Below are positions 1 through 64,000 of a stretch of 64,000 bases of DNA, in pieces. The notes beneath the pieces are model-generated. The model made no database searches. It had not been told where the DNA came from and was given only the letters and a program-made list of their open reading frames with translations. The position numbers and the translations under genes were made by a program. Each line of letters begins with the position of its first letter. Position 1 is the stretch's first letter. Location of the stretch: positions 124,265 to 188,264 of the forward strand of contig CAZKRD010000001.1 in the NCBI GenBank assembly GCA_964555185.1. The letters are read 5' to 3'. This DNA comes from an uncultured Candidatus Saccharibacteria bacterium. GTDB lineage: Bacteria; Patescibacteriota; JAQUNI01.

Positions 1-313
1 TAGTCACCTCATAGATATCCATATAGAAAGCATCAAGATAGACTGTGTGCACAGGCAGTTCATCAGGATCTCCTCCTGAGAATGCATCGCCCAATGCATT
101 GCCCATCTCGAATTCACCCTGTGGGATTAACACCATTCCTTTCTGGCTACCGATATCTACCCCTTCTACCAATTCATCTTTTGGGTCCATGCCGCTCTGT
201 TTCTGTATATCAACGTTGCTGGTATTGCCGCCCGGCGTGGTTGGGTTGTCACTGCCACAGCTGATTATTAAAAAAGCCAACAACATAGTCAAAACTACTA
301 TTATCCTTTTCAT
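1..313 (-). CDS. N-terminal part (gene runs off the window start) of a lipoprotein with an FGE-sulfatase/SUMF1-type domain
   Basis: Reverse-strand translation from ATG at 313: MKRIIVVLTMLLAFLIISCGSDNPTT... (signal peptide plus lipobox ISCG), then LIPQGEFEMGN...DPDELPVHTVYLDAFYMDIYEVT. This matches the start of the formylglycine-generating-enzyme fold consensus (IP.G.F.MG...E.P.H.V.L..F.I...EVT). Confidence 0.6.
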   Translation of the reverse strand, partial: MKRIIVVLTMLLAFLIISCGSDNPTTPGGNTSNVDIQKQSGMDPKDELVEGVDIGSQKGMVLIPQGEFEMGNALGDAFSGGDPDELPVHTVYLDAFYMDIYEVT

Positions 314-407
314 CCAGATCACTCCTTTTCATTGCTATCAACTAGATTTTGCCATTCTGGAAACTCTTTTTCACTCTACAAGATAAACATTCAAAAGTCA
401 AGTAATG

Positions 408-565
408 TCATTGCGAGGAGCGACCAGAGGGAGCGACGCGGCAATCTCCAAACAGCAAGAATGAACCATTTTACTGGACAGAGATTGTCGCCAATACCGG
501 GTGACCACCCAAAGGGTGGCTTCGGTCATCTCTCGTCAAGCTCGGGTTTCCCTCGCAATCACAGA
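408..565. repeat. Family-A inverted-repeat miniature element (GTCATTGCGAGG...GCAATCTC / GAGATTG...CCTCGCAATCAC)
   Basis: Left arm 'gtcattgcgaggagcgaccagagggagcgacgcggcaatctc' and inverted right arm 'gagattgtcgcc...ccctcgcaatcac'. The same family flanks the GIY-YIG gene at 61654..62090. Confidence 0.6.
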
Positions 566-584
566 AAATAAAAAGCCAAAATGC

Positions 585-662
585 CTTTATCTAATTTGTC
601 AAAAAAGAATATTTTCTACCGCTTCCGGAAATTCATTTCCGCTATTTTGAAGGTTCTTTAAA
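585..662 (+). pseudogene. Truncated duplicate of the 5' end of the giant surface-protein gene (26 codons, then stop)
   Basis: MPLSNLSKKNIFYRFRKFISAILKVL* versus MPLSDLSKKNILYRFRKFISVLLLVGVF... at 2094. Same upstream sequence. Confidence 0.6.
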
Positions 663-750
663 ACTATCAATCCTTACATTTTGAAAAGTGAGGAATAAAA
701 AAAGCCCAAGAGAGCAAAGGTTAGGAAAAAATTGCTTTTGGGCTATTGGG

Positions 751-1827
751 CTACTTAATTTCATAATCAGCCAGGAGATAGAGGCGGGTTTTCCCGTCAT
801 CATATTCAGACTTGACAAATCCCACTCCATTTCCGAGCCAGACGCAAAAGTCGTGTCTTTTGAGCTTAATACATCTAAATGTACCCGCGGGTACAGTGAT
901 TTTTTCTGTGCCCATAAATTGGAAGTCATGATAAATTGGGTGACCATCATCCGGTCCGCTGGGAATGGACGCAGCTCGAATCAGGACGCCATTCCTATAC
1001 CCATAATATCTTGGTGCGTAACTGTTGTGATCTTCCCGATCCGACTTTTTGACCACAACATAGTAATCCTGACCTCCAAAGTTTAGGATTCGGGTAATAT
1101 TTTCGATGAAGGTTTCCCAAAGCCCACCGTCAACAAAGTGTTGTGTTTTCTTCCAATTACCTACACCAAGAGGAAAATAGATTTGCCAGTCAACATCCTC
1201 CATACATGTAGGTTCGTCGCTTGCTTCACTTTCGAGTTTGGGATCTGGATCTGTATGCTCCTGTCCACTTTGTTCTGTTGCATCTGTTGCTGAAGCGGGA
1301 TCGTCCAACCAAACTGCTTGGTCAATTTTCTCCTGCACTGGAATTTTAACATCATCATAAACTAGATATAATTTCCCTTGTTGATAATCTGGATTATAGG
1401 AGGTGAACAGGCCAACAGACGCGTTTTGCCCTGGTTCCAGGATAAGTTTCGGAGGGGCGCCGCCGCGCAGACTGGGCAGGTGGTAGGCTATCTGCCCGAA
1501 AGAAAATTTGTCAACCGTCGGATCAAGCATGACCATATCATTGTCGTGATGCACAAATGATCCCTTAATGTCCTGGAACGCGAAATCTGACTCATAGATC
1601 GTGATTGTATCTGACCTTCTATTGATTATCAGGACATAGAAGCATATATCCACTACAGGTATACCCAGAAAGCTTTCGCCATGCACAGACTCAACCTTCT
1701 CGATTTTTATCTCTACGCCACTTGTACTACTGCTTGCTGTTTCTGCCGGGTTTTCCTCACCGCAGCCAATGATTGTTAAAAAAAGAACTAACAACATAGT
1801 CAAAAATATCCTTTTCATCCAGATCAC
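751..1827 (-). CDS. Hypothetical lipoprotein (358 aa)
   Basis: Long ORF. N-terminus MKRIFLTMLLVLFLTIIGCGEENP has a signal peptide plus lipobox. Its 5' end and promoter region are duplicated at 270..340 (paralogous signal peptide of the FGE-like gene). Confidence 0.6.
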   Translation of the reverse strand: MIWMKRIFLTMLLVLFLTIIGCGEENPAETASSSTSGVEIKIEKVESVHGESFLGIPVVDICFYVLIINRRSDTITIYESDFAFQDIKGSFVHHDNDMVMLDPTVDKFSFGQIAYHLPSLRGGAPPKLILEPGQNASVGLFTSYNPDYQQGKLYLVYDDVKIPVQEKIDQAVWLDDPASATDATEQSGQEHTDPDPKLESEASDEPTCMEDVDWQIYFPLGVGNWKKTQHFVDGGLWETFIENITRILNFGGQDYYVVVKKSDREDHNSYAPRYYGYRNGVLIRAASIPSGPDDGHPIYHDFQFMGTEKITVPAGTFRCIKLKRHDFCVWLGNGVGFVKSEYDDGKTRLYLLADYEIK

Positions 1828-2172
1828 TCCTTTTCATTATTATCATTAGATTCAACAGATTCAACCTATCTATAAACTCATTTTCACTCTACAAGATAAA
1901 CATTCAAAAGTCAAGTAATGTCATTGCGAGGAGCGACCAGAGGGAGCGACGCGGCAATCTCCAAACAGCAAGAATGAACCATTTTACTGGACAGAGATTG
2001 TCGCCAATACCGGGTGACCACCCAAAGGGTGGCTTCGGTCATCTCTCGTCAAGCTCGGGTTTCCCTCGCAATCACAGAAAATAAAAAGCCAAAATGCCTT
2101 TATCTGATTTGTCAAAAAAGAATATTCTCTATCGCTTCCGGAAATTCATTTCCGTTCTTTTGTTAGTAGGTG
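1782..2172. repeat. Copy 2 of the tandem-duplicated cassette; contains the intact start of the giant gene
   Basis: See 270..662. Confidence 0.85.
1917..2074. repeat. Family-A IR miniature element (second copy)
   Basis: Identical to 408..565. Confidence 0.6.
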
Positions 2173-5100
2173 TTTTTGCTCTTTCTATTGGTTTTCATCC
2201 CTTGCAGGTTAGCGCAGATAGTGATGACGCAATAAATAAGCGCATTGAAGAGGGCGGGTCTATAGGGACTTCTAGTTTATTTCAAGATTTAGTTGTGGGT
2301 CCGATTAGTTCGTTCGGCTCTATGCTTCAGAATTTCAAATACGGCGATGTGATTAACCTTATTCTAAAAAACACCCTAAACAAGATTATTGATCGTTTCT
2401 ATGATAAGGTGATTAAAGAATTTGAGGATAAATATCGGGTTAAAGACACTCTAACCCAATGGTGGCTGCCTTATGTTAATGCTCGGTTTGATAAGTTTCA
2501 CGGCTGGGTAGGCGAGCAAGTGGGAGGCGGGATGGAAGGGCCTCTCTTAGAGGTGTTTTTAGCTTTAGAGAATACAGTCTATAAAGGGGTGGTGGATACG
2601 GGCCATTATTTAGAAAACAGGCTTTTTAAGACATTAGAGCTTCTTTTAAAAGGAACCGGCGCGATTGTCGCCAAGGAAGTCGGTATGCAGGTGGGTACTT
2701 CTAATTATTTTAATTATGGATTCAGGTCTTTGGGCACGGATGCTTTAACCATGTTTTGGAAGGGAGAGGCAAAGGTCTTAGAGATGACGCAAGAGGCAGA
2801 AAGAGACGCTTCTCTTGATTACCTTACTTCTGATGCTTTAACCAGAGGCGATCAGGTGATGAACCAGCCAGAGGGCGGATTAAATCTGGCTAAAGAGCGT
2901 GAGATCAGGAAAAATTCAAAATATAATTTTAAGGAAATAGAAGATCAGATGAGCGAATGGGCGTATGAAAACGCTGGCGTTGGCAACGATCCAGCGCGTA
3001 AATGCGCGTATGCTTTTGAGGACGGATCTGTTTATAGAGTTACTGTGGGTTCAGATAAGCTTGATGGCGGAGATTTTGGATACAGCCATGTTCCTAATGT
3101 TCAAGGACCGGGGCAATGGGACATATTTCCCTATTCAGAAAAATCAAACTGGAATGTTTTGCGAATTTGGTCTTTATTTGATGATGGTTTAGCTGATCTT
3201 GTTTATGATGAAAGCGGAAAATTCCAAAAGATATTTTATTATGGCAGTACTGGTGCCCCCCAAGAGGTTCAAAGTTATGCTATCTATAATAAAGCAGGTT
3301 TAATCAAAATCTGGTCTTGTCGTCTTAGCGGCCCAGCGCATATTAAATACAAAGATGCTGGCTTGATTGAGAATATTAATTATTACGCGGACCCTAAAGC
3401 TACCCCGCGTTCAATCACGACATTCTCTTTTTCTTCCCGTTCTGGCTCGGTAACGGGCTGGACTGGCCTGATCGAGCGTCCTGGCCAGGCAGTGAAAAAT
3501 TATTTACAGGAATTAATTAACAGTCGTTTTGAGCGGGCAAATGATGAGAGCTCTAGTTTAACCGGTTTGGGCAAGGTGATGTATGATTTGATGGACGGGT
3601 TCACGGACGCGATTCAATTTGAAACAATCATTGAAGAAAGAGAGGGCCACCCAATGTATGGCTGTCCGGTTGGTTTTGATACGAATATTGACGATCTCTG
3701 GCAGGAGATGCGGCCTTTTGGCGACAAAGAGAATCCTTCGAGTTTTGACTGTTTGATGCGGGCGGTTGGCCAGATTGGCTGGGACATCTTTCCGACTATT
3801 GCCAAATACATTGGCTGTTTAGCGGAAAAATTGCTTTGCTGGATTTTCAATATAGATTCCAAGAGCGCGGAATCGCAGACTGTTCAATATGATTATGAGA
3901 CAGAGGTTAAGGAAGAAGGAGAGTGGGGCGAGAACCGCGCTGTCGCTCTTGATGAAGCGGGAGAGCCAATCAAAAAGAGAAATACTGGCCGCTTTACGAC
4001 AGAGAGTTTTTTAAGGTTTGCTGCCCAATATTTGATTTATGTTAAGTTGATTAAGCCCCACATGCCGGATGTGAGCGGGCTCGCGGGTAGTTTTTGGGAG
4101 TGGGTTAAAAATCAAGATTGGTTCCCTGAGTGGGGTAAAAGTCTTGGTGATGCCTTAAGCACCATTCTTGAACTTGCTGATGATTTTCTTGAATCCTGGG
4201 CCTGGGGAAAGGTGATAGCCTTTGCTTTGAAATTGCTGGGATTTTGCGATGATCGGTGCGAGGACAGGGAAAGTACGCCTGTGCCCAAAAAGCCAAAGCT
4301 TAGTTGTGAAGAGATATGCCAGGAATATCCTGATTCGGTTGTTTATACGGGCAACCATTCTATTTGGCACGAAGATCCTAATAAATCCGGCACTTTTTTA
4401 CGAGACGCGATTGGCGCGGACGGAAAGGAACTGGGCCTCGAGGAAAACAAGAATGGCGCTTTAATGGCCGGGACAGATAACTATTTAGGTATTGAGATGT
4501 GTAATTGTACAGAGGATACAGCGGCTTTAGGCTGGAAGTTTTCTCTCCAGTCTGATCAGAAGGATTTTGAAAATAGTTTGGATCCTGAATACAGAGTAAC
4601 ATCTGACCCTAAAAATGAGGTCCTATTAGAAAATAGTACAATGATGGATGGGAGTACTTCTTCCTGCCAGCGGAACAATCACTGTTTGATTCCCCGTGTT
4701 GTTTCCGCGGATTCGAAAAAGGGCTGGCGAAAATTCAAAATTGAGGTGGGCGAAAAGGCAAGAACCCGCGAGGTTATTTTTTCTTTGGTTACGCATCAGA
4801 TGGCGAATTTACATGATGATCAGGGAATTTTTGAGAATATTTATTATCAAACCGTAAAAACAGACGATGAAGGAAGGGTTATTTTCAATACAAACACTAA
4901 ACTTCCTGAAATAGACTTCAAAAAGCTTGATGATCAAGAAATCAGCTTCACTCTTCCAGTTAGAACAGAGACCCTTTTCGATATTATGGCTCCGCTATAT
5001 GACAGCGATGATGAGAACAAAGGAGACCTGCCTCTTCAGAAAATTTACAGAACTGATTTAGATGAACCGCCAGTCCTTGTCTCTTATGGGCCTGATACTG

Positions 5101-8024
5101 ACTTTTACCGGCCAGGCGCGGATTATACCTGGCAGTTATATTTGCGTAATAAAATCCAAGGCGCGGCTTGGGGCAATTTACCATCGCCGCAGGCAGAGGT
5201 TGATTCTGCCTCTCAAAGGGTTTTGCAGTCTAGTCCGAGTCCGAGTCCGACTCCTACTCCTGATACCCTCCCCAGCTGTACACTTTCTGCTAATCCTTCA
5301 AGACCAGAACCTGATCATATTGTGAATTTTTCAGCTAGAGTGACGGATGAAAACAATCATATCACTGATTGGATATTTGATTATGACGATGGCGCGTGGA
5401 CAAGTGGCGAGGGCAGTCCCGGGGCCGAGGCATCCTTTAGCCATACTTACACTGTGCCGGGAGGCAGTTATACTCCTGCCTTAATACTCAATCTTGATAC
5501 TGGTCCGGGTACGGTTGGTTGTATTACAGCAGTTGATGTTATTGGCCATGGCGCCGAATACGATAGCTTATATGGCAAATTAGAAGCAGTGCCCTACGGT
5601 ACAGAGAGTCAGGAAATGATTGATCGCTGTGTTCAGGGGATTAGCGTGGAGGATGCTCCTTTTCCAGATGATTATCCTGACAGGATTATGTTTATGCATA
5701 TGGGCAGGTATCAGCCTTCCGGCGCCGCTAATGCTATGATGCATGAAATCAGAGCTTATCAAGAAGAATGGCTAGAGAATTATAGGTATGAACATCCGCC
5801 AACAATGGCGCAGTATATGTTTAAGGCTAATTTAAAACTCAACGCGTTAGGACCGAATGTTGCTTTCCCGGGTATGCGCGATGAAATTTTTGAGGAGCTT
5901 GACACCGAATTTGGATATGGACCCACAGAAAATGTAATGAAGACCCAAGAATGGAAAGACTCTGTATATCAAGCATGGGAAGAAACCCTTACGGTTTATA
6001 GGATAACAGCAGGCGGCAGTCTGACCCCGATTACCAGGGACGAATTTGACTATATTCTTTCGATGATGACTGGCGATGTGGCTATGGGAGTGGTAACGGG
6101 CATTGGCCTTTTTCGCCCCAACATTGGTCAGGCCCTAGGGGCGATTCAGCTGCTTGGAAGGGGCTTAAAGTGGGTAATAAATAAGGTTGGAGGGGATTCT
6201 ACGAGCAGGCTTAGTTCGGAAATAGGAAAGGCCGGCCCTAGACAGCAAGTTTTAGATTTTGATCACAGTCAAAACCTTAATATTAACACGCATCGGGGCA
6301 AGTTTAAGATTGAGCTTAAGAACGATGACGATGAATTCTGCAACGGTAAGGTTATTCCTTTTATGCTTTATTTGTATAAAAATAAAGAGAAACGCCCGAT
6401 CAGCGCTCTTCCCTATAACTGGCTAATCGGCGAGCCGGAAGAGCCGACCCCAACTCCGACCCCATCCCCATCCCCAACTCCATCCCCATCCCCAACTCCG
6501 ACCCCATCCCCAACCCCTCCAAGCAATCCACTTGAGTTTGTGAAGTGTGAGGTTTATAAGGACGAGTGCCATCCTGACCGTGCATTAGAAGGTATTTGCA
6601 CAAATAATAATGGCATGATTGAGCCGGCAGAGACAGTTACTCTCAAGGTATATCTTAAAAATAAAACTGGAGGGTTTATAGAAAGCGAGGTGACTTTTAC
6701 TTCTATGAATCTCCCTAGTGAAGTTTGCGTGGGCATTTCACCTGGTGATGGCTCTTGTCCTGGCTTTTTGAACCAAACTTATTATCTTGACGGCGGCGCG
6801 ATTTTTGGTCATCGCTATCCATTTGCTGTTTCGAAATATTATAGCAAATCCTACTTGACTTTTCGTTTGCTCGGTGATATTGAAGGCAGCGGCGGCCAGC
6901 GCGCGATTGATGAGCAATTTATTGTAAATTTATATAGATCAGACAATGTCTGTGTATGGGGCCCTGATCCATCGCCAACACCGACGCCAACACCGACGCC
7001 AACCCCTCCTTCAGGGTACCCTGATTTAGTCGTGAAGCCTGGCGAGGAGTTTGGGTATAGGATGAAAAATGACAAAGATGGCAGTGGCGGAGTAACTGTT
7101 GGCGACGAAGTTGAGGTGTGGTTTAGGGTTACAAATCAAGGAACAGAGGATATGGACTCAGGAGATAAATGGGATATAAAACTGTATTCGCGTTATGGCA
7201 GTGGTAATTTTGATCATTTTAGGACATATACGGACCAGAGTCCGCTTGATGCTCCTAGCGGGAGCAGCTGGGATACTGTAGTAGTTTATTACTTCCCTAT
7301 TTTCGAGATCAGAGAGTCAAAAGATGTTTGTTTTGCCTTAAAAATAGATTCTGGTGATGATGTTGACGAGGGTTCTAGTGGAGAGAGAAATAATGAACCT
7401 GGCTTTAGCTCGCCTTATTACTGCATTCCGGTAGGCAGTACTCCGACTCCGACTCCTCCGGAGGTGAAGAAGGATGCTAAGATGAAAGAGGTGAACCTTG
7501 ATTCCGTAAAGGAGTCATCTCAAGGGGGTTCCTACACCTTTGATGCCGACTATACAATTGTCAATAATAGCCAGCCTCCGGATACGGCGATCGGCGGCGG
7601 AAGTGATGACTTTTACCGCAAGCCTACTTTAATGAAAGTGGATATTGGTAGAAAAGCCAGTGATTATAGTAAGACTGGGTGCTTCAAAGAGCTTGAGAAG
7701 CTTACTAATTATTCGAATAATAATAGAATAACGCGTTTGGATGAAAACGGCGATACCCAGTTTGTAAACTTTAATGATCAAGTTTATGGGCCTTGGGAAA
7801 GTGCTAGTTACCAAGTGAAGGCCGAGGTGTGGCACAAGTATGATGGAGATGATGATACCAGTAATAATATTTTATGTTCTGATCCGTTGAATATTTATAT
7901 AGGACCGTTACCGGCAGCCAATCCAGACAGTGAGCAGTCTATTGCCGGCGTAGCTCAAGAATTAACTTTAAGACAAAGAATCAAGCGGGTGTGGGATTAT
8001 GTTATAGACAAAGTCAAAAGATAA
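2094..8024 (+). CDS. Giant secreted or surface protein (1976 aa) with Pro-Thr/Pro-Ser linkers and PKD-like/CARDB-like segments
   Basis: Uninterrupted 5.9 kb ORF with an N-terminal hydrophobic anchor (ISVLLLVGVFALSIGF). Low-complexity linkers PSPSPTPTP, PTPTPSPSPTPSPSPTPTPSPTP, PSPTPTPTPTP. A PKD-like stretch (VNFSARVTDENNHITDWIFDYDDGAWTSGEG...SFSHTYTVPGGSYTPALILN) and a CARDB-like stretch (PDLVVKPGE...GDEVEVWFRVTNQGTEDM). Confidence 0.8.
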   Translation: MPLSDLSKKNILYRFRKFISVLLLVGVFALSIGFHPLQVSADSDDAINKRIEEGGSIGTSSLFQDLVVGPISSFGSMLQNFKYGDVINLILKNTLNKIIDRFYDKVIKEFEDKYRVKDTLTQWWLPYVNARFDKFHGWVGEQVGGGMEGPLLEVFLALENTVYKGVVDTGHYLENRLFKTLELLLKGTGAIVAKEVGMQVGTSNYFNYGFRSLGTDALTMFWKGEAKVLEMTQEAERDASLDYLTSDALTRGDQVMNQPEGGLNLAKEREIRKNSKYNFKEIEDQMSEWAYENAGVGNDPARKCAYAFEDGSVYRVTVGSDKLDGGDFGYSHVPNVQGPGQWDIFPYSEKSNWNVLRIWSLFDDGLADLVYDESGKFQKIFYYGSTGAPQEVQSYAIYNKAGLIKIWSCRLSGPAHIKYKDAGLIENINYYADPKATPRSITTFSFSSRSGSVTGWTGLIERPGQAVKNYLQELINSRFERANDESSSLTGLGKVMYDLMDGFTDAIQFETIIEEREGHPMYGCPVGFDTNIDDLWQEMRPFGDKENPSSFDCLMRAVGQIGWDIFPTIAKYIGCLAEKLLCWIFNIDSKSAESQTVQYDYETEVKEEGEWGENRAVALDEAGEPIKKRNTGRFTTESFLRFAAQYLIYVKLIKPHMPDVSGLAGSFWEWVKNQDWFPEWGKSLGDALSTILELADDFLESWAWGKVIAFALKLLGFCDDRCEDRESTPVPKKPKLSCEEICQEYPDSVVYTGNHSIWHEDPNKSGTFLRDAIGADGKELGLEENKNGALMAGTDNYLGIEMCNCTEDTAALGWKFSLQSDQKDFENSLDPEYRVTSDPKNEVLLENSTMMDGSTSSCQRNNHCLIPRVVSADSKKGWRKFKIEVGEKARTREVIFSLVTHQMANLHDDQGIFENIYYQTVKTDDEGRVIFNTNTKLPEIDFKKLDDQEISFTLPVRTETLFDIMAPLYDSDDENKGDLPLQKIYRTDLDEPPVLVSYGPDTDFYRPGADYTWQLYLRNKIQGAAWGNLPSPQAEVDSASQRVLQSSPSPSPTPTPDTLPSCTLSANPSRPEPDHIVNFSARVTDENNHITDWIFDYDDGAWTSGEGSPGAEASFSHTYTVPGGSYTPALILNLDTGPGTVGCITAVDVIGHGAEYDSLYGKLEAVPYGTESQEMIDRCVQGISVEDAPFPDDYPDRIMFMHMGRYQPSGAANAMMHEIRAYQEEWLENYRYEHPPTMAQYMFKANLKLNALGPNVAFPGMRDEIFEELDTEFGYGPTENVMKTQEWKDSVYQAWEETLTVYRITAGGSLTPITRDEFDYILSMMTGDVAMGVVTGIGLFRPNIGQALGAIQLLGRGLKWVINKVGGDSTSRLSSEIGKAGPRQQVLDFDHSQNLNINTHRGKFKIELKNDDDEFCNGKVIPFMLYLYKNKEKRPISALPYNWLIGEPEEPTPTPTPSPSPTPSPSPTPTPSPTPPSNPLEFVKCEVYKDECHPDRALEGICTNNNGMIEPAETVTLKVYLKNKTGGFIESEVTFTSMNLPSEVCVGISPGDGSCPGFLNQTYYLDGGAIFGHRYPFAVSKYYSKSYLTFRLLGDIEGSGGQRAIDEQFIVNLYRSDNVCVWGPDPSPTPTPTPTPTPPSGYPDLVVKPGEEFGYRMKNDKDGSGGVTVGDEVEVWFRVTNQGTEDMDSGDKWDIKLYSRYGSGNFDHFRTYTDQSPLDAPSGSSWDTVVVYYFPIFEIRESKDVCFALKIDSGDDVDEGSSGERNNEPGFSSPYYCIPVGSTPTPTPPEVKKDAKMKEVNLDSVKESSQGGSYTFDADYTIVNNSQPPDTAIGGGSDDFYRKPTLMKVDIGRKASDYSKTGCFKELEKLTNYSNNNRITRLDENGDTQFVNFNDQVYGPWESASYQVKAEVWHKYDGDDDTSNNILCSDPLNIYIGPLPAANPDSEQSIAGVAQELTLRQRIKRVWDYVIDKVKR

Positions 8025-8258
8025 ATATCAAAGCAGATTTACTTTTTTTCTTTTGCGATTTGATTTTAATTGACTTTGTGGATAAATTAAGCAACTCTTC
8101 TTGGCAGGGGTTGTTTTTTTATGGTATAGTAAATATGAGATTGTGATCCATTTCGGAGTGAAAATAAACAAGAATTAAAAAAAGGAAAAGAAATACCCCT
8201 TTTGCTTTTGGATTAGAAAAGCAGGGAGGGAAATTTTGGGTATTCAAGATAATTCTGT

Positions 8259-8806
8259 ATGCAAGGAAAGTTATGTCGTCGTCGTTCCATTAGATTGCCA
8301 GCATATAATTATTCTCAAGCCGGATATTATTTTGTGACGATTTGCACCCAGAATTTTTGGTGTTGTTTGGGAGAAGTTATTGCTGGGGAGATGAAACTAT
8401 CCGAAGCAGGGCATATGATTGATCAGAAATGGCAGGGATTAAAGAATAAATTTAAAAACATCAGGTTAGATCGATATCAGATTATGCCAAATCATTTCCA
8501 TGGGATTATTGTCATTACCCGTACAAAAATCGTCCCAGACTAGGTGATATTATTGGTGCATTTAAATCGATAACAACCTATAGATATATCCAAAATGTCA
8601 AAAGTAAAAACTGGCCTCGGTTTCACAAGCGTTTCTGGCAGCGCAACTATTACGAACACATCATCAAAACCGAAGAGTCCCTAAACCAATTCCGTGAATA
8701 TATTAAGAAGAACCCAGTACATTGGGAGAGTGACAGGAATAATCCTGATAATGTTAAGGTGAAATATTCCGCAAAAATTAAAACACAATGCGTAAAAATA
8801 AGTTAA
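8259..8806 (+). pseudogene. REP-associated tyrosine transposase (RAYT / IS200-IS605 TnpA family), frameshifted
   Basis: Part 1 (8259..8543): RRRSIRLPAYNYSQAGYYFVTICT...QIMPNHFHGIIVI (HxH motif). Part 2 is in another frame to 8806: RLGDIIGAFKSITTYRYIQ...RFWQRNYYEHIIKTEESL..YIKKNPVHWESD (catalytic Tyr region). The frames switch at the A5 run 8525-8529; six A's would restore one ORF of about 185 aa. Confidence 0.7.
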
Positions 8807-11800
8807 AAATATTTGCTCTGCTCGCTTTTATCCTGATCGGCGTGTTTTGGGGTGTGGGAAGGGTCGCGAAGGTTCAGGCGGAGAATCTGGTGGAGTGCAA
8901 ACGGAAAGCCTCTGTAGCAGCAACAGCATCATATTGGACAAAGGGTGATGTAAAGTGTGATTTAGATCAGAATCAGATTTGTGCCTACTATTCGGAATGG
9001 GGTAGCTTGGGATGGTATCCTAAAGAGATATGTAAAAAATTAGTTGAGGCCCGACATTGCTTAGGAGAAGACCCTGACTGTAATACAGATTTTGAAGGCG
9101 CTTTATTTGGAGGCGATGTAGAGAATGTTAAAATGAGAGAAGGGATTGAAACTGTGCCAGCTTATTATATGAGTGATAAGGATTATAAAATTGGCTGTCA
9201 GCAAGGGTTTTCGCCTGCTTCAACTGGCGATCATGAGAGGGCAATAGGTGTTGGTTTGGGGAGGAGGTCTGCTGAAATCTATCAATGCTTAGAGGAAACC
9301 GACCCCGGGGTTTATCAGGATGCTTGCGGCGATGGCAGAGGCGTACATAAAGAAGGGGATCAAATCATACCCACGGCTTGTGTAAGCTCTGATAAGCAAT
9401 GCGTGCCTCAGACCAAAGACGGACAATATGTATTCTTCGCGATTGCTAATAGAACGCTAACGCGCGAACAGGAATGGGTTGATGTTGGTAATCCATCGAG
9501 AGTCGTTATAAAACCAGGAAGCAAGGCTTATTGTTATGATACTTATCAAGAGATAGATTCTGCTAATTGTTATTTAGAAGCAGATAAAGACTTAATAGAT
9601 AAAGATTCTCCTGGCAGAAAGATTACCCCTAGCATAAACGCTGTTTATGGCGCAATAGTTGGTCAGAACGTTAAAGAATATTTTAGGCCGCATTATGAAT
9701 GTGAAGAAGGGGGCAGTGCATTTTGGCAGATATTCAACAGCACAATCGGCGTAGCATTGACCACGATTTTTGGCCTTATTGCCTCGGTTATTATTTTTAT
9801 TCTTGGCGCTGTGTTTTGGCTCGTTACCGCTTTTTTGGAATGGGTAATGGGGATTAGTAAGATAGAGGTAGGGATTATTGATATTGTTTGGGAGTTTTTG
9901 CGTGATTTTTCCAATATGTTCTTTATTATCATCCTGCTCTATATTGCTTTCTGTACGGTTTTGCGCATCCAGAGCCAGAATATTAAAAAAGCCCTGCCCT
10001 GGTTTATGTTTTCTGTCATCCTGATCAATTTTTCTCAAGTGATTTGTCAGATAGTGCTTGATTTTTCCCAGATTTTGATTGACGGCATTTATTACTTAAT
10101 GCCCGGGAACTGGTGGGGGCGGGTAAATTTTGTTTTGCATGCCGGGGGCATGGATGAATGGATGAATGTCAGGACTGTTTTTGGCAGTAGAAAGTTAAAT
10201 GATTTTGTCGGCGTAATCGGGGCGCAGGGTTTGAGTATTCTTTATATGGTGGCGTCCGTGATTGTTTTTGGCGCGACTGCTTTTCTTTTGGCAATCCGGA
10301 TTGTGGTTTTGTGGATTATGACCGCGATTTCGCCGCTTATTTATGTCGCGATGGCTGTTGGCAACAAGGGCATTGTCAAAAAGTACTGGATCAGTTTCTT
10401 GCGCACAGCCTTTTTCGCGCCAGTAATGATTTTTTGTATTGTCATCTCCATTGTTATTTTAAGCTATGATTTGGATGATTATTTAAAGTCAGAAGTGGGT
10501 ACAGTAGAACAGGTTTTAAGTGAAGAAGCAACTCAAGGAAATATTGTCACCGAAGCCGGCTCATTCCAGAATTTTATCCAACTGATTTTCGCCCTTGCTT
10601 TTATGTGTACTGGGCTTGTTGTCGCGCGCAAAGGCAGTGTGATCGGCGCTGACGGGGTAGTTAAAGGGGCGATGAAGCTTGGCAAGATGACTGCGCCCTG
10701 GATCACGGGTGTTAAACCGGCTGGCCATGGCGTGAAAGCGCTGGCTGGCTATGGCTGGCGTCAGGCCTTGAAGAGCCGGGCCGGGAAATATTTGAAGGTT
10801 GTCAGTCCCACGGTTTGGAAAAGAGCAACCAAGGCGCGCCGCGAGCGCGTGATGGAAGAAACTTTTGTCCCGCGCGCTGCCGAACTACAGCCAAGGCTCG
10901 CCGGCTGGCATGCTTTTTGGCACGGCGGCGGTCCTGCCTATGAGATGGAGAAGAAGAGAGCGGATAGTGCTAAAAGGAAATTAGCCAAAGATGAAGGCGA
11001 TAGGTTGACTCAGACTGATGAGCCATCAGAGTCTTTTATTGGCGTAATGAAAGTAGCCTTAGATCAAGCTAAGGAGCGGGGTGATCTTGGTTCGATTCGT
11101 GCGCTAACCCCTCTTGTTGAAGGAGCGCTCCGCACGGCGGGAATAGCGCGCGGCGACTGGAATGATGTCTTAAAGAGTAAATTTCTTAAAGAATCGGGAT
11201 ATGGCATTCAAAGAGCGACAACCGGCGCTGATGTTAGGATGTTTAAACAGCTTTTCGGCGATGACCCAGAGGCAATTCAAGTTTTAAACAGTTTGGCCGA
11301 GTCTTCCAAATCCAAATACACCCACCTTGCTTACGCTACCTATTTTGATGAAGAACAAGGCAAGCTGATCTATGGTATTGATAGAAAGGCGACAAGGTCG
11401 GAGATGAAAAGTGAGTTAGAAAAGTTAAATAAAAGAAGATTGAAAGCAGGCGAACAGGAGATGGAATTTGATGATTTCTATGAAGAGATTATTGAAAACT
11501 TAGGACAGGTTGACTCAACTGTTCGAGAAAATAAGCGGCTTCAGCAATTAGGTATGGCCGATGAGGTAGCCAATATAATCAAATTCTATAATAATGACCG
11601 CTCTAAAACAATTCTGGGTGAATTGGCGAAGAAAAGCCCTAAGGATAAATGGACAGTTAATCCAGGCGCGTTTGCCGCGGAAATCGGTGGGGGCTACACA
11701 GACCCTGAGACTGGTGAGTGGCATAAATATTATGGCGAGACAGCTTCAACAGAAGCCTATGTTGAAAGTGCAACCATGGCCGACGCAACAAGAATCGACA

Positions 11801-12159
11801 GCTGGGCTCCTCCGCGCATGCGCAAGGCCATTCTTGGTAATGAAAAAATGGTGAATAAAGTTCTTGAAGGGATAGAAACAAAGAGAAGAAAGGAGAAAAA
11901 AGATGAACTTGAGCAAGCAAAGGCTGTAGGTAACAGAGAAGAAGTAGAGAGAATTGAAAATTATATTACGGAACAAAGAGTAGTTTGGAACGCATTGTAT
12001 AGGAAGCTTAAGATAAAAGAGAAAACTGTTGTTGATGGAACCAAAAAGCAAACTGTTGTTGATGGAACCGAGGACGAGACAACAAGAACAGAGGAAGACG
12101 AAGCAGATGCTGCTGAAGATGCAGCTGCAGCTGCTGAAGAGGAAACAGAAGGAACTTAA
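8788..12159 (+). CDS. VirB6/TrbL-like polytopic membrane protein with Cys-rich N-terminal ectodomain and a ~400-aa C-terminal module (1123 aa)
   Basis: Signal/TM (IFALLAFILIGVFWGV), a Cys-rich region, then 6-8 predicted TM helices at aa 300-620 (IGVALTTIFGLIASVIIFILGAVFWLV..., ILYMVASVIVFGATAFLLAIRIVVLWIMTAISPLIYVAMAV...). It lies immediately upstream of the VirB3-like/VirB4 genes. The C-terminal part (nt ~10944..12156) is paralogous to 13434..14618. Confidence 0.5.
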   Translation: MRKNKLKIFALLAFILIGVFWGVGRVAKVQAENLVECKRKASVAATASYWTKGDVKCDLDQNQICAYYSEWGSLGWYPKEICKKLVEARHCLGEDPDCNTDFEGALFGGDVENVKMREGIETVPAYYMSDKDYKIGCQQGFSPASTGDHERAIGVGLGRRSAEIYQCLEETDPGVYQDACGDGRGVHKEGDQIIPTACVSSDKQCVPQTKDGQYVFFAIANRTLTREQEWVDVGNPSRVVIKPGSKAYCYDTYQEIDSANCYLEADKDLIDKDSPGRKITPSINAVYGAIVGQNVKEYFRPHYECEEGGSAFWQIFNSTIGVALTTIFGLIASVIIFILGAVFWLVTAFLEWVMGISKIEVGIIDIVWEFLRDFSNMFFIIILLYIAFCTVLRIQSQNIKKALPWFMFSVILINFSQVICQIVLDFSQILIDGIYYLMPGNWWGRVNFVLHAGGMDEWMNVRTVFGSRKLNDFVGVIGAQGLSILYMVASVIVFGATAFLLAIRIVVLWIMTAISPLIYVAMAVGNKGIVKKYWISFLRTAFFAPVMIFCIVISIVILSYDLDDYLKSEVGTVEQVLSEEATQGNIVTEAGSFQNFIQLIFALAFMCTGLVVARKGSVIGADGVVKGAMKLGKMTAPWITGVKPAGHGVKALAGYGWRQALKSRAGKYLKVVSPTVWKRATKARRERVMEETFVPRAAELQPRLAGWHAFWHGGGPAYEMEKKRADSAKRKLAKDEGDRLTQTDEPSESFIGVMKVALDQAKERGDLGSIRALTPLVEGALRTAGIARGDWNDVLKSKFLKESGYGIQRATTGADVRMFKQLFGDDPEAIQVLNSLAESSKSKYTHLAYATYFDEEQGKLIYGIDRKATRSEMKSELEKLNKRRLKAGEQEMEFDDFYEEIIENLGQVDSTVRENKRLQQLGMADEVANIIKFYNNDRSKTILGELAKKSPKDKWTVNPGAFAAEIGGGYTDPETGEWHKYYGETASTEAYVESATMADATRIDSWAPPRMRKAILGNEKMVNKVLEGIETKRRKEKKDELEQAKAVGNREEVERIENYITEQRVVWNALYRKLKIKEKTVVDGTKKQTVVDGTEDETTRTEEDEADAAEDAAAAAEEETEGT

Positions 12160-12186
12160 AAATTTAAGACAAATATAATTTGATCC

Positions 12187-13374
12187 ATGGATCAGGATTT
12201 AAATAATTTAAAAGTACAAGATTTAAGCCGGCAAGAGGTAGTGAACAAGATTCAAGCCAAGGTTAGTTTTATTATCCGCTTTGCTGACGATGATCAGGCT
12301 TGGCCTCTTTCTTTGGCTTTAAGGAGGATTCGCAAACAGAAGGATAAGGCCTTAACCCCCGAGCTTTTAGAGCGGCTAAAGCTGTGGTCAGTTTTAGTGG
12401 ATTATGTTTGTTTTCCGGCGCAAACCGAAGAGAGGACAATCGAAATCTTCCGAGATCATATGAAGGAAGTGTTGAGTTTGGAGCGGGACACGGTTATGGG
12501 CGGTTTGGAAAGCAAGCTGTGGGCTGATCCTGCCGGCCCTCGCGAGGAGCTGGGCGTCAAGCTGATTGGGGCTTTGAAGGCAAACAGGCAAAAGCTTGGA
12601 GATTTGACCTTGGGCGAATGGATTGCCACTTTTATCCATAGTTACCCCAATGTTCCTAATCTGGCTGATTTTGAAGAACGGAATTTTTTGAACAAAAACA
12701 AACAAGCGCGCGCTCTTGACCCCAAAGGCAGAGAGATTCTAGCTAAGCTTTTAAAGGTTTATGATCTCTTGCGTCCTTTAGAGGCGGGCAATTATTATTT
12801 CCAAGCGCTGGCGCAAGGCAAAGACTTGTTCGTCGAAGAAGAAAAGCAGGTAAGACTGGGTCGGGCCTTAGGCAGGACAGCGCGGCTCCAAGACGGTAGA
12901 GCTGGAGTGCGGAGTTTTCAGGATATTCGGACCCAGGGCAAGAGTCCGCGCGTTCCTCCCAGGGCGCCGCGGGGAGTGGGACAAGGAAGCAGGCCCGTTC
13001 CGCTCGGGCAAGGCCAAGGCCAAGTCTCCCCAAGGGCGGCGACTACCCAAGGGATTAATCCGCCGCCAAGGGTTCCAGTTTTGCCCCCTGATTTTAAGAT
13101 TAAGCCCCGGCTGGAAATCGAAAAACCAACCAAGCCTTCTTTTCAAAATCAAATATCTCCTAAATCCGAGCAGGTTCCGAGTCCTTCAAGCCAAGTTGAA
13201 CCAGAAACCCCTCGGGAAGCGGGCGCTTTGACTGTTGGCGAGCTGGAGAGAGCGGCCCAGAGAGGCGATCCGGTCGAAGAAGAGAGGCTGCGGAAAATGA
13301 TCCGTCAGGGTTTTAACAAGCTCTCGCCAGAAGCGCGCCAATATGTTAGCAACAGTCCCTTTTGGGCAGAGTAG
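12187..13374 (+). CDS. Hypothetical protein with Pro/Gly/Gln-rich low-complexity region
   Basis: 395-aa ORF, no recognisable motif. Contains PRVPPRAPRGVGQGSRPVPLGQGQGQVSPR. Confidence 0.55.
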   Translation: MDQDLNNLKVQDLSRQEVVNKIQAKVSFIIRFADDDQAWPLSLALRRIRKQKDKALTPELLERLKLWSVLVDYVCFPAQTEERTIEIFRDHMKEVLSLERDTVMGGLESKLWADPAGPREELGVKLIGALKANRQKLGDLTLGEWIATFIHSYPNVPNLADFEERNFLNKNKQARALDPKGREILAKLLKVYDLLRPLEAGNYYFQALAQGKDLFVEEEKQVRLGRALGRTARLQDGRAGVRSFQDIRTQGKSPRVPPRAPRGVGQGSRPVPLGQGQGQVSPRAATTQGINPPPRVPVLPPDFKIKPRLEIEKPTKPSFQNQISPKSEQVPSPSSQVEPETPREAGALTVGELERAAQRGDPVEEERLRKMIRQGFNKLSPEARQYVSNSPFWAE

Positions 13375-14621
13375 TATTTATTTTAAAATTTCAAATGAGA
13401 AGAGAAAATTCAGGAAAAAATTTTGCTTATGGAATGGAACGGAAAAGAGCAGATGTTTCTAAAAGGCAGTTAGCAAAAAATGAAGCCAAAACACTGCTAG
13501 AATCAGATGAACCAACCGAGTCTATTGTTTATATTTTAAAACAGGAATTAGAACGGCTTGAAAAGAAAGGGCTTCTTGGCACAGACCAAGCTTTAACCCC
13601 TTTAGCAGAGGGAGCAATGCGTGCAGCGGCTTCCCGCGGGGATTGGAATAATGTTTTGAGAAGCGATCTTCTAAAAAGATACGACTATGGTACTCAAAAG
13701 GCAAGTACGGGCGCTGATGTTAGGATGTTTAAGAAACTTTTTGGCGATAGTTCAGAAGCAATTCAGGTTTTAAACAGTTTAGCTGAATCCTCTAAAGCCG
13801 AGTACACCCATTTGGCTTATGCCACTTATTATGATGGAGAAGAGAGTAGGTTAAAATACAGCATAGATAGAAAAGAATACTTAGATTCAATGGAAGAGCA
13901 AAGGGTGAAAATGAATAAAAAGAGAAGAAAAGCTGGACAAGAGGAGATTTCAAGGGATGATTTTTATAATCTAGTTATTGATAATTTAGGAGAAGTGGAC
14001 GCGGAGATTAGACAGAAGAATGAGTTAAAGAAGGAAAATGTTGCTGAAGGAATAGCTGAAGTGATTAAGCTTTATAATAAAGATCGGGGTGATGCGATTA
14101 TGGCTGAATTGGCAAAAAAGGATCCTAAAGCTAAATGGAAGGTTAACCCGGGCGTATTTGCCGCGGAAATTGGCGGCGGTTATTGGGAGTTGAATCCCGA
14201 AACAGGCAAAGAGGAATATGTTGCTAAATACTATGGCGAAACAGCATCATCTCGGGCTTATATTGAGAGCGCGACCACGGCGGACGCGGAAAGAATAGAC
14301 AGTTGGGCTTCTCCGCGCATGCGCAGAGCTATTCTTGATAATAGGAAAATGGTGAATAACATCCTTGAAAGAATAGAAAACGAGAAAAGAGAGGAAGCTA
14401 AGAAAGCAAGGATTTCGGGAAATGCAGAAGAAGTAAGGAGACTTGAAGACTATGCTAACAAAAAGAGGGTAATTTGGAATCGTATATATGAAAAACTTGA
14501 GATATCACAAAGCAAGGACGGTAATGCTGGTACTGGTTTCATCGATAGAGAGGGAAAAGCTCAAGTTGTGGCTGAAGATGATGAGGCCGCAGTAGCCAAA
14601 GAAGAAACAGGGGGGACTTAA
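13362..14621 (+). CDS. Stand-alone paralog of the C-terminal module of the VirB6-like protein
   Basis: MERKRADVSKRQLAKNE...STGADVRMFKKLFGDSSEAIQVLNSLAESSKAEYTHLAYATYYD...KWKVNPGVFAAEIGGGY...DSWASPRMRRAIL...EETGGT versus MEKKRADSAKRKLAKDE...TGADVRMFKQLFGDDPEAIQVLNSLAESSKSKYTHLAYATYFD...DSWAPPRMRKAIL...EETEGT. Nucleotide identity is high in blocks. The true start may be ATG 13434. Confidence 0.7.
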   Translation: MGRVVFILKFQMRRENSGKNFAYGMERKRADVSKRQLAKNEAKTLLESDEPTESIVYILKQELERLEKKGLLGTDQALTPLAEGAMRAAASRGDWNNVLRSDLLKRYDYGTQKASTGADVRMFKKLFGDSSEAIQVLNSLAESSKAEYTHLAYATYYDGEESRLKYSIDRKEYLDSMEEQRVKMNKKRRKAGQEEISRDDFYNLVIDNLGEVDAEIRQKNELKKENVAEGIAEVIKLYNKDRGDAIMAELAKKDPKAKWKVNPGVFAAEIGGGYWELNPETGKEEYVAKYYGETASSRAYIESATTADAERIDSWASPRMRRAILDNRKMVNNILERIENEKREEAKKARISGNAEEVRRLEDYANKKRVIWNRIYEKLEISQSKDGNAGTGFIDREGKAQVVAEDDEAAVAKEETGGT

Positions 14622-14632
14622 AAAATAATGGT

Positions 14633-15772
14633 ATGACTAATTTTTCTAAGAAAATTCTTCCAATTGCCGCTTCTCAAGAAACAGCGTCAAAGTTAGCTCA
14701 GATTGCTGAACGTTTTTCATTATCCCGCGAACAGCGGAATCTTCAGGCGCGGATTTTGAGTAAGCTTTTGACCGCGGAAATCGGCCCGGAAGACTTGGCG
14801 CGCGTTTTAAGGATTAATCTTAATTTGAATGAGCAAAAAGCCAATACTCTTGCGCGCGCCATCCAGAAAGAGGTATTGGCGGGTTTAGATACCGGCGGCG
14901 GTTCTAAAAGGAGAAAGAAAATAAGAAAAAATAGGCAAAGACCGAAAAAGACAAGACCGGAGAAAAAGGGAAAATCAGAGCAGGCAAAGTTTAGCGCTCA
15001 AGAATTAAGAGCATGGTTTGATCGTCTTGTCAGGGATTTCAATTTGAATTTATCAGAGCTTCAGACCTCTCGTTTAGAGAGCGCGGCTTTGACCTATCTC
15101 AAAGATGTCCGTGATGAGATCGAAACCGAAAATGTTTTGTACCGCTCCCAGAACGAAGGAGGAGTTGGTTTGGCTGTTCCAGAGGCCGTAAAGATTACCC
15201 GCCGTCTAATAGAAGACTTCCCGGAAGAGGAGAAAAACGGGATCCGCAAGTCTTTCCATCCCAGAAGATCCGCAAGAGAAAGGGAAAAGCCGCCAGAGAA
15301 GCCCTTCCCGCCAGAAAGTCTCCGAGCAACTCAACCAATCGAGAGACCAAAAGCTATCGCGCCAGAGGGAGCCCGCCTAATCTCTGATGTGATTGGAGCG
15401 CCGCCTCGCCTTTCCCAGAGACCAAAACAGAAAAAGAGGGGCTTGTCTATTTCTGATTTAAGCCAGATTGCTCAACTAAAAGATTTGAGCATTGAGGCCT
15501 TTAAGAGAAAGCGGGCCGCGCAAGTCGTCAGCGAATTTCAGAATAAAATTAACGCCCTGGTGGGCAAAGATGAAGCGAAAAGAATGCAGAGCATTGAGGC
15601 TTGGCGCCAGTGCGAACCTTATCAGCTATACATTATGATCGGCGAAGAAAGCATTGGCCAGGGCAAGACCGTAGCCGAAGTAGCCCGCGAGAGAGCAAGA
15701 CAGAACAAGCCTTATTTAACCGAGGAGGAATTCAATGCGGTCGCGGATGTGAGCCGCGAGTTTCAATACTAA
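14633..15772 (+). CDS. Hypothetical soluble basic protein (379 aa)
   Basis: ORF tightly packed after 13362..14621 (11-bp gap). Lys/Arg-rich tract GGGSKRRKKIRKNRQRPKKTRPEKKGK. No TM. Confidence 0.55.
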   Translation: MTNFSKKILPIAASQETASKLAQIAERFSLSREQRNLQARILSKLLTAEIGPEDLARVLRINLNLNEQKANTLARAIQKEVLAGLDTGGGSKRRKKIRKNRQRPKKTRPEKKGKSEQAKFSAQELRAWFDRLVRDFNLNLSELQTSRLESAALTYLKDVRDEIETENVLYRSQNEGGVGLAVPEAVKITRRLIEDFPEEEKNGIRKSFHPRRSAREREKPPEKPFPPESLRATQPIERPKAIAPEGARLISDVIGAPPRLSQRPKQKKRGLSISDLSQIAQLKDLSIEAFKRKRAAQVVSEFQNKINALVGKDEAKRMQSIEAWRQCEPYQLYIMIGEESIGQGKTVAEVARERARQNKPYLTEEEFNAVADVSREFQY

Positions 15773-15788
15773 TTTTGATACTAAAATT

Positions 15789-16205
15789 ATGCAAGCAGTC
15801 GTACCCCAATTTATTGAAGTTGAAGACAGAATCATTGGCCCTTTAACCTTAAAACAGTTTCTTTATTTTTTAGCAGCCGGCGGCATAGAGCTTGTCTATT
15901 GGTTTTTCTTTGATTTTTCTTTATTTATTTTAATCAGTATTCCGACCGTAGCGATCGCCTTCGCCTTCGCCTTCTTTAAGATTAACGATCGGCCTTTTAT
16001 CTATTTTGTTTTAGCGGTCATTGGGTTTTATCTAAAACCAGTGGTCAGGGTTTGGCATCGCCGCGGCAGTAAATTAACGGCGCGGGATATTATTGCTGTT
16101 TCTTTCCTTGAAGAAACTGAAGGTGTGGGGCACAAGGATTTGCTTAAAGCGCATATGAAGCGGGGACGGCTAGCCCACATCGAGAAAGCGCTTGAAACAG
16201 CGTAG
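15789..16205 (+). CDS. Small two-TM membrane protein, VirB3/PrgI-like by position and topology
   Basis: 138 aa with a hydrophobic hairpin (FLYFLAAGGIELVYWFFF...ILISIPTVAIAFAFAFF...FVLAVIGFYL). It lies directly upstream of the VirB4 N-domain ORF, as virB3 does in T4SS loci. Confidence 0.4.
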   Translation: MQAVVPQFIEVEDRIIGPLTLKQFLYFLAAGGIELVYWFFFDFSLFILISIPTVAIAFAFAFFKINDRPFIYFVLAVIGFYLKPVVRVWHRRGSKLTARDIIAVSFLEETEGVGHKDLLKAHMKRGRLAHIEKALETA

Positions 16206-16334
16206 AGTTTAGTTTAAAATTCAAAATGCAAAGTTAAAAGTTGCAATTAGAAGTTTAAAGTTATGGAAAATAAGGAGTTGAAAGGACAGCTAGTTAGGTT
16301 CCTATATCTATCGCTACTTTAATAAATTTGATAA

Positions 16335-16395
16335 AGAAAAGAAAACTTTAAATTTTGGATTCAATTTTGAACTTTGAACTTTGAACTTTTAACTA
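16335..16395. repeat. Family-B 8-bp periodic repeat upstream of the VirB4 N-domain ORF
   Basis: 'ttcaattttgaactttgaactttgaacttttaact'. Confidence 0.65.
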
Positions 16396-16402
16396 TATAC
16401 CT

Positions 16403-17155
16403 ATGCCCCCCAAACAAAAACCTAAAAATAAAACTAATCCCAAGGAGAATAAGAAGTCCAAAGGCCGTTTTTTCAGTCTCCATTCCAAAAAGCTGACCGC
16501 GGGCAAGCCCAAGAAAACCACCCAGCAATTTTTGGATATTGTTGGGATCAGGGATAATACAGTGGTGCTTCGCGACGGCACTCTGCGCGCGATTATCATG
16601 GTTTCCAGTATGAATTTTTCTTTGAAGGGCCAAGAAGAGCAGAACTCCATTATCTATAGTTATCAAAGTCTTTTGAATGCTCTGAATTTTCCTATCCAGT
16701 TTGTGATTCAGTCTCGAGAATTGAATATTGAGTCCTATCTTAAAAATTTGGAAGAGCTAGAAGCAAAGCAAACGAATGAGCTTTTAAGGATTCAGACCAT
16801 AGAATACCGCGAGTACGTGAGCGAACTTGTTGAGTGGGGCCAGATTATGCGCAAACGTTTTTACATAGTCGTATCCTATGCTTTGGTGGAAGCCAAGGAA
16901 GAAAGTATGCTGTCCAAATTCAGAGCGATTGTGCGGCCGGCGGAGATTGTGCGGCAAAAGGAAAAAGACTTCTTAAGATACAAAAGTCTTTTGGATCAGA
17001 GAGTGGCGCGTATGGACGGTCTCCTAAATTCAATCGGCTTAAAGAGCGTACGTTTGAATACACAGGAATTAATTGAGCTGTTCTATAACGTCTACAATCC
17101 GTTTGTTTCTAGAACTCAGCCCTTAGCTGATGTTAAGAAACTTAATATTGTCTAG
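16403..17155 (+). CDS. VirB4/TraE-family N-terminal domain encoded as a separate ORF
   Basis: QFLDIVGIRDNTVVLRDGTLRAIIMVSSMNFSLKGQEEQNSIIYSYQSLLNALNFPIQFVIQS...RFYIVVSY matches the pattern of the extreme N-terminus of Gram-positive-type VirB4 proteins. Same frame as 17177..19117, separated by TAG (17153-5) and TAA (17159-61). Confidence 0.5.
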   Translation: MPPKQKPKNKTNPKENKKSKGRFFSLHSKKLTAGKPKKTTQQFLDIVGIRDNTVVLRDGTLRAIIMVSSMNFSLKGQEEQNSIIYSYQSLLNALNFPIQFVIQSRELNIESYLKNLEELEAKQTNELLRIQTIEYREYVSELVEWGQIMRKRFYIVVSYALVEAKEESMLSKFRAIVRPAEIVRQKEKDFLRYKSLLDQRVARMDGLLNSIGLKSVRLNTQELIELFYNVYNPFVSRTQPLADVKKLNIV

Positions 17156-17176
17156 CCCTAAATCAGAAATAAATCA

Positions 17177-19117
17177 ATGCCTAATCCAAAAAACAACAAA
17201 GCCAAAAAAGAGTCAAGGGGTAAGCCCATTTTAGAAATTGTTGGTCCTGGCGCGTCCTCCAGGCTGGGTTTAACCCAAGAAGAGAAGGTAAGAGTTCTTG
17301 AGGCGCAGAAAGATTATTTAGAAGGCATCGCCACAATCAGAGACTTAATCGCGCCAGCGGCGATGAAGATTGACTCCCGTTATGTGCAGATTGGAGACTA
17401 TTTTGCGCGCACTCTTTTTATCTTCACTTATCCGCGTTATCTGCATACCGATTGGTTCTCGCCCGTGATTAATATGGACGCGGTTTTTGATGTAGCGATG
17501 TTTGTTTATCCTCAAAGTTCAGCTTCAGTTTTAAAGCGCCTGACTAAAAGCGCGGCCCAAATTTCTTCCTCTATTTCAATGGAGCGGGAAAAAGGCAAGG
17601 TCAGAAGCCCGATGCTTGAGACCGCGCATAGGGATGTTGAGTCATTACGAGATGCCTTGCAGCAGGGTACAGAGCGATTATTTAAATTCGCTCTCTATAT
17701 AACCATTTATGGGACTTCCTTAAAACATCTCGACAAAAATACAAAAAGGGTGGAAGTCTTGCTGGGCACTCGCTTGATCTATGCTAAGCATGCTATTTTC
17801 CAAAGCGAGCAGGGATTTAACTCTACTCTGCCGCTTGCCAATGACGAGCTTTTTATTGTTAACAATTTGAATACTTCGCCTTTGTCCACCAGCTTCCCTT
17901 TTGTTTCTTATGAGCTTTCTTCTAATGAAGGAATTCTTTACGGTGTTAATCGCCATAATAACAGCTTGATTCTTTTTGACCGTTTTTCTTTGGAAAATGC
18001 TAATAGCGTGGTTTTTGGCAAATCAGGCGCGGGTAAGAGCTATGCGATTAAGCTTGAAATTTTGCGGAGCTTAATGTTGGGAACCGATGTTTTGGTGATT
18101 GATCCGGAGAATGAGTATAAGCACCTGGCCAGCGCGGTAGGGGGGGCCTTTTTGCAGATTTCTCTGTCCTCACCCCATCGGATTAATCCTTTTGATTTGA
18201 CCTTGGTCTCGCGCGCATCCAAGCCCGAGGACATTTTAAGAGAGGCAGTGATAAGTCTAAAGGGGCTTTTGAGATTAATTTTAAGCGGAGTTAGTCCAGA
18301 GGAAGACGCACTTTTAGATGAAGCGGTGATGCAGACCTATGCTTCCAAAGGGATTACCCCTGAAACTTCCTGGGAGGGCCGGGCAATGCCCACGATGGAT
18401 GACTTTGAACGGATCCTGCAGAGTATGGAAGGGACCGACAGTATGGTCCAGATTTTAAGCAAGTTTACCAAAGGAACCTTTGCCGGCATCTTTAATCAGC
18501 CGACTAATCTTACTATGGATAGGCAGTTCGTGGTTTTCAGTATTCGTGATTTGGAGGATGAGCTCCGGCCGATCGGGATGTATGTGGTTTTAAATTACAT
18601 TTGGAATATCGTTCGCGCGGAATTAAAGAGAAGGGTTTTGGTGGTGGACGAGGCCTGGTGGATGATGGAGCACGAGGACTCGGCCCAGTTCCTGTTTTCA
18701 ATCGCGAAAAGGGCGCGCAAGTATTATTTAGGATTGACTACGATCAGCCAGGATGTTAATGACTTCTTGGCTTCTCGCCACGGCCAGGCGATCGTGACCA
18801 ACTCTTCAATTCAGCTCCTTCTGCGCCAGTCTCCGGCCTCGATTGATCTAGTCGCTTCCGTTTTTCACCTCACCCAGGAGGAAAAGTATCTGCTTTTGGC
18901 TTCGGACGTGGGAGAGGGAATTTTCTTCGCCGGCAATAAGCACGTGGCGATCAAGATTGTCGCTTCTTATTCTGAAGACCAGATCATTACCTCTGATCCC
19001 AAGCAGCTGATTGAGATCGCGAAAGCGAAAGAGGAGTTTGCGAGAGTGAACAATCAAGAAAACGAGGCAGCGGAAGAGAGAGACGATTCAGAGCAAGGGG
19101 CAAGTAACACTATTTGA
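17177..19117 (+). CDS. virB4: VirB4/TraC/CagE-family T4SS ATPase (646 aa)
   Basis: LIAPAAMKIDSRYVQIGDYFARTLFIFTYPRY... then YGVNRHNNSLILFDRFSLENANSVVFGKSGAGKSYAIK (Walker A), VLVIDPENEYKHLASAVGG, and VLVVDEAWWMM (Walker B, DEAW). Confidence 0.85.
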   Translation: MPNPKNNKAKKESRGKPILEIVGPGASSRLGLTQEEKVRVLEAQKDYLEGIATIRDLIAPAAMKIDSRYVQIGDYFARTLFIFTYPRYLHTDWFSPVINMDAVFDVAMFVYPQSSASVLKRLTKSAAQISSSISMEREKGKVRSPMLETAHRDVESLRDALQQGTERLFKFALYITIYGTSLKHLDKNTKRVEVLLGTRLIYAKHAIFQSEQGFNSTLPLANDELFIVNNLNTSPLSTSFPFVSYELSSNEGILYGVNRHNNSLILFDRFSLENANSVVFGKSGAGKSYAIKLEILRSLMLGTDVLVIDPENEYKHLASAVGGAFLQISLSSPHRINPFDLTLVSRASKPEDILREAVISLKGLLRLILSGVSPEEDALLDEAVMQTYASKGITPETSWEGRAMPTMDDFERILQSMEGTDSMVQILSKFTKGTFAGIFNQPTNLTMDRQFVVFSIRDLEDELRPIGMYVVLNYIWNIVRAELKRRVLVVDEAWWMMEHEDSAQFLFSIAKRARKYYLGLTTISQDVNDFLASRHGQAIVTNSSIQLLLRQSPASIDLVASVFHLTQEEKYLLLASDVGEGIFFAGNKHVAIKIVASYSEDQIITSDPKQLIEIAKAKEEFARVNNQENEAAEERDDSEQGASNTI

Positions 19118-19173
19118 TTAAAAGTAAAACCGTTGCCAAGGTAGGGTAGAAGTGGACTAATTCTACACTTACC

Positions 19174-19788
19174 TTGCCGGTGGTTAATAAAATTATGTTT
19201 TACAGCAATAAAAAAACAATCGTGATTTCCCTGATCCTTTGTTTGGGTCTAATCGTGATGACGGGCTTGGGCTGTAAGAGAAGCGGAGAAAAGGAAGATC
19301 TAGAGATCCTCGAACCTGAACTTGAAACTCCCTCTCTTGAAGCTCCGGTCCCGGGAACGCCTTCCCTGCCTACATCCGAGGTTCCAGGTTCAGAGAAAAC
19401 AAGCATCACCGAAAGAAAACTAAAGTCTTTGGCCGAGGATTTTGCCGCGGTTTGGGGCACTTATTCTTCGGAAAGCAATTGTCAGAATATTAGGGAGCTT
19501 CTGGATTATATGACCGCGGATTTTCGCGAGAATATGGAGGACTATCTTGAATATGAATGCACGGGAGAGATAGGAGGCGCTGACTTCACATGGGAGACAG
19601 AAGTTTTAGATAGTGTAATTTTAAATAACGACGTTACAGAGGCTGATATCCTGGTGGTGACCAGGCGCTGGAGAGATGGTGACTATGTGATAAGTTCTTA
19701 TTCTAATCTAATTCTGGATTTGAGAGTGGAAACAAACGCTCAAGGCGAGGATGAATGGAAGATTGATTATGCCTATTGGGCAGAGTGA
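19174..19788 (+). CDS. Hypothetical lipoprotein
   Basis: LILCLGLIVMTGLGCKRSGEKE (signal plus lipobox), followed by an acidic secreted domain. Confidence 0.55.
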   Translation: MPVVNKIMFYSNKKTIVISLILCLGLIVMTGLGCKRSGEKEDLEILEPELETPSLEAPVPGTPSLPTSEVPGSEKTSITERKLKSLAEDFAAVWGTYSSESNCQNIRELLDYMTADFRENMEDYLEYECTGEIGGADFTWETEVLDSVILNNDVTEADILVVTRRWRDGDYVISSYSNLILDLRVETNAQGEDEWKIDYAYWAE

Positions 19789-19794
19789 CTGATA

Positions 19795-19862
19795 ATTTAA
19801 AGTTCAAAGTTCAAAGTGACACTTCAAGTGTCATCCTGAAGGCGCTTTAGCGCCGAAGGATC
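19795..19862. terminator. Paired hairpins after the lipoprotein gene (family-B variant)
   Basis: 'aagttcaaagttcaaagtgacacttcaagtgtcat' + 'ggcgctttagcgcc'. Confidence 0.4.
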
Positions 19863-19910
19863 CCGTGAATATTCCTTGGGGCTCTTCATTATTCGTTTCA
19901 GGACAGAAGA

Positions 19911-20825
19911 TTGAATTTTGACTTTCGAAATATGGCCGCAAAACAAAGCAAAAAAGTAAAACCAGGAGATGAGGCTTCTTTCGATGTTAGACCTGGCCGT
20001 AAGAGTAAAAAGCCCGAGGAAGAGCTAGAGGCAATAGAGGGGGCGATAGAACTGACTCCATATGAAACCAAAACGGCAACTTTCAAGAAAGATAATATTA
20101 GAAGAAAAGGCAAAGCAAGACAGGAACAGGATTTTCAAGAACAATGGGAACAGCTGAAAGCGCAAAGGAGGATGATCCGGCCCCGAAGAACAGTCTCCAG
20201 AGGAGCAACAGAGTATGCTCGCCGTAAAAGAGAAAGAGAAGAAAGGACCAGGTTGAGAGAGAGAGGATACAAACCTTCTTTGGGACGGGAGATAGGGAAG
20301 GCGGGAGGAGAGAGACTTGGACAAACCGTTCCAGATGAAGAGGAAGAAAGGGAGGCGCCGCAAGAGCAAGAGGCGCAGAGAGAGCCGCAAAGAGAGGAAG
20401 AAAGGGAGACAAGAGAGGATCGTTTCCAAAAAGAGCTGCGTAAAAGAATGGGAGAGAGAGCAAAGGAGAAGGTCAAACAGAAGGTCAAACAGAAAGTGAA
20501 AGGACGGGCTAAACAGGAAGTAAAGAAAGTAGCGAAGAAAGCGGCCAAAGAAACAGCAAAGAAAGCAGCAAAAGCAGCAAGTAAGGCGCTTAAAAAGGCT
20601 GCCGCAGCAGCAATCAAAAAATTGGTTTCTCAAGTGATTGCTGGGATAGTTGCCCTTATTGGTGCGATCGGCTGGGTTGGCGTTCTCATTATTTTGGCTA
20701 TCTTAGTGATTATTATGGTTTTGGCCTATATCTATAGTTTTTGTAATGATAGCGCTCTAAATCATATTTTATGCAAGGTTTTGGGGTTTGGCGATGAACT
20801 CGATCAAATTATTCCCGCTAAATAA
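19911..20825 (+). CDS. Highly charged (K/E/R-rich) protein with C-terminal transmembrane anchor
   Basis: 304 aa. Repetitive charged region (KEKVKQKVKQKVKGRAKQEVKKVAKKAAKETAKKAAKAASKALKK), then IAGIVALIGAIGWVGVLIILAILVIIMVLAYIY. The overlapping minus-strand ORFs are low-complexity artefacts. Confidence 0.5.
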   Translation: MNFDFRNMAAKQSKKVKPGDEASFDVRPGRKSKKPEEELEAIEGAIELTPYETKTATFKKDNIRRKGKARQEQDFQEQWEQLKAQRRMIRPRRTVSRGATEYARRKREREERTRLRERGYKPSLGREIGKAGGERLGQTVPDEEEEREAPQEQEAQREPQREEERETREDRFQKELRKRMGERAKEKVKQKVKQKVKGRAKQEVKKVAKKAAKETAKKAAKAASKALKKAAAAAIKKLVSQVIAGIVALIGAIGWVGVLIILAILVIIMVLAYIYSFCNDSALNHILCKVLGFGDELDQIIPAK

Positions 20826-20837
20826 AGGAAGAGTATT

Positions 20838-22076
20838 ATGAAAAAAACTTTTTTTTTGATAGTTTGTTTAGCGCTTTTATTAGCCCCTGGAATTATTAGA
20901 GCAAGTGAGAATGATTGCCAGGGGACCTGGGTTAAGGTGCCAATCCCAATTGTTTTTGACCCAGAGATTAGAAGTCCAGGTGGTGGCGATGAAAAATTGA
21001 GCGTAATTACGCAAAATGGCCGCTGTATCCCCAACCCGGCGATTTTGATGTTTATGCTTTTTTACCTTGCTTTGGTTTTCATGGCTTTGGTCGCGATTTT
21101 TATGATCACGCTCGGCGGGTATAATTATCTTACTGCCTTTGGCAATGCCGAACGCGCCAAAGGGGGCAAGTCAATGATACTCGCCGCGATCGGCGGCTTG
21201 GTCGTAGGGCTTTTATCTTATGTGCTTTTGAATTTTATCAATCCGGATTTAACCAGTTTTGATTGGAGCACTAATAAGCTTAGTCAGGAAATAGGGAAAT
21301 CAATGGAAAAGATCGCGGAAGAAGAGAAGAAAGAGGAAAATTTATGCCCTAATAAAGCAGGGCCTTGTTATAAGAAGCCGATAGACGAAACTTGTGAAGT
21401 CAGTGGTGAAATTGGTTATTGTCGGATGAATGTTAATGTCAAAATGTGTACATGTGATGCTGATGAATGCGCTGATAACTGCGCTGGTGGTGATCTTAAG
21501 TGCGTAGGCAAGAAGTGTAAGGATGAGGATGAGGATGCTCAGATTTCTGATGGTCAGTGCCTGCTTAGTTCTGGATCTGCAATCTGCATGGACATTGAAG
21601 GTGCCTGTGGGAATGATTGCGGCGAAACCGGTAGCGCGTACTGGCAAGGTGATCTTAATTGTTGGGGAGGTTATGACTGCGATGTTGACGGGGTTTCCGG
21701 TCTTTGTTTAGGAGGCGATAGTTACAGCGGAGCAGGGAAGGAGTTATGTTTGTCTTGGGAAGATGTATGTGAGCAGGGTGAGTGTGGTGATAGTTATTCA
21801 GGCGAGACCGCCCAGAAAGTGGAAGATGAGTGTCATACGAATTATACATGTGATAATGAAAATGGAGCTTGTTTTAATGGCAGCTGTTGGCCGGGCTCTC
21901 CGTATGGGCTTGAGCCTTGCAGTAATGCTTGTGATGCTTGCCTCTATGACAGGGCAGGGAGTGGCCAGAAATTCGGGATATGTAAAGAGATTTATTCTGA
22001 TACCTTCCAATGCACATCTTACGAAGACGCTTTTCCATGTAGTGGTCTTCCTGATATTTCAGATCCAATAGATTAG
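20838..22076 (+). CDS. VirB2/TrbC-like double-TM N-terminal region fused to a ~240-aa domain with 37 cysteines
   Basis: Signal peptide (FFLIVCLALLLAPGIIRA). Two hydrophobic helices separated by a short polar loop (ILMFMLFYLALVFMALVAIFMITLGG-YNYLTAFGNAERAKGGKSM-ILAAIGGLVVGLLSYVLLNFINP), which is pilin-like topology. The C-terminal region has 37 Cys (CTCDADECADNCAGGDLKCVGKKCKDEDED...). Confidence 0.45.
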   Translation: MKKTFFLIVCLALLLAPGIIRASENDCQGTWVKVPIPIVFDPEIRSPGGGDEKLSVITQNGRCIPNPAILMFMLFYLALVFMALVAIFMITLGGYNYLTAFGNAERAKGGKSMILAAIGGLVVGLLSYVLLNFINPDLTSFDWSTNKLSQEIGKSMEKIAEEEKKEENLCPNKAGPCYKKPIDETCEVSGEIGYCRMNVNVKMCTCDADECADNCAGGDLKCVGKKCKDEDEDAQISDGQCLLSSGSAICMDIEGACGNDCGETGSAYWQGDLNCWGGYDCDVDGVSGLCLGGDSYSGAGKELCLSWEDVCEQGECGDSYSGETAQKVEDECHTNYTCDNENGACFNGSCWPGSPYGLEPCSNACDACLYDRAGSGQKFGICKEIYSDTFQCTSYEDAFPCSGLPDISDPID

Positions 22077-22084
22077 TTCTTATT

Positions 22085-22215
22085 TTGTACTTCAACTTTT
22101 AACTTGTATTTTTGCCTGCCCGCCGAAGCCTTGGCGTAGACGGGCCTGCCCACAACGCTTCACTTGCGAGGCGGGTGGGAGATTTAACTTTTAACTTTGC
22201 ACTTTTAACTTTTAA
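22085..22215. repeat. Family-B repeat (GC hairpin plus AACTTTTAACTTT periodic tract) between the Cys-rich pilin-like gene and the PD40 gene
   Basis: 'acttcaacttttaacttg...gcctgcccgccgaagccttggcgtagacgggcctgccc...gcgaggcgggtgggagatttaacttttaactttgcacttttaacttttaacttttc'. Confidence 0.7.
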
Positions 22216-22224
22216 CTTTTCTCC

Positions 22225-23349
22225 GTGTCCCGCAAAATTTTTTTTATCATTGTTATTATTTTGATTCTAATCATTGCAGGCGCTCTGCTCTATCTTTTTA
22301 TTTTCTCTGAAAAAACGCCAGAACCGCCCCCGAGCTCTCCTCCTTCCCTCCCTATTTCTGACACAACGCCCAGTACGACCAATGTGCCGGTTGCCGTGCC
22401 GGAGGTAGCAAAAGTTACGCAAGTGATTGAAAATCGGGTTTTAAGCTTTGCCTTAAAGGGTAATGAAATGATCTATTATGATCAGGATCTAGGCGCTTTT
22501 TTTAAGATGGGTCAAAGAGGATTAACCCCTGAAAGCTACAGCGCCTCTCGCTTTAGCAATGTAGAGGAAGTGATTTGGTCGCCGGATAAAAGCGAGGCGA
22601 TTATGGTTTTTACAGACGGTGATTATTATCATTTTGATATTGCATCCAATCAGTCAGAGAAGTTAATGCCGAATATTGATCAGCTTTCTTGGCTCCCTGA
22701 TGGAAAAAAGATTGTTTTCGAGTGGCGTGAGAGAGAGAATGAGCCGCGGTTGATTATTAGCGAACCCAACGGTGATGACTGGGAAAAGATTAAGGATTTG
22801 GGTTATGCCAAGATCCTTTTAACAGCCTCTCCAGAGTTTGGCGGCCCGGTTGTTTATCTGCAGAATTATTCTTACGGCGCGGGCCGCAATATCTATCCGG
22901 TTTATGAGGATGGTTCAGCCGGAGAGGTCAATCAGATTGAAGGTTACGGCGAGAAAGCAAAATGGAGTCGAGACGGCCGCCGGATTCTTTTTGAGGCTGT
23001 AGATTCAGAGGATTTTGAACAGTATCTCTGGGTGGTTGATGTTACGGGCACAAATCAGTATAATTTAGGGGTCAAGGGTTTTATTGAGAAATGCGTTTGG
23101 AATAAGACCAATAAGAAACTCTTCTGTGCCGTGCCTTCTGAAGCGTTAGAATTCGGGACTTTGGTTACGGATGAAAGCATTGATAATTTTTGGGAGATTA
23201 ATACCAAAACCGGAGAAAAGAGCAAGCTCTATGACGAATCAGAATCAGACACCAAATTTGACGCTGATAACCTTTGGCTCAATGGCAATGAAGACAGGCT
23301 CTATTTTACGGATGAGAATGGAGGGGTTTATGTATTAAGGTTAGATTGA
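22225..23349 (+). CDS. Membrane-anchored TolB-like (PD40) beta-propeller repeat protein
   Basis: GTG start. N-terminal TM (IFFIIVIILILIIAGALLYLFIF), a Pro-rich linker, then repeats WSPDKSEAIMVF / WLPDGKKIVFEW / WSRDGRRILFEA typical of PD40 blades. Confidence 0.6.
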   Translation: MSRKIFFIIVIILILIIAGALLYLFIFSEKTPEPPPSSPPSLPISDTTPSTTNVPVAVPEVAKVTQVIENRVLSFALKGNEMIYYDQDLGAFFKMGQRGLTPESYSASRFSNVEEVIWSPDKSEAIMVFTDGDYYHFDIASNQSEKLMPNIDQLSWLPDGKKIVFEWRERENEPRLIISEPNGDDWEKIKDLGYAKILLTASPEFGGPVVYLQNYSYGAGRNIYPVYEDGSAGEVNQIEGYGEKAKWSRDGRRILFEAVDSEDFEQYLWVVDVTGTNQYNLGVKGFIEKCVWNKTNKKLFCAVPSEALEFGTLVTDESIDNFWEINTKTGEKSKLYDESESDTKFDADNLWLNGNEDRLYFTDENGGVYVLRLD

Positions 23350-23429
23350 GAAATTGGGGGTAGATAATTTCCAATTTCCAATTATTTAGGTCGCGTTAAG
23401 AGGTCGAACAAGATTCATTTAATACAGCC

Positions 23430-24272
23430 ATGGAAAAACTCGGTCGTTTTGAAAAAATAATTATTCTAATCCTTATCCTGATCGCGATTTCAGGTGTTTT
23501 GATTTTTTTTCGGAAAACAAGAGATCGTGAGCTTGCTTTTTTGAAAATAGAGGCACAAAGCAAAGACGCTTCCTTTAGAGAAGAGAGTAATCCTGTTGGT
23601 GGTAATGTAGAAGAAGGAATCTTTGCTTATGACGAGATGGGGCTTAAGAGCCAATCAAGAGAAGGTGATTATCTTGCAAAGGAAAAGGACTCCTCTCTGG
23701 AAGAAGAGTTTGGAACAGAAAATCCACAATCAATGGTCGCGAGCACTCATTCCTTGAGTTTGGCAACAGAGGATGATCCTGCTTGGGGCCCGGAGAACGC
23801 CCAAGTCGTGATTGTCGAGTTTTCTGATTTTTTGTGTCCGTATTGCGCTGAATTTTCTTTAAAGATTTTGCCTCAAATAAGATCTCAATACGGCAGTAGA
23901 GTAAGATTTGTTTTTAAAGATTTGCCGGTTGAGTCCCTGCATCCTGGCTCGGGCAAGGTGCACGAAGCAGGGGAATGCGCGCATGAGCAGGGCCGCTTCT
24001 GGCAGATGCACGATTTGATTTTTGCTAATAATGCCGCTTTATCTGAAAGCAAACTCGCGGCTTTGGCCGAGGCGGCTGGCTTGGATACAGATGCCTTTAA
24101 TCTTTGTTTAGAAAGTGGTCAGAAGATGGTGGAAGTTGCAGGCGACCTAGAGAGCGGTTTCAGCGCGGGCATCCAAGTAACACCGACTTTGTTTATTAAT
24201 GACCGCAAAATTGAGGGAGCGGTTTCGTTTGTAGAGATCAGCAGAGTTATTGAGGAGGAATTGGCTTACTAG
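23430..24272 (+). CDS. dsbA: Thiol:disulfide oxidoreductase, DsbA family (membrane-anchored)
   Basis: N-terminal TM, then VIVEFSDFLCPYCAEF (CPYC active site) in a thioredoxin fold (...IQVTPTLFINDRKIEG). Confidence 0.8.
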   Translation: MEKLGRFEKIIILILILIAISGVLIFFRKTRDRELAFLKIEAQSKDASFREESNPVGGNVEEGIFAYDEMGLKSQSREGDYLAKEKDSSLEEEFGTENPQSMVASTHSLSLATEDDPAWGPENAQVVIVEFSDFLCPYCAEFSLKILPQIRSQYGSRVRFVFKDLPVESLHPGSGKVHEAGECAHEQGRFWQMHDLIFANNAALSESKLAALAEAAGLDTDAFNLCLESGQKMVEVAGDLESGFSAGIQVTPTLFINDRKIEGAVSFVEISRVIEEELAY

Positions 24273-24277
24273 TGTAA

Positions 24278-25639
24278 TTGATAATTTTTTTACGATCAAT
24301 GTCAAAATTAAAAACTGTTTATATCTGCAGCAAGTGCGGCTCTGACTTTCCTGCCTGGCAGGGCAAGTGCGGTATGTGCGGAGAGTGGAATAGTTTGGTT
24401 GCCGAGGTAACAGCGGGCAAGAAGGAGACTAAATCCGCGGTAGCAGCAGGGGAGATTGAAAGCTTGAGCGATATCCAGGGCACGGATTTTTCCCGGATCT
24501 CAACCGGAATTTCAGAGTTTAATCGCGTTCTAGGCGGAGGGATCGTTTCAGGATCCCTTGTTTTATTAGGCGGCGAACCCGGGATCGGCAAGTCCACTTT
24601 AGTTTTGCAGACAGCGGATAATTTGAGTCGGGGAAAGATAAGGGTCTTGTATGTTTCCGGCGAAGAATCAGCTTCTCAAATCAAACTGCGCGCCGAGCGG
24701 CTTAATTTGAGTTTGCAAAATTTGGATTTTTTGAGTGAACGGAATATTGACGTGGTCGTCGCGACGATCGAGAAGTTAAAGCCAAAGCTTGTGATTATTG
24801 ATTCGATTCAGACCGTTTTTTCAGATGAGTTTCCTTCCGAAGCCGGGAGCGTGACCCAGGTCCGTTTATGCACCCAAAAACTTCAGGAGACAGCCAAGAG
24901 CATGGATATTTCTATTTTTTTGATCGGTCATGTGACTAAAGAAGGGAATGTGGCCGGCCCGAAAACTTTAGAACACCTGGTTGATACCGTGCTCTATTTA
25001 GAAGGAGAACGTTATCACACTTTCCGTCTTTTGCGCGGAATCAAGAACCGTTTTGGCGCGACCGACGAAACCGGTGTTTTAGAGATGACTCAAAAAGGAC
25101 TTTTAGAAGTCAAGAATCCCTCCGAGCTTTTCTTGGAAGAGCGCAAATTAAATCTCCCGGGTTCCTGCGTCACCGCGACAATCGAAGGGATGCGCGCTTT
25201 TTTGGTGGAAGTGCAGGCCTTGTGTTCAACCACGGTTTTTGGCTATCCCAAAAGGACTGCTTCGGGTTTGAGCTTGAACCGGCTGCAGTTGATCGTCGCG
25301 GTTTTAAAAAAGAGAGCGCGCCTGCGTCTTGCTAATCAAGATATTTATGTCAGCGTAGCGGGCGGCTTTCGGGTGGCAGAACCAGCAATTGATTTAGTTT
25401 TGGCCCTGGCTATTTTTTCGGCATTTTCTGATAAACCCCTAGACCCTAGCTTAGTTGCTTTGGGCGAGATTGGTCTCTCTGGTGAATTGCGCCGGGTTAG
25501 TCAAATTGAGAAGAGAGTGAGAGAGGCAAAGAATTTAGGGTTTAAAAAAATAATCCTGCCCGAAGGAAGCAAGATTAAAGAAACAGGTTTAGAAATAATC
25601 AGAGCGAGCACAATCAAAGAGGCGATTGCAAAAGTTTAA
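24278..25639 (+). CDS. radA: DNA repair protein RadA/Sms
   Basis: Zinc finger CSKCGSDFPAWQGKCGMCGEWNS, Walker A GGEPGIGKSTL, the KNRFG motif, and a Lon-like C-terminal domain. The likely true start is the internal ATG at MSKLKT. Confidence 0.95.
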   Translation: MIIFLRSMSKLKTVYICSKCGSDFPAWQGKCGMCGEWNSLVAEVTAGKKETKSAVAAGEIESLSDIQGTDFSRISTGISEFNRVLGGGIVSGSLVLLGGEPGIGKSTLVLQTADNLSRGKIRVLYVSGEESASQIKLRAERLNLSLQNLDFLSERNIDVVVATIEKLKPKLVIIDSIQTVFSDEFPSEAGSVTQVRLCTQKLQETAKSMDISIFLIGHVTKEGNVAGPKTLEHLVDTVLYLEGERYHTFRLLRGIKNRFGATDETGVLEMTQKGLLEVKNPSELFLEERKLNLPGSCVTATIEGMRAFLVEVQALCSTTVFGYPKRTASGLSLNRLQLIVAVLKKRARLRLANQDIYVSVAGGFRVAEPAIDLVLALAIFSAFSDKPLDPSLVALGEIGLSGELRRVSQIEKRVREAKNLGFKKIILPEGSKIKETGLEIIRASTIKEAIAKV

Positions 25640-25641
25640 CT

Positions 25642-25764
25642 GTCATTGCGAGGGAGCCCGCCCTTCAGGGCGAGGCGACCGAAGCAATCTCGTGAAACTA
25701 GATATTACTGCTTGACTTGACGAGATTGCTTCGTCATTCGCTTCACTCATTCCTCGCAATGACA
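25642..25764. repeat. Family-A IR miniature element without cargo
   Basis: 'gtcattgcgagggagcccgcccttcagggcgaggcgaccgaagcaatctc' ... inverted 'gagattgcttcgtcattcgcttcactcattcctcgcaatgacat'. Confidence 0.6.
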
Positions 25765-26120
25765 TTTTATTTTTTTAGAATAAAAAATGCCATACTCTTA
25801 GTGTATCTTCTGTTATCGAGTATGGCATATGGCAGGGAGCTGGGAGTTACTTCTCAAATTCCATCGAGTTTAGCCGGACACAGTAACTCTCTGCCTCACT
25901 ATGGCCAACTCTTGCAATAGAAGGACAAGACCCGTAGCTTCTGTCGATGTCTGTCTCCCTAAGATCGTTCCAGGTGATATCACCCCCGTTTCCGTCGGTG
26001 ATTTTCGATTTTTTCGTCACTCCCTCTAGGGGAATCACTTGCCACGTATTAACCATTTTACATTCTCCTCAATATTTAATAAATCTTTAAAATCCAGTGA
26101 TTTAGAGAACATTAAATGGC

Positions 26121-26495
26121 TTAGGGAGGTTTTTGTTGACGTCTAGCGTCTTGGCAAGGGTCACAGAAGAAAGAGTGAAAATCCACAATTCTTCTTAAGG
26201 GTAATCCATTTTGACACATCAAACATCTACCGGCCTCAAAAGTTTCTTGACAGTCTGCACACAAAAGAGGATTGTGTTCTAGTCTGTTGGTAGATATCTC
26301 TCTATTACAGTGAGCACACATTTCAGAACTTTGCTTCATATTAGCCAACCAACTCATAACATATTGATCATGATGAATATTGGCCATGGAAACGGTGACT
26401 TCTATAGAAACAGGGATGTTACCGTGTATCTCTCCTTCAAGTTGTATATGCCTTGCGGCTTGTCTGCCTCCACTTATATGTATTCCTCGCCCCAT
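26121..26495 (-). CDS. Hypothetical Cys-rich (zinc-ribbon-like) small protein
   Basis: 124-aa ORF with CAHCNREI...CADCQE...CLMCQNG...CDPCQD. It sits in a low-coding-density segment and has no homology anchor. Confidence 0.3.
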   Translation of the reverse strand: MGRGIHISGGRQAARHIQLEGEIHGNIPVSIEVTVSMANIHHDQYVMSWLANMKQSSEMCAHCNREISTNRLEHNPLLCADCQETFEAGRCLMCQNGLPLRRIVDFHSFFCDPCQDARRQQKPP

Positions 26496-26903
26496 TTTTT
26501 ATACTTCCTTTTCTAGAGTTTGCTTTGTTTTATTGCCCCAGATTATCTAGAAAGGAAGTGTACTACGGGGGGTGTTTAGTACGACAGCATCTATATTTTT
26601 TTAGCATTTTAGATACCTCCTTTATCTGATGCTGAATTGAAAAGAACCTCTTCTGAAATCTTTACTACCCCCTTAATTACTCACCACTAATATTTTTCTG
26701 TTACTTATATTATAATGGATTATCGTATTTTAAGTCAAGGTCTTGACATTTATAATGTATATGATATGTTATGTTTGCATGAGGAGATGATTGTCCTATG
26801 TTTCTGTTCGGCGCGCGCTCACTTGGCTGTCCCAGAAAGTAGCCCCAGACTGCTTTGTTGCCAAGAGTATTTTTTAGGACTTTCTTCCTCCTCATGCACT
26901 TTT

Positions 26904-28907
26904 TTACTCCAAACTGATTTTGTTAAGTTTGGTCTGAATTTTCCGCTTAAGTAAGGGATATTGAGAAAGATTTTTAACTATAGCTTCCGCTTCTGTGCGG
27001 GCTTTTTTGATTAAGGCATAGTCTAAAAGCGAGCCGATTTTAAGGTCTAAATATCCTGATTGCTTAGTGCCATAAATTTCTCCTGGACCGCGTGATTTGA
27101 GATCATATTCAGCCAATTCAAACCCATTCTCTGAAGAAACAAGGGCGCGCAATCTTCGTAATGTATTAGAACTTTTAGAATCAGTAAAAAGGAAACAATA
27201 AGACTGCTTTTTTTCTCTTCCCACCCGGCCCCGGAACTGATGGAGGGAAGCGAGGCCAAAACGTTCCGTTCCCTCAATCATCATTATTGTCGCGTTCGGG
27301 ATGTCAATTCCGACTTCCACGACTGCGGTTGAAACCAGGATTTGAATCTTATTTTTTTTGAAAGCGGCCATTACTCTGTCTTTTTCATTTGTTTTCAGTC
27401 GGCCGTGGAGAAGGCCGATTTCGTATTGTGGGAATACTTTTGTTTTTAGTTTTTCGTATTCTTTGGTCGCGGCGGCAACTCCAAGCTTGTCAGATTCTTC
27501 AATTAAAGGGCAGATCACAAAGACCTGTTCTTTTTTTTCGATTCTTTGTTGGATGAATTCGTAGGCCTTTGCTCTTTTTTGGGGCGGGACAACCCGGGTA
27601 ATGATTTTTTTTCGGCCTGGCGGCATTTGGCGGATCAGAGAGATATCAAGGTCGCCATAAAGAGTCAAAGCCAGAGAGCGGGGGATTGGCGTGGCGGTCA
27701 TTGAAAGGAAGTGCGGTGAGAGCTTGCCGCTTTTAGATTTTAGCTGGGTCCTCTGTCTGACCCCGAAACGGTGCTGTTCATCGACGACCACCAGACCAAG
27801 CTTAGGAAATTTAATTTTGTCTTGAATTAAGGCGTGGGTGCCGATCAAAATTTGGCCTTGAGGATTAATTTGTTTGGAGCGGGTTATAAGGCCTGCTTTT
27901 GTTTTAAAGCCCTTTAATAATTCAGATATTTTTTTGAAATGCTGTTGGGCTAAAATTTCGGTAGGCGCCATTAAAACCGCCTGATAGCCCGCATCTGCTG
28001 TTTCCAACATAGCCAGAGTTGCTACCACGGTTTTACCTGATCCGACATCGCCTTCTAAAAGCCGATTTGCCGGCTTGTCTTTTGCCAGATCTTTTAATAT
28101 TTCCCAGGCAGTAACTCGCTGATCGCCAGTGAGTTTAAAGGGAAGGCTTTTTGTAAACCTTTGCGCCAATTTAACATTGAGAGGAATTAGAGGCGCTTTT
28201 TCGCTTTGGATTTTTCTTTTGATTTGCAGAGCGGCAAGCTGCAATAGAAAAAATTCATCGAAAGCAAGCCGCTTCCGCGCTTTTTTCATTCTGTTAAGAC
28301 TTGTAGGGAAGTGGATTTCTTCCAAGGCTTGGTTTAAAGGGAGAAGATGATGTTTTTGTCTGATTGCAATTGGGAGATAATCATTTATTTTTTTGCTTGC
28401 GGGGAGCGCGGAGGAAACAAGGTAGCGCAACCATTTAGGCGTTAGGCCAGCAGTTGTGTTATAGACAGGGATAATCCTGGCTGTATGCGTGGTTTGCGGT
28501 TTATAGATTTCGTATTCAGGACTGCGCATAAGGTGATAAGGTGAACCAGAATCAACCCGGCCGCTTAGGTAGATATTCTGTCCTTTTTTCAAAGTATTTC
28601 TTAGATAGGGCTGGTTAAACCAGACACTTTCTAAGGTGCCTGTCTTATCCGAGACTTCTGCTCGGGTTAATATCATTCTTCTGCGCGGAGTGCGGATTGT
28701 TTTGATTCTTTTGATTTCCCCTAAGATTGTAAGAGTTTGACCGGGTTCTATTTTGTCAATTGGAACGATTTTGCTGAAGTCATTGTAGCGAAAAGGGAAA
28801 TAAAAAATCAGGTCACGGATCGTCTTGAGACCTAATTTTTTTAACGCTTTTTGTTTGGTCGGCCCTACGCCATAGAGCTTGCTAAGAGGAGTTTTAAGGG
28901 AGAGCAT
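26904..28907 (-). CDS. recG: ATP-dependent DNA helicase RecG
   Basis: Wedge/OB N-terminus. Helicase motifs GDVGSGKT, DEQHRFGV, MTATPIPRSL. 667 aa. Confidence 0.95.
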   Translation of the reverse strand: MLSLKTPLSKLYGVGPTKQKALKKLGLKTIRDLIFYFPFRYNDFSKIVPIDKIEPGQTLTILGEIKRIKTIRTPRRRMILTRAEVSDKTGTLESVWFNQPYLRNTLKKGQNIYLSGRVDSGSPYHLMRSPEYEIYKPQTTHTARIIPVYNTTAGLTPKWLRYLVSSALPASKKINDYLPIAIRQKHHLLPLNQALEEIHFPTSLNRMKKARKRLAFDEFFLLQLAALQIKRKIQSEKAPLIPLNVKLAQRFTKSLPFKLTGDQRVTAWEILKDLAKDKPANRLLEGDVGSGKTVVATLAMLETADAGYQAVLMAPTEILAQQHFKKISELLKGFKTKAGLITRSKQINPQGQILIGTHALIQDKIKFPKLGLVVVDEQHRFGVRQRTQLKSKSGKLSPHFLSMTATPIPRSLALTLYGDLDISLIRQMPPGRKKIITRVVPPQKRAKAYEFIQQRIEKKEQVFVICPLIEESDKLGVAAATKEYEKLKTKVFPQYEIGLLHGRLKTNEKDRVMAAFKKNKIQILVSTAVVEVGIDIPNATIMMIEGTERFGLASLHQFRGRVGREKKQSYCFLFTDSKSSNTLRRLRALVSSENGFELAEYDLKSRGPGEIYGTKQSGYLDLKIGSLLDYALIKKARTEAEAIVKNLSQYPLLKRKIQTKLNKISLE

Positions 28908-29012
28908 ATCAGTTTAAAGTTCAAAGTTTAAAGTTCAAGATTGAATTTAAAGTTAAAAGTTGCAGATTTTGAGTTATAACTTTGAATTTTGAACTTTGAA
29001 TTTTTAACTGTC
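28908..29012. repeat. Family-B promoter-proximal 8-bp periodic AT-rich tandem repeats (AAGTTCAAAGTT / AACTTTGAA)
   Basis: 'cagtttaaagttcaaagtttaaagttcaagattgaatttaaagttaaaagttgcag...aactttgaattttgaactttgaatttttaactg', directly upstream of recG (minus strand). Confidence 0.7.
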
Positions 29013-29017
29013 TAAAG

Positions 29018-29091
29018 CGCCCTTGGCAGGATTTGAACCTGCGACCTTGAGCTCCGCAAGCTCACGCTCTATCCAACTGAGCTACAAGGGC
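29018..29091 (-). tRNA. tRNA-Arg (anticodon GCG)
   Basis: RC reads GCCCTTGTAGCTCAGTTGGATAGAGCGTGAGCTTGCGGAGCTCAAGGTCGCAGGTTCAAATCCTGCCAAGGGCG. 7-bp acceptor, D/anticodon/T arms fold, loop TTGCGGA. No encoded CCA. Confidence 0.75.
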
Positions 29092-29156
29092 AGATGTTTA
29101 ATGCAAATTCCAATTATATCAATGAATGACCAATAATCAATTCATTATTAGTAATT

Positions 29157-29678
29157 CTATATTTTCAATCTTCTTGCCAATCTCTCTCCATTTGTTTCCT
29201 CGGTTTTTTCTCCGTCTTCCTCGATGTAATCTAAAAGGAGATCGCGGATCCTCAAGGGGTCTTGGTCTTGGATTTGAAGAGAGACCTGGGGGAACAGGGT
29301 GCTTGTGGTTTTGAGATTTAAGGTCTTTGCCGGGGGGTCGTAGATAATCCAGAAATTCTCTATGTTTTTATAGGGATAGAATTTTTTTCCAAATCTGATT
29401 CCTTTTTCCGTGAGCTTGATTTTTAAAACCAAGGGCTCTTTCTTGTGGAGAGTGTAGATCACAATAGCAAAGAGGACAACAATAATGATTAAAAGATAAT
29501 TGCGCATCCAGATACTCGCTCCAATCAAGAGAGCGGCGATGATCCCAGCGCCAATAAACCAGCCGCGGCTTTTCTCCTGTTGTTCGTATTCCGGCGCTCG
29601 CCAGGACATTAAGGCTTTGCCGTCGTCTGTTTGGGAAGGATTTTGGTTTAAGGGTTCAAAGTTTTGTTTCTGATCCAT
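29157..29678 (-). CDS. Hypothetical membrane protein (two TM, PH-like C-terminal region)
   Basis: 173 aa. GWFIGAGIIAALLIGASIWMRNYLLIIIVVLFAIVIY. Confidence 0.5.
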   Translation of the reverse strand: MDQKQNFEPLNQNPSQTDDGKALMSWRAPEYEQQEKSRGWFIGAGIIAALLIGASIWMRNYLLIIIVVLFAIVIYTLHKKEPLVLKIKLTEKGIRFGKKFYPYKNIENFWIIYDPPAKTLNLKTTSTLFPQVSLQIQDQDPLRIRDLLLDYIEEDGEKTEETNGERLARRLKI

Positions 29679-29704
29679 AATTTTGTTGGTTTTTAGAGCT
29701 AATT

Positions 29705-30013
29705 TTAGATAAAAAACAATAAGCTGATTATTGCTGTTATTAGATTGGCAATAAAGGATAGAAGCAGCGCTTTTCTGTATTTTATTCCTAAAAGCAGCAT
29801 TAGCAAAATACTTTCAACAAGGAAGATAATAAGTTCAATCGCGATAAGGTTGGGCCAGAGATTCTGATAGAGATAAAGAGCAGGGGGGTGGGTCGCGAGA
29901 TTAATCAGGAAAGTATAAAGGAGGAGTTTCTGTGGTTTTTGGCGGACAAAGATCCAGAGGATAGCAAATTCCAAGATCACAGTGAGGATAAAGGCAATAA
30001 GATAAGAAGACAC
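29705..30013 (-). CDS. Small integral membrane protein
   Basis: 102 aa, three hydrophobic segments, 4 bp from the next ORF. Confidence 0.4.
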   Translation of the reverse strand: MSSYLIAFILTVILEFAILWIFVRQKPQKLLLYTFLINLATHPPALYLYQNLWPNLIAIELIIFLVESILLMLLLGIKYRKALLLSFIANLITAIISLLFFI

Positions 30014-30017
30014 GGAA

Positions 30018-30638
30018 TTATTTTTTTCTCTTTTTTAAGACAATAATCACGATGATGATTACGGCAATAAGCGGGAGGCCAAAAATCAGAATAAAGGAGA
30101 GCCATGATTTTGTTTTTTTCTGAGAGGGAGGAGGCAGATTGCCGTCTGCGTCAGCTTGTTTTTCTTCGGTCGTACCGTCTTTGTAGGTATAGATTACTTT
30201 AGTTTTTCTAATTTCCAGCTGTTCGTTATTGACTCCCTTGATTTCCCAGACAATCTCGACTTCTGTTAATGAGCTTCCAGAAGAGATTGGGCTGTAAGGG
30301 TTCAGTTCGGCGCCAGATGGGATCAGTTTGGGATTTTCTTGGAAATAGAGGTCTGCTTCTGTTTCTAATTCGCTTTGATCAAAATCTTCTTTTGCTACCG
30401 CGTAAACCGTGTTTTGGCTTAGCTTATAGAAGCTTAAGCAATCATCAGGTTTTAAGATGCCAAAACCAGTAACCGGCCGGCCATAGAAAAGAAAGACATA
30501 GTCTGGATAGTCGTTGAGATTGGCAACGCGGTGGCAGGAGCTGACGCTTTTTTGTCCCGGCACCATAACATCAGCAAGGACCAGGGAGGGGACGAAAATC
30601 GCGGTCAAAACAGCGAGGATGATAATTTTGTTTTTCAT
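30018..30638 (-). CDS. Secreted protein with C-terminal membrane anchor
   Basis: Signal peptide MKNKIIILAVLTAIFVPSLVLA. C-terminal LSFILIFGLPLIAVIIIVIIVLKKRKK. Confidence 0.55.
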   Translation of the reverse strand: MKNKIIILAVLTAIFVPSLVLADVMVPGQKSVSSCHRVANLNDYPDYVFLFYGRPVTGFGILKPDDCLSFYKLSQNTVYAVAKEDFDQSELETEADLYFQENPKLIPSGAELNPYSPISSGSSLTEVEIVWEIKGVNNEQLEIRKTKVIYTYKDGTTEEKQADADGNLPPPSQKKTKSWLSFILIFGLPLIAVIIIVIIVLKKRKK

Positions 30639-30657
30639 AAATTTTTGTTTTAGTGTA

Positions 30658-30751
30658 TGGCGAAGAGGGAGGGATTCGAACCCTCGAAAGGACTATTAAG
30701 CCCTTTAACGGCTTAGCAAGCCGCCGCTTTCAGCCACTCAGCCACCTCTTC
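30658..30751 (-). tRNA. tRNA-Ser (anticodon GCT), with encoded CCA
   Basis: RC reads GAAGAGGTGGCTGAGTGGCTGAAAGCGGCGGCTTGCTAAGCCGTTAAAGGGCTTAATAGTCCTTTCGAGGGTTCGAATCCCTCCCTCTTCGCCA. Long variable arm, anticodon loop TTGCTAA. Confidence 0.85.
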
Positions 30752-30772
30752 TTCTAAGGTATTGAGATCAAA

Positions 30773-31795
30773 TTAAGCATACTTTGTTTTGCCGGTGTTG
30801 ACAATGAGTATTTTTTTGTCACGGGGGAGTTTGTTTTTTAATTGCAGCAGGAGAGCAAGGCCGGCAATGCCTGATGGTTCACATTCTATTTTTTGTGAAT
30901 TAGCGAATTTTATTGCCTGATCTAGGTATTTTTCTTTGACAATCTGGACATTAGATTCCGGGCCGCAGAAGGAAGCTTGGCGGTAGAATCTGATCCATTG
31001 CTCGTCAAAATGGACAAAAGGGAGGTGAGGCGAATAGAGCTTGTCTGCTTTGGATTTGGGGTCGTTTGTTGTAGCACCAATAAAATTACATTTCCTTAGA
31101 ATTCCGATATCGCCTTGAAACCGTGGATCGTGTTTTTCACTAACAACTTCTTTTTTATTGATGTTCAGAATATTTTCATAAAGATTGCCCGTGCCAAAAG
31201 GGATAAAACAGTATTCCGGAGAATTGTTAATGATTTCATAGCTTAACCAGTCATAAAAGCGGGTAGCAGGATCCAAAGCCATATTTGAGGTGATGTCATA
31301 GCCGTTTGGATTTTTGGTTAGCTTTAAAATTTTTTTCCAGTTTAATGCTTTTTTGCTTAAATCAGTTTTGTAAATTTCACAGTCGATTTTTTTTAGATAG
31401 GTTAAAATTTTTGGATTCAAATTAAAATCAACCAAAACCTTTAGGGCGGGGAGTTGGTATTTTGTAAGTTGAGTTTGAATCGCGATTGCGGCTGAACCAG
31501 AGGAGATTAAAGACATTGGAGGCAGGGGATCATCCACTAGCCCCTTCTTTTTTGCGAGCAAGAAATCGCGGTAAGTAACAACTATTTCCCAAGCCATCCG
31601 GTCTTTGTGCGTGCCGGTCGGATTTTTACTTTCATCTTTTAGCCAAACATTAGAAAAACCAGCGACTTTGATTTCGTAAGTAGGGGTAGCAGGGAATTTT
31701 GGATTGTCTGCAGGAAACTCGGGTTTTTCCGGATCATTCTCCGAGGCAACTTTAATTGATTCTAAGATTTTTTGTTCTTTGGAAGATAGAAGCAT
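30773..31795 (-). CDS. PLP-dependent fold-type II enzyme (threonine synthase / cysteine synthase superfamily)
   Basis: KDESKNPTGTHKDR matches the PLP-lysine motif of the Trp-synthase-beta superfamily. C-terminal Gly-rich region NTGKTKYA. Confidence 0.65.
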   Translation of the reverse strand: MLLSSKEQKILESIKVASENDPEKPEFPADNPKFPATPTYEIKVAGFSNVWLKDESKNPTGTHKDRMAWEIVVTYRDFLLAKKKGLVDDPLPPMSLISSGSAAIAIQTQLTKYQLPALKVLVDFNLNPKILTYLKKIDCEIYKTDLSKKALNWKKILKLTKNPNGYDITSNMALDPATRFYDWLSYEIINNSPEYCFIPFGTGNLYENILNINKKEVVSEKHDPRFQGDIGILRKCNFIGATTNDPKSKADKLYSPHLPFVHFDEQWIRFYRQASFCGPESNVQIVKEKYLDQAIKFANSQKIECEPSGIAGLALLLQLKNKLPRDKKILIVNTGKTKYA

Positions 31796-31852
31796 TTATC
31801 GTTGATCTATAATTTTAATATTATTGACCGTGAATCCGGAAATACTCTCTGT

Positions 31853-32011
31853 CTATTAGCGAGGAGCGACCAGAGGGAGCGACAAAGCAATCTCATAAAC
31901 AGCAAAAATAAGCCATTTTTATTTCTTGGAGATTGCCTGCCTGCCGCCTGCCTGCCGGTAGGCAGGGTGGGCAGGCTTCGGTCGAGCAGTAGCCCTCTCT
32001 CGCAATGACAT
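31853..32011. repeat. Family-A IR miniature element without cargo (degenerate left end)
   Basis: 'tattagcgaggagcgaccagagggagcgacaaagcaatctc ... gagattgcctgcctgccgcctgcctgccggtaggcagggtgggcaggcttcggtcgagcagtagccctctctcgcaatgacat'. Confidence 0.55.
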
Positions 32012-32150
32012 TTTGCGAATTTTCGAATTCACGATATTGAGGCTTGCTTTTTTGAATCAGTTTAGTATAATACAGAGAAGTTCTTTTTGACAAAATATGT
32101 TTAGATTTTTAATTATCTTTGTAGTGGTTCTTCTACAAAAGGAGGTTGTG

Positions 32151-32474
32151 ATGCCAAAAGCATTAGCGCGATATCAACCTGGCTTAGAGGTTGAGATGAG
32201 TTGCTATCAATCTGGATGTGAAGATGTGTCGATTCCTGTGACTCTGGGCGGCGAATTCCCAGTTCATCCAGATTTTGTAGTCACATATAGCCTTGGAAGC
32301 ATGCATCGGGATGAGGGGACGGCAGCGAAGGGTTTCTCACTGAGTGAGCGTTTTGGCGGTTCGGGCTACTGCAAGTGCCCAGGATGTAATACTTTGTTTG
32401 GAGCAGTCGTGATCATTTCCAATGGGAGCGGCAAACCGGCTTCAATCTTTGGTTATAGTCCGGAGCCCGCATAA
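32151..32474 (+). CDS. Hypothetical small protein (107 aa)
   Basis: Strong RBS 'aaaggagg' 7 nt before ATG 32151: MPKALARYQPGLEVEMSCYQSGCEDV...CKCPGCNTLFG. No known motif. Confidence 0.4.
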   Translation: MPKALARYQPGLEVEMSCYQSGCEDVSIPVTLGGEFPVHPDFVVTYSLGSMHRDEGTAAKGFSLSERFGGSGYCKCPGCNTLFGAVVIISNGSGKPASIFGYSPEPA

Positions 32475-32690
32475 TGAACATTCCGCGAGATTGTTCACCA
32501 GTGGATTTATTGTAATATCACTGGTTTTTTTATTCGAGCAAAAAGCATTTTAAAAGTATAATAACTGACGAAGGCGGTGGGTGCAGGATTCCCACCCTAC
32601 AGGTGGTCATCCAGAAAGGGTGAGAATCTGTTGTGTGTTGCGGCGCCTTTTGGTTAAAATTCGAACCTATTTTCAGGAAAATTCCGATAC

Positions 32691-32731
32691 CGATTTTTAA
32701 TCTACCCGCCCGCCTTCGGCGGGCGGGTAGA
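32691..32731. terminator. Strong GC hairpin (13-bp perfect stem), terminator-like
   Basis: 'ctacccgcccgcc ttc ggcgggcgggtag' lies just downstream (minus-strand sense) of serS and inside the island's left end. Confidence 0.4.
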
Positions 32732-32881
32732 AAATCCGTTTCAAAAATTCGCTTCGCGGATTTCCGTCTCGGCAAAAAATTTTGTTAAGATAAAATTGTT
32801 TAAAAGCAATTTTGGAAATTTCAAAAATCTTTTGATATTTCTTTCCAAATTTCATTTTTCGTAAACAAAAATATCACCACT

Positions 32882-34177
32882 TCAAAAATTGACTTTTGGG
32901 GGATTGCTCAAAATGATTTTGGGTAAACTCGGCATATATTTTCGTAAAACCTCTGGAACTTTTACGCTTCCATCCTCCTGTTGGTTATTTTCAATTATTG
33001 AAATTAAAAGTCTAGGTACGGCAAAAGCTGTTCCGTTTACAGTATGAACAAAGTTTAATTTACCCAATCTGTTTCTACAGCGAATATTTAATCTTCTTGC
33101 TTGAAAATCAGTACAATTTGAAGTTGAATGGGTCTCACGATATCTATTTTGAGATGGTATCCATGTTTCGATATCATATTGGCTAGCCGTAGGCAATGCC
33201 ATATCTCCACTACATATTTTAATTACACGATAAGGAAGTTTTAATGCTTCCATTAACTTTTCTTCTATTTCTAGAAATAACCAGTGCTCTTTTTTTGAAT
33301 CCTCCGGTTTGCAAAAGCTAAACATCTCAATTTTATCAAATTGGTGAACCCTAAAAATCCCTCTTGTATCTTTTCCATAAGAGCCACTTTCTCTGCGAAA
33401 ACAAGTGGAAAAACCTAAATATCTCTTAGGAAGTTCTTCATTATCAAAAACCTCGTTGGAGTGCATTGCACCTATAGAATGTTCTGCTGTGGCCACTAAA
33501 TATAAATCATCTTGAGGTAGATAATATGCCTCCTCTTTACCAGAATGTTCTAAATATCCCATTCCTCTTTCCATTTCTGATTTTAACATTGCCGGTGGAA
33601 TAATTGGAATAAATTTAAATTCTTTAATTAAAATATCATAAGCCAATTTTATTAAAGCAAATTCCAATAAAACTGCTTCCTTCTTCAAAAAACTAAATCT
33701 TGTCCCAGAAATCTTTGCTGCTCTTTTAACATCAATTATGTCTAATTTTTCACCAATCTCTAAATGGTCTTTTGGTTTGAAATCAAATTTTGGCCTCTCT
33801 CCCACCTCTCTTAAAACTACATTCTCTCTCTCATTTTTTCCTATTGGAACATCCTCTTGAGGTAAATTTGGGACTTGAAGTATTAAGTTATTAATTTTTT
33901 TTTCAAGAATTTTTAGAGTTTTATTTAATCTATCACTGTTTTTATCTAATTCTCTCATTTCTAAGATTATTTTTTGTTTTTCTTTCTCATCTTTTATTTC
34001 GGAAATTTTTTTTGAAGCTTTATTTTTTTGAGCCCGCGTGTCTTCCAAGGTTGGAATTATTTTCCGTCTTTTTTTATCAAATTCTAAAAGTTGATCAATA
34101 TCAACCATAACCTGCTTCTGTTGACAAGCACTTTTTACTTTATCGAGATTCTGACAAATAAATCTAATATCTAACAT
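32882..34177 (-). CDS. serS: Seryl-tRNA synthetase (bacterial type, class II)
   Basis: N-terminal coiled coil. Class II motifs FRRESGSYGKDTRGIFRVHQFDKIE, TSNCTDFQARRL, GTAFAVPRLLISIIENNQ. 431 aa. Confidence 0.9.
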   Translation of the reverse strand: MLDIRFICQNLDKVKSACQQKQVMVDIDQLLEFDKKRRKIIPTLEDTRAQKNKASKKISEIKDEKEKQKIILEMRELDKNSDRLNKTLKILEKKINNLILQVPNLPQEDVPIGKNERENVVLREVGERPKFDFKPKDHLEIGEKLDIIDVKRAAKISGTRFSFLKKEAVLLEFALIKLAYDILIKEFKFIPIIPPAMLKSEMERGMGYLEHSGKEEAYYLPQDDLYLVATAEHSIGAMHSNEVFDNEELPKRYLGFSTCFRRESGSYGKDTRGIFRVHQFDKIEMFSFCKPEDSKKEHWLFLEIEEKLMEALKLPYRVIKICSGDMALPTASQYDIETWIPSQNRYRETHSTSNCTDFQARRLNIRCRNRLGKLNFVHTVNGTAFAVPRLLISIIENNQQEDGSVKVPEVLRKYMPSLPKIILSNPPKVNF

Positions 34178-34243
34178 AAATTAATAATAACAAAAATAAT
34201 GAAATAAGAGTAGTCCCCTTAATTATTTGTCATTGTTGTATTT

Positions 34244-35248
34244 TTAGGAATAAAATTTTTCTTTTATATACTTAGGTAGTATTCCAAATCTCCAAAAATC
34301 ATAATATTTTTGCTTATGACAAAAACCGGTATAATTTCTGTTTAATTTTTCTAAAACTATTTCTTTCATTAATTTCTTTCTTTCTTTTAGGGTTTTATTC
34401 CTAAAATCCCTCACGTATTCTAATCTAATAGCACAATTAGACACAAGTCCTTCTGGGTTCACACGAATTTTTGTACATTTTTCTCGGTCACAACGATAAT
34501 TTGCAGAATAATTTGGGTTAACTCCGTATATTCCTTTTAATCCAGAAATTCGAAAATATAAGGATTTAGGGACATTTCCTTTATTCTCAAGGGGAATTAA
34601 ATCTCCGTATTTTTTAAGACAGTTTAATATTTCATATATCGAAACAAAATTTTTCTCAAAAATTGTAATATCTTCATCATATATCTGACCACAAGGAACA
34701 AGTTCTAAAAATCTAACTGTTAATTTTCCCTGAAATTCTTCAGTAAATTTAACAAAATCATCAATCGTACTAAAATTATTTTTAGTTATAACACAATTAA
34801 TTTTAGTATTACTGTATAATTCTGTGGCTTTTTTTATAGAGTCTATAACATAGTTGAATCCGTCAACGCCACAAATATTTTTATATTGATTTCTATCTAA
34901 AATATCTAAACTCAAATTCACCCTTGTAATGCCAGCTTCTTTTAATTTATCAGCCATTTTATAATATAAGATTCCATTTGTCGTTAGGTGCTGTTGTCTA
35001 ACGCCTAAAGCTTTCACATTTTTAACAAGGTTTATAAATCCTTCTCTAACCGTCGGTTCCCCACCAGTCCATATTACTCTTTTAATTTCTGTCGAAGCCC
35101 CCGCTTCTACAATTTTTAATAGATCTTTATCAGATAATATATTGGGGTTAGGATTCCTTTTGGGGTTACAATAATTACAATTTAGATTGCAAGCGCTAGT
35201 CGCAGAAATCCTTAACGTATAGTTATTCTGTAGTTTAGTTTTATTCAC
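34244..35248 (-). CDS. Radical SAM enzyme, MoaA-like (GTP 3',8-cyclase family fold)
   Basis: LRISATSACNLNCNYC (CxxxCxxC), WTGGEPTVR, HLTTNGILY, RVNLSLDILD, FLELVPCG. The collinear MoaA signature. Confidence 0.8.
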   Translation of the reverse strand: MNKTKLQNNYTLRISATSACNLNCNYCNPKRNPNPNILSDKDLLKIVEAGASTEIKRVIWTGGEPTVREGFINLVKNVKALGVRQQHLTTNGILYYKMADKLKEAGITRVNLSLDILDRNQYKNICGVDGFNYVIDSIKKATELYSNTKINCVITKNNFSTIDDFVKFTEEFQGKLTVRFLELVPCGQIYDEDITIFEKNFVSIYEILNCLKKYGDLIPLENKGNVPKSLYFRISGLKGIYGVNPNYSANYRCDREKCTKIRVNPEGLVSNCAIRLEYVRDFRNKTLKERKKLMKEIVLEKLNRNYTGFCHKQKYYDFWRFGILPKYIKEKFYS

Positions 35249-35264
35249 AAATAGTCTTAAGTGA

Positions 35265-36470
35265 TCAAAATTTATTATTAAGAATCATATTAGTGAATTT
35301 TGTATAATTTGAATCCGGCACCATCCAAAAAAGATTCTCAAATTCCTTTAAAATAATTAATCGAATGGTTTCTTTGTTTTCTTCGTTCATTTCCTTACAA
35401 GTATTAATGCTCACGATTTCCGGCATACTGATTGGATTACCCAGTCGGCTTAATATACTAACTTCTACTGATAATTTATTATTAAATCTCTTAGCTATCT
35501 TTTTAGCTAAATAAAAGGCTAACAAATTATATAATTTCCCAGTATTATAGACTGGATTTTTTCCATAAATCACCTCAAAACTTGTTGGCCTGTAAAAACT
35601 AATTAGCCCCGACACTCTATTTCCTCGGCCGACAGAACCTTTATCATGCTCTGCTGCTGTTCCTGTTAATGTTAAATAAACTTTTTTTTCTTTTTTATTG
35701 TCTGCAGCGTTAATAACTAGTTCAACTTGCTGCTTAATTTTCTTTCTAACTAAAGCTAATAGTTTTTCTTTAATTTTTTCTTTCAGTAAAAAATATTCAT
35801 TTATATTCTTTATTTTCTCCCCTAAAAAAGCGATGCTGATAATAATCTGAATTTTCCTTTCGCTATCTTTTTTTACTACCATCACCTTTGTATCTTTACC
35901 GATTGGAAATTCTTTTATTAATTTTTGGGAAAGATTTTTCTCAATATCTAATGTTAAATTTTCTACTAATGTATATGGATAAAAACCAATTCCAATAGCA
36001 GTGTCTTCGGAGATTGGTAACTCTCTGCTTTCAAAAAACTTCTTATTTCTTATAGAATATATTCCAATATTAGATTTTATCTTAAAGACCCTTAAAATTT
36101 TATTGTTAAAAATACTAGTAAGTAATTTTTTAGTTGAGCTAACAGCTATTTTATTGATTTTTTTACATTCTTCTTGTGAAATACAAGAGGCTTTTCCGGA
36201 TATTGTAATCTCTCCTGGCTTTATAATTTGACCTTTGCCAAAATTAATTTTGATTTCTCCACCATTTATTTCAACTTGGTCAACATTGAAACGATATATA
36301 GCTCTATATTTATTCTTGTAATAATTACAAATATTTCGGCAGGTGAATTCGGCAATTTGGTCCGCCAAAGAATCAGGGTGACCTATTCCTTTCTTTTCTA
36401 CAATCTCGATTTTCTTTTGAGATAAAGATGAACTTACGGTATTTATAATAATATCAAATGGATACTCCAT
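35265..36470 (-). CDS. S-adenosylmethionine synthetase, archaeal type (MAT)
   Basis: VEKKGIGHPDSLADQIAE...RFNVDQVEINGG resembles the archaeal MAT N-terminus (ERKG-GHPDS-CD-IAE...NTDQVEL-GG). ~400 aa. Confidence 0.75.
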   Translation of the reverse strand: MEYPFDIIINTVSSSLSQKKIEIVEKKGIGHPDSLADQIAEFTCRNICNYYKNKYRAIYRFNVDQVEINGGEIKINFGKGQIIKPGEITISGKASCISQEECKKINKIAVSSTKKLLTSIFNNKILRVFKIKSNIGIYSIRNKKFFESRELPISEDTAIGIGFYPYTLVENLTLDIEKNLSQKLIKEFPIGKDTKVMVVKKDSERKIQIIISIAFLGEKIKNINEYFLLKEKIKEKLLALVRKKIKQQVELVINAADNKKEKKVYLTLTGTAAEHDKGSVGRGNRVSGLISFYRPTSFEVIYGKNPVYNTGKLYNLLAFYLAKKIAKRFNNKLSVEVSILSRLGNPISMPEIVSINTCKEMNEENKETIRLIILKEFENLFWMVPDSNYTKFTNMILNNKF

Positions 36471-36475
36471 AAAAT

Positions 36476-37351
36476 TTAACCTAAAAACTCATTATAAATT
36501 CTCTCGAAGTCCTGAATTAAATAGGCTGATTTTTTTAATCTTGATATACTATGAGCATCACTACCAATTGAAATTTTATTTCCGCCCATTTTTATATACT
36601 CATTAATTATACCCACAGAAGGATAAGTTTCACCCGTATCTTTAATCCCAGATAGATTAATCTCTAAACCAATGTTATTTTTTATTAACTCTCTCAAAAT
36701 AGGTCGTATATATATTATAGCTTTATCAAAATGATAATTCTTAAATTTTTTCTTTAAAAAGTCTAGGTGAGCAATATAATTAAACATCCCCGATTTTATT
36801 GCGGATAAAATATTTTCAAAATATGCCGAATATAATTTTTGCTCGCCATATTTATTAATGAATGGCTGTAATTGATTTATAAAACCTACGTGTATATATC
36901 TGTTTGATTCTGGTAATGCCGAACCGCAAACATAGTGACAACTTCCTAAAATAATATCTATTTTATATTTTGTAATACACTCTTTGATTTCATCTTCGTA
37001 TTCTGTAAAATAATCTACTTCTAATCCCTTTAATATTCTTACTCGAAATTTTTCTTGCAATACCTCTATATGTTTAAAATAAGTTTTTAAATCTATTGTT
37101 TTCCTACCATCTTTAGGGATTAAACTTTCTTCGGGAAATAAGGTATCATGATCTTTCTCACTAATTGGTTTAGGATACTTTATTAATGGCCAAATAAAGT
37201 GTTCAGTAATTGCTATTTCCTTAAATCCAATATTCTCAGCCGCAGCTATTATTGATTCCAAATCATCTTTTGTATGATCCAGAAATCCAGAATGTATATG
37301 ATAATCCTTCTTCATGGATTTTATTATAAATAATAATCTCCCAAAAGTCAA
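36476..37351 (-). CDS. PHP-family metal-dependent phosphoesterase (histidinol-phosphatase-like)
   Basis: DYHIHSGF (start), ITEHF, ...SDAHS. The likely true start is ATG at MKKDYHIHS (~37315). Confidence 0.7.
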   Translation of the reverse strand: MTFGRLLFIIKSMKKDYHIHSGFLDHTKDDLESIIAAAENIGFKEIAITEHFIWPLIKYPKPISEKDHDTLFPEESLIPKDGRKTIDLKTYFKHIEVLQEKFRVRILKGLEVDYFTEYEDEIKECITKYKIDIILGSCHYVCGSALPESNRYIHVGFINQLQPFINKYGEQKLYSAYFENILSAIKSGMFNYIAHLDFLKKKFKNYHFDKAIIYIRPILRELIKNNIGLEINLSGIKDTGETYPSVGIINEYIKMGGNKISIGSDAHSISRLKKSAYLIQDFERIYNEFLG

Positions 37352-37384
37352 TTTTTGAAGTGGTGATATTTTTGTTTACGAAAA

Positions 37385-38650
37385 ATGAAATTTGGAAAGA
37401 AATATCAAAAGTTTTTTCTCTATGCGAGAAAATCAACGGACACGGAAGAAAGGCAAATTCGAAGTCTTGACGACCAAATAGCTGAATTGAAAGAACTTGC
37501 GAAAAAGGAAAATATAGAAATCGTGAAAATTTTCATTGAAAAACAAACTGCCAAAGAGCCGGGCAGACCAATTTTTAACGAAATGTTATCTCGTATAGAG
37601 AAGAATGAAGCTGAAGGAATTTTAACGTGGCATCCAGATCGCCTTGCCAGAAATTCTGTTGACGGCGGAAAAATAATTTGGCTTTTGGATATTGAAAAAC
37701 TAAAAGAGCTAAAATTCCCGACTTTTTGGTTTGAAAATACGCCGCCGGGAAAATTTATGCTTCAGATTGCCTTCGGCCAGTCAAAATACTATATTGATAA
37801 TCTTTCGGAAAATATCAAAAGAGGAATAAGGCAGAAATTAAAAAACGGGCTTTGGCCGCAAATGGCCCCGCTTGGATATTTGAACGACAAAAACACAAAA
37901 TCAATCGTTGTTGATCAAAATAAAACCCGCTTCATCAAAAAATCTTTTGAATTGTATTCAACCGGAAAATTTTCCCTGCGGCGCTTGTGCGAGACAATCA
38001 ATAATCTGGGATTGATCGGAAGAAAAAATAAAATGTTGAGTATCTCAAATTACCAATATTTTCTCAAAAACCCGTTTTATTGCGGACTAATCAGATATAA
38101 CGGGGAATTATACGAAGGAAAACACGAACCAATTATTGCAAAGAAACTTTTTGATAAAACGCAGGAAATAATGAAAGGGAAAAGCAAACCGAACAAGAAG
38201 AAGTTAAAGTATTTTGTTTTTCGCGGGTTTATCCGTTGCGGGGAGTGTGGTTGTTTAATTACCGCCGAGAATCAAAAAGGGCATAATTATTACCATTGCA
38301 CCAAACGAAAAACAAAATGCTTTCAAAAATATGTCCGCGAGGAAAATTTAACAAAACAAATAAACGAGCATATTCAAAAAGTTTCTTTGCCTGATGACTG
38401 GGCAAACAATATACTTGCCGAGATAGACAAAGAAAAAGAGCAAGCGAGAGAAGAAACGAAAGTTTTTATTCAAAATCTCCAAACTCAAAAAGTGGAAATT
38501 GAAAGCAAGGCCGAGAACCTGCTTGATTTGTTTATCGGTGGCAAAGGCATTGAGCCAGAAGAATACCAAGCAAAAAAACAAAAACTGCTTAACAAGAAGC
38601 AGGATATTTTAGGAAAAATAAAAATGATTGAAAAAAAAGGCAATACTTAG
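37385..38650 (+). CDS. Large serine recombinase / integrase
   Basis: Resolvase catalytic domain (FFLYARKSTD..QIRSLDDQ...HPDRLARN), recombinase domain, and Zn ribbon (FIRCGECGCLITAENQKGHNYYHCTKRKTKC). 421 aa. Confidence 0.85.
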   Translation: MKFGKKYQKFFLYARKSTDTEERQIRSLDDQIAELKELAKKENIEIVKIFIEKQTAKEPGRPIFNEMLSRIEKNEAEGILTWHPDRLARNSVDGGKIIWLLDIEKLKELKFPTFWFENTPPGKFMLQIAFGQSKYYIDNLSENIKRGIRQKLKNGLWPQMAPLGYLNDKNTKSIVVDQNKTRFIKKSFELYSTGKFSLRRLCETINNLGLIGRKNKMLSISNYQYFLKNPFYCGLIRYNGELYEGKHEPIIAKKLFDKTQEIMKGKSKPNKKKLKYFVFRGFIRCGECGCLITAENQKGHNYYHCTKRKTKCFQKYVREENLTKQINEHIQKVSLPDDWANNILAEIDKEKEQAREETKVFIQNLQTQKVEIESKAENLLDLFIGGKGIEPEEYQAKKQKLLNKKQDILGKIKMIEKKGNT

Positions 38651-38848
38651 CTTGAACAGATGAAAGACATGATTTTAGCCAGTAGCCAAGCCAAAATTCT
38701 TTTGTCGCAGAGCGACAATCAAAAAATCCGAGCATTCCTAAAAAATATCGGCTCGAACTTCATTTTGAAAGATAAAAAATTCCAATTTGCGCTTAAAATT
38801 GGCTGGCGAGCGCTCGCAGAAGGCGAGCTAACAAAAACATTTCCCGAT

Positions 38849-38939
38849 TGGCGGTGGGTGCAGGATTCGAACCTGCGGTCCCCAAAAAGGAGACTCTGGT
38901 TTTCAAAACCAGTGCATTCGACCACTCTGCCAACCCACC
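38849..38939 (-). tRNA. tRNA-Ser (anticodon TGA), with encoded CCA
   Basis: RC reads GGTGGGTTGGCAGAGTGGTCGAATGCACTGGTTTTGAAAACCAGAGTCTCCTTTTTGGGGACCGCAGGTTCGAATCCTGCACCCACCGCCA. Long variable arm, anticodon loop TTTGAAA. Confidence 0.85.
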
Positions 38940-38950
38940 ATTTGAGTAAT

Positions 38951-39625
38951 TCATCCTTTCGCTACCACCAAGCCCCAGATTTCCCGCGGTTTGTTGCGGG
39001 CAAGGATCGCCTGGGCTGCTGCTTCCAAGGTAGCGCCGCTGGTTGTGACATCATCAACTAAGATGATTGTTTTGCTCTTTAAAGATAAGTCTTTTTTTGC
39101 CCGGAAGGCGGATTTGATATTCTTCTTGCGCTCTGTGAGAGCGACTTTGACTTGAGGCGGGGTGTGGCGGCAACGGACCAGGAGATCATTTCTCAATTTG
39201 ACTTTAAGCTTCTGACTCAAGTTTCGCGCGAGGAGCTCTGCTTGATTAAAGCCGCGGAAGCGCAATCTTTTCTTGTGTAAAGGCATGGGGATTAAGACAA
39301 ATTTTTTAAGATCAGTATCTCCAAGATAAGGAGAAAGTTTCTTTAACAAAAAGTCAGCCAGTGTCTTGCTGATCTCACTGACAAAATGATATTTATAAAC
39401 AGAAATTAATTTTTTGATCAGGGGATGGTGATAATCAAAAACCGCAATCAGACGGTCAAGGTTTTTGGATTCTAACTTTGCTTTTGGCGAGGGCAGGGAT
39501 TCTGTTTTAACAAAACACTTTTTGCAAAGCCACTGACCTTCTTTTCTACAAGATAAGCATTTAATTGGGAAGATCAGATCAAGGAGAAATGTTAGCGGTT
39601 TAAAATTTTTGATTTCAAATCGCAA
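38951..39625 (-). CDS. comFC: ComFC-family phosphoribosyltransferase-domain competence protein
   Basis: N-terminal Cys pairs (CLSCRKEGQWLCKKC) and the PRTase motif IILVDDVTTSGATL. Confidence 0.8.
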   Translation of the reverse strand: MRFEIKNFKPLTFLLDLIFPIKCLSCRKEGQWLCKKCFVKTESLPSPKAKLESKNLDRLIAVFDYHHPLIKKLISVYKYHFVSEISKTLADFLLKKLSPYLGDTDLKKFVLIPMPLHKKRLRFRGFNQAELLARNLSQKLKVKLRNDLLVRCRHTPPQVKVALTERKKNIKSAFRAKKDLSLKSKTIILVDDVTTSGATLEAAAQAILARNKPREIWGLVVAKG

Positions 39626-39636
39626 ATTTTGGTTTT

Positions 39637-42156
39637 TTAGTTTGTTTTGGCCAGTTTAATTTTTCCTTTGTCCATACCGATCCTGACGCGGTCGCCAGCC
39701 TTTATTTTCTCGGCAAGCACCAGAGAAGCCAGGGGGTCTTCCACGAGTTCGGTTGTTAATCGTCTTAAGGGCCGAGCGCCTCTTAAGGGGTTCCAAGCCT
39801 TCTCGGCCAAAAAGCGGGCCGCTTCGGATTGGAGCGTGAACGAGAGGTCTTGTTCTTTTAGTCTTGTTTGCAGCTCCTGGATATTTAATTTAACGATTTG
39901 GGTGAGTTCTTTGACACCCAAGGATTTGAAGACAATGACTTTATCAACGCGATTTAGAAGTTCAGGTCTGAAATTCTTTTCAAGTTCGGCTAAAACTTCT
40001 TTCTTAATCTCTTTATACTGCAAGGCCGAATTTTCTGCTTTTGGGGAGCTTTTTTCTCTAGGACCGTTCTTTTTGAATCCCCAGGTTTCCATACTCGCGA
40101 CAAGCTTTTCCGAACCGATATTAGAGGTCATTACAATAATCGTGTTTTTGAAATTCACCTCCCGGCCTTGGGCGTCGGTTAAGATCCCGTTTTCCAGAAT
40201 TTGCAGGAGGAGGTTTAAAGCTTCTGGATGAGCTTTTTCAATTTCGTCAAAGAGGACGACCGAGTAAGGCTGGTGGCGGATTTTCTCAGTCAGTTTTCCT
40301 CCTTCTTCATAGCCGACATAGCCTGCCGGGGCGCCCACTAGCCTTGCGACATTAAAACTCTGATGGAATTCAGACATATCTAGATTGACCAGGTTCTTTT
40401 CACTGCCGAACACTTCCAGGGCTAGGTTTTTTGCTAAATAAGTTTTGCCCACGCCAGAGGGGCCCAGGAAAATAAAGGAGCCCAGAGGGCGATTAGGGTC
40501 AGAAAGGCCTGCCCGGGCGCGGCGGATGCACTGGGCAATCTTTTGAATCGCCTCTGATTGTCCGATCACCTTGCTTGCCAGAGACTTCTCCAGATTCTGA
40601 AGTTTGGTTTTTTCAGAAGTAGTTAAAGATTCTAGAGGGACGGCCGTAATTTCACTGACAATTTTTTTGATCTCTCGGGCAGTGATTTTACCCCTTAATC
40701 TGCGCGGCAGTTTCTCAACTTTTTTTCTTAAACCTACTATTTCCTGGGAGAGTTTCATCTCTTTTCTTTTAAACCGGCTTGCTTCTTGATAGTTTTCATT
40801 TTTTACCGCGTCCACTTTGGCTTGTTTGATTTCGCGGATTTTGACTTCCGCGTTTTGGAGCGCGGTGACTATTTTAGGTTCACAGAGCCCGACTTTTTCA
40901 CGGGAGGCCGCTTCGTCAATGAGGTCGATTGCCTTGTCTGGCAAGAGGCGGTCGGGGATAAAGCGGGCGGAAAGGTAGGTGGCGCTTTCAATTGCTTGAT
41001 CCGTGATTTCGATTTGGTGATATTTCTCGTAATTCTCTTTGATCCCTTTTAGGATCTGGATCGTTTCTTGGGCTGTCGCTTCTTTGATCATCACTGGTTG
41101 GAACCGGCGTTCCAGGGCGCGGTCTTTTTCGATATGTTTTTGGTATTCAGAGAGCGTGGTTGCGCCGATACAGCGCAAAAGCCCGCGGGCCAAAGCAGGC
41201 TTTAAGATATTAGCGGTGTCTAGGCTTCCGGCGGCAGAGCCAGTACCAATTATGGTATGAAGTTCATCAATAAAGAGAATCAGGTTGGGGTCAGACTCAA
41301 TCTTTTTCAAGATTTTTTTAAGCCGCGCTTCAAATTCGCCTCGAAACATCGTCCCGGCGACAAGAGAGGTGAGGTCTAAAAGGAGGATTTTTTTATTTTG
41401 GAGCATGGGAGGCACTTCTCCTTTGACGATTTTGTAAGCCAGGCCTTCTGCGATCGCTGTTTTGCCCACGCCGGCGTCACCGATTAAAATCGGGTTATTT
41501 TTCGCGCGGCGGCCCAAGATGTTAATGATTCTTTGGATTTCTTTTTCGCGGCCAATTACCGGATCAACTCCGCCCGATCGCGCTTTTTCGTTCAAATCAA
41601 CGCTGAAGTAGCCCAAAAAGGAGTTTGGTTTTTGACCACTATTTTTTTTGGGTCTTTGCTTGAAAGGACGAGTGAGATGAGAGAATTTAGACGCGTTATC
41701 AAGGAGCATATTCAGGTGTTTTTCCAGGTCATTAAAATTAAACCCTTTTTCTTTTAAGTAGATTTGGGCTTGGTTTTTTCTGGTTTTGATCAAGGCGGCA
41801 AGCAGGTGTTCTGTGCCCACAAAACAGTGTTGCTTTCGAAAAGCGAGAGCTGTTGCTTTTTCAATAACTTTTTGGGCTTTTTTCGAAAATTTGTAATCGG
41901 TTAGTTTGAAGTTTATTGTTCGTTTACTCAAAGCGGACGTTAAAACGTGATTCTGGTTAAAATATCTTGGCCGAGGAGATTTTTTCCTGTCAAATATTTC
42001 ATAATTCAAAACCTTCCAGGCCAGGCTGCCCTTTTGGGCAAGGAGTGAGAAGAGAAGATTTGAAGTTGTAATCCGTTTGTTTTTGCGTTTTAACGCATTC
42101 ACTCCTGCTAGGATTAGGGCTTCTTTGAAGTTTTTAGTGAATTTATTGTTGATCAT
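39637..42156 (-). CDS. clpC: ClpC/ClpB-type AAA+ chaperone ATPase (two AAA modules, Clp_N domain)
   Basis: Clp_N repeats. GDAGVGKTAIAEGLA (Walker A, D1). GPSGVGKTYLAKNLA (Walker A, D2). Sensor motifs. The ORF track begins at a TTG at 42213, but ATG 42156 (MINNKF) is preceded by a TATTATACAAT -10-like box. Confidence 0.9.
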   Translation of the reverse strand: MINNKFTKNFKEALILAGVNALKRKNKRITTSNLLFSLLAQKGSLAWKVLNYEIFDRKKSPRPRYFNQNHVLTSALSKRTINFKLTDYKFSKKAQKVIEKATALAFRKQHCFVGTEHLLAALIKTRKNQAQIYLKEKGFNFNDLEKHLNMLLDNASKFSHLTRPFKQRPKKNSGQKPNSFLGYFSVDLNEKARSGGVDPVIGREKEIQRIINILGRRAKNNPILIGDAGVGKTAIAEGLAYKIVKGEVPPMLQNKKILLLDLTSLVAGTMFRGEFEARLKKILKKIESDPNLILFIDELHTIIGTGSAAGSLDTANILKPALARGLLRCIGATTLSEYQKHIEKDRALERRFQPVMIKEATAQETIQILKGIKENYEKYHQIEITDQAIESATYLSARFIPDRLLPDKAIDLIDEAASREKVGLCEPKIVTALQNAEVKIREIKQAKVDAVKNENYQEASRFKRKEMKLSQEIVGLRKKVEKLPRRLRGKITAREIKKIVSEITAVPLESLTTSEKTKLQNLEKSLASKVIGQSEAIQKIAQCIRRARAGLSDPNRPLGSFIFLGPSGVGKTYLAKNLALEVFGSEKNLVNLDMSEFHQSFNVARLVGAPAGYVGYEEGGKLTEKIRHQPYSVVLFDEIEKAHPEALNLLLQILENGILTDAQGREVNFKNTIIVMTSNIGSEKLVASMETWGFKKNGPREKSSPKAENSALQYKEIKKEVLAELEKNFRPELLNRVDKVIVFKSLGVKELTQIVKLNIQELQTRLKEQDLSFTLQSEAARFLAEKAWNPLRGARPLRRLTTELVEDPLASLVLAEKIKAGDRVRIGMDKGKIKLAKTN

Positions 42157-42491
42157 AGTTTTAATTTGGACAATCGGTAGATTTATTGTATAATAAAGTT
42201 GTGTTTTTAGCAACAGAGTGCGATTGAGATCTTCGACTTTTTAATTGTTTTGGATTTTGGCTTGCTGTTTTAGGTTTTTCAGGTGTCCACACACTAATGT
42301 TGTCAAGATATTGCTGTTTGTGTTAAAATTAAGTCAGATCTTGAGCTTATTATTTCAGGGATTTGTTAAATAAATACAAACACTGATTTTAAATTTAAAA
42401 CTCTAATCTCTAGCTTTGCTGGTGTTATTTGAGATTTGGGATTTTTTGCGACTTATCTAAAATACAAACCAAACAGCAAGGGAGTATAAAT

Positions 42492-42570
42492 TGGGGTCCC
42501 CGCAAAATCGAAGTTTTTGTGGGGTATAATATAAACTGAGGTCCCCGCAAAATCGAAGTTTTTGTGGGGT
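42492..42570. promoter_or_regulatory. Two tandem copies of a ~33-bp imperfect palindrome, overlapping a TATAAT box, upstream of pilM
   Basis: 'ggtccccgcaaaatcgaagtttttgtggggtaTAATataaactgag' + 'gtccccgcaaaatcgaagtttttgtggggtaaaaaaatgg'. Each unit is ccccgcaaaa...tttttgtgggg. Confidence 0.35.
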
Positions 42571-43662
42571 AAAAAAATGGGATCATTCGGCAAAAAGTTT
42601 AAAGGAAGATGTCTTGGCGTAGATATTGGCACCTCCAACTTAAAGGTGATTGAATTGAACAGTCTGGCCGGCCAGCCGAATTTGGCAACTTATGGATCAA
42701 TCGGTGTAGGATATGATCTGATCAGGAGTGAGTCAAAGGAAGTGCAGGAAAAGATATTTAAAAGTTTAAAAAAAATCATTAAGGAAAGCGGAGTGAAAAG
42801 TGTCCGTGCGATTGCTTCCTTGCCGGGCTTCTCGGTTTTTACTACGGTTTTGAATTTGCCGAAGATGAAGGAGAAAGAGCTGGCGTCAGCGATTAAATGG
42901 GAGGCGAAACGTTATATTCCTTTTCCAATTGAGGAGATAATTTTAGACTGGGAAATTTTGGGGAGCAAGAATGTGCCGATAGACCTTGCTGACGGGCAGA
43001 TAGCAGAGAGCAAGGAGGAATTAGAAGTGTTTTTGACGGCCGTGCCTAAAAATATTGTCGGGAGGTACAGTGACATTTTTAAAAGTGCTGATTTGAAATT
43101 GATCGGCCTTGAGCCTGAAGCAATGGCGCTGAGCCGCGCTTTGGTCGGAAGAGCAAAGGGGCGGGCAATGATTGTGGATCTTGGCGCCACGGCTACAGAG
43201 ATTTGTATTGTTGAGGATGGGCACCCTAAACTTAATTTGAGTGTGGACACAGGGGGCAACGCTTTAACCAAAGCGATCGCCCAGAGTCTCCAGGTTTCTT
43301 TTAACCGCGCAGAGCAGTTTAAAAGAGACTTCGGTGTTTCCAGAAGAAAGTTGGGCGGCGAGATACCTCGAGCGATCAGGCCAGTGATCGACATTATTGT
43401 CGAGAAGATCCAACATTGTTTAGGTCTTTTTTACAACCGCGGGGGAGGAAAAATTTCTAGGATCATTCTTTCGGGAGGTTCGGCCAGACTGCCGGAATTT
43501 GTCAGCTATTTATCTTTATTTCTAAAAGAGGAGAAGATAGAGATTTCTAATCCTTGGCAGTATGTTCTTTACCCCAAGGAATTGGATCGGGTCTTGCAGG
43601 AATTGGGTCCTGGTTTTGATGTGGCTGTTGGTTTAGCCTTGAGTGAGTTTATAGTCAGATGA
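42562..43662 (+). CDS. pilM: Type IV pilus assembly protein PilM (actin-like ATPase)
   Basis: CLGVDIGTSNLKVIEL..., ...ILSGGSARLPEF. Conserved position upstream of pilB. Confidence 0.85.
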   Translation: MWGKKMGSFGKKFKGRCLGVDIGTSNLKVIELNSLAGQPNLATYGSIGVGYDLIRSESKEVQEKIFKSLKKIIKESGVKSVRAIASLPGFSVFTTVLNLPKMKEKELASAIKWEAKRYIPFPIEEIILDWEILGSKNVPIDLADGQIAESKEELEVFLTAVPKNIVGRYSDIFKSADLKLIGLEPEAMALSRALVGRAKGRAMIVDLGATATEICIVEDGHPKLNLSVDTGGNALTKAIAQSLQVSFNRAEQFKRDFGVSRRKLGGEIPRAIRPVIDIIVEKIQHCLGLFYNRGGGKISRIILSGGSARLPEFVSYLSLFLKEEKIEISNPWQYVLYPKELDRVLQELGPGFDVAVGLALSEFIVR

Positions 43663-43687
43663 TTTTAAATACCTTCTCTTTATTTAT

Positions 43688-45505
43688 ATGAATATGAACG
43701 AAAAACAGAAGTTGAAAAACAAGTCAGAAACTCCCACCCAGAAAGTCCTTCAGAAAATAAAGAAGATTAAAGGGAAGAAGAACTTGCTCGATCTTTTGGA
43801 GGAGAAGGACTTGATTGATCAGGAGGGGAGAAAGTTAGTTGAAGAGGAGGTCAAAAAGACTAATTTAAGTGTCGAGAGAGTTATTAAAGAGAAGGGGTTG
43901 GTGACGGAAAGGGCTCTGGCCCAGGCCTTGGGTGAATTTTTGGGGGTGGAATATATTGAATTAGAGTCGCGGGCAATCTATCCCAATATTTTGAGGTTGA
44001 TCCCCCATGAGGTTGCTGTTTATTACCAGATGATCGCTTTTGACCGCGAGGGGAGTAAGCTTAGGGTAGCAATGGTTGACCCTGAAAATTTTAAAGCCCT
44101 GGAGGCCTTAGAGTTTGCAACAGCGCGTCAGGGTTTGAATACAGAGATTTATATTGTCACTGAACCTGGTTTAGAACAGGCTTTGCGCCAATACGACAAG
44201 AGCTTAAAGGAGGAAGTAAGCAAAGCTTTGGAAAGAGTGGCCAAGGTTCCGCCCAAGGAAAAGAAAGTGCTTGAAGAGAGGGAGAAAGAGATCCGCAAGC
44301 TTGTGGAAGCGGCCCCGATTTCTAAAATCGTACAGGTGATTATTAGGCACGCCGTGGAAGGAGGGGCTTCTGACATCCATATTGAGCCCAGGGAGGATAT
44401 GGTGCGGGTCCGTTATCGGATTGACGGTATTCTACGCACAATCTTAAGTTTACCGGCCAAAATTAAAGAGAGCATCGTTTCGCGGGTCAAGATAATGTCT
44501 GATTTGCAGATAGACGAAACCCGGATTCCCCAGGACGGCCGGATCCGGCTTGAGATCAAGGGGCAGCCAATTGATTTTCGGGTTTCCACCCTGCCGACGG
44601 TTAATGGCGAAAAGGTCGTGATGAGGATTTTGAAGACGGGGACTAAGATTTTCAGCCTGGAGGAGCTTGGTTTGTCTGGATTGCGATTACAGCACGTTCA
44701 AGAGGAGATAAAAAAATCCAACGGTATGCTCTTGGTTACTGGCCCGACCGGCAGTGGTAAGTCCACCACGCTTTATTCAATTTTAGGAATCTTAAATCAG
44801 GAAGGTGTGAATATTGTTACCCTAGAAGACCCTGTTGAATATTTCATTCCCGGCGTTGCCCAGTCCCAGGTTCATCCAAAAGTGGGCTTGACTTTTGCCA
44901 CGGGCTTGCGTTCGATCTTACGGCAAGACCCGGACATTATTATGGTCGGCGAGATCAGAGACGAGGAAACAGCAGAGATGGCCGTCCACGCTTCTTTGAC
45001 CGGGCATGTGGTTTTATCCACCCTGCATACTAACAGCGCTGTCGGCGCTGTGCCTCGTTTGATAGATATGGGTGTCCAGCCTTTCTTAATCACGGCTTCG
45101 GTCAATATTGTGATTGCCCAGAGACTGGTGCGTAAGATTTGCGAGCGCTGCCGGGAAGCAATCGAGGTCTCTCCAGAGACCAAAAAGCTTATCTTAGAAG
45201 AGTGGCAGAAAATTCCTGATTCTGAAAAGAAGGGGATTGATCTTTTAGAAGAGAAGATTTTAATTTACCGAGGCAAGGGCTGTAAGCATTGCAGCGGCGA
45301 GGGCTACAAAGGGAGAATAGGCATTTTTGAGGCCGTGCCGGTTAGCGCTGACTTTCAGGAGATGATTTTATCAAAACCTTCAGAGTCCAAAATCAGAACT
45401 TTTGTTAGGGAGCAAGGGTTTATTAATATGAAACAGGACGGCGTTCTTAAAGCATTGCAGGGCATGACTACTTTAGAAGAAGTGTTCCGGGTGACCAAGA
45501 ATTAG
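43688..45505 (+). CDS. pilB: Type IV pilus assembly ATPase PilB (GspE family)
   Basis: N-terminal GSPII_E_N domain, Walker A GPTGSGKSTTLYS, Asp box, His box, and tetracysteine CKHCSGEGY. Confidence 0.95.
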   Translation: MNMNEKQKLKNKSETPTQKVLQKIKKIKGKKNLLDLLEEKDLIDQEGRKLVEEEVKKTNLSVERVIKEKGLVTERALAQALGEFLGVEYIELESRAIYPNILRLIPHEVAVYYQMIAFDREGSKLRVAMVDPENFKALEALEFATARQGLNTEIYIVTEPGLEQALRQYDKSLKEEVSKALERVAKVPPKEKKVLEEREKEIRKLVEAAPISKIVQVIIRHAVEGGASDIHIEPREDMVRVRYRIDGILRTILSLPAKIKESIVSRVKIMSDLQIDETRIPQDGRIRLEIKGQPIDFRVSTLPTVNGEKVVMRILKTGTKIFSLEELGLSGLRLQHVQEEIKKSNGMLLVTGPTGSGKSTTLYSILGILNQEGVNIVTLEDPVEYFIPGVAQSQVHPKVGLTFATGLRSILRQDPDIIMVGEIRDEETAEMAVHASLTGHVVLSTLHTNSAVGAVPRLIDMGVQPFLITASVNIVIAQRLVRKICERCREAIEVSPETKKLILEEWQKIPDSEKKGIDLLEEKILIYRGKGCKHCSGEGYKGRIGIFEAVPVSADFQEMILSKPSESKIRTFVREQGFINMKQDGVLKALQGMTTLEEVFRVTKN

Positions 45506-45529
45506 TTTTAATATTTATTTTTTACTTTT

Positions 45530-46606
45530 ATGGCCGCGTACGATAGTACCCAACTGGCGATCAATCGTCTGCTTTTGGCAACAGCGGAGAGGGGAGCTTC
45601 TGATTTGCATATTTCGGTCGGTCGTTATCCGACATTGAGGATTGACGGTGATCTCGTGCTTATGAAGGAGGAGAAAGTTTTGACACCCGCTGTCTGCGAG
45701 AGGCTTTGTTTGGGACTTTTGACCGAAGAGCAGGCGAAACGTCTGAAGGCGGAGAAATCAATAGATTTGCGTTATGAGTTTCAGGATAAAGCGCGCTTCC
45801 GGGTGAATGTTTTCCACCAGCGGGGTTTTTTAAGCGCTGCCCTCCGTTTAATTCCGACAAAAATTCGGACGTTGGAAGAGTTGAACCTGCCGCCAGTTTT
45901 GAGAAACTTTGCTGAATTAGCTCAAGGCCTGGTGCTTTTTGTCGGGCCGTCAGGCCATGGCAAATCTACAACCTTGGCCGCGCTTTTGAATATTATTAAC
46001 CACGAGAGAACAGAGCATATCATCACGATTGAAGATCCGATTGAATACCTCTTTACCCAGGATAAGTGCATCATTGATCAAAGAGAGTTGTATCGCGATA
46101 CCAATTCTTTTCCCAGAGCTCTCCGCTCTACTTTGCGTGAGGATCCGAATGTGGTGATGGTGGGAGAGATGCGTGATTTGGATACGATTGCCACGGCCGT
46201 GACCGTGGCGGAAACCGGCCATCTGGTTTTTTCCACTGTCCATACCAATAATGCCGCCCAGACCGTGGACAGGGTTATTGATGTCTTTCCCGCTCATCAG
46301 CAGAATCAGATCCGCTATCAGCTGGCCAATATTCTGATGGGGATTGTTTCTCAAAGATTGCTTCCCCGGATCGGAGGAGGAAGGGTAGCTGCTTGTGAGA
46401 TCATGATAGTTACGCCGGCGGTGCGAAACATTATCCGTGAGAAGAAGACGCACCAACTGCCGAGTGTTATCCAAACCGGGGCAGGGGAGGGAATGATTCC
46501 CCTAGATAAAGCTTTGGGTACGCTTGCCAAGGGCGGCCAGATTGAGCTGGCTCAAGCCCTGATATATGCCGAGGATCAGAAGGCTCTCCAGGCATTTGTC
46601 CGTTAG
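45530..46606 (+). CDS. pilT: Type IV pilus retraction ATPase PilT
   Basis: GASDLHI, GPSGHGKSTTLAALLN, IEDPIEY, AETGHLVFSTVHTNNAAQTVDR. 358 aa. Confidence 0.9.
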   Translation: MAAYDSTQLAINRLLLATAERGASDLHISVGRYPTLRIDGDLVLMKEEKVLTPAVCERLCLGLLTEEQAKRLKAEKSIDLRYEFQDKARFRVNVFHQRGFLSAALRLIPTKIRTLEELNLPPVLRNFAELAQGLVLFVGPSGHGKSTTLAALLNIINHERTEHIITIEDPIEYLFTQDKCIIDQRELYRDTNSFPRALRSTLREDPNVVMVGEMRDLDTIATAVTVAETGHLVFSTVHTNNAAQTVDRVIDVFPAHQQNQIRYQLANILMGIVSQRLLPRIGGGRVAACEIMIVTPAVRNIIREKKTHQLPSVIQTGAGEGMIPLDKALGTLAKGGQIELAQALIYAEDQKALQAFVR

Positions 46607-46672
46607 TTTGAAATTTACTCAAGAGCCCTTTTTGCATTTTGAATTGTATTTTTAACTTTTGAGATTTGATTT

Positions 46673-47896
46673 TTGATTTTTAAAAATATGCCCATATTTG
46701 CCTATAAAGCGCGCACAGACCAAGGTGAGTTACAGAGAGGGACGGTTGAAGCTTCAAACAAAACTCTTGCCGAACAGACTCTCCACCAGCAGGGCTTGAT
46801 CGTGGTTTCCTTGGAACCCGAGGAAAAACCCGCTTTATTTGAGAGTCCTTTGGATTTTTTCAATCCAATCAGAGCCAAAAATAAAGTCCTTTTCTTTCGT
46901 CAGCTGGCGACGATGATTGAAGCTACCTTGCCGATTGTTCAGGCCCTGAAGATTTTGGCCAAACAGGCCAAGAACAAGAAATTTCAAAGAGCTATCAATA
47001 ATATCGTCAGAGAGGTTGAAGGCGGCTCTTCTTTGTCCGCGGCTTTTTCCCAGCACTCTAATATCTTTTCAGAATTCAAGATTGGTATGATTAGATCAGG
47101 CGAGATGAGCGGCAACCTAGACAAGACCTTGATCTATTTAGCCGATCAGATGGAGAAGGATTATGATTTGACTTCTAAAGTAAAGGGGGCAATGATTTAT
47201 CCTGCTTTTATCGTGGTTGGGATCATTGTTGTCGGTTTCTTGATGATGGTCTATGTCATTCCCCAGTTAACCAGTGTTTTAGAGGAATCAGGCCAAGAAC
47301 TGCCGATAACGACCCGGATTTTGATTGCGACCAGCAAGGCAATGAAGAATTATTGGTGGGCGGTTATAGGCGGAGCAGTGGCTTTCGCGGTGGGTCTCCG
47401 TTTTTTTGGAAAGCGGCCTAGAGGCAAATATTTGTTTGATCTATTGAAGATCAAGGTGCCGGTTGTAAGCATACTTTATAAAAAGCTGTATCTGGTGCGG
47501 CTTACCCGCAATTTAGGCACTCTTCTAGCCGGCGGACTGCCGATTGGCGAGGCCTTGCGGATTGTGAGCGGCGTTATGGATAACGGGATTTATCAAGAGG
47601 CCTGTTTGAGAGTCAAGCAGGGCGTGGAGAGTGGAGAGTCTCTAACTCGTATTTTCAGGCGAGAGACTATTTTTCCTACGATTATTTCCCAGATGGTGCA
47701 TGTAGGAGAACGTACCGGCAGGTTAGTGGACGTGCTGCAAAAATTGGCCCAGTTTTATGATCGGGAAGTGACCATCGCGATGAAGAGCTTGGTTTCTCTA
47801 ATCGAGCCAACAATTATGGTCATAATGGGCATCGCGGTCGCGATTATGGTTTCCGCTATCTTGATGCCGATTTACAATATGGCGAATGCGGTTTAA
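46673..47896 (+). CDS. pilC: Type IV pilus inner-membrane platform protein PilC (two T2SS-F domains)
   Basis: Duplicated GspF-like domains, 3 TM. 407 aa. Confidence 0.9.
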   Translation: MIFKNMPIFAYKARTDQGELQRGTVEASNKTLAEQTLHQQGLIVVSLEPEEKPALFESPLDFFNPIRAKNKVLFFRQLATMIEATLPIVQALKILAKQAKNKKFQRAINNIVREVEGGSSLSAAFSQHSNIFSEFKIGMIRSGEMSGNLDKTLIYLADQMEKDYDLTSKVKGAMIYPAFIVVGIIVVGFLMMVYVIPQLTSVLEESGQELPITTRILIATSKAMKNYWWAVIGGAVAFAVGLRFFGKRPRGKYLFDLLKIKVPVVSILYKKLYLVRLTRNLGTLLAGGLPIGEALRIVSGVMDNGIYQEACLRVKQGVESGESLTRIFRRETIFPTIISQMVHVGERTGRLVDVLQKLAQFYDREVTIAMKSLVSLIEPTIMVIMGIAVAIMVSAILMPIYNMANAV

Positions 47897-47967
47897 TCGA
47901 TTAACGGATTGCGGGTTGTTAGCTATTTTTCATTTACTCGTTTAAGTTCATTAACCTATCAAAAACA

Positions 47968-48405
47968 ATGTTCAAAAAAGGGGATAGAGGCTTTACTCTG
48001 GTTGAACTTTTGGTTGTGATTGCGATTATTGGTTTGTTAGCGGTAATTGTTTTGGTCAGCTTTAATCTCACCCGGGCTAAATCGAGGGACGCGCAGAGAG
48101 TGGCGGAGATTAAAAATCTCAAATTGGCTTTGGGGCTTTATGATAATGATTATGGGCAATATGTTGTTGCCGGAGACTGCGACGCTGATTCTTGGATTGT
48201 AATTAATGGTGCCAGTGATGCGGTTTCAACTGCCTTAATCGGGATGGGTCTTTTTTCGGCAGGATCAGCCCCGCGTGATCCAATGTCTCCTAGCCAGGAA
48301 TATGAATATTGTTATTTGGCGAGCACAGACAGCTATCAGTTCAGGTATGTTTTGGAAGTTAATTCCAGCGCTGGTTTGGAAGGCGTGCATGTGATAGGAC
48401 CATGA
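47968..48405 (+). CDS. Type IV pilin (prepilin with class III signal)
   Basis: MFKKGDRG-FTLVELLVVIAIIGLLAVIVLVS. G/F cleavage site, E+5. Confidence 0.85.
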   Translation: MFKKGDRGFTLVELLVVIAIIGLLAVIVLVSFNLTRAKSRDAQRVAEIKNLKLALGLYDNDYGQYVVAGDCDADSWIVINGASDAVSTALIGMGLFSAGSAPRDPMSPSQEYEYCYLASTDSYQFRYVLEVNSSAGLEGVHVIGP

Positions 48406-48490
48406 ATTTCCAATTTCCAATTTTTAATTTTCAATTTTCAATTTTCCCGCCTGCGCCAAGGCTTCGGCGGGCAGGCAATTTCCAAATAAT
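48406..48490. repeat. Family-B repeat: 8-bp periodic ATTTTCAA tandem repeats plus GC hairpin
   Basis: 'ttccaatttccaatttttaattttcaattttcaattttcccgcctgcgccaaggcttcggcgggcaggc'. Confidence 0.7.
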
Positions 48491-48555
48491 TTTCAATGAA
48501 GAGTTTGCTATTTTGAAATTAGAAATAAAAATCTAACAGAAAGGAGGTGAATTAA

Positions 48556-48918
48556 ATGCGAAAGCTTTTAGGCAAAAGAGGTTTTACTTTGATTGAGCTT
48601 TTGGTCGTGATTGCGATTATCGGTATCTTGGCAGCCGTGGTTTTGGTTTCCCTAAATTCGGCTCGGGGCAAAGCGCGTAACGCGCAGAGACAGAGCGACA
48701 TCGTCAACATAAGTTTAGCTCTTGAGATGTATTATGATGATCAGGATCCGCCAGCTTATCCTGCCACGTTGGCTTCGTTAGCCGCGCAGTATTTCCCTTC
48801 TGGTATTCCGACCGATCCGACTGGCACCGCTTACACCTATACGCCGGCCGGTACTCCGTTAAGCTCTTACACGGCTTGCGCCACTCTAGAGGATTCTAGC
48901 ACTTTCTGTAAACCTTAA
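48556..48918 (+). CDS. Type IV pilin (second major-pilin-like gene)
   Basis: RBS aaaggaggtga. MRKLLGKRG-FTLIELLVVIAIIGILAAVVLVSL. Confidence 0.85.
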   Translation: MRKLLGKRGFTLIELLVVIAIIGILAAVVLVSLNSARGKARNAQRQSDIVNISLALEMYYDDQDPPAYPATLASLAAQYFPSGIPTDPTGTAYTYTPAGTPLSSYTACATLEDSSTFCKP

Positions 48919-49084
48919 GCCTAACACTGAATTGGTGGGGTGGTTTTCAAGTCCTGAATCAGTTTCTTTATTTCTCAAAGAGACTCATAAAGCTCGGGAT
49001 CCCGGTTGGGTCTTGCTACCCCACCAGGGATTTGGATTTCAAATTTTTTTGAGATCCAGATCTTTGGTTAATACTAAATATTGT

Positions 49085-49325
49085 CACAGGGTCTGCGTTT
49101 TAATTTTCAATTTTTAAATCCCAATGTTCAATCAAATCATAATTTTCAATGATTTAATTTTCAAACCTGCGAAAATGGTTTTGTTTGAAAATTTATTCAT
49201 TGGTTATTGAAAATTGATTAGTAAACCCTTCGGCAAGCTCAAGGTGGTGAGTATAGTCGAACCATTGAAAATTAAAACATTGAGAATTCATTGAAAATTG
49301 GTACTTGAAAATTGAAAATTAACCT
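49085..49325. repeat. Family-B-like AT-rich periodic repeats (TTGAAAATT / ATTTTCAA) upstream of pilD
   Basis: 'ttttcaatttttaaat...attttcaatgatttaattttcaaacc...ttgaaaattgattag...cattgaaaattaaaacattgagaattcattgaaaattggtacttgaaaattgaaaatt'. Confidence 0.6.
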
Positions 49326-49326
49326 C

Positions 49327-50082
49327 ATGCTTCCTTTGGCTATTTTTCTCCTCCTCGGCCTGTTCGTTGGCAGTTTTCTTAATGTTGTCATTTACAGATT
49401 TAAAATTGGAAGGTCAATTTTAAAGCCCAGATCGTTTTGTCCTAATTGTAAGCATATTCTGGCTTGGTATGATTTAATTCCTGTTTTGAGTTTTGTTTTG
49501 CTTTGCGGTAAATGCCGCTACTGCCGTAAGCGAATAAGCTGGCAATACCCTTTGGTTGAATTATCTGCGGGACTTTTGTTTATTCTCTTTTATTTGAAAT
49601 CTGGCAGTCTGGATTGGAGATTATTATTCAATTTGTTGTTTGTTAGTATCTTAGTTGTTGTTTTTGTTTATGACTTAAAGCATTATTTGATTTTGGATAA
49701 AGTGATTGTGTCAGGCGCGGTTTTGGCCGTGATTGCCAGCATTTTTTTGAGCAAACCAGAGTTTCTTTACGCGCTTTTAGGCAGTGCTGCGGCCGGAGGG
49801 TTCTTCGCTTTGCTTGTTCTGGTCTCTCGCGGCAAATGGATGGGTGGAGGCGATGTCAAACTTGGTTTCTTAATCGGTTTGATTGTTGGCTGGCCCTCTG
49901 TTTTGGTTTCTTTGTTTCTAGCTTTTGTCTTGGGGAGTATTGTTGGTGTTCTCTTGATCGTTTTTCACAAGAAAACCCTAAAGAGCGCGGTTCCTTTTGG
50001 CACCTTTTTAGCAGTGGCGACAGTTACGGTTATGCTTTATGGCGAGAAAATGTTGGATTGGTACTTGAGTCTCTTAGCTTGA
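49327..50082 (+). CDS. pilD: Prepilin peptidase PilD (A24 family)
   Basis: N-terminal Zn-binding CPNCKHILAWYDLIPVLSFVLLCGKCRYCRKRIS, multiple TM, and catalytic-Asp regions. The ORF track begins at a TTG at 49312. Confidence 0.85.
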   Translation: MLPLAIFLLLGLFVGSFLNVVIYRFKIGRSILKPRSFCPNCKHILAWYDLIPVLSFVLLCGKCRYCRKRISWQYPLVELSAGLLFILFYLKSGSLDWRLLFNLLFVSILVVVFVYDLKHYLILDKVIVSGAVLAVIASIFLSKPEFLYALLGSAAAGGFFALLVLVSRGKWMGGGDVKLGFLIGLIVGWPSVLVSLFLAFVLGSIVGVLLIVFHKKTLKSAVPFGTFLAVATVTVMLYGEKMLDWYLSLLA

Positions 50083-50143
50083 GGTGGTATAATTTAAAAA
50101 GAGAATTAGTCCTTTTTCTAAATTTTAATTTTAATCTATTTTT

Positions 50144-50773
50144 ATGAACAGAAAAAAGCAAAACAAAGCAGAACGTAAAACTATTCTAATCATTGATGAT
50201 GCCGAAGATTTGAGATTAATCTATGTCAAGAAGTTTCGTCAAGAAGGGTTCGAGGTTTTAGAGGGCAGGGATGGTTTGGATGGTTTAAATATTGCTTTTG
50301 ACAAAAAACCTGATTTGATTATCACCGGAATTATGATGCCCCGGGTTGACGGCTTTGAAGTGATCAACACCTTGAAAAAAGACGCCCAGACAAAGAAGAT
50401 TCCTGTACTGGTCTTTTCTCATTTAGGCCGGCAGGAGGATATTGACAAGGCGCTGTCTTTGGGGGCTGACGATTTTTTGATCCAGGCCACTTTTTCCCCT
50501 GATGATGTGGTGGAAAAGGTAAGAGCGCATCTTGGCCGACCCAGGTCCGTTGCGCCAGGAAGAGGAGAGGCTTTGGCCGGCCATTTTAATTTGAGACTAG
50601 ATTTGGACAAGGGCGATGCTGTGCGTTTGGCGAAGAGCATTGGTTTTGACCCCAAGTTTATTTGCCGACATTGTGGCGACATTTTAGTTCTAGATCTGGT
50701 CTCTGATCCAAAAAGAGAAGGAAAGTGGGTTACTGGTTTTTTCAAGTGCTTAAGATGCGGCAAAAAAGCCTGA
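50144..50773 (+). CDS. Receiver-domain protein (CheY-like) with C-terminal Cys4 zinc-ribbon; the phospho-acceptor Asp appears to be replaced
   Basis: ILIIDDAEDLRLIY...KPDLIITGIMMPRVDGFEV...KIPVLVFSH. By eye-alignment the residue 4 before the MP motif is Gly rather than Asp. C-terminus CRHCGD...CLRCGKK. Confidence 0.65.
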   Translation: MNRKKQNKAERKTILIIDDAEDLRLIYVKKFRQEGFEVLEGRDGLDGLNIAFDKKPDLIITGIMMPRVDGFEVINTLKKDAQTKKIPVLVFSHLGRQEDIDKALSLGADDFLIQATFSPDDVVEKVRAHLGRPRSVAPGRGEALAGHFNLRLDLDKGDAVRLAKSIGFDPKFICRHCGDILVLDLVSDPKREGKWVTGFFKCLRCGKKA

Positions 50774-50782
50774 ACATAGAGA

Positions 50783-51379
50783 TTGACGGTCAAAATACAA
50801 ATTAAGACAAAAACAAAAAATATTATGTTGAAGATGGATATGCTGCCGAAAGACCTAGAGCAAAGGCGGAAAGCGCGTTTCCGCAACATCAGTATTATTG
50901 TGCTGGTTTTGTTAATAATTTTGGTTGGCGGCGCCTACTGGGCGCTTTCTTATTACGGCGGAAATTTGGATTCAGAGCTTCAGAATATTGAACAGCAGTC
51001 CACGCGGATAGACGAGGAGACTGAACAGTACGAGGCGGATTTAGAGCAGGCTTTAATCGCCCAAAAGCGGCTTGATAATTTAGACCGTCTTTTAAACGAG
51101 AGGTTGTATTGGACCAATCTTTTTGGAGAGTTGGGACGGGTTACGATCCCAGATGTTTTTTATACTGGTTTTTCTTCTGATCTTGATACCCGCGGGATGA
51201 CTCTCCCGGCCAAGGCGCGTGATTATCAGTCTTTGGCGCGGCAATTAAAAGCCTGGGAAGGAGAGGGGATGTTAGAGTCGATTGAAGTCAGTTCAGCCAA
51301 CCTCGAGACGGACGAAGGCCAGGCCTTTATTTCCTTTACGAGCAACTTGTTTTTCAAAAAAGAAGCATGGCAGGATTAG
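50783..51379 (+). CDS. PilN-like bitopic pilus-assembly protein
   Basis: Short cytoplasmic N-terminus, one TM (ISIIVLVLLIILVGGAYWAL), a coiled-coil periplasmic part. Conserved position. Alternative start at MLKMDML (50825). Confidence 0.5.
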   Translation: MTVKIQIKTKTKNIMLKMDMLPKDLEQRRKARFRNISIIVLVLLIILVGGAYWALSYYGGNLDSELQNIEQQSTRIDEETEQYEADLEQALIAQKRLDNLDRLLNERLYWTNLFGELGRVTIPDVFYTGFSSDLDTRGMTLPAKARDYQSLARQLKAWEGEGMLESIEVSSANLETDEGQAFISFTSNLFFKKEAWQD

Positions 51380-51403
51380 TGTTCTAAAATTTTTTAATTT
51401 TTT

Positions 51404-52114
51404 ATGCATTTTAACATCAAGTCTATTCAAAAAAATCTCACCCTGATTATCAGCCTGCTCGTCCTAGTGGTTGCCAGCCTTGCTTTTTATATTTTAAAAC
51501 CCCAATATAACAAGATTAAACGGATTAAAGCGGAGATTTCGATAGCACAGTCCAATTTAACAACCCGCGAGCAGAAACTTCAGAACATCAAGATGCTGCT
51601 TAATAATTATAAAGGGGTAGAAGAACAGCTATATAACTTAAGCCTTTCTTTGCCTTTGAAAAAGGACATCCCCAATCTCTTGGTTCAGCTGGAAGCCCTG
51701 GCCGCCAAAAATGGGGTTCTGATGGAATCCGTAAGCTATGAAGAAGAAGGCGAAAAAGACGAGAAAAAAAAGGTCGCCAAAGAAGAGACCCCTCCAGATT
51801 TGAGCAGCCCAGAGGCGGTGGCAGAAGAAGGGGCCTTGACCTTCACAACAGGGACAGAGGAACCTGAAGGATCAAAGACAGATTATTCCATCTTGAATGT
51901 TGAATTAAGTCTCGCTGCTCATTATCACTCTTTTATGAAATACCTCGAGGATGTCCAGCGAAGCTTTCGTTTCTTGGACGTTACCGCTATTGATTTTACG
52001 ATCACAGATGCGAGTGATTCAGGCGGAAGCAGCGGGGAAGAGAAAGAGCCGGTTGATTTTCATGATCAAACCTTTGAATTTTTGATTAAATTAAAGACTT
52101 ATTATTTGGAATAG
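51404..52114 (+). CDS. PilO-like bitopic pilus-assembly protein
   Basis: TM (LTLIISLLVLVVASLAFYIL) followed by coiled coil. It follows the PilN-like gene. Confidence 0.5.
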   Translation: MHFNIKSIQKNLTLIISLLVLVVASLAFYILKPQYNKIKRIKAEISIAQSNLTTREQKLQNIKMLLNNYKGVEEQLYNLSLSLPLKKDIPNLLVQLEALAAKNGVLMESVSYEEEGEKDEKKKVAKEETPPDLSSPEAVAEEGALTFTTGTEEPEGSKTDYSILNVELSLAAHYHSFMKYLEDVQRSFRFLDVTAIDFTITDASDSGGSSGEEKEPVDFHDQTFEFLIKLKTYYLE

Positions 52115-52133
52115 AGAGGAATAAAGAGATTTT

Positions 52134-52571
52134 ATGACCAAAGAAAAAAGGAAAAAGACGATGTTGGCAGTAGCCTTGGTACTGATTCTTTTAGCAATCG
52201 CTTATTTAGTTTATACCAGTTTTTTGAGCAAGCCGGAGCTAGATGCCAGTTTAGATATTGTACCAGCGGAAGAGGATTCAGAGGTGCCAGGAGGTCCAGA
52301 GATAGAGCCGGGCATTCCTGTCGAGATTTCATCCCCCAAACTTAAGACCGATTTATTGACTGATCCTCGTTTCACAGACTTGGTGATTTTTGGTGATTTG
52401 CCCGTAGAGGTAGGAGAGGTAGGCCGGGAAAATCCTTTTATTCCTTTTGAAGGTTATGGCACCGGAGGCGGAGAAGAGGAAGAGGAAGGAGAAGGTGAGA
52501 GTGAAGAAGAGGGTGAAGGCGAGGAAGAAGAGGAAGAAGGAGCGGAGCCGCCAGAAATGACTGATCAATAG
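52134..52571 (+). CDS. Bitopic protein with Glu/Gly-rich acidic tail (PilP-position protein)
   Basis: TM (MLAVALVLILLAIAYLVY), then GTGGGEEEEEGEGESEEEGEGEEEEEEG. Confidence 0.35.
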   Translation: MTKEKRKKTMLAVALVLILLAIAYLVYTSFLSKPELDASLDIVPAEEDSEVPGGPEIEPGIPVEISSPKLKTDLLTDPRFTDLVIFGDLPVEVGEVGRENPFIPFEGYGTGGGEEEEEGEGESEEEGEGEEEEEEGAEPPEMTDQ

Positions 52572-52622
52572 TGAATTGCGGTAAATTTTTCACAGGCGCT
52601 ACACAAGTTGTACTTAATTTTT

Positions 52623-53156
52623 ATGTTCCAAAACAGAAACAAGGGTTTCACTCTTGTTGAACTATTGATCGTGATTGCGATTATCGGTATCCTGTCCGCT
52701 TTGGTGATTGCTGGTTTCAGAGCGGGTAACCGAGCATCCAATCTACGTTTTGCGAGCCAGAACTTAGTTAGCGTTTTCAAGCAGGCGCAAATCATGGCCT
52801 CTTCAGGCAAGATTCCAGCAGGCGAGAGTGATCCGCCCCCTGGAGGTTATGGTGTTTATGTTGATTCTTTAACCTCCTATATTCTTTTTGCGGACAATAA
52901 CGATTCTGGTGATTATGATGGAGGGGAAGAGGTGGAAAACATTAGCCTGCCGGAGAACGTTGAGTTTTTTGAAGGAGGCGCCCCCCCAAATCCTGTGATT
53001 GGCCTCAATGTTGTCTTTGATTCTCCTGACGGCAAGATGTCTATTTACCTTGGTTCAGAATTAACAGATAAGACCATTGTTTTAAGAGTAGGTTCATCTG
53101 ATTCGATAGAGGTATATCTCAATAGCACGTCTGGCTTAATTGAGGCCAGTGAATAA
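52623..53156 (+). CDS. Minor type IV pilin / pseudopilin
   Basis: MFQNRNKG-FTLVELLIVIAIIGILSALVIAGF. Confidence 0.75.
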   Translation: MFQNRNKGFTLVELLIVIAIIGILSALVIAGFRAGNRASNLRFASQNLVSVFKQAQIMASSGKIPAGESDPPPGGYGVYVDSLTSYILFADNNDSGDYDGGEEVENISLPENVEFFEGGAPPNPVIGLNVVFDSPDGKMSIYLGSELTDKTIVLRVGSSDSIEVYLNSTSGLIEASE

Positions 53157-53165
53157 GTTTCCATT

Positions 53166-53193
53166 GTCATTGCGAGCGAAGCGAAGCAATCTC
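53166..53193. repeat. Family-A solo repeat arm
   Basis: 'gtcattgcgagcgaagcgaagcaatctc'. Confidence 0.6.
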
Positions 53194-53242
53194 ATTTGCA
53201 AGTAGAATTCTAATTTTGATTGATTATTATGGTTTTACAAAA

Positions 53243-53740
53243 ATGCGGTTTAAACCACCCTCATTAATTTTCCAAAAAGGCTTTGGCCTCATCGAGACCG
53301 TGGTTGCAATTTTTATTATCACAGTTGGCTTAATTGGCGGGCTTTCTTTAGCTATATCTTCCACTACTGCTGCGAGAAACGTGAGAGAGAGGTTTGTCGC
53401 TTATGCTTTAGCACAAGAAGGTTTAGAATTAGTGCGTAATTACAGAGACAGCGTATGGCTTTTGGAACAAGACGGCTTTGCGCCTGGTCAAACAATGGAA
53501 AATGATGGCGACTATGCCCTAGATTACACGGGTTTCATTGAAGAGCGGGGCGCTTTAGGAGACTATGAGCTTCATTATGAGAACGGCCTTTATCGTCATG
53601 ACAGCGGTGCTGCCACTAAATATTCTCGTTTGATTACCCTGCAGACCCAAGGGAACAGCAAGGTAGTCATCAGTCAGGTTTCATGGGCTGATCATGAATT
53701 AAAGCTTGAAGTACATTTGTACAATTGGAGAGACTTTTAA
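53243..53740 (+). CDS. Minor pilin (prepilin-type N-terminus)
   Basis: MRFKPPSLIFQKG-FGLIETVVAIFIITVGLIGGLSLAI. Confidence 0.65.
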   Translation: MRFKPPSLIFQKGFGLIETVVAIFIITVGLIGGLSLAISSTTAARNVRERFVAYALAQEGLELVRNYRDSVWLLEQDGFAPGQTMENDGDYALDYTGFIEERGALGDYELHYENGLYRHDSGAATKYSRLITLQTQGNSKVVISQVSWADHELKLEVHLYNWRDF

Positions 53741-53790
53741 CCCCCCGCCAACATATTTTTTATTTGAACAGAGATTTATCTCAAGAGCCT

Positions 53791-54333
53791 ATGCTCTACA
53801 AAAAACAGAATCAATTAAATATTCGCGGTTTTACCTTAGTAGAGCTTTTGGTCGCAATGGCTGTTTTTGCTCTTGCGATCGTTGCGATCGCGGGGATATT
53901 TATTTCTATCACAAAAACACAGCGCAAATCCAGGATAGAGCAGAGGGTCCAGGCAGAAGCGCGTTATGCCTTAGATATGATCAGCCAAGAGATTCGAGAC
54001 GGCTATATTGATTACACCCAGCCGCTTAGCACAAGCGTTTTGTATCTTGAGCGGCCTGGCGGCCAAAAGGTTGCTTTTAATATAGTCGGCGGTACCCTCC
54101 AGATGACTGTTGACAGCGGCACGCCCACGGCAATCTCAAGCAGTAACGTGAAGATTGCGGACTTAAGATTTTATGTTACGCCGGGGACAGACCCTTTTAT
54201 CGAGGGCGGTCCCAACGAACAGCCCCGGGTTACTGTTTCTCTGACCATAGAAGATAAAGACGCGGCCAAAGCAGAGGAGCAAGCAGAGATAGAAGCCCAG
54301 ACCACGATTTCAAGCAGGCAGTATCGAAGATAG
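53791..54333 (+). CDS. Minor pilin (prepilin-type N-terminus)
   Basis: MLYKKQNQLNIRG-FTLVELLVAMAVFALAIVAIAGIFI. Overlaps the 3' end of the preceding ORF. Confidence 0.7.
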   Translation: MLYKKQNQLNIRGFTLVELLVAMAVFALAIVAIAGIFISITKTQRKSRIEQRVQAEARYALDMISQEIRDGYIDYTQPLSTSVLYLERPGGQKVAFNIVGGTLQMTVDSGTPTAISSSNVKIADLRFYVTPGTDPFIEGGPNEQPRVTVSLTIEDKDAAKAEEQAEIEAQTTISSRQYRR

Positions 54334-54337
54334 CAGG

Positions 54338-54392
54338 GTCATTGCGAGGAGCCCGCACCTTTTAGAAAAGGTGCGGGGGACGCGGCAATCTC
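54338..54392. repeat. Family-A solo repeat arm with internal hairpin
   Basis: 'gtcattgcgaggagcccgcaccttttagaaaaggtgcgggggacgcggcaatctc'. Confidence 0.6.
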
Positions 54393-54407
54393 ATAAAGCA
54401 AGTAATA

Positions 54408-55175
54408 TTGTTAAGTGTAATGATTAAAAATTTAGAATTAAAAATTAGAAATTATTCAAAGGGTGCTTCCTTGCTCTACGCGATTCTTGTTTTAGGCACG
54501 ATCGCTTTAATTAGTATAGCTGTTGCTGGCTTGATGATTAGGGGCTTAAAAACTAGCCGTGCAATTGGCAGGGGGATGGCCGCCTATTACGCGGCAGAAT
54601 CAGGAATGGAGGAGGCGCTCTACAAGGTCCGCGTTCTTGATGATAAAAGTGATGGCGCGGGCACTTTCTTAGAGATTAAAGGGAGCTGGGATTATGAGAT
54701 TGAGGATGTTTTTGATCCCGGGAATCCATATGCCCAGGGTTTACTGCGTAAGGACGAAACAATCGAATTTGATGATGTTAATGGCTCTAATCAGATGCGA
54801 ATAACTTGGTCACAGGATGATGATGGTGTGGATGCGTTTTTAGAAGTAACCTATATTGGCTGGGAAGCGGATTTTAGTAATTTTTTAGATTCTACTCGAG
54901 ATGTTGAAAAAGAGCTCCTAAGCTCTAACGCTAATATCGCTTTGGACCCAGGGCGAACATATTTAGTGCGCCTAAAACCGTTAAAAAGCGCTGTTGTCGA
55001 CCTTGAAGTTTCTTTTGCTGGTTTTACGATTGGCGATCATATCCGGATTGCCTCTGACGGCTTTCATGTTGGTCATAAAAAAGCCCTAGAATCGAATTAC
55101 AGTACTGATGATACAGGCGTGGTTAGTGGATTCTTTGACTATGTCATTTTTTCAGAAGAAGCTTTAGTTAAATAA
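54408..55175 (+). CDS. PilX-like minor pilin / pilus tip-associated protein
   Basis: KGASLLYAILVLGTIALISIAVAGLMIRG resembles the PilX N-terminal segment. Last gene of the pilin run. Confidence 0.5.
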   Translation: MLSVMIKNLELKIRNYSKGASLLYAILVLGTIALISIAVAGLMIRGLKTSRAIGRGMAAYYAAESGMEEALYKVRVLDDKSDGAGTFLEIKGSWDYEIEDVFDPGNPYAQGLLRKDETIEFDDVNGSNQMRITWSQDDDGVDAFLEVTYIGWEADFSNFLDSTRDVEKELLSSNANIALDPGRTYLVRLKPLKSAVVDLEVSFAGFTIGDHIRIASDGFHVGHKKALESNYSTDDTGVVSGFFDYVIFSEEALVK

Positions 55176-55184
55176 AAAACGTCT

Positions 55185-55220
55185 GTCATTGCGAGGGAGC
55201 GGAGCGACCGAAGCAATCTC
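55185..55220. repeat. Family-A solo repeat arm
   Basis: 'gtcattgcgagggagcggagcgaccgaagcaatctc'. Confidence 0.6.
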
Positions 55221-55297
55221 ATAGAGCAGCAGCAACTATTACTTAGATTCGTATTTCCTAGATTTATTAAGTTTTCATTATCATTAACCAGATACTT

Positions 55298-56095
55298 ATG
55301 AAATTAAAAAATAAAGAGAGCTGTTCTTCAAAAAAAAGCAGACTTTACGGCGCGGTGCCCTGGATTGTTTTACTTATCATCGCTCTAATTGTTGTCGGCG
55401 GCTTGGTGGCAGTTTATTACCTTTGGCCAAAAGAAGCCCCAGAAGCCGTTCCAGGCGAACAGGAAGTTAAGTCTTATGTCGGCACGATAACAGAGTTAGG
55501 CAAAGACAGCTTTAAACTTCAAGTAAAAGCAGAGAGGAATTATCTTAATGAAGACAGCGAGTTTATGGTCGAAGTTGATAAAGACACGCAGTATTCCAAA
55601 ACAGTAATGCCTGTGTCTGTTCCGGAAGAGGATACGGGAAGTTCGGTCCAGATTACACCTGCCGTGTTCTCTGATCTTAAAGTAGGTGATGAGGTTGTGG
55701 TTGCGAGCAATTCTGATATTGCCGGCAAGAGCAAATTCACGGCCGTCAGAGTTGAAATTCTGGATGTAACAGAGATCAAGTCTTATACGGGAAAAGTTAA
55801 ATCCATAGGCAATGAACAGATGGAGATTACTGCAGGAGCGCAACAAAACTATTTTAATGTGGATACGGTTTTGATTGTAAAAACAGACCCCAAAACAGAG
55901 TATTTCCAGATTTATTTTTCTAAAAATGTTTCTACTTCTGAAAACCTTGAGGGACAATTGGAAAGAGAGAAGATTAGTTTTGAAGATATAAAAGTAGGGG
56001 ATGATGTAGTTGTCGCAAGCAACCAGGACCTCAAAGGCCAAACCACCTTCTTCGCCCGAGAGATTTCAATCTTACCCAAATCAATTCAAGAATAG
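55298..56095 (+). CDS. Membrane-anchored protein with three internal ~70-aa repeats
   Basis: TM (IVLLIIALIVVGGLVAVYYLW). Repeats KSYVGTITELGKDSFKLQV.../KSYTGKVKSIGNEQMEITA.../IKVGDDVVVAS. Confidence 0.5.
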   Translation: MKLKNKESCSSKKSRLYGAVPWIVLLIIALIVVGGLVAVYYLWPKEAPEAVPGEQEVKSYVGTITELGKDSFKLQVKAERNYLNEDSEFMVEVDKDTQYSKTVMPVSVPEEDTGSSVQITPAVFSDLKVGDEVVVASNSDIAGKSKFTAVRVEILDVTEIKSYTGKVKSIGNEQMEITAGAQQNYFNVDTVLIVKTDPKTEYFQIYFSKNVSTSENLEGQLEREKISFEDIKVGDDVVVASNQDLKGQTTFFAREISILPKSIQE

Positions 56096-56258
56096 ATTTG
56101 TAGGGCCTGTCCGCCGAAGCTCGTGAGCGAAGGCGGAGCGACTCCATGCCCGCGAACCTTAAAAAACAAATAATAAAAAAAGACCACAGCAGTAAAGACA
56201 AATTGTTTCAAGTCTCTTGTGTGGTCGTGGTAAAAGAGCTGAAAGAACTATTAGGAGG

Positions 56259-56990
56259 CTATAGGAGACCCGCCCTTCTCTTTATTCCTCCCCATACAAC
56301 CGCTTTCTTGAGAGGCCGCGGTGGTGCAAGTCGGCTTTTTATTACTAAATCTAGAATATCCACGCGCCCGTCACCATTCAGGTCATCATCTTCTTCTTTT
56401 TGGTCCTGATGGCCGTTTAGAGTGATGACAATATCTCTAATATCTATTATCCCGTCATCATTAACATCTTCTAGAACATCTTCTAGTGTGGGTTTGTCGC
56501 CGACCCTTAGTTGCTTTCTGGTTTTCGCAGGAATGGTGCTTGACGGTTGTGTGGATACAGCATCTTCACAATTACCCGATCGTAGTTCACCGCAAAGGCG
56601 GTATATCGGGTATTCTGTACCGTTGATTTCAGTAGTTCCACAGTCAGTATCTTCTATCCAGAATGGTCCTAGACATACGGGTATTTCTACAGGTTCACCA
56701 TTACAAAAGAATATCATGCTGTTGTTAGACTGCTCATTAAAGCGTTCTTCTGTCCACCAAGCTTCTACTTCTTCTGTCCATGTAATTCGTAGACACGCCC
56801 TTGCACCTGACCACTCACAATTAAGAATATCGTCTTCTGTTAAGCAGTCGCCACATTGACTTCTGATAACATCAGCAGTGGTGATCAGGTCATCGCAGAT
56901 TTCTTGTCCGTCTTCAGCGGAGCTTAGGGTTAGAGGGTAAACCAAGATCATGATTGATATCATCATCAGGACATAACTTTTTTCTTTCAT
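56259..56990 (-). CDS. Secreted Cys-rich protein with C-terminal dockerin-like calcium-binding repeats
   Basis: Signal peptide. The N-terminal domain is shared with 57340..59457. DVNDDGIIDIRDIV...DLNGDGRVDILDLV matches the dockerin type-I repeat pattern. Confidence 0.6.
   Translation of the reverse strand: MKEKSYVLMMISIMILVYPLTLSSAEDGQEICDDLITTADVIRSQCGDCLTEDDILNCEWSGARACLRITWTEEVEAWWTEERFNEQSNNSMIFFCNGEPVEIPVCLGPFWIEDTDCGTTEINGTEYPIYRLCGELRSGNCEDAVSTQPSSTIPAKTRKQLRVGDKPTLEDVLEDVNDDGIIDIRDIVITLNGHQDQKEEDDDLNGDGRVDILDLVIKSRLAPPRPLKKAVVWGGIKRRAGLL
56545..56850. repeat. Left arm of an inverted duplication (core 195 bp, 100% identical to the reverse complement of 57537..57732)
   Basis: The RC of 56605..56800 equals 'cgaattacatggacagaagaagtagaagcttggtggacagaagaacgctttaatgagcag...aatacccgatata' in gene 57340..59457. 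Confidence 0.85.
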
Positions 56991-57339
56991 TTTTTATACC
57001 TCCTCAGATTAGAAAGGAACTGATTTTCATAACAGCTTTCAATAATCAAATCTCCATTTTGATATATTAACATATTAAGAAAATGATGTCAAATTTTTTT
57101 AAGTATATCAATTGTTGAGAACTTTGATTTGGCATGAAGATAAAATATAGTTAGTCTCATTGGGTTATTTTAGAAAAGATGTGTTCTGAAAATTAAATTT
57201 TGGAGCACTAGTTGTACTCAAAGAAAAGAGCGTAAGATTTTAATACAAGGGAGGTAAGTATGACTTTTTAAAACTATTGAAACTGAAATTCATTTGTTGT
57301 TTGTAGAATATATTTATATAAAATAAAACAAAAAAGTAT

Positions 57340-59457
57340 ATGTTAGCAAAAAAAAATTTATTTTGGATTTCTATTTTAATGCTGAATTTATGGTTAATTG
57401 GTGGTTTTTCAGTGAGAGAGGCGCAGGGAGTTTGTGATGATCCAGTCACTACTACCGAGGGAATCATAAGTCAATGTGGCGAATGCTCATCAGAAGGGGA
57501 TATTCTTAATTGTGAGTGGTCAGGCGAAAGAACATGTCTACGAATTACATGGACAGAAGAAGTAGAAGCTTGGTGGACAGAAGAACGCTTTAATGAGCAG
57601 TCTAACAACAGCATGATATTCTTTTGTAATGGTGAACCTGTAGAAATACCCGTATGTCTAGGACCATTCTGGATAGAAGATACTGACTGTGGAACTACTG
57701 AAATCAACGGTACAGAATACCCGATATACCACCTTTGCGGTGAACTACAATCGGGTAGTTGTGATGAAGGGGAACCTGGATCCACCTCCTGTTCCGTAGG
57801 ATATTGCCAAGAATTATGGCCGGGGACAGAGTATGCTGCTTGCAGTGAGACCACTGGGTGGGGTGATTATAGCTGTGGTCCGGACCGAGAGTATTATGGC
57901 GCGCGTGATACGGATGATTGTAACACAGATCCTGACAACTATTGCGTCTGTTGCGGAGATCCAGGCAGTAAATCACCCTCTTGTGATCTATCAGCCAATC
58001 CTGATAATGGTTTTGATCCTTTAAGTACTAATCTTAGCATGTCAGCTGAAGGGTCTAGTCTTGACAGCTGGCAATTAACTTATGGGGATGGAGCACAGGA
58101 ATGCAATCCTGGCCCTTGTTCTGGCAACCCTGATGGATTAACCCGCAATCATATTTACAATACAGGGGATTATACTGCAACAATGACCCTTTGGAATCAA
58201 GCAGGGGAGAGCGCTACTTGTGTTGATGATATTGAGGTTGGTATTGGAATACCCCAAAATCTGCACCACACAGCCAATACTCCTTATACTCTTGGTTGGG
58301 CTTGGGATCCTGTGGGTGGAGCGACTTCTTACAAGGCTTATGTTTATGATGGTATTGGTATCGGCGGTGCTTACTGGCTGCTTGGTACTGTTACAGAAAC
58401 CGAGTTTAGCCATTCTCAATATCCAGTATTTTTATTCTTTTTTCTTCTTTGGCTTCCAATTGGCGGTAATGGCATACCCTGGAATTGGCCTTATACGGTT
58501 GGCGTGTTAGCTTGTAATGGCGCTGTCTGTTCTCCGCCCGCTACTGCGACAGCAGCTACCTCAATCGAGTCCCCAACATTGATTACTAAAGTCGGCGAAA
58601 CTTTAAACGGTACGAACAGCAGTTTTACAATCAGAGTAGATTCTAATGAACGCTGGGGACTTGGTTTTTCCGCGTTAAATCAGGGTAATTCAGCTGTCAG
58701 AACAAGAATTAGAAGACTGCCTAGCGGCTTTCCAGAACAGACCATTGATTGGCGCAGTGGTCCTGGCCTTTATGGCCGGCCAGCAGACTTTGTTTTCTCC
58801 GGCCTCCTAGAAGGCAGTGAATATGAGGTCTGCGCTCAATCGAGGAATCGTGACGGGATTGCTGATGGTGTTGGCGATTATCGGCCCGGCCCGACTGCTT
58901 CAGATTGGAACTGTGAGAACATCTCTGTTGGTACTCTAGTTGTTTCTTGCACGCCAGACACAGATCAAGCCTGCTGTGAGAATCCACTGGCAAATGTAGA
59001 TTTAACAGCGACTAAGGGATTAGCTCCTGGCCTAATCTGTACAGGCGCGACTGGCAATACCTGCTGGGCTCCTGCGGGCGGGTTTGTTTTTCCTCCTGGT
59101 ATTCCTCAAGGTGGAGAGATGTATCAGTCTAACTGCTGTGGCGATGATTTAGGCGAGGCTTTTGACGGTGGCAATGTATCATGCGACGGCACCCATGCCT
59201 GTTGTCCTTTTGGTCTTTATGTTGAAGGCGGGAATTGTGTTAGTGATTGTTCTGTGAATCAACCTCCAGATCCGCCGATTATAGAGCCGCCGATTTCTTT
59301 TGAGGGCAGTATTGCTCCGAGTAAGACAGGCATTCATACAGCAAGCCAGTACGGCTCAAAGAAAGACACGGCTTTGAGTAAAAAGAAGACAAACTTTCTC
59401 GCCAAGCTTTCGGCTAATTTGTTTGATTTGATTATTCATAATATTTTTAAGAAGTAG
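57340..59457 (+). CDS. Large secreted Cys-rich protein (705 aa) with Ig/PKD/Fn3-like segments
   Basis: Signal peptide (LFWISILMLNLWLIGGFSV), shared N-terminal domain, many Cys, a PKD-like stretch (LSANPDNGFDPLSTNLSMSAEGS...YGDGA). Confidence 0.65.
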   Translation: MLAKKNLFWISILMLNLWLIGGFSVREAQGVCDDPVTTTEGIISQCGECSSEGDILNCEWSGERTCLRITWTEEVEAWWTEERFNEQSNNSMIFFCNGEPVEIPVCLGPFWIEDTDCGTTEINGTEYPIYHLCGELQSGSCDEGEPGSTSCSVGYCQELWPGTEYAACSETTGWGDYSCGPDREYYGARDTDDCNTDPDNYCVCCGDPGSKSPSCDLSANPDNGFDPLSTNLSMSAEGSSLDSWQLTYGDGAQECNPGPCSGNPDGLTRNHIYNTGDYTATMTLWNQAGESATCVDDIEVGIGIPQNLHHTANTPYTLGWAWDPVGGATSYKAYVYDGIGIGGAYWLLGTVTETEFSHSQYPVFLFFFLLWLPIGGNGIPWNWPYTVGVLACNGAVCSPPATATAATSIESPTLITKVGETLNGTNSSFTIRVDSNERWGLGFSALNQGNSAVRTRIRRLPSGFPEQTIDWRSGPGLYGRPADFVFSGLLEGSEYEVCAQSRNRDGIADGVGDYRPGPTASDWNCENISVGTLVVSCTPDTDQACCENPLANVDLTATKGLAPGLICTGATGNTCWAPAGGFVFPPGIPQGGEMYQSNCCGDDLGEAFDGGNVSCDGTHACCPFGLYVEGGNCVSDCSVNQPPDPPIIEPPISFEGSIAPSKTGIHTASQYGSKKDTALSKKKTNFLAKLSANLFDLIIHNIFKK
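57480..57790. repeat. Right arm of the inverted duplication
   Basis: See 56545..56850. Confidence 0.85.
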
Positions 59458-59469
59458 AAATTCAGAGTG

Positions 59470-59548
59470 CTCGGTTAAAATTTCAACTTTTAACTTTAAA
59501 CTTTGCCTGCCTGCCGGAGCCTTGGCGTAGGTAGGAATTTTGAACTTG
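59470..59548. repeat. Family-B repeat (AACTTTTAACTTTAAACTTT plus GC hairpin)
   Basis: 'aaatttcaacttttaactttaaactttgcctgcctgccggagccttggcgtaggtagg'. Confidence 0.65.
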
Positions 59549-59549
59549 A

Positions 59550-60086
59550 TTGATGTCTTCAAAAATCCTTTGGCTAGTTTTAATCGTTGCTGTTATTATT
59601 CTCGGAATCACGATCTACTTTGCCCACTTTTTTGAGATAGAAATAGAAAATACAGAGTTGCCAAAAAGAGGGGATCTTGATTTGTCGAGTGACACTTTGC
59701 CTGTACCGGACAATATCATTCCTCCTTCCCCTGATTATAATCCAGGGGGAGATGATAGTCCGGATGATCCTGGAGATGATCCTGGAGTAGAAAATCTTAA
59801 GATGAAGATAGTAAGTTATCGCGGCTTTATTACTAAGATAGGATCTTCTTCAATTGAGTTTGAACCAAGAGTAGAGGGAGGGTCGGAAAAGCTGGTTACT
59901 GCTTTTGTTGATGCTAATACTGAAATCACACAAGTGTTTCTTTCCGAAGAGACAGTAGAGGAATCAATTGAACTTTCCGATTTAAGGGTTGGCGATGAAG
60001 TAAGAGTGAATGGGTTAGCCCAAAATTATTTTGAGCCGATCCCGCATACTATTCAAATAGAAAGATTTTATTTAAGAAAAAAATGA
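59550..60086 (+). CDS. Membrane-anchored protein with Pro/Asp-rich linker
   Basis: TM (ILWLVLIVAVIILGITIYFAHFF). PPSPDYNPGGDDSPDDPGDDPG. Confidence 0.5.
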   Translation: MMSSKILWLVLIVAVIILGITIYFAHFFEIEIENTELPKRGDLDLSSDTLPVPDNIIPPSPDYNPGGDDSPDDPGDDPGVENLKMKIVSYRGFITKIGSSSIEFEPRVEGGSEKLVTAFVDANTEITQVFLSEETVEESIELSDLRVGDEVRVNGLAQNYFEPIPHTIQIERFYLRKK

Positions 60087-61639
60087 AAACAATTTATTCA
60101 ACAATCAAACATTGCCTTTTCCTTGCTGCCTTTTTGCTTGTTTGTCTTTATCCTATGGAGATAGAGGCGGCGCTAAGAACTGCTGGTGATTTTGAGTGTG
60201 ATGATTCCGGAGGAAGTTGGGCTTGTTTTAGTCGGCCGGGAGATACAATAGAGTTTCAGGTAAGGGCGCGTGATCCGGATAGCCAAGTCTATTTTTGGCT
60301 TTATTGGAATGATGTTCTACCAGACCCAGGAGAAAGGCAGCCTGCTGCCCCAGGATATGTAAATTCAGACACCTGGTTGCCGGTTTCCCATACATATTCT
60401 AATTCAGGTATCTATAATGTCTATGCTGAAGCTTGTGATGATCAGGATGTATGCCCTGGAGATCCATCAAACATTATTGATATATTTATTTCCAGGATCA
60501 CTAATTTTACAAAGAGTGTTGATAAAGCAACAGCGAGTGTGGGCGAACAGATTAATTATACTTTTAGTTTTGATCTTGTGGACGCACCAGCTAGGCGCCT
60601 AGGCATGACTGATCCAATTCCAGCTAACTCTAGTTATGTTAATGGTTCTGCTTCATATAATTGTCCTTCTGGTGCGGGAGCAGGAGCAAGAGTGGGGTCG
60701 GAAATAGTGTGGGATATGGGAGATCAAGCTATAGGCACTTGCGATCTGGGGATGGCGGTTATTGCCCAAGGCGGCGCTATTTTAAATAGCGCCGAAGCCT
60801 TTGCCAGGAACGCGGACCCGGTTCTTTCAAATGTGGTAGCCACCTCTGTTACCGAGGCTTGGCTTCAGACTGAATGGGGAGACGTACATAGCGACGTGGT
60901 GATTGCTAACAGTGATCAGGCAAGCGGAGAGGATAGTGCTACATATGTGGTGAGCGCGGATGGGAGTATTAGTGATTTTTACAGTGCACAAGGTTCTTCT
61001 TGGGTTTTTGAAGATTATGATAATTTACAAACCGTTTTTACGGCGATTGATATCCAAGGTTTGATTGACGGGGATTATGGTGAGCGGCAGAATACTAATC
61101 CCGCGGATTGGATGGGCAGTGATGATCCATTAATCACTGTGCCTTTATGGCGAGGTGATGATCCGACTAAAAATGTCTGGTATCGAGGTGTTAATTTGAA
61201 CATTGCGAATAATAATCAGGATTTGTATTTAGAGCGCGGCGGTACGATTGTCGTGGAGGGAGATTTGAGAATCAAGGGCAATGTCTATTACGACCCGAAT
61301 TTCAACTGCGCTGCTTTGCCCGGTGGGGTTGATTGCCGGGATGCCTTGCCCACGGTCGGCTTTGTAGTGATGGGCGATGTGATTATTGATCCTGATGTAA
61401 CTTATATTGCCGGCAATTTCTATGTCTTAGGCACGTTTTACACAGGAGATTCAAACAGTGATCAGCTGGTGATCGAGGGTTCGGTTGTTGCTAATGAGTT
61501 TGATCTAGAGAGAGAATATTCGGCTAGCGGAGATCCAGGAGAGATTTTTCGCTATGACGGCCGGGTTTTGGTCAACCCGCCGCCAGGATTTTCAGATCCG
61601 GCTGCTAAACTGCCGGGCGGGAGTCAGATAAGCCCGTGA
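60083..61639 (+). CDS. Secreted protein (518 aa), translationally coupled (ATGA overlap) to the upstream gene
   Basis: Signal peptide (LFLAAFLLVCLYPMEIEA). PKD-like and DUF11-like beta-rich segments. Confidence 0.6.
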   Translation: MKTIYSTIKHCLFLAAFLLVCLYPMEIEAALRTAGDFECDDSGGSWACFSRPGDTIEFQVRARDPDSQVYFWLYWNDVLPDPGERQPAAPGYVNSDTWLPVSHTYSNSGIYNVYAEACDDQDVCPGDPSNIIDIFISRITNFTKSVDKATASVGEQINYTFSFDLVDAPARRLGMTDPIPANSSYVNGSASYNCPSGAGAGARVGSEIVWDMGDQAIGTCDLGMAVIAQGGAILNSAEAFARNADPVLSNVVATSVTEAWLQTEWGDVHSDVVIANSDQASGEDSATYVVSADGSISDFYSAQGSSWVFEDYDNLQTVFTAIDIQGLIDGDYGERQNTNPADWMGSDDPLITVPLWRGDDPTKNVWYRGVNLNIANNNQDLYLERGGTIVVEGDLRIKGNVYYDPNFNCAALPGGVDCRDALPTVGFVVMGDVIIDPDVTYIAGNFYVLGTFYTGDSNSDQLVIEGSVVANEFDLEREYSASGDPGEIFRYDGRVLVNPPPGFSDPAAKLPGGSQISP

Positions 61640-61653
61640 GTGTATTTTTTATT

Positions 61654-62090
61654 GTCATTGCGAGGAAGGATCCTGAGCTTGCCGAAGGAGACTGACGAAG
61701 CAATCTCCAAGGAGCACCTGCCTATGCCATTTACTGAAAGGCAATATTATGTTTATATAATGACCAACAAATGGAACAATGTTTTGTATATTGGTGTCAC
61801 TAATAATTTAGAAAGAAGAGTATATGAGCACAAGAAGTATGTAAGTAAAGGATTTACGAGTAAGTATCACTTACATAAATTAGTCTACTATGAAACTTAC
61901 GGTAATATAGAGGAAGCTATCTTAAGAGAAAAACAGCTTAAAGGAGGCTCCAGGCAGAAGAAAATAGATTTAATTCAGGAAGATAACCCTGATTTTAAAG
62001 ATTTGACAGAAGGTTGGTATGAATAAACCTCCTTGCTTTATGGAGATTGCTTCGTCGTCCCGCCCTTCGGGCGGACTCCTCGCAATGACA
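61654..62090. mobile_element. Family-A inverted-repeat element carrying a GIY-YIG nuclease gene
   Basis: Left arm 'gtcattgcgaggaaggatcctgagcttgccgaaggagactgacgaagcaatctcc', inverted right arm 'ggagattgcttcgtcgtcccgcccttcgggcggactcctcgcaatgacat'. The same termini occur without cargo elsewhere in the window. Confidence 0.5.
61724..62026 (+). CDS. GIY-YIG domain nuclease (small, COG2827-like)
   Basis: YYVYIMTNKWNNVLYIGVTNNLERRVYEHK...LVYYE...REKQLKGGSRQKKIDLI. Classic GIY-YIG motifs. Confidence 0.8.
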   Translation: MPFTERQYYVYIMTNKWNNVLYIGVTNNLERRVYEHKKYVSKGFTSKYHLHKLVYYETYGNIEEAILREKQLKGGSRQKKIDLIQEDNPDFKDLTEGWYE

Positions 62091-62157
62091 TTCGGGTTTC
62101 GGTCGCCTTTTCAGGCGATTTTTTTAATGTTACAATAAAGGTAATAATTATTTCAAA

Positions 62158-64000
62158 ATGACCAAAATCGAGGCCAAAAAACGGATCGAGAAGTTAAAAA
62201 AAGAGATCAATCACCATCGTTACCTTTATCATGTTTTGGATAAATCCGAGATTTCAGATGCTGCTTCGGATTCGCTAAAACATGAGCTTTTTGAATTGGA
62301 GAAAAAATACCCGGAGTTTGTCACTCCGGATTCGTCAACACAAAGAGTTTCGGGCAAGGCCTTGGATAAATTTATCAAAGCGCGGCATCAGGCGAGACAG
62401 TGGTCGTTTAACGATGCTTTTTCGGAAAAAGAGATGCGAGAATGGGAGGAGCGGCTTCAAAAAATATTAAAAAGCAAGGATATGCCAGCGCGTTTAGATT
62501 ATGTTTGCGAACTTAAGATTGATGGGTTGCATATTGTTTTAACTTACAAAAAGGGAATCTTGGAGAGAGCGGCGACCCGGGGTGATGGAACCATTGGCGA
62601 GAATGTAACTCAGAATATTAAGACAATCGAGGCTGTGCCGTTAAAACTTCAAAAGGATGTAGATATTGTCTGCCAGGGAGAGGTCTGGATGGGAAAAAAA
62701 ATTTTAGCTTCCTTGAATCGCAAATTAGCAAGACAGAAAAAGCCCTTGCTTGCCAATCCCCGCAATGCGGCAGCCGGCGCGATCCGCCAGCTTGATCCCG
62801 AGATCGCTCGTTCGCGCAGGCTTGATGTTTATAATTACAAAATTGACCAGGCCTCTTTTTCTTTGCCCAAGACCCATCTTAAGGTTTTGGAAAAGCTGCG
62901 GGTTTTGGGCTTTAAAGTGAATCGTAATTATGCCCACTGCAAAAATTTAGAAGCAGTATTTGTTTATTACAAAAAATGGGAGGCGCGTCGAGACAAAGAA
63001 GATTTTTGGTTTGATGGTATTGTGGTTAAGGTCAACGATTATAATCAGCAAAAAGCCTTAGGCTATATTGGTAAAGGCCCGCGTTTTTTGATCGCCTATA
63101 AGTTTGCTGCCGAGGAAGCGACCACCAAGGTGTTAGAGATCCAAGTCCAGGTTGGCCGCACCGGCGCTTTGACGCCGGTTGCTGTTCTTTCGCCAGTACG
63201 ATTAGGCGGTTCCACTGTTTCCCGCGCCAGCCTGCATAATCAGGATGAAATTAGGAGGCTTCACCTTAAAGTCGGGGATACGGTGATTGTGCGCAAGGCA
63301 GGCGACATTATTCCCGAGGTGGTCAAGGTCTTGCCTAAACTGCGGACCGGCAAGGAAAAGGATTTCAAGATGCCCCGAAAATGTCCGATCTGCGGTACAA
63401 AAGTGATTAAGCCGAAAGGCGAGGTTGCTCTGCGCTGTCCCAATAAAACCTGCTGGGCCCAGGAACGGGAGCAATTAGTTCATTTTGTCGGTAAAAAAGG
63501 ATTGGATATTGAAGGTCTGGGTGAGAAGATTATAACCCAGCTGATGGACGAGGGTTTAGTCAGTACTCCTTCTGATATTTTTGAATTAAAAAAGGGTGAT
63601 CTAGAGCCCTTAGAGCGTTTTGCCGAAAAATCAGCGGATAATCTAGTTGCCGCAATTTCCCAAGCAAAAGAGGTAGATTTTCGTCGCTTTTTGTTCGCGC
63701 TTGGGATTCGTTATGTTGGAGAGGAAACAGCGGGTTTGGTGGCAAAATATTTGGCTTCCAAGATGAAGAAACTAGATATCAAAAACCTTTTATCTGTTAC
63801 TGTTCGGATGAATGTGGGGGAATGGCAGAAGATAGAAGGAGTGGGGGACAAGGTCGCTTTGAGTGTTGATCGTTATTTTCATACAAAGAGAAATATTAAG
63901 CTGTTGCGGGAATTGGCAGATTTAGGTCTTACGATTCGATATGAAAGGATCAAAAAACCGCAAAAGTTCGAGGGTTTGAATTTTGTTTTAACCGGAAGCT
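62158..64000 (+). CDS. ligA: NAD-dependent DNA ligase LigA (5' ~614 codons; continues past window end)
   Basis: Adenylation motif CELKIDGL. NPRNAAAGAIRQLDP. OB fold. Zn finger CPICGTKVIKPKGEVALRCPNKTC. HhH region. Open frame to position 64000. Confidence 0.9.
   Translation, partial: MTKIEAKKRIEKLKKEINHHRYLYHVLDKSEISDAASDSLKHELFELEKKYPEFVTPDSSTQRVSGKALDKFIKARHQARQWSFNDAFSEKEMREWEERLQKILKSKDMPARLDYVCELKIDGLHIVLTYKKGILERAATRGDGTIGENVTQNIKTIEAVPLKLQKDVDIVCQGEVWMGKKILASLNRKLARQKKPLLANPRNAAAGAIRQLDPEIARSRRLDVYNYKIDQASFSLPKTHLKVLEKLRVLGFKVNRNYAHCKNLEAVFVYYKKWEARRDKEDFWFDGIVVKVNDYNQQKALGYIGKGPRFLIAYKFAAEEATTKVLEIQVQVGRTGALTPVAVLSPVRLGGSTVSRASLHNQDEIRRLHLKVGDTVIVRKAGDIIPEVVKVLPKLRTGKEKDFKMPRKCPICGTKVIKPKGEVALRCPNKTCWAQEREQLVHFVGKKGLDIEGLGEKIITQLMDEGLVSTPSDIFELKKGDLEPLERFAEKSADNLVAAISQAKEVDFRRFLFALGIRYVGEETAGLVAKYLASKMKKLDIKNLLSVTVRMNVGEWQKIEGVGDKVALSVDRYFHTKRNIKLLRELADLGLTIRYERIKKPQKFEGLNFVLTGS

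Follow-up and report, generated by a model that had tools for sequence, protein, structure and literature searches.

An identical 196-nt inverted repeat within two divergent secreted-protein genes: probable recent homogenisation of an old paralogous module in an uncultivated bacterium

Two divergently transcribed genes, here called A and B, adjoin the downstream side of a type IV pilus gene cluster on a 706,972 bp scaffold, and each carries the same stretch of DNA, one in inverted orientation with respect to the other. The question raised by this locus is how the central part of that stretch came to be, or has remained, identical in both genes. The window analysed is a 64,000-nt stretch of the scaffold, and all coordinates are counted from its first base. 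A preliminary description of the window took the identity to imply either ongoing gene conversion or an invertible segment.

The inverted repeat and the genes that carry it

A base-by-base walk shows that 56600-56795 is the exact reverse complement of 57535-57730, a perfect run of 196 nt with a 739 nt spacer. The preliminary description was right that two divergent secreted-protein genes have a perfect inverted repeat in common and that the arms are ~740 bp apart, but the positions given there (56605-56800 and 57537-57732) are off by 5 and 2 nt and the length of 195 bp is one base short. The perfect run is the core of longer arms found by repeat search, 351 nt each, 91% complementary and with 503 nt between them. 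There are 33 mismatches per 351 aligned nt between the gene A and gene B arms, five of them in the 37 nt on the outer side of the core and 28 in the 118 nt on the inner side, in agreement with the diverged flanking homology noted earlier. The core specifies a 64-aa peptide (LRITW...YPIY) that begins at residue 67 (0-based index 66) of both proteins, and the earlier statement that an identical protein segment is present in both genes holds, with the same codon offset. The components are as follows.

Gene A, 56259-56990, minus strand: 243 aa ORF, also called in the source scaffold; a signal-peptide-like N-terminus leads into the shared Cys-rich module (~residues 29-143), followed by a linker, two dockerin-like Ca-loop repeats (DVNDDGIIDIRD, DLNGDGRVDILD) and a basic tail
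Gene B, 57340-59457, plus strand: 705 aa ORF, for which the database gene call starts at M14 (57379) to give 692 aa; after a signal-peptide-like N-terminus and the Cys-rich module found in gene A comes a Cys-rich body, which includes PKD-like and fn3-like regions, and the protein ends in an amphipathic tail
Left arm of the perfect 196-nt inverted repeat, 56600-56795, minus strand: codons 67-130 of gene A, flanked by the final base of codon 66 and the first two of codon 131
Right arm of the perfect 196-nt inverted repeat, 57535-57730, plus strand: codons of gene B equal to those of the left arm in gene A
Extended homologous arm in gene A, 56563-56913, minus strand: 351 nt, 91% identical to its gene B counterpart
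Extended homologous arm in gene B, 57417-57767, plus strand: its outer end at 57767 is ~15 nt short of the start of orthology (~57782) with contig L002, described below
Segment between the perfect arms, 56796-57534, no strand: 739 nt, containing the 5′ ends of both genes, 66 codons in each case, and between them a 349-nt intergenic region of 25% GC; the piece that would be inverted by a crossover in the core

A 50-nt probe taken from the core matches at the two arms only within the 64-kb window, and in a tblastn search covering ~70 kb of the scaffold the Cys-rich module is present twice only.

Each gene has its own start codon and a signal-peptide-like N-terminus, and the products are predicted to be secreted or surface proteins, with a putative surface or adhesin role. 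Neither protein matches a Pfam or NCBIfam family above the cut-off. Two loops of the DxNxDGxxDxxD type are visible in the gene A sequence, and its C-terminus matches Pfam Dockerin_1 below the gathering score (17.1 bits, cut-off 22.9; E 0.0063), such that the predicted tail is 'dockerin-like' at most. The PKD and fn3 matches of gene B to Pfam are likewise below threshold. The earlier characterisation of a dockerin-like tail and of a long Cys-rich multi-domain protein stands, with all of these domain matches sub-threshold.

Divergence within the repeat and relatives of the shared module

Chance placement of the mismatches does not generate a run of this length. No identical run of at least 196 nt arises in 200,000 random placements of 33 mismatches over 351 nt (longest 122), and an analytic approximation gives 7e-11 for a 196-nt identical run. 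A comparison of synonymous divergence inside and outside the repeat, as proposed in the preliminary description, reveals a strong difference: by the Nei-Gojobori method the core has differences at 0/38.7 synonymous sites and 0/153 non-synonymous sites, whereas the inner flank (codons 29-66) has a dS of 0.78, a dN of 0.18 and an omega of 0.23. At the rate of the flanks (pS 0.35; dS 0.48) the probability of finding no synonymous differences in the core is 4.5e-8. The 13 codons of the outer flank contain five non-synonymous and no synonymous changes, small numbers that are not predicted by a simple two-age model. Selection at the protein level is excluded because the synonymous sites within the tract are homogenised too, and, on the random placements and these site counts, the identity of the 196 nt is the product of neither chance nor protein-level selection.

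Purifying selection acting directly on nucleotides, through a functional RNA or DNA element present in both copies, would extend to all synonymous sites, as the identity does. However, the core has a predicted fold no more stable than that of shuffled sequence (z = -0.66), matches no Rfam family, and is found nowhere else in the collections searched, giving no sign of conservation beyond the A/B pair. Nucleotide-level constraint is unsupported because the core has neither an RNA-structure signal nor an Rfam match; a structured RNA in the core was rejected on the same grounds, and we regard this explanation as extremely improbable. A MITE or in-frame mobile insertion was also rejected, since the arms stay homologous beyond both ends of the perfect run, whose length of 196 nt is not divisible by 3.

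The pattern is probably that of an old inverted paralogy, the centre of which was recently homogenised by homologous recombination (gene conversion), a reading drawn from one consensus sequence. An old intragenomic duplication in inverted orientation would have given rise to the two module copies (inner flank dS ~0.8), and the central 196 nt would then have been made identical very recently by homologous recombination between these inverted copies, the tract corresponding to a non-reciprocal gene conversion of at least 196 nt. The likely mechanism is RecA-type recombination with heteroduplex repair; no recA gene is seen in the window, and RadA-like and RecG genes are present. A reciprocal crossover in the perfect core could also flip the 739-bp promoter and leader segment, as a possible by-product. 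One conversion event and repeated recombination including inversions would fit the pattern alike, and a few genuine differences may have been lost through bubble-popping during metagenome assembly, in which case the identity would be very high rather than perfect. Of the two processes put forward at the outset, recent conversion is well supported by the synonymous contrast and by a run far beyond chance, and inversion is a plausible prediction.

An exhaustive phmmer search of 1.84 billion representative proteins with the module identifies gene A only, plus two weak matches. One is to a eukaryotic GTPase repeat and was judged to be due to chance; the other, to a 26-aa 'VCDDGLATTENILN' repeat, resembles only the first 20 residues of the module. 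Genome, metagenome and viral contigs contain no relatives of the module. By these searches the shared Cys-rich module is an orphan confined to genes A and B. The gene A model generated by AlphaFold2 without an alignment has a pLDDT of 53, and a Foldseek search of the PDB returns nothing below E 0.08.

A word-index search missed the known relationship between A and B, and its negatives are weak. Gene A retrieves only itself there and is a singleton cluster, and for the gene B body the searches provide a single orthologue besides two marginal fragments. This orthologue (P0003/L002, on a contig from another metagenome) has 72% identity to gene B over the body only, from 'TSCSV' onward. The two loci are syntenic, since the next downstream gene (178 aa) is 81% identical in L002. 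The N-terminal modules of L002 and gene B are unrelated, with an alignment score of 39 compared to 37 ± 6.7 for shuffles, and DNA orthology with L002 begins at ~57782, close to the position at which A/B homology stops (57767). Because the module of L002 is unrelated and orthology starts ~15 nt past the end of the A/B homology, the N-terminal module appears to behave as an exchangeable head cassette. Relative to the gene B orthologue the module has been replaced, and the breakpoint coincides with the end of the A/B homology. As to whether the module is closer to its paralogue or to an orthologue, that of L002 is non-homologous and gene A is without an orthologue, a situation compatible with intragenomic exchange. 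With regard to the ancestral orientation, L002 has no significant similarity to either gene A or gene B in its 5′ UTR and signal-peptide DNA.

Inversion and assembly as alternative readings

The geometric part of the earlier claim, that inversion between the arms would swap the promoters and signal peptides of the two genes, is upheld in silico; the first 66 codons would move with them, and both frames are kept to give intact chimeras of 705 aa and 243 aa. The signals that such an event would re-assign are located as follows.

Promoter-like site facing gene A, 57064-57092, minus strand: TTGACA-17-TAATAT with TG upstream of the second hexamer, 10/12; consensus match only
Weaker promoter-like site facing gene B, 57124-57151, plus strand: TTGATT-16-TATAGT, 9/12; consensus match only
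GGAGG Shine-Dalgarno-like motif, 56999-57003, minus strand: its last G precedes the gene A start by 8 nt
GGGAGG followed by a 3-codon mini-ORF (ATG ACT TTT TAA), 57249-57271, plus strand: its end is 68 nt before gene B begins; taken from the sequence itself

Among 30 start sites examined across the window, a full GGAGG precedes that of gene A alone; a 4-nt core (AGGA or GAGG) is all that precedes four more, and the gene B start has no Shine-Dalgarno motif. The GGAGG at gene A could be due to chance, as there are 119 GGAGG sites per 64 kb.

Surface-type proteins are typical targets of phase variation, and both genes are of this type and adjoin the pilus cluster. The locus could be read as an inversion switch driven by homologous recombination, similar to that of the Campylobacter fetus sap genes, in which the 739-bp promoter and leader segment is flipped and repeated heteroduplex repair keeps the core identical. 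Expression of the short dockerin-tailed protein and of the long multidomain one would then alternate, each in turn being driven by the better signals (the near-consensus promoter and the GGAGG, now at gene A). The geometry is appropriate, with divergent genes, a 5′-proximal repeat at the same codon offset with identity from codon 67, and a short intergenic distance of 349 nt; the signals also look asymmetric, gene A having the 10/12 promoter-like site and the sole full GGAGG, and gene B neither. Three of four sequence attributes enriched in validated gene-altering inversions are present (a long repeat, a short distance between the coding sequences, and matching orientation; PMC9881135). The fourth, 'asymmetry', in which the partner gene is truncated and silent, is the most predictive attribute (Milman et al. 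2023, PMC9881135), and it is absent here; there is no truncated promoter-less partner, and both genes have their own start and signal-peptide-like N-terminus. Moreover, the promoter-like hexamers point in both directions and are no more numerous in the region than shuffles predict, and the L002 orthologue of gene B also has no Shine-Dalgarno motif, suggesting that this is the normal state of gene B. A swap would alter only ~17 mature N-terminal residues beyond the signal peptide. Neither chimeric protein, including the version starting at M14, is among ~15 billion proteins, which weighs little given that genes A and B are themselves singletons and the organism has been sampled essentially once. 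The scaffold and the Logan contigs show one orientation or none, and the crossing of the repeat by the assembler within a 707-kb scaffold suggests a single dominant orientation. We consider the switch unlikely.

A dedicated invertase acting at sites within the repeat, as in a site-specific inverton or shufflon, is a different proposition. The preliminary description reported no invertase in the window, which is correct for the immediate surroundings of the repeat, where the Pfam-annotated gene calls include none adjacent to or inside the segment. For the window as a whole it is not, since a large serine recombinase with Resolvase, Recombinase and Zn_ribbon domains is encoded at 37385-38650, and some invertible regions are known without a nearby recombinase gene (PMC9881135). 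This recombinase is 18 kb from the locus and abuts a tRNA-Ser gene, however, and its 5′ end lies inside a different inverted repeat of 83 nt that flanks a low-GC block of 4.4 kb. The 83-nt and 196-nt repeats share no sequence (score 18 compared to 15.5 ± 1.9 for shuffles), and a link between the recombinase and the 196-nt repeat was rejected for this reason. No other recombinase is present in the gene calls over window positions 4633-64000 or in the ORF at 751-1827, and a perfect core of 196 nt with graded flanks is unlike the product of short recombinase sites. The involvement of a dedicated invertase thus seems highly improbable.

The paralogues could also be real and the perfection of their identity, or the orientation of the middle segment, a consequence of de Bruijn graph simplification or arbitrary resolution of the repeat. 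The scaffold was assembled from short metagenomic reads. Assemblers based on de Bruijn graphs are expected to reduce an inverted repeat to a single node, through which the middle can be validly traversed in either orientation, and bubble-popping can merge copies that are nearly identical; the Logan contigs do break at the 196-nt repeat and at the other inverted repeat of the window. The form of the break is nonetheless that of a true repeat: contig L011 of an independent k=31 assembly (run SRR8482198) starts at window position 57701 and is identical to the window thereafter, and this start falls k-1 = 30 nt within the core as counted from its outer edge, the offset expected at k=31. Both ORFs are intact and in frame across the repeat, the flanks differ, and on the gene B side a contig obtained independently from another metagenome is syntenic. 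Bubble-popping can remove a few SNPs but not the 25–40 differences expected at a divergence like that of the flanks. An origin in assembly is improbable on this evidence, and recent homogenisation of an old inverted paralogy is the reading retained for the comparisons below.

Comparison with known systems

Surface-protein genes are reportedly homogenised by interparalogue gene conversion (concerted evolution) in Helicobacter pylori, with babA and babB as the example. The present locus is similar in that an identical 5′ stretch appears to be kept by homologous recombination while the rest differs, giving a mosaic with a sharply bounded identical tract. It differs in that the copies are adjacent and inverted rather than dispersed and belong to an orphan module, the bacterium is marine and uncultivated with a small genome, and no chimeric alleles are observed.

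In Campylobacter fetus, Dworkin and Blaser are said to have described in the 1990s a recA-dependent inversion between conserved 5′ regions of opposed S-layer (sap) cassettes flanking a promoter, and the system reportedly has one promoter and several silent cassettes, with a conserved region of ~600 bp that begins ahead of the start codon. Common to both are divergent surface genes, an identical 5′-proximal segment and a promoter-bearing middle, such that no dedicated invertase is needed and inversion would re-assign signals. Here, in contrast, the identity is 196 nt long and begins at codon 67, both genes have a start and signal peptide of their own, there are promoter-like sites in either direction, and inversion is not observed.

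Gene-altering inversions, 'partial intergenic invertons' and shufflons (PMC9881135; Chanin et al. 10.1101/2023.03.11.532203) resemble the locus in having inverted repeats in two opposed coding sequences a short distance apart, in the orientation that brings the repeats close. The differences are the lack here of an adjacent recombinase and of a truncated promoter-less partner, and that both orientations are not seen. A diversity-generating retroelement would similarly have two near-identical repeats of 100–200 nt, one of them inside a surface-protein gene, but here both copies are coding and N-terminal and there is no adenine bias; this candidate was rejected on the symmetric mismatch spectrum (A in 9 versus 10 of 33) and the absence of a reverse transcriptase from the window gene calls.

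If there was a single conversion event only, the locus would be an instance of ordinary concerted evolution between neighbouring paralogues. It is also a concrete candidate for recombinase-independent phase variation. A homology-driven flip-switch that needs no recombinase, operating in a small-genome and probably host-dependent marine bacterium with continual recombination keeping the core identical, is unlikely. If true, it would be sap-like phase variation in a lineage without a documented case. Its target would be a head domain also subject to swapping among related organisms, and the stronger signals would be re-assigned between a short protein with a dockerin tail and a long one associated with the pilus cluster, both having the same orphan head. 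If recent homogenisation is the correct reading, pilus-adjoining surface genes of an uncultivated bacterium with a tiny genome would exchange their N-terminal head by homologous recombination, both within the genome, as the identical core suggests, and over evolutionary time, as suggested by the orthologue with a different head. Variation of this kind would be expected at an interface of host contact or phage contact, and the orphan module is a candidate binding domain.

Genes A and B and their inverted repeat

Genes A and B are divergently transcribed neighbours that share a Cys-rich N-terminal module and contain the two arms of an inverted repeat, the left arm lying within gene A and the right arm within gene B. 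A repeat search and a base-by-base walk both recover this repeat; it exists as reported in the preliminary description, but the coordinates given there must be lowered by 5 and 2 nt, and the repeat is 196 rather than 195 nt long.

Features of the gene A/B locus (window coordinates)
55298-56095, +: flanking gene, 265 aa
56259..56990, -: gene A, 243 aa; signal-peptide-like N-terminus, shared Cys-rich module, linker and two dockerin-like calcium-loop repeats
56999-57003: GGAGG before gene A
57249-57271: GGGAGG and a 3-codon mini-ORF (ATG ACT TTT TAA), upstream of gene B
57340..59457, +: gene B, 705 aa; shared module, then a long Cys-rich body
59550-60086, +: flanking gene, 178 aa
56563-56913 and 57417-57767: extended arms from the repeat search, 351 nt each, 91% complementary
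56600-56795 and 57535-57730: perfect core arms from the base-by-base walk, exact reverse complements of 196 nt

The perfect core arms are separated by a 739 nt spacer, and the 64-aa peptide common to the two proteins begins at residue 67 of each (0-based index 66). Beyond the core, homology runs on in both directions before ending: 118 nt towards the N-terminus (inner side; 28 mismatches) and 37 nt on the outer side (5 mismatches). The signal-peptide regions of the two genes cannot be aligned. The dockerin-like repeats of gene A match Pfam Dockerin_1 below the cut-off (E 0.006), the PKD and fn3 matches in the gene B body are both sub-threshold, and an NCBIfam search gives no family for either gene. 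The public call of gene B starts at M14 and gives 692 aa.

The pair directly follows a type IV pilus cluster (PilM-like, two T2SSE ATPases, T2SSF, prepilin peptidase, PilO-like and several N_methyl pilins), and a DUF11-repeat protein is encoded just downstream of it. The products are presumably surface proteins of a small-genome, possibly episymbiotic bacterium. The 265-aa and 178-aa flanking genes are distant paralogues (E 2e-05) whose common repeated domain ends 'L(K/R)VGD(E/D)V(V/R)V'. Shine-Dalgarno motifs are apparently largely missing from the genome: among 30 starts inspected, the full GGAGG precedes gene A alone and four others have just a 4-nt core. The A/B intergenic region has two strong motifs of this type, despite the SD-poor genome.

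The window is part of scaffold BAEC19-1_SAMN10404973_METAG-scaffold_1 (ENA ERZ23486238; 706,972 bp), whose BioSample, SAMN10404973, appears in a preprint re-analysing marine metagenomes. Sequence identical to the window is also present in Logan contigs, assembled independently from raw runs of the same study. An assembler effect may have contributed, either by bubble-popping that removed a few real core differences or by a majority choice of the orientation of the middle segment, for which either orientation is a valid graph path. A k=31 graph breaks k-1 nt inside a true repeat boundary, and one Logan contig (L011; SRR8482198) begins at 57701, exactly k-1 = 30 nt inwards from the core's outer end, with zero mismatches to the window from there onward. 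This break in an independent assembly argues against the repeat being an assembly artefact, as do the two ORFs, uninterrupted through the repeat, and the synteny of the gene B side with a contig of another metagenome.

Other repeats, gene clusters and a serine recombinase

Further features of the window
344-643 and 1857-2156: direct repeat, 300 nt, 96% identical, flanking ORF 751..1827
751..1827, -: ORF, 358 aa; DUF3108-like match only, sub-threshold
254-297 and 1765-1808: further repeat pair, 44 nt
32823-32905 and 37335-37417: second inverted repeat, 83 nt, 2 mismatches
38849-38939: tRNA-Ser(tga)
42485-42574: tandem 45-nt unit, two copies, 93% identical, each with a short hairpin (GGGGTCCCCGCAAAATCGAAGTTTTTGTGGGG)

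No invertase had been seen in the window, but a large serine recombinase (Resolvase, Recombinase and Zn_ribbon) is encoded at 37385-38650, adjoining tRNA-Ser(tga) and 18 kb from the gene A/B locus. The public call (558 aa; to 39061) ignores the in-frame stop codon at 38648-38650 and continues into the tRNA region. The right arm of the 83-nt repeat comprises the upstream/promoter region and first 11 codons of the recombinase gene, and the repeat encloses a 4.4-kb low-GC block (32906-37334; 29-31% versus about 43%) of four leftwards-transcribed genes encoding a seryl-tRNA synthetase, a radical SAM protein, an archaeal-type AdoMet synthase (PF01941) and a PHP-domain protein. Together with its arms the block could be a cassette that inverts or moves; Logan contig L007 covers exactly 32871-37369. 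The 83-nt and 196-nt repeats have no similarity, and we find nothing that would link the enzyme to genes A and B.

A conjugation or type IV secretion-like cluster (8788-22076) encodes PrgI, a TraC-like protein, a VirB4/TraG-type ATPase and a T4SS-pilin-like protein; two very large orphan proteins (1976 and 1123 aa) are encoded ahead of it, and the region has internal paralogy (11149-11894 versus 13635-14395, 73-78% identical). The tandem 45-nt units are directly upstream of the first, PilM-like gene of the pilus cluster, at 42562. A GC-rich intergenic element (...GCCTGCCCGCCGAAGCCTTGGCGTAG...) recurs after several genes (22091-22139, 59482-59530 and ~56105-56140), which points to a dispersed REP-like repeat; 56132, the end of Logan contig L013, falls within a similar element that follows the 265-aa gene.

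The shared module and possible inversion of the middle segment

An exhaustive phmmer search with the 119-aa module against 1.84 billion representative proteins returned gene A as sole homologue (E 2e-62), two weak matches being rejected as not homologous over the whole module. Scans of genome, metagenome and viral contigs found no relatives of the module, tblastn found only two copies in ~70 kb of scaffold, and the protein search found no homologues of gene A. Negatives from the word-index protein search need caution, since the gene B query missed gene A and vice versa, with 64 identical consecutive residues in common and both proteins in the searched collection.

A single gene B orthologue was found, on JGI contig Ga0114923_10030045 (L002), with 72% identity from 'TSCSV' to the C-terminus; the 178-aa gene downstream of gene B and its counterpart downstream of this orthologue share 81% identity. 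The full ORF of the orthologue (1059..3194 of L002; 711 aa) has a Cys-rich but different N-terminal module, which is not detectably similar to the gene B module (local score 39; shuffles 37 +/- 6.7), and the upstream neighbour of this ORF is a WD40-like gene rather than a homologue of gene A. DNA orthology starts at ~57782, ~15 nt past the end of the A/B homology (57767), and the outer end of the repeat therefore coincides with a module junction where related genomes differ. The shared module is an orphan and acts as a cassette.

Reciprocal crossover would find a good substrate in the perfect core; in silico it inverts 56796-57534 and gives intact 705-aa and 243-aa chimeras, and inversion would exchange promoters and signal peptides, as had been proposed, together with the first 66 codons. 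The closest known machine in geometry is the sap inversion system of Campylobacter fetus, which is recA-dependent. A functioning homology-driven switch of promoters and leaders is nevertheless improbable here. Of the four sequence attributes reported by Milman et al. as enriched in validated gene-altering inversions, three are present (long repeat, short CDS distance, matching orientation), but the strongest, a truncated silent partner, is absent (PMC9881135). Expression signals seem asymmetric, with a promoter-like site of gene A scoring 10/12 and the full GGAGG at gene A only among 30 gene starts in the window; against this, promoter-like sites face both directions at chance frequency and the L002 orthologue of gene B is likewise SD-less. 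No recombinase adjoins the locus, the scaffold assembly ran straight through the repeat, and the chimeras are absent from the protein collection (a weak test). A site-specific inverton is less probable still; judged by the features examined, the locus falls outside the recombinase-driven inverton/shufflon class.

Origin of the identical core

In 200,000 random placements of 33 mismatches over 351 aligned positions none has an identical run of at least 196, the longest being 122 (analytic approximation 7e-11). By Nei-Gojobori counts the inner flank (codons 29-66) has a dS of 0.78, a dN of 0.18 and an omega of 0.23; it is an old duplicate under purifying selection. Comparing synonymous divergence inside and outside the repeat, as the preliminary description advised, sets this dS against a core unchanged at all of its 38.7 synonymous and 153 non-synonymous sites. 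Had the core diverged at the flank rate, finding no synonymous difference in it would have a probability of 4.5e-8, and protein-level constraint therefore cannot account for the identity. A functional nucleotide-level element is unsupported, folding being no better than shuffles (z = -0.66); an Rfam scan of the window finds three tRNAs only and nothing in the core. A DGR-type repeat pair is excluded by a symmetric mismatch spectrum without adenine bias.

The repeat is thus a mosaic of old inner flank, zero-divergence core and slightly diverged outer flank. This pattern probably marks an old inverted duplication in which homologous recombination has lately replaced the middle part; gene conversion had already been proposed, and this reading is well supported. 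The duplication would have given genes A and B their common module, and a recent gene-conversion tract of at least 196 nt would then have replaced its centre, plausibly through RecA-type strand exchange and mismatch repair. The nearest known process is the concerted evolution that gene conversion brings about among paralogous surface-protein genes. The feature is real and statistically robust, an inverted repeat that was homogenised recently and that two adjacent orphan surface-protein genes share. Events of this type are already known; new details are the particular module, the organism that carries it, and the way in which the edge of the repeat falls at a module-swap junction.

Follow-up and report, generated by a model that had tools for sequence, protein, structure and literature searches.

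The closest described counterpart of the locus studied here is the Ssn family of single-domain GIY-YIG proteins, about 94 aa long, whose binding to a hairpin repeat requires single-stranded DNA (ssDNA) and is restricted to one of the two strands, and whose cut falls a few nucleotides upstream of the repeat (Chenal et al., Nat Commun 2025, PMC11893778). The repeat is called NTS in Neisseria and SRM in general. The ssn genes are typically flanked by it on both sides, and hundreds of further copies lie in intergenic regions, with 2% of NTS falling inside genes (PMC11893778). The characterised member, Nm SsnA, is a 94-aa, NTS-flanked, ssDNA-specific nuclease that does not bind RNA; it recognises the repeat hairpin itself and not an empty target site, and double-stranded DNA (dsDNA) is not a substrate (PMC11893778). 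The protein was mutated at Y6, Y17 and E64, and among the repeat positions the GTC proved critical for cutting and the C for binding (PMC11893778). Homology to SsnA was defined at E < 1e-10, and CDD cd10448 served as the marker of the family (PMC11893778). The authors reported that 71% of ssn genes are associated with repeats, and they remarked on the IS-like architecture of the module (PMC11893778). In our literature search no later Ssn papers were found, and the repeat sequence described below returned only unrelated primer matches.

Here we describe a repeat-flanked GIY-YIG gene in a 64-kb stretch of DNA from a CPR/Patescibacteria host; throughout, the window denotes this whole stretch of 64,000 nucleotides. 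Its architecture is already known, as the Ssn/SRM system published in 2025. We consider it likely that ORF 61724-62026 and the arms around it constitute an Ssn/SRM module in which the arms are the cognate hairpin motifs of a predicted ssDNA nuclease. This study establishes the repeat family, the homology to SsnA, the link of gene and repeat across phyla, the retention of the critical positions, and insertion polymorphism. Beyond the published work (PMC11893778), it adds a distinct repeat class, its presence in CPR bacteria, filled and empty sites with the boundaries of the units, and arms on phage DNA.

The gene-carrying unit and its GIY-YIG protein

The gene-carrying unit spans positions 61654-62089 and is lodged between the stop codon of an upstream DUF11-like gene and the terminator of the host operon, a terminator-like hairpin followed by a T run (62101-62120, + strand) just beyond the unit. 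Its left arm (61654-61707, + strand), which reads GTC-ATTGC-GAGG-(28 nt)-GACGAA-GCAAT-CTC, starts 14 nt after the stop of ORF 60083-61639. An AAGGAG ribosome-binding site (61709-61714, + strand) precedes by 9 nt the ATG start codon of ssn (61724-62026 including the stop codon, + strand), a gene for a 100-aa single-domain GIY-YIG nuclease and the sole ORF in the unit. The right arm (62043-62089, - strand) holds a nested GC hairpin, CCGCCC GAA GGGCGG. Upstream of the ATG we found no convincing promoter inside the unit, and transcription of ssn probably rides on read-through from the upstream operon. The identical protein is annotated as 100 aa in public assemblies. The arms account for spurious N-terminal extensions of the gene, such as the 128-aa GTG-start ORF 61640-62026, and also for many small false ORFs in such genomes.

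Residues 7-80 of the protein match Pfam family PF01541 (E 1.9e-14); the only other Pfam match, T5orf172, covers the same stretch, and Pfam revealed no DNA-binding domain outside the 100-aa GIY-YIG core. NCBIfam gave no informative match, its top entry (TIGR01453, 'group I intron endonuclease') scoring 23.7 bits against a cut-off of 56. A sequence search of the PDB returned only a weak match, to the UPF0213 structure 1ZG2 (E 9e-4), and this weakness fits a different subfamily. Two N. gonorrhoeae chromosomes in a plasmid collection served as the gonococcal reference. The window protein matches one place on each of them (tblastn E 3e-18), a 94-aa ORF flanked by canonical NTS copies which, from its length and its NTS flanks, we infer to be the SsnA orthologue. 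The two proteins are 45% identical over 88 aa (pairwise E 5e-28), and Y11, Y22 and E69 of the window protein are aligned opposite gonococcal Y6, Y17 and E64, all of them conserved. On the strength of this homology, the NTS flanks and the conserved Y/Y/E residues, the window protein is, judged by sequence, a member of the Ssn family.

The repeat family in the window and across phyla

The original prediction of a dispersed inverted-repeat family proved sound. With at most one mismatch, GTCATTGCGAGG occurs 12 times in the 64-kb window against 0.11 occurrences expected from dinucleotide-preserving shuffles of the window, none of which gave more than 1. Anchored extraction over the window recovered 13 arms at 9 sites, and the arms share one plan, GTC-ATTGC-GAGG-(2 to 56 variable nt)-(G)AC-GAA-GCAAT-CTC, with GTC at the start in 11 of the 13. 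All nine sites are intergenic, both arm orientations occur, and five + arms begin 2-14 nt 3' of the stop codon of a + strand gene. Inverted arm pairs stand at five sites, one enclosing the GIY-YIG ORF and four without a gene. The positions first proposed for these copies identified the correct sites and were shifted by 1-3 nt.

Two of the gene-less pairs are copies of each other. Pair A (407-562), in a divergent intergenic region, consists of a + arm (407-448), a 32-nt spacer and a - arm (481-562) with the head GTGATTGCGAGG; pair A' (1920-2075) is identical to it and ends 18 nt before the start of a 1976-aa ORF (2094-8024). Both lie inside a segmental duplication of about 390 nt (262-649 versus 1770-2162), and the identical block reaches some 35-40 nt past the pair on either side. 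Because the identity extends beyond the pair on both sides, it points simply to a recent duplication, and a special constraint on the pair was rejected. Pair B (25642-25763) starts 2 nt after the stop codon of radA and is followed by a T run; it comprises a + arm (25642-25691), a 30-nt spacer and a - arm (25722-25763). Pair C (31853-32009) combines a degenerate + arm (31853-31894), whose head is CTATTAGCGAGG, with a 34-nt spacer and a long - arm (31929-32009); the left arm and the spacer have their siblings in pair A (86.9% identity to 413-472). The claim of at least four cargo-less copies is thus correct as a count of gene-less pairs, but since A and A' represent one event, only three of the four are independent.

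Single arms complete the census, and the three that had been placed in spacers of the pilus operon were verified there. They are a minimal form, GTCATTGCGAGCGAAGCGAAGCAATCTC (53166-53193, + strand), and an arm with an 11-bp nested hairpin (54338-54392, + strand), both between pilin-like genes, and a third arm between pilus-operon genes (55185-55220, + strand). The type IV pilus operon around them encodes PilB, PilT and PilC homologues and N_methyl pilins, and the window as a whole encodes a full type IV pilus system. A further solo arm (19830-19862, + strand; fold z -3.2) belongs to a second stem subclass, GTC-ATCCT-GAA..CGA-AGGAT-C, for which the window holds no cognate gene.

Folding sets the arms apart from one another. 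A clear nested GC hairpin is present in about half of them (25642+, 54338+, 62089- and the long arms 562- and 32009-), with z scores against shuffles of -4.2 for the arm at 54338 and -2.3 for that at 25642, and short arms alone fold at the level of shuffled sequences. The notion that every arm contains its own GC hairpin therefore holds for about half of them and fails for the short ones. The short variable hairpin thought to separate paired arms turned out to be a loop or spacer of 30-34 nt, the whole arm pair forming one long stem (-36.3 kcal/mol, z -7.7). In these folding models paired arms favour mutual pairing, and such pairing would be in competition with the single-arm hairpin on which the nuclease presumably depends.

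The association between gene and repeat was followed through homologous loci. We took 80 loci with close homologues (56-69% identity) from one-genome-per-species contigs of Bacteroidota, Chloroflexota, Patescibacteria, Delta- and Gammaproteobacteria, Atribacterota, Nitrospirae, Ignavibacteriota, Clostridiales, Gastranaerophilales, WOR-3 and others. Arms of the window class, GTC-A-NNNN-GAR…GAA-N'N'N'N'-T-C, adjoin ssn in all 80. In 62 of these loci, spread over many phyla, the arms are GTCATTGCGAG arms with at most one mismatch, and in the remaining 18 they are sibling arms with the same frame and a different but complementary stem (TTCT/AGAA, CCCT/AGGG, TCCT/AGGA and TGCT/AGCA among them). A strict scan for the class pattern found 243 arms in the 80 loci, where the shuffle rate of the window would give about one. 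When arms in these loci were anchored on nothing but the two halves of the palindrome, the preceding three nucleotides were GTC in 221 of 233 cases and the next base was C in 86%. Among the 62 loci whose arms are of the GTCATTGCGAG type, 34 show the bracket of + arm, gene and - arm; 11 loci show the reverse order (- arm, gene, + arm), the gene lying between two complete pairs. Arms and GIY-YIG gene belong together, as had been proposed, and units of this nuclease with inverted repeats do exist in other phyla. In some loci two stem types surround one gene, which makes it more likely that the protein reads the invariant unpaired bases rather than the sequence of the stem.

The likeness to the Ssn/SRM system extends from the protein to the repeat. 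Both have a single-domain GIY-YIG protein of some 94-100 aa with Y, Y and E kept, inverted repeats that bracket the gene and are scattered intergenically, and copies that cluster near pilus and surface-protein genes. In both, GTC stands 5' of a palindrome that opens with ATT and is directly followed by C, and the Neisseria NTS, CGTCATTCCCGCGMAVGCGGGAATCYRG, and the minimal arm of the window, TGTCATTGCGAGCGAAGCGAAGCAATCTC, have the frame GTC-ATT…AAT-C in common. However, the stem in the window is 5 bp long (ATTGC/GCAAT) instead of 8-9 bp, the window arms have a conserved GAG...CGAA internal loop with inserted hairpins of 10-60 nt, and the host belongs to the CPR/Patescibacteria, a group unmentioned in PMC11893778. 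The published SRM pattern, HGTCWYN(0-2)YYVSBRHN(0-5)WNVSBRGN(0-2)RNCYNB, also misses the window arms: it has no match in the window and only 4 across the 80 loci, while a 1.5-kb gonococcal control yields 7. By this formal pattern the window arms are not SRMs. Since the pattern was compiled from 29 genomes as an aid to searching (PMC11893778), the miss marks a different repeat class and not the exclusion of the protein from the family. On this comparison of motifs the window arms are a separate cross-phylum repeat class that lies outside the published degenerate pattern.

A second pairing of protein and repeat was encountered in a related genome. By LigA, the nearest named relatives are Doudnabacteria (67% identity), and a sister genome (JGI sample 3300033148) encodes LigA and RadA proteins 87% and 89% identical to those of the window. 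The sister genome has a different ssn gene (L085:12493-12786), flanked by GTCATTCCCGCGAAAGCGGGAATC, a canonical NTS; its product has 63% identity with the gonococcal protein but only 53% with that of the window. As far as these alignments go, protein subtype goes with repeat class. The L085 protein with its NTS and the window protein with its own arms point to two Ssn/repeat pairs circulating in this CPR lineage, one of which is, by its sequences, almost the Neisseria pair.

Arms also occur on phage DNA. At least 120 contigs of IMG/VR carry exact arms; in the 1.03 Mb of arm-bearing contigs examined, ssn was absent. Two of these contigs, with 4-5 arms each, have genes for portal and major head proteins and are genuine fragments of phages. 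Among 50,697 GenBank phage records there was no homologue of the window protein.

Gain and loss of units between genomes

The site upstream of ligA, which in the window is filled by the gene-carrying unit, varies among relatives. In L085 (LigA 87%) and L290 (82%) the same two genes stand about 93 nt apart, with neither arm nor ssn between them, and the counterpart of the window terminator comes immediately after the upstream gene; once the gene unit is subtracted, the window spacer measures 82 nt. In L287 (76%) two - arms lie directly before the same terminator, on a contig that begins inside an arm, and L288 (67%) has no arms at this site. A neighbour-joining tree of LigA gave the topology (((window, L085), L290), L287), and this topology, taken with the filled and empty states, requires two or more events of gain or loss at this single site.

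Other members of the family are equally variable. A RadA metagenome scan gave only relatives of at most 54% identity and was of no help in finding empty sites, and the relative with 89% identity came from a subsequent protein search. Pair B is absent from the syntenic L166, where a plain terminator hairpin stands at the 3' end of radA instead, and the second-class arm at 19830 is missing from L166 together with about 128 nt around it. Conversely, L166 has a pair beside a tRNA (18656-18781) at a place where the window has none, and the - arm of this pair differs by 1 nt from the window arm 25722-25763. In the comparison of presence and absence that the original prediction called for, the gene unit, pair B and arm 19830 all vary among sister genomes.

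In Atribacterota the ends of the units are sharp. The units there (L014, L042, L047/L060) are 83-88% identical from GTCATTGC, which is preceded by T, to GCAATGAC, which is followed by A; their contexts are unrelated, their flanks cannot be aligned, and identity ends at the outer arm ends. These boundaries agree with the original interpretation. Two units (L010 and L020) stand in different contexts of one Ignavibacteriota MAG. Target-site duplications, which had also been sought, were not found, for no direct repeat flanks any unit of the window or any of the Atribacterota units. Among the 80 loci there were no clean insertion/deletion pairs at 85% identity or above, because the collection has one genome per species. 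The comparisons support mobility, with elements that appear to come and go as discrete units bounded by their outer arm ends.

Not every observation fits a mobile gene. In Mucilaginibacter ten ssn loci are syntenic between species, yet they have 2 to 16 arms each, which indicates that the gene can be a stable resident rather than mobile. Gene-less pairs were also considered as internal deletions of the gene unit, and this origin found no convincing support: the spacer of pair A resembles the start of ssn with p about 0.05, and the other spacers show no significant similarity. The proposal of a MITE-like family with the GIY-YIG gene in its autonomous form is supported in part, by the link of arm and gene, the polymorphism and the unit boundaries; the derivation of gene-less pairs by deletion is not.

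Proposed mechanism, alternative readings and significance

In the mechanism that we favour, each arm would be a short hairpin (stem ATTGC/GCAAT) with GTC before it and C(TC) after it, recognised by Ssn, and the conserved GAG...CGAA internal loop would tolerate nested hairpins of any sequence. If the protein acts as Neisseria SsnA does, the arm would be bound only when single-stranded, and only on the GTCATTGC strand. The predicted cut falls a few nucleotides 5' of GTC, that is, just outside the bracketed unit on each strand. Substrates in the form of ssDNA might be supplied by type IV pilus or competence uptake, by replication, or by conjugation. Cleavage of ssDNA, its role in the cell and any part that the nuclease may have in the spread of the repeat are inferences.

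The reading that fares best among the alternatives overlaps with this Ssn/SRM mechanism and differs from it in a single respect, that movement would be driven by the nuclease. The unit would be an autonomous transposon with MITE-like derivatives, Ssn nicking ssDNA outside the arms and host replication or repair completing reinsertion, and we regard it as tentative. Much of the comparative record is consistent with it: the bracket of + arm, gene and - arm in over half of the 62 loci; the Atribacterota identity confined to the unit; the two Ignavibacteriota units in different contexts; a site upstream of ligA that is occupied in the window and in the more distant L287 but vacant in L085 and L290; a pair B missing from L166 while a nearly identical - arm occurs in a pair elsewhere; arms without ssn in genuine phage fragments; and the IS-like architecture on which the Ssn authors themselves remarked (PMC11893778). 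The chemistry, however, speaks against it. The unit encodes no recombinase of the DDE, Y1, serine or tyrosine type, and its nuclease is of a hydrolytic kind; GIY-YIG enzymes carry out DNA hydrolysis and are not known for strand joining. In addition, target-site duplications are lacking, the order of arms is reversed in 11 loci, ssn is syntenic in Mucilaginibacter, gene-less spacers are not convincingly gene-derived, and recombination between repeats or horizontal transfer could equally give the gain and loss. It is possible, though doubtful at present, that these units form a new class of mobile element, with a hairpin-specific ssDNA GIY-YIG nuclease as the only enzyme and a range of at least 10 phyla, CPR bacteria included, and of phage genomes as well.

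Known mobile elements offer partial parallels to such a unit. As in the 'peel and paste' elements of the IS200/IS605 family, there are subterminal hairpins, here with a predicted recognition as ssDNA, no target-site duplication, and predicted cuts just outside the hairpins. However, IS200/IS605 elements have their two end hairpins on one strand and no inverted repeat at the ends, whereas the window arms are inverted, which places the predicted cuts on opposite strands, and a Y1 transposase is absent. The Neisseria dRS3/NIME arrays and Correia-type MITEs are likewise gene-less units of about 100-160 bp with inverted-repeat ends, variable between strains and sited in promoters and between genes. 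They differ from the window elements, in which there is no target-site duplication, no DDE transposase is implied, and each arm of a pair evolves its own insert.

The arms could instead work primarily at the RNA level, for example by terminating transcripts, by stabilising mRNA as 3' hairpins or as part of a structured RNA family, with the GIY-YIG gene incidental. The position of five + arms directly after stop codons, the replacement of the L166 terminator hairpin by pair B with its T run, and stems that vary between subclasses and stay complementary would all be expected on this reading. It is nevertheless unlikely. No Rfam family reached the gathering threshold in the 64-kb window, which gave only three tRNAs; solo arms have no T run after them; and arms lie in both orientations. 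Recognition by a protein is indicated by the unpaired GTC, which is invariant, and by the linkage to one nuclease family in every one of the 80 loci, and SsnA does not bind RNA (PMC11893778). A secondary role in transcripts is plausible all the same. Paired arms form very stable stems at gene ends and so may double as terminators, a by-product that would yield transcript-end or terminator structures, and pair B is found at a terminator position.

The textbook example of an ssDNA enzyme that serves hairpin repeats is that of REP elements and their RAYTs, and the original prediction had allowed for REP-like repeats moved in trans by a RAYT at 8259. Several features are shared: REP/BIME repeats are short intergenic hairpins, often in inverted pairs at gene 3' ends, with a linked gene that is flanked by the repeat and an enzyme acting on ssDNA hairpins, as is predicted here. 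A Y1/IS200-like ORF does exist at 8259-8800, with the motifs IMPNHFHGII (HUH-like) and RNYYEHII. It is, however, frameshifted at 8541, PF01797 being matched (E 1.3e-7) only after both frames are joined, and the nearest arm is more than 6 kb away. In the 80 loci, from many phyla, it is ssn and not a Y1 gene that the arms flank, and the arms start with GTC and not with the GTAG-type 5' motif of REP. The enzymes also differ in kind, the hydrolytic GIY-YIG nuclease standing against the covalent intermediate of the HUH/Y1 enzymes. With the only Y1 gene of the window broken and arm-less, service by a RAYT in trans is highly improbable, and we abandon it in favour of Ssn.

Mobilisation by homing, in which a free-standing GIY-YIG endonuclease would cut empty alleles and be copied in by repair, can be set aside as very unlikely: GIY-YIG enzymes do include homing endonucleases such as I-TevI and the T4 Seg proteins, which have the fold and the association with mobility in common with the window protein, and the top NCBIfam match bears the name of one, far below its cut-off, but those enzymes have a separate DNA-binding domain, cut empty alleles as dsDNA and sit in introns or phages, while the window protein is a catalytic core only, stands in no intron or intein context and has no homologue in the GenBank phage records searched, its characterised relative is inactive on dsDNA and targets the repeat hairpin of its own element as ssDNA (PMC11893778), and gene-less pairs and solo arms would be left unexplained.

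Recognition of the locus as an Ssn/SRM module places this system in CPR bacteria. It also reveals a large cross-phylum branch of Ssn that uses a repeat class undetected by the published pattern; since the pattern misses this class, the reported association of ssn genes with repeats (71%; PMC11893778) is probably an underestimate. The comparative data, in the form of filled and empty sister sites, identity that breaks off where the arms end and the presence of arms in phage structural modules, support the idea raised by the Ssn authors that the units are gained and lost as discrete elements (PMC11893778). Finally, each conserved pair of protein and repeat is a candidate site-specific ssDNA nuclease of new specificity.

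Chromosomal surroundings of the repeats

The window segment 32644-38851 (~6.2 kb), which carries the genes for SerRS, a radical SAM protein, an archaeal-type SAM synthetase and a PHP protein together with a large serine recombinase (37385-38650), has no counterpart in the otherwise syntenic locus L166 of a CPR relative, where the corresponding junction is occupied by a pair of inverted arms. This segment, which directly adjoins a tRNA (38852-38939), may have been integrated or rearranged. Upstream of the radA region, a cluster of PrgI-like, TraC-like and VirB4/TrbE-like genes (~14100-19100; gene names from Pfam matches listed for L166) is syntenic with L166 1-4833 and suggests machinery for type IV secretion or a conjugation-like process. 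The window also harbors an IS200/RAYT-like Y1 transposase gene (8259-8800), which is frameshifted at 8541 and matches PF01797 (E 1.3e-7) once both frames are joined. None of the GIY-YIG-linked arms of the window adjoins this gene.

Arms without the nuclease gene

At 19830-19862 lies a solo hairpin repeat whose stem belongs to a second subclass (GTCATCCTGAAGGCGCTTTAGCGCCGAAGGATC), with no matching ssn nuclease gene within the window. In the sister genome L166, this arm and ~128 nt around it are missing, and a spacer of 17 nt is found instead. Arms have also been copied within a segmental duplication of ~390 nt (262-649 and 1770-2162, 90% identity) that embraces a divergent promoter region, the gene-less arm pair A and the 5' end (~23 codons) of a 1976-aa surface-protein gene, the copy of which at 582 appears truncated.

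Exact arms of the window type were found in at least 120 IMG/VR contigs. Two of these, L182 (6.6 kb, five arms) and L220 (11.6 kb, four arms), are genuine phage fragments encoding a portal and a major head protein; neither fragment carries an ssn gene, and no ssn homologue was found among 50,697 GenBank phage records. How variable inserts arise within the arm loop is shown by one conserved Atribacterota unit, in which the left arm of L042 holds a 40-nt perfect hairpin inserted exactly at the position occupied by GCGAAGC in L014, L047 and L060.

The ligA-upstream site and the ssn gene

The site upstream of ligA that houses the gene unit in the window is 'empty' in two relatives, in which GAAGAATCTC, identical to the tail of a TTCT-class arm, lies directly 5' of the terminator (L085 2655-2685; L290 55-80). 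This sequence may be a remnant of an arm since lost or may occur there by chance. In a more distant relative (L287, LigA 76%), the same site contains two tandem arms on the minus strand (1-102), and its terminator (GCCTTTTCAGGCG) is nearer to that of the window than are the terminators of closer relatives, a likeness that, together with the arms, gives a hint either of recombination or of a filled allele that is old and shared.

The sister CPR genome L085 has a second ssn with flanking repeats (12378-12810), the protein of which is 63% identical to the gonococcal counterpart of SsnA. The repeats on its flanks are an NTS of canonical Neisseria type (GTCATTCCCGCGAAAGCGGGAATC) and an arm of the form GTCATCCCC…GGGGATC. 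It is striking to see such conservation in organisms as different as a CPR bacterium and a betaproteobacterium.

In the window, a mechanically called 128-aa ORF with a GTG start (61640-62026) crosses the left arm. Residues 1-28 of its product are translated repeat, whereas the ORF that represents the real gene starts at an ATG and encodes 100 aa. Arms of this kind are likely to give rise to false N-terminal extensions in annotations, and to small ORFs that are not genes.
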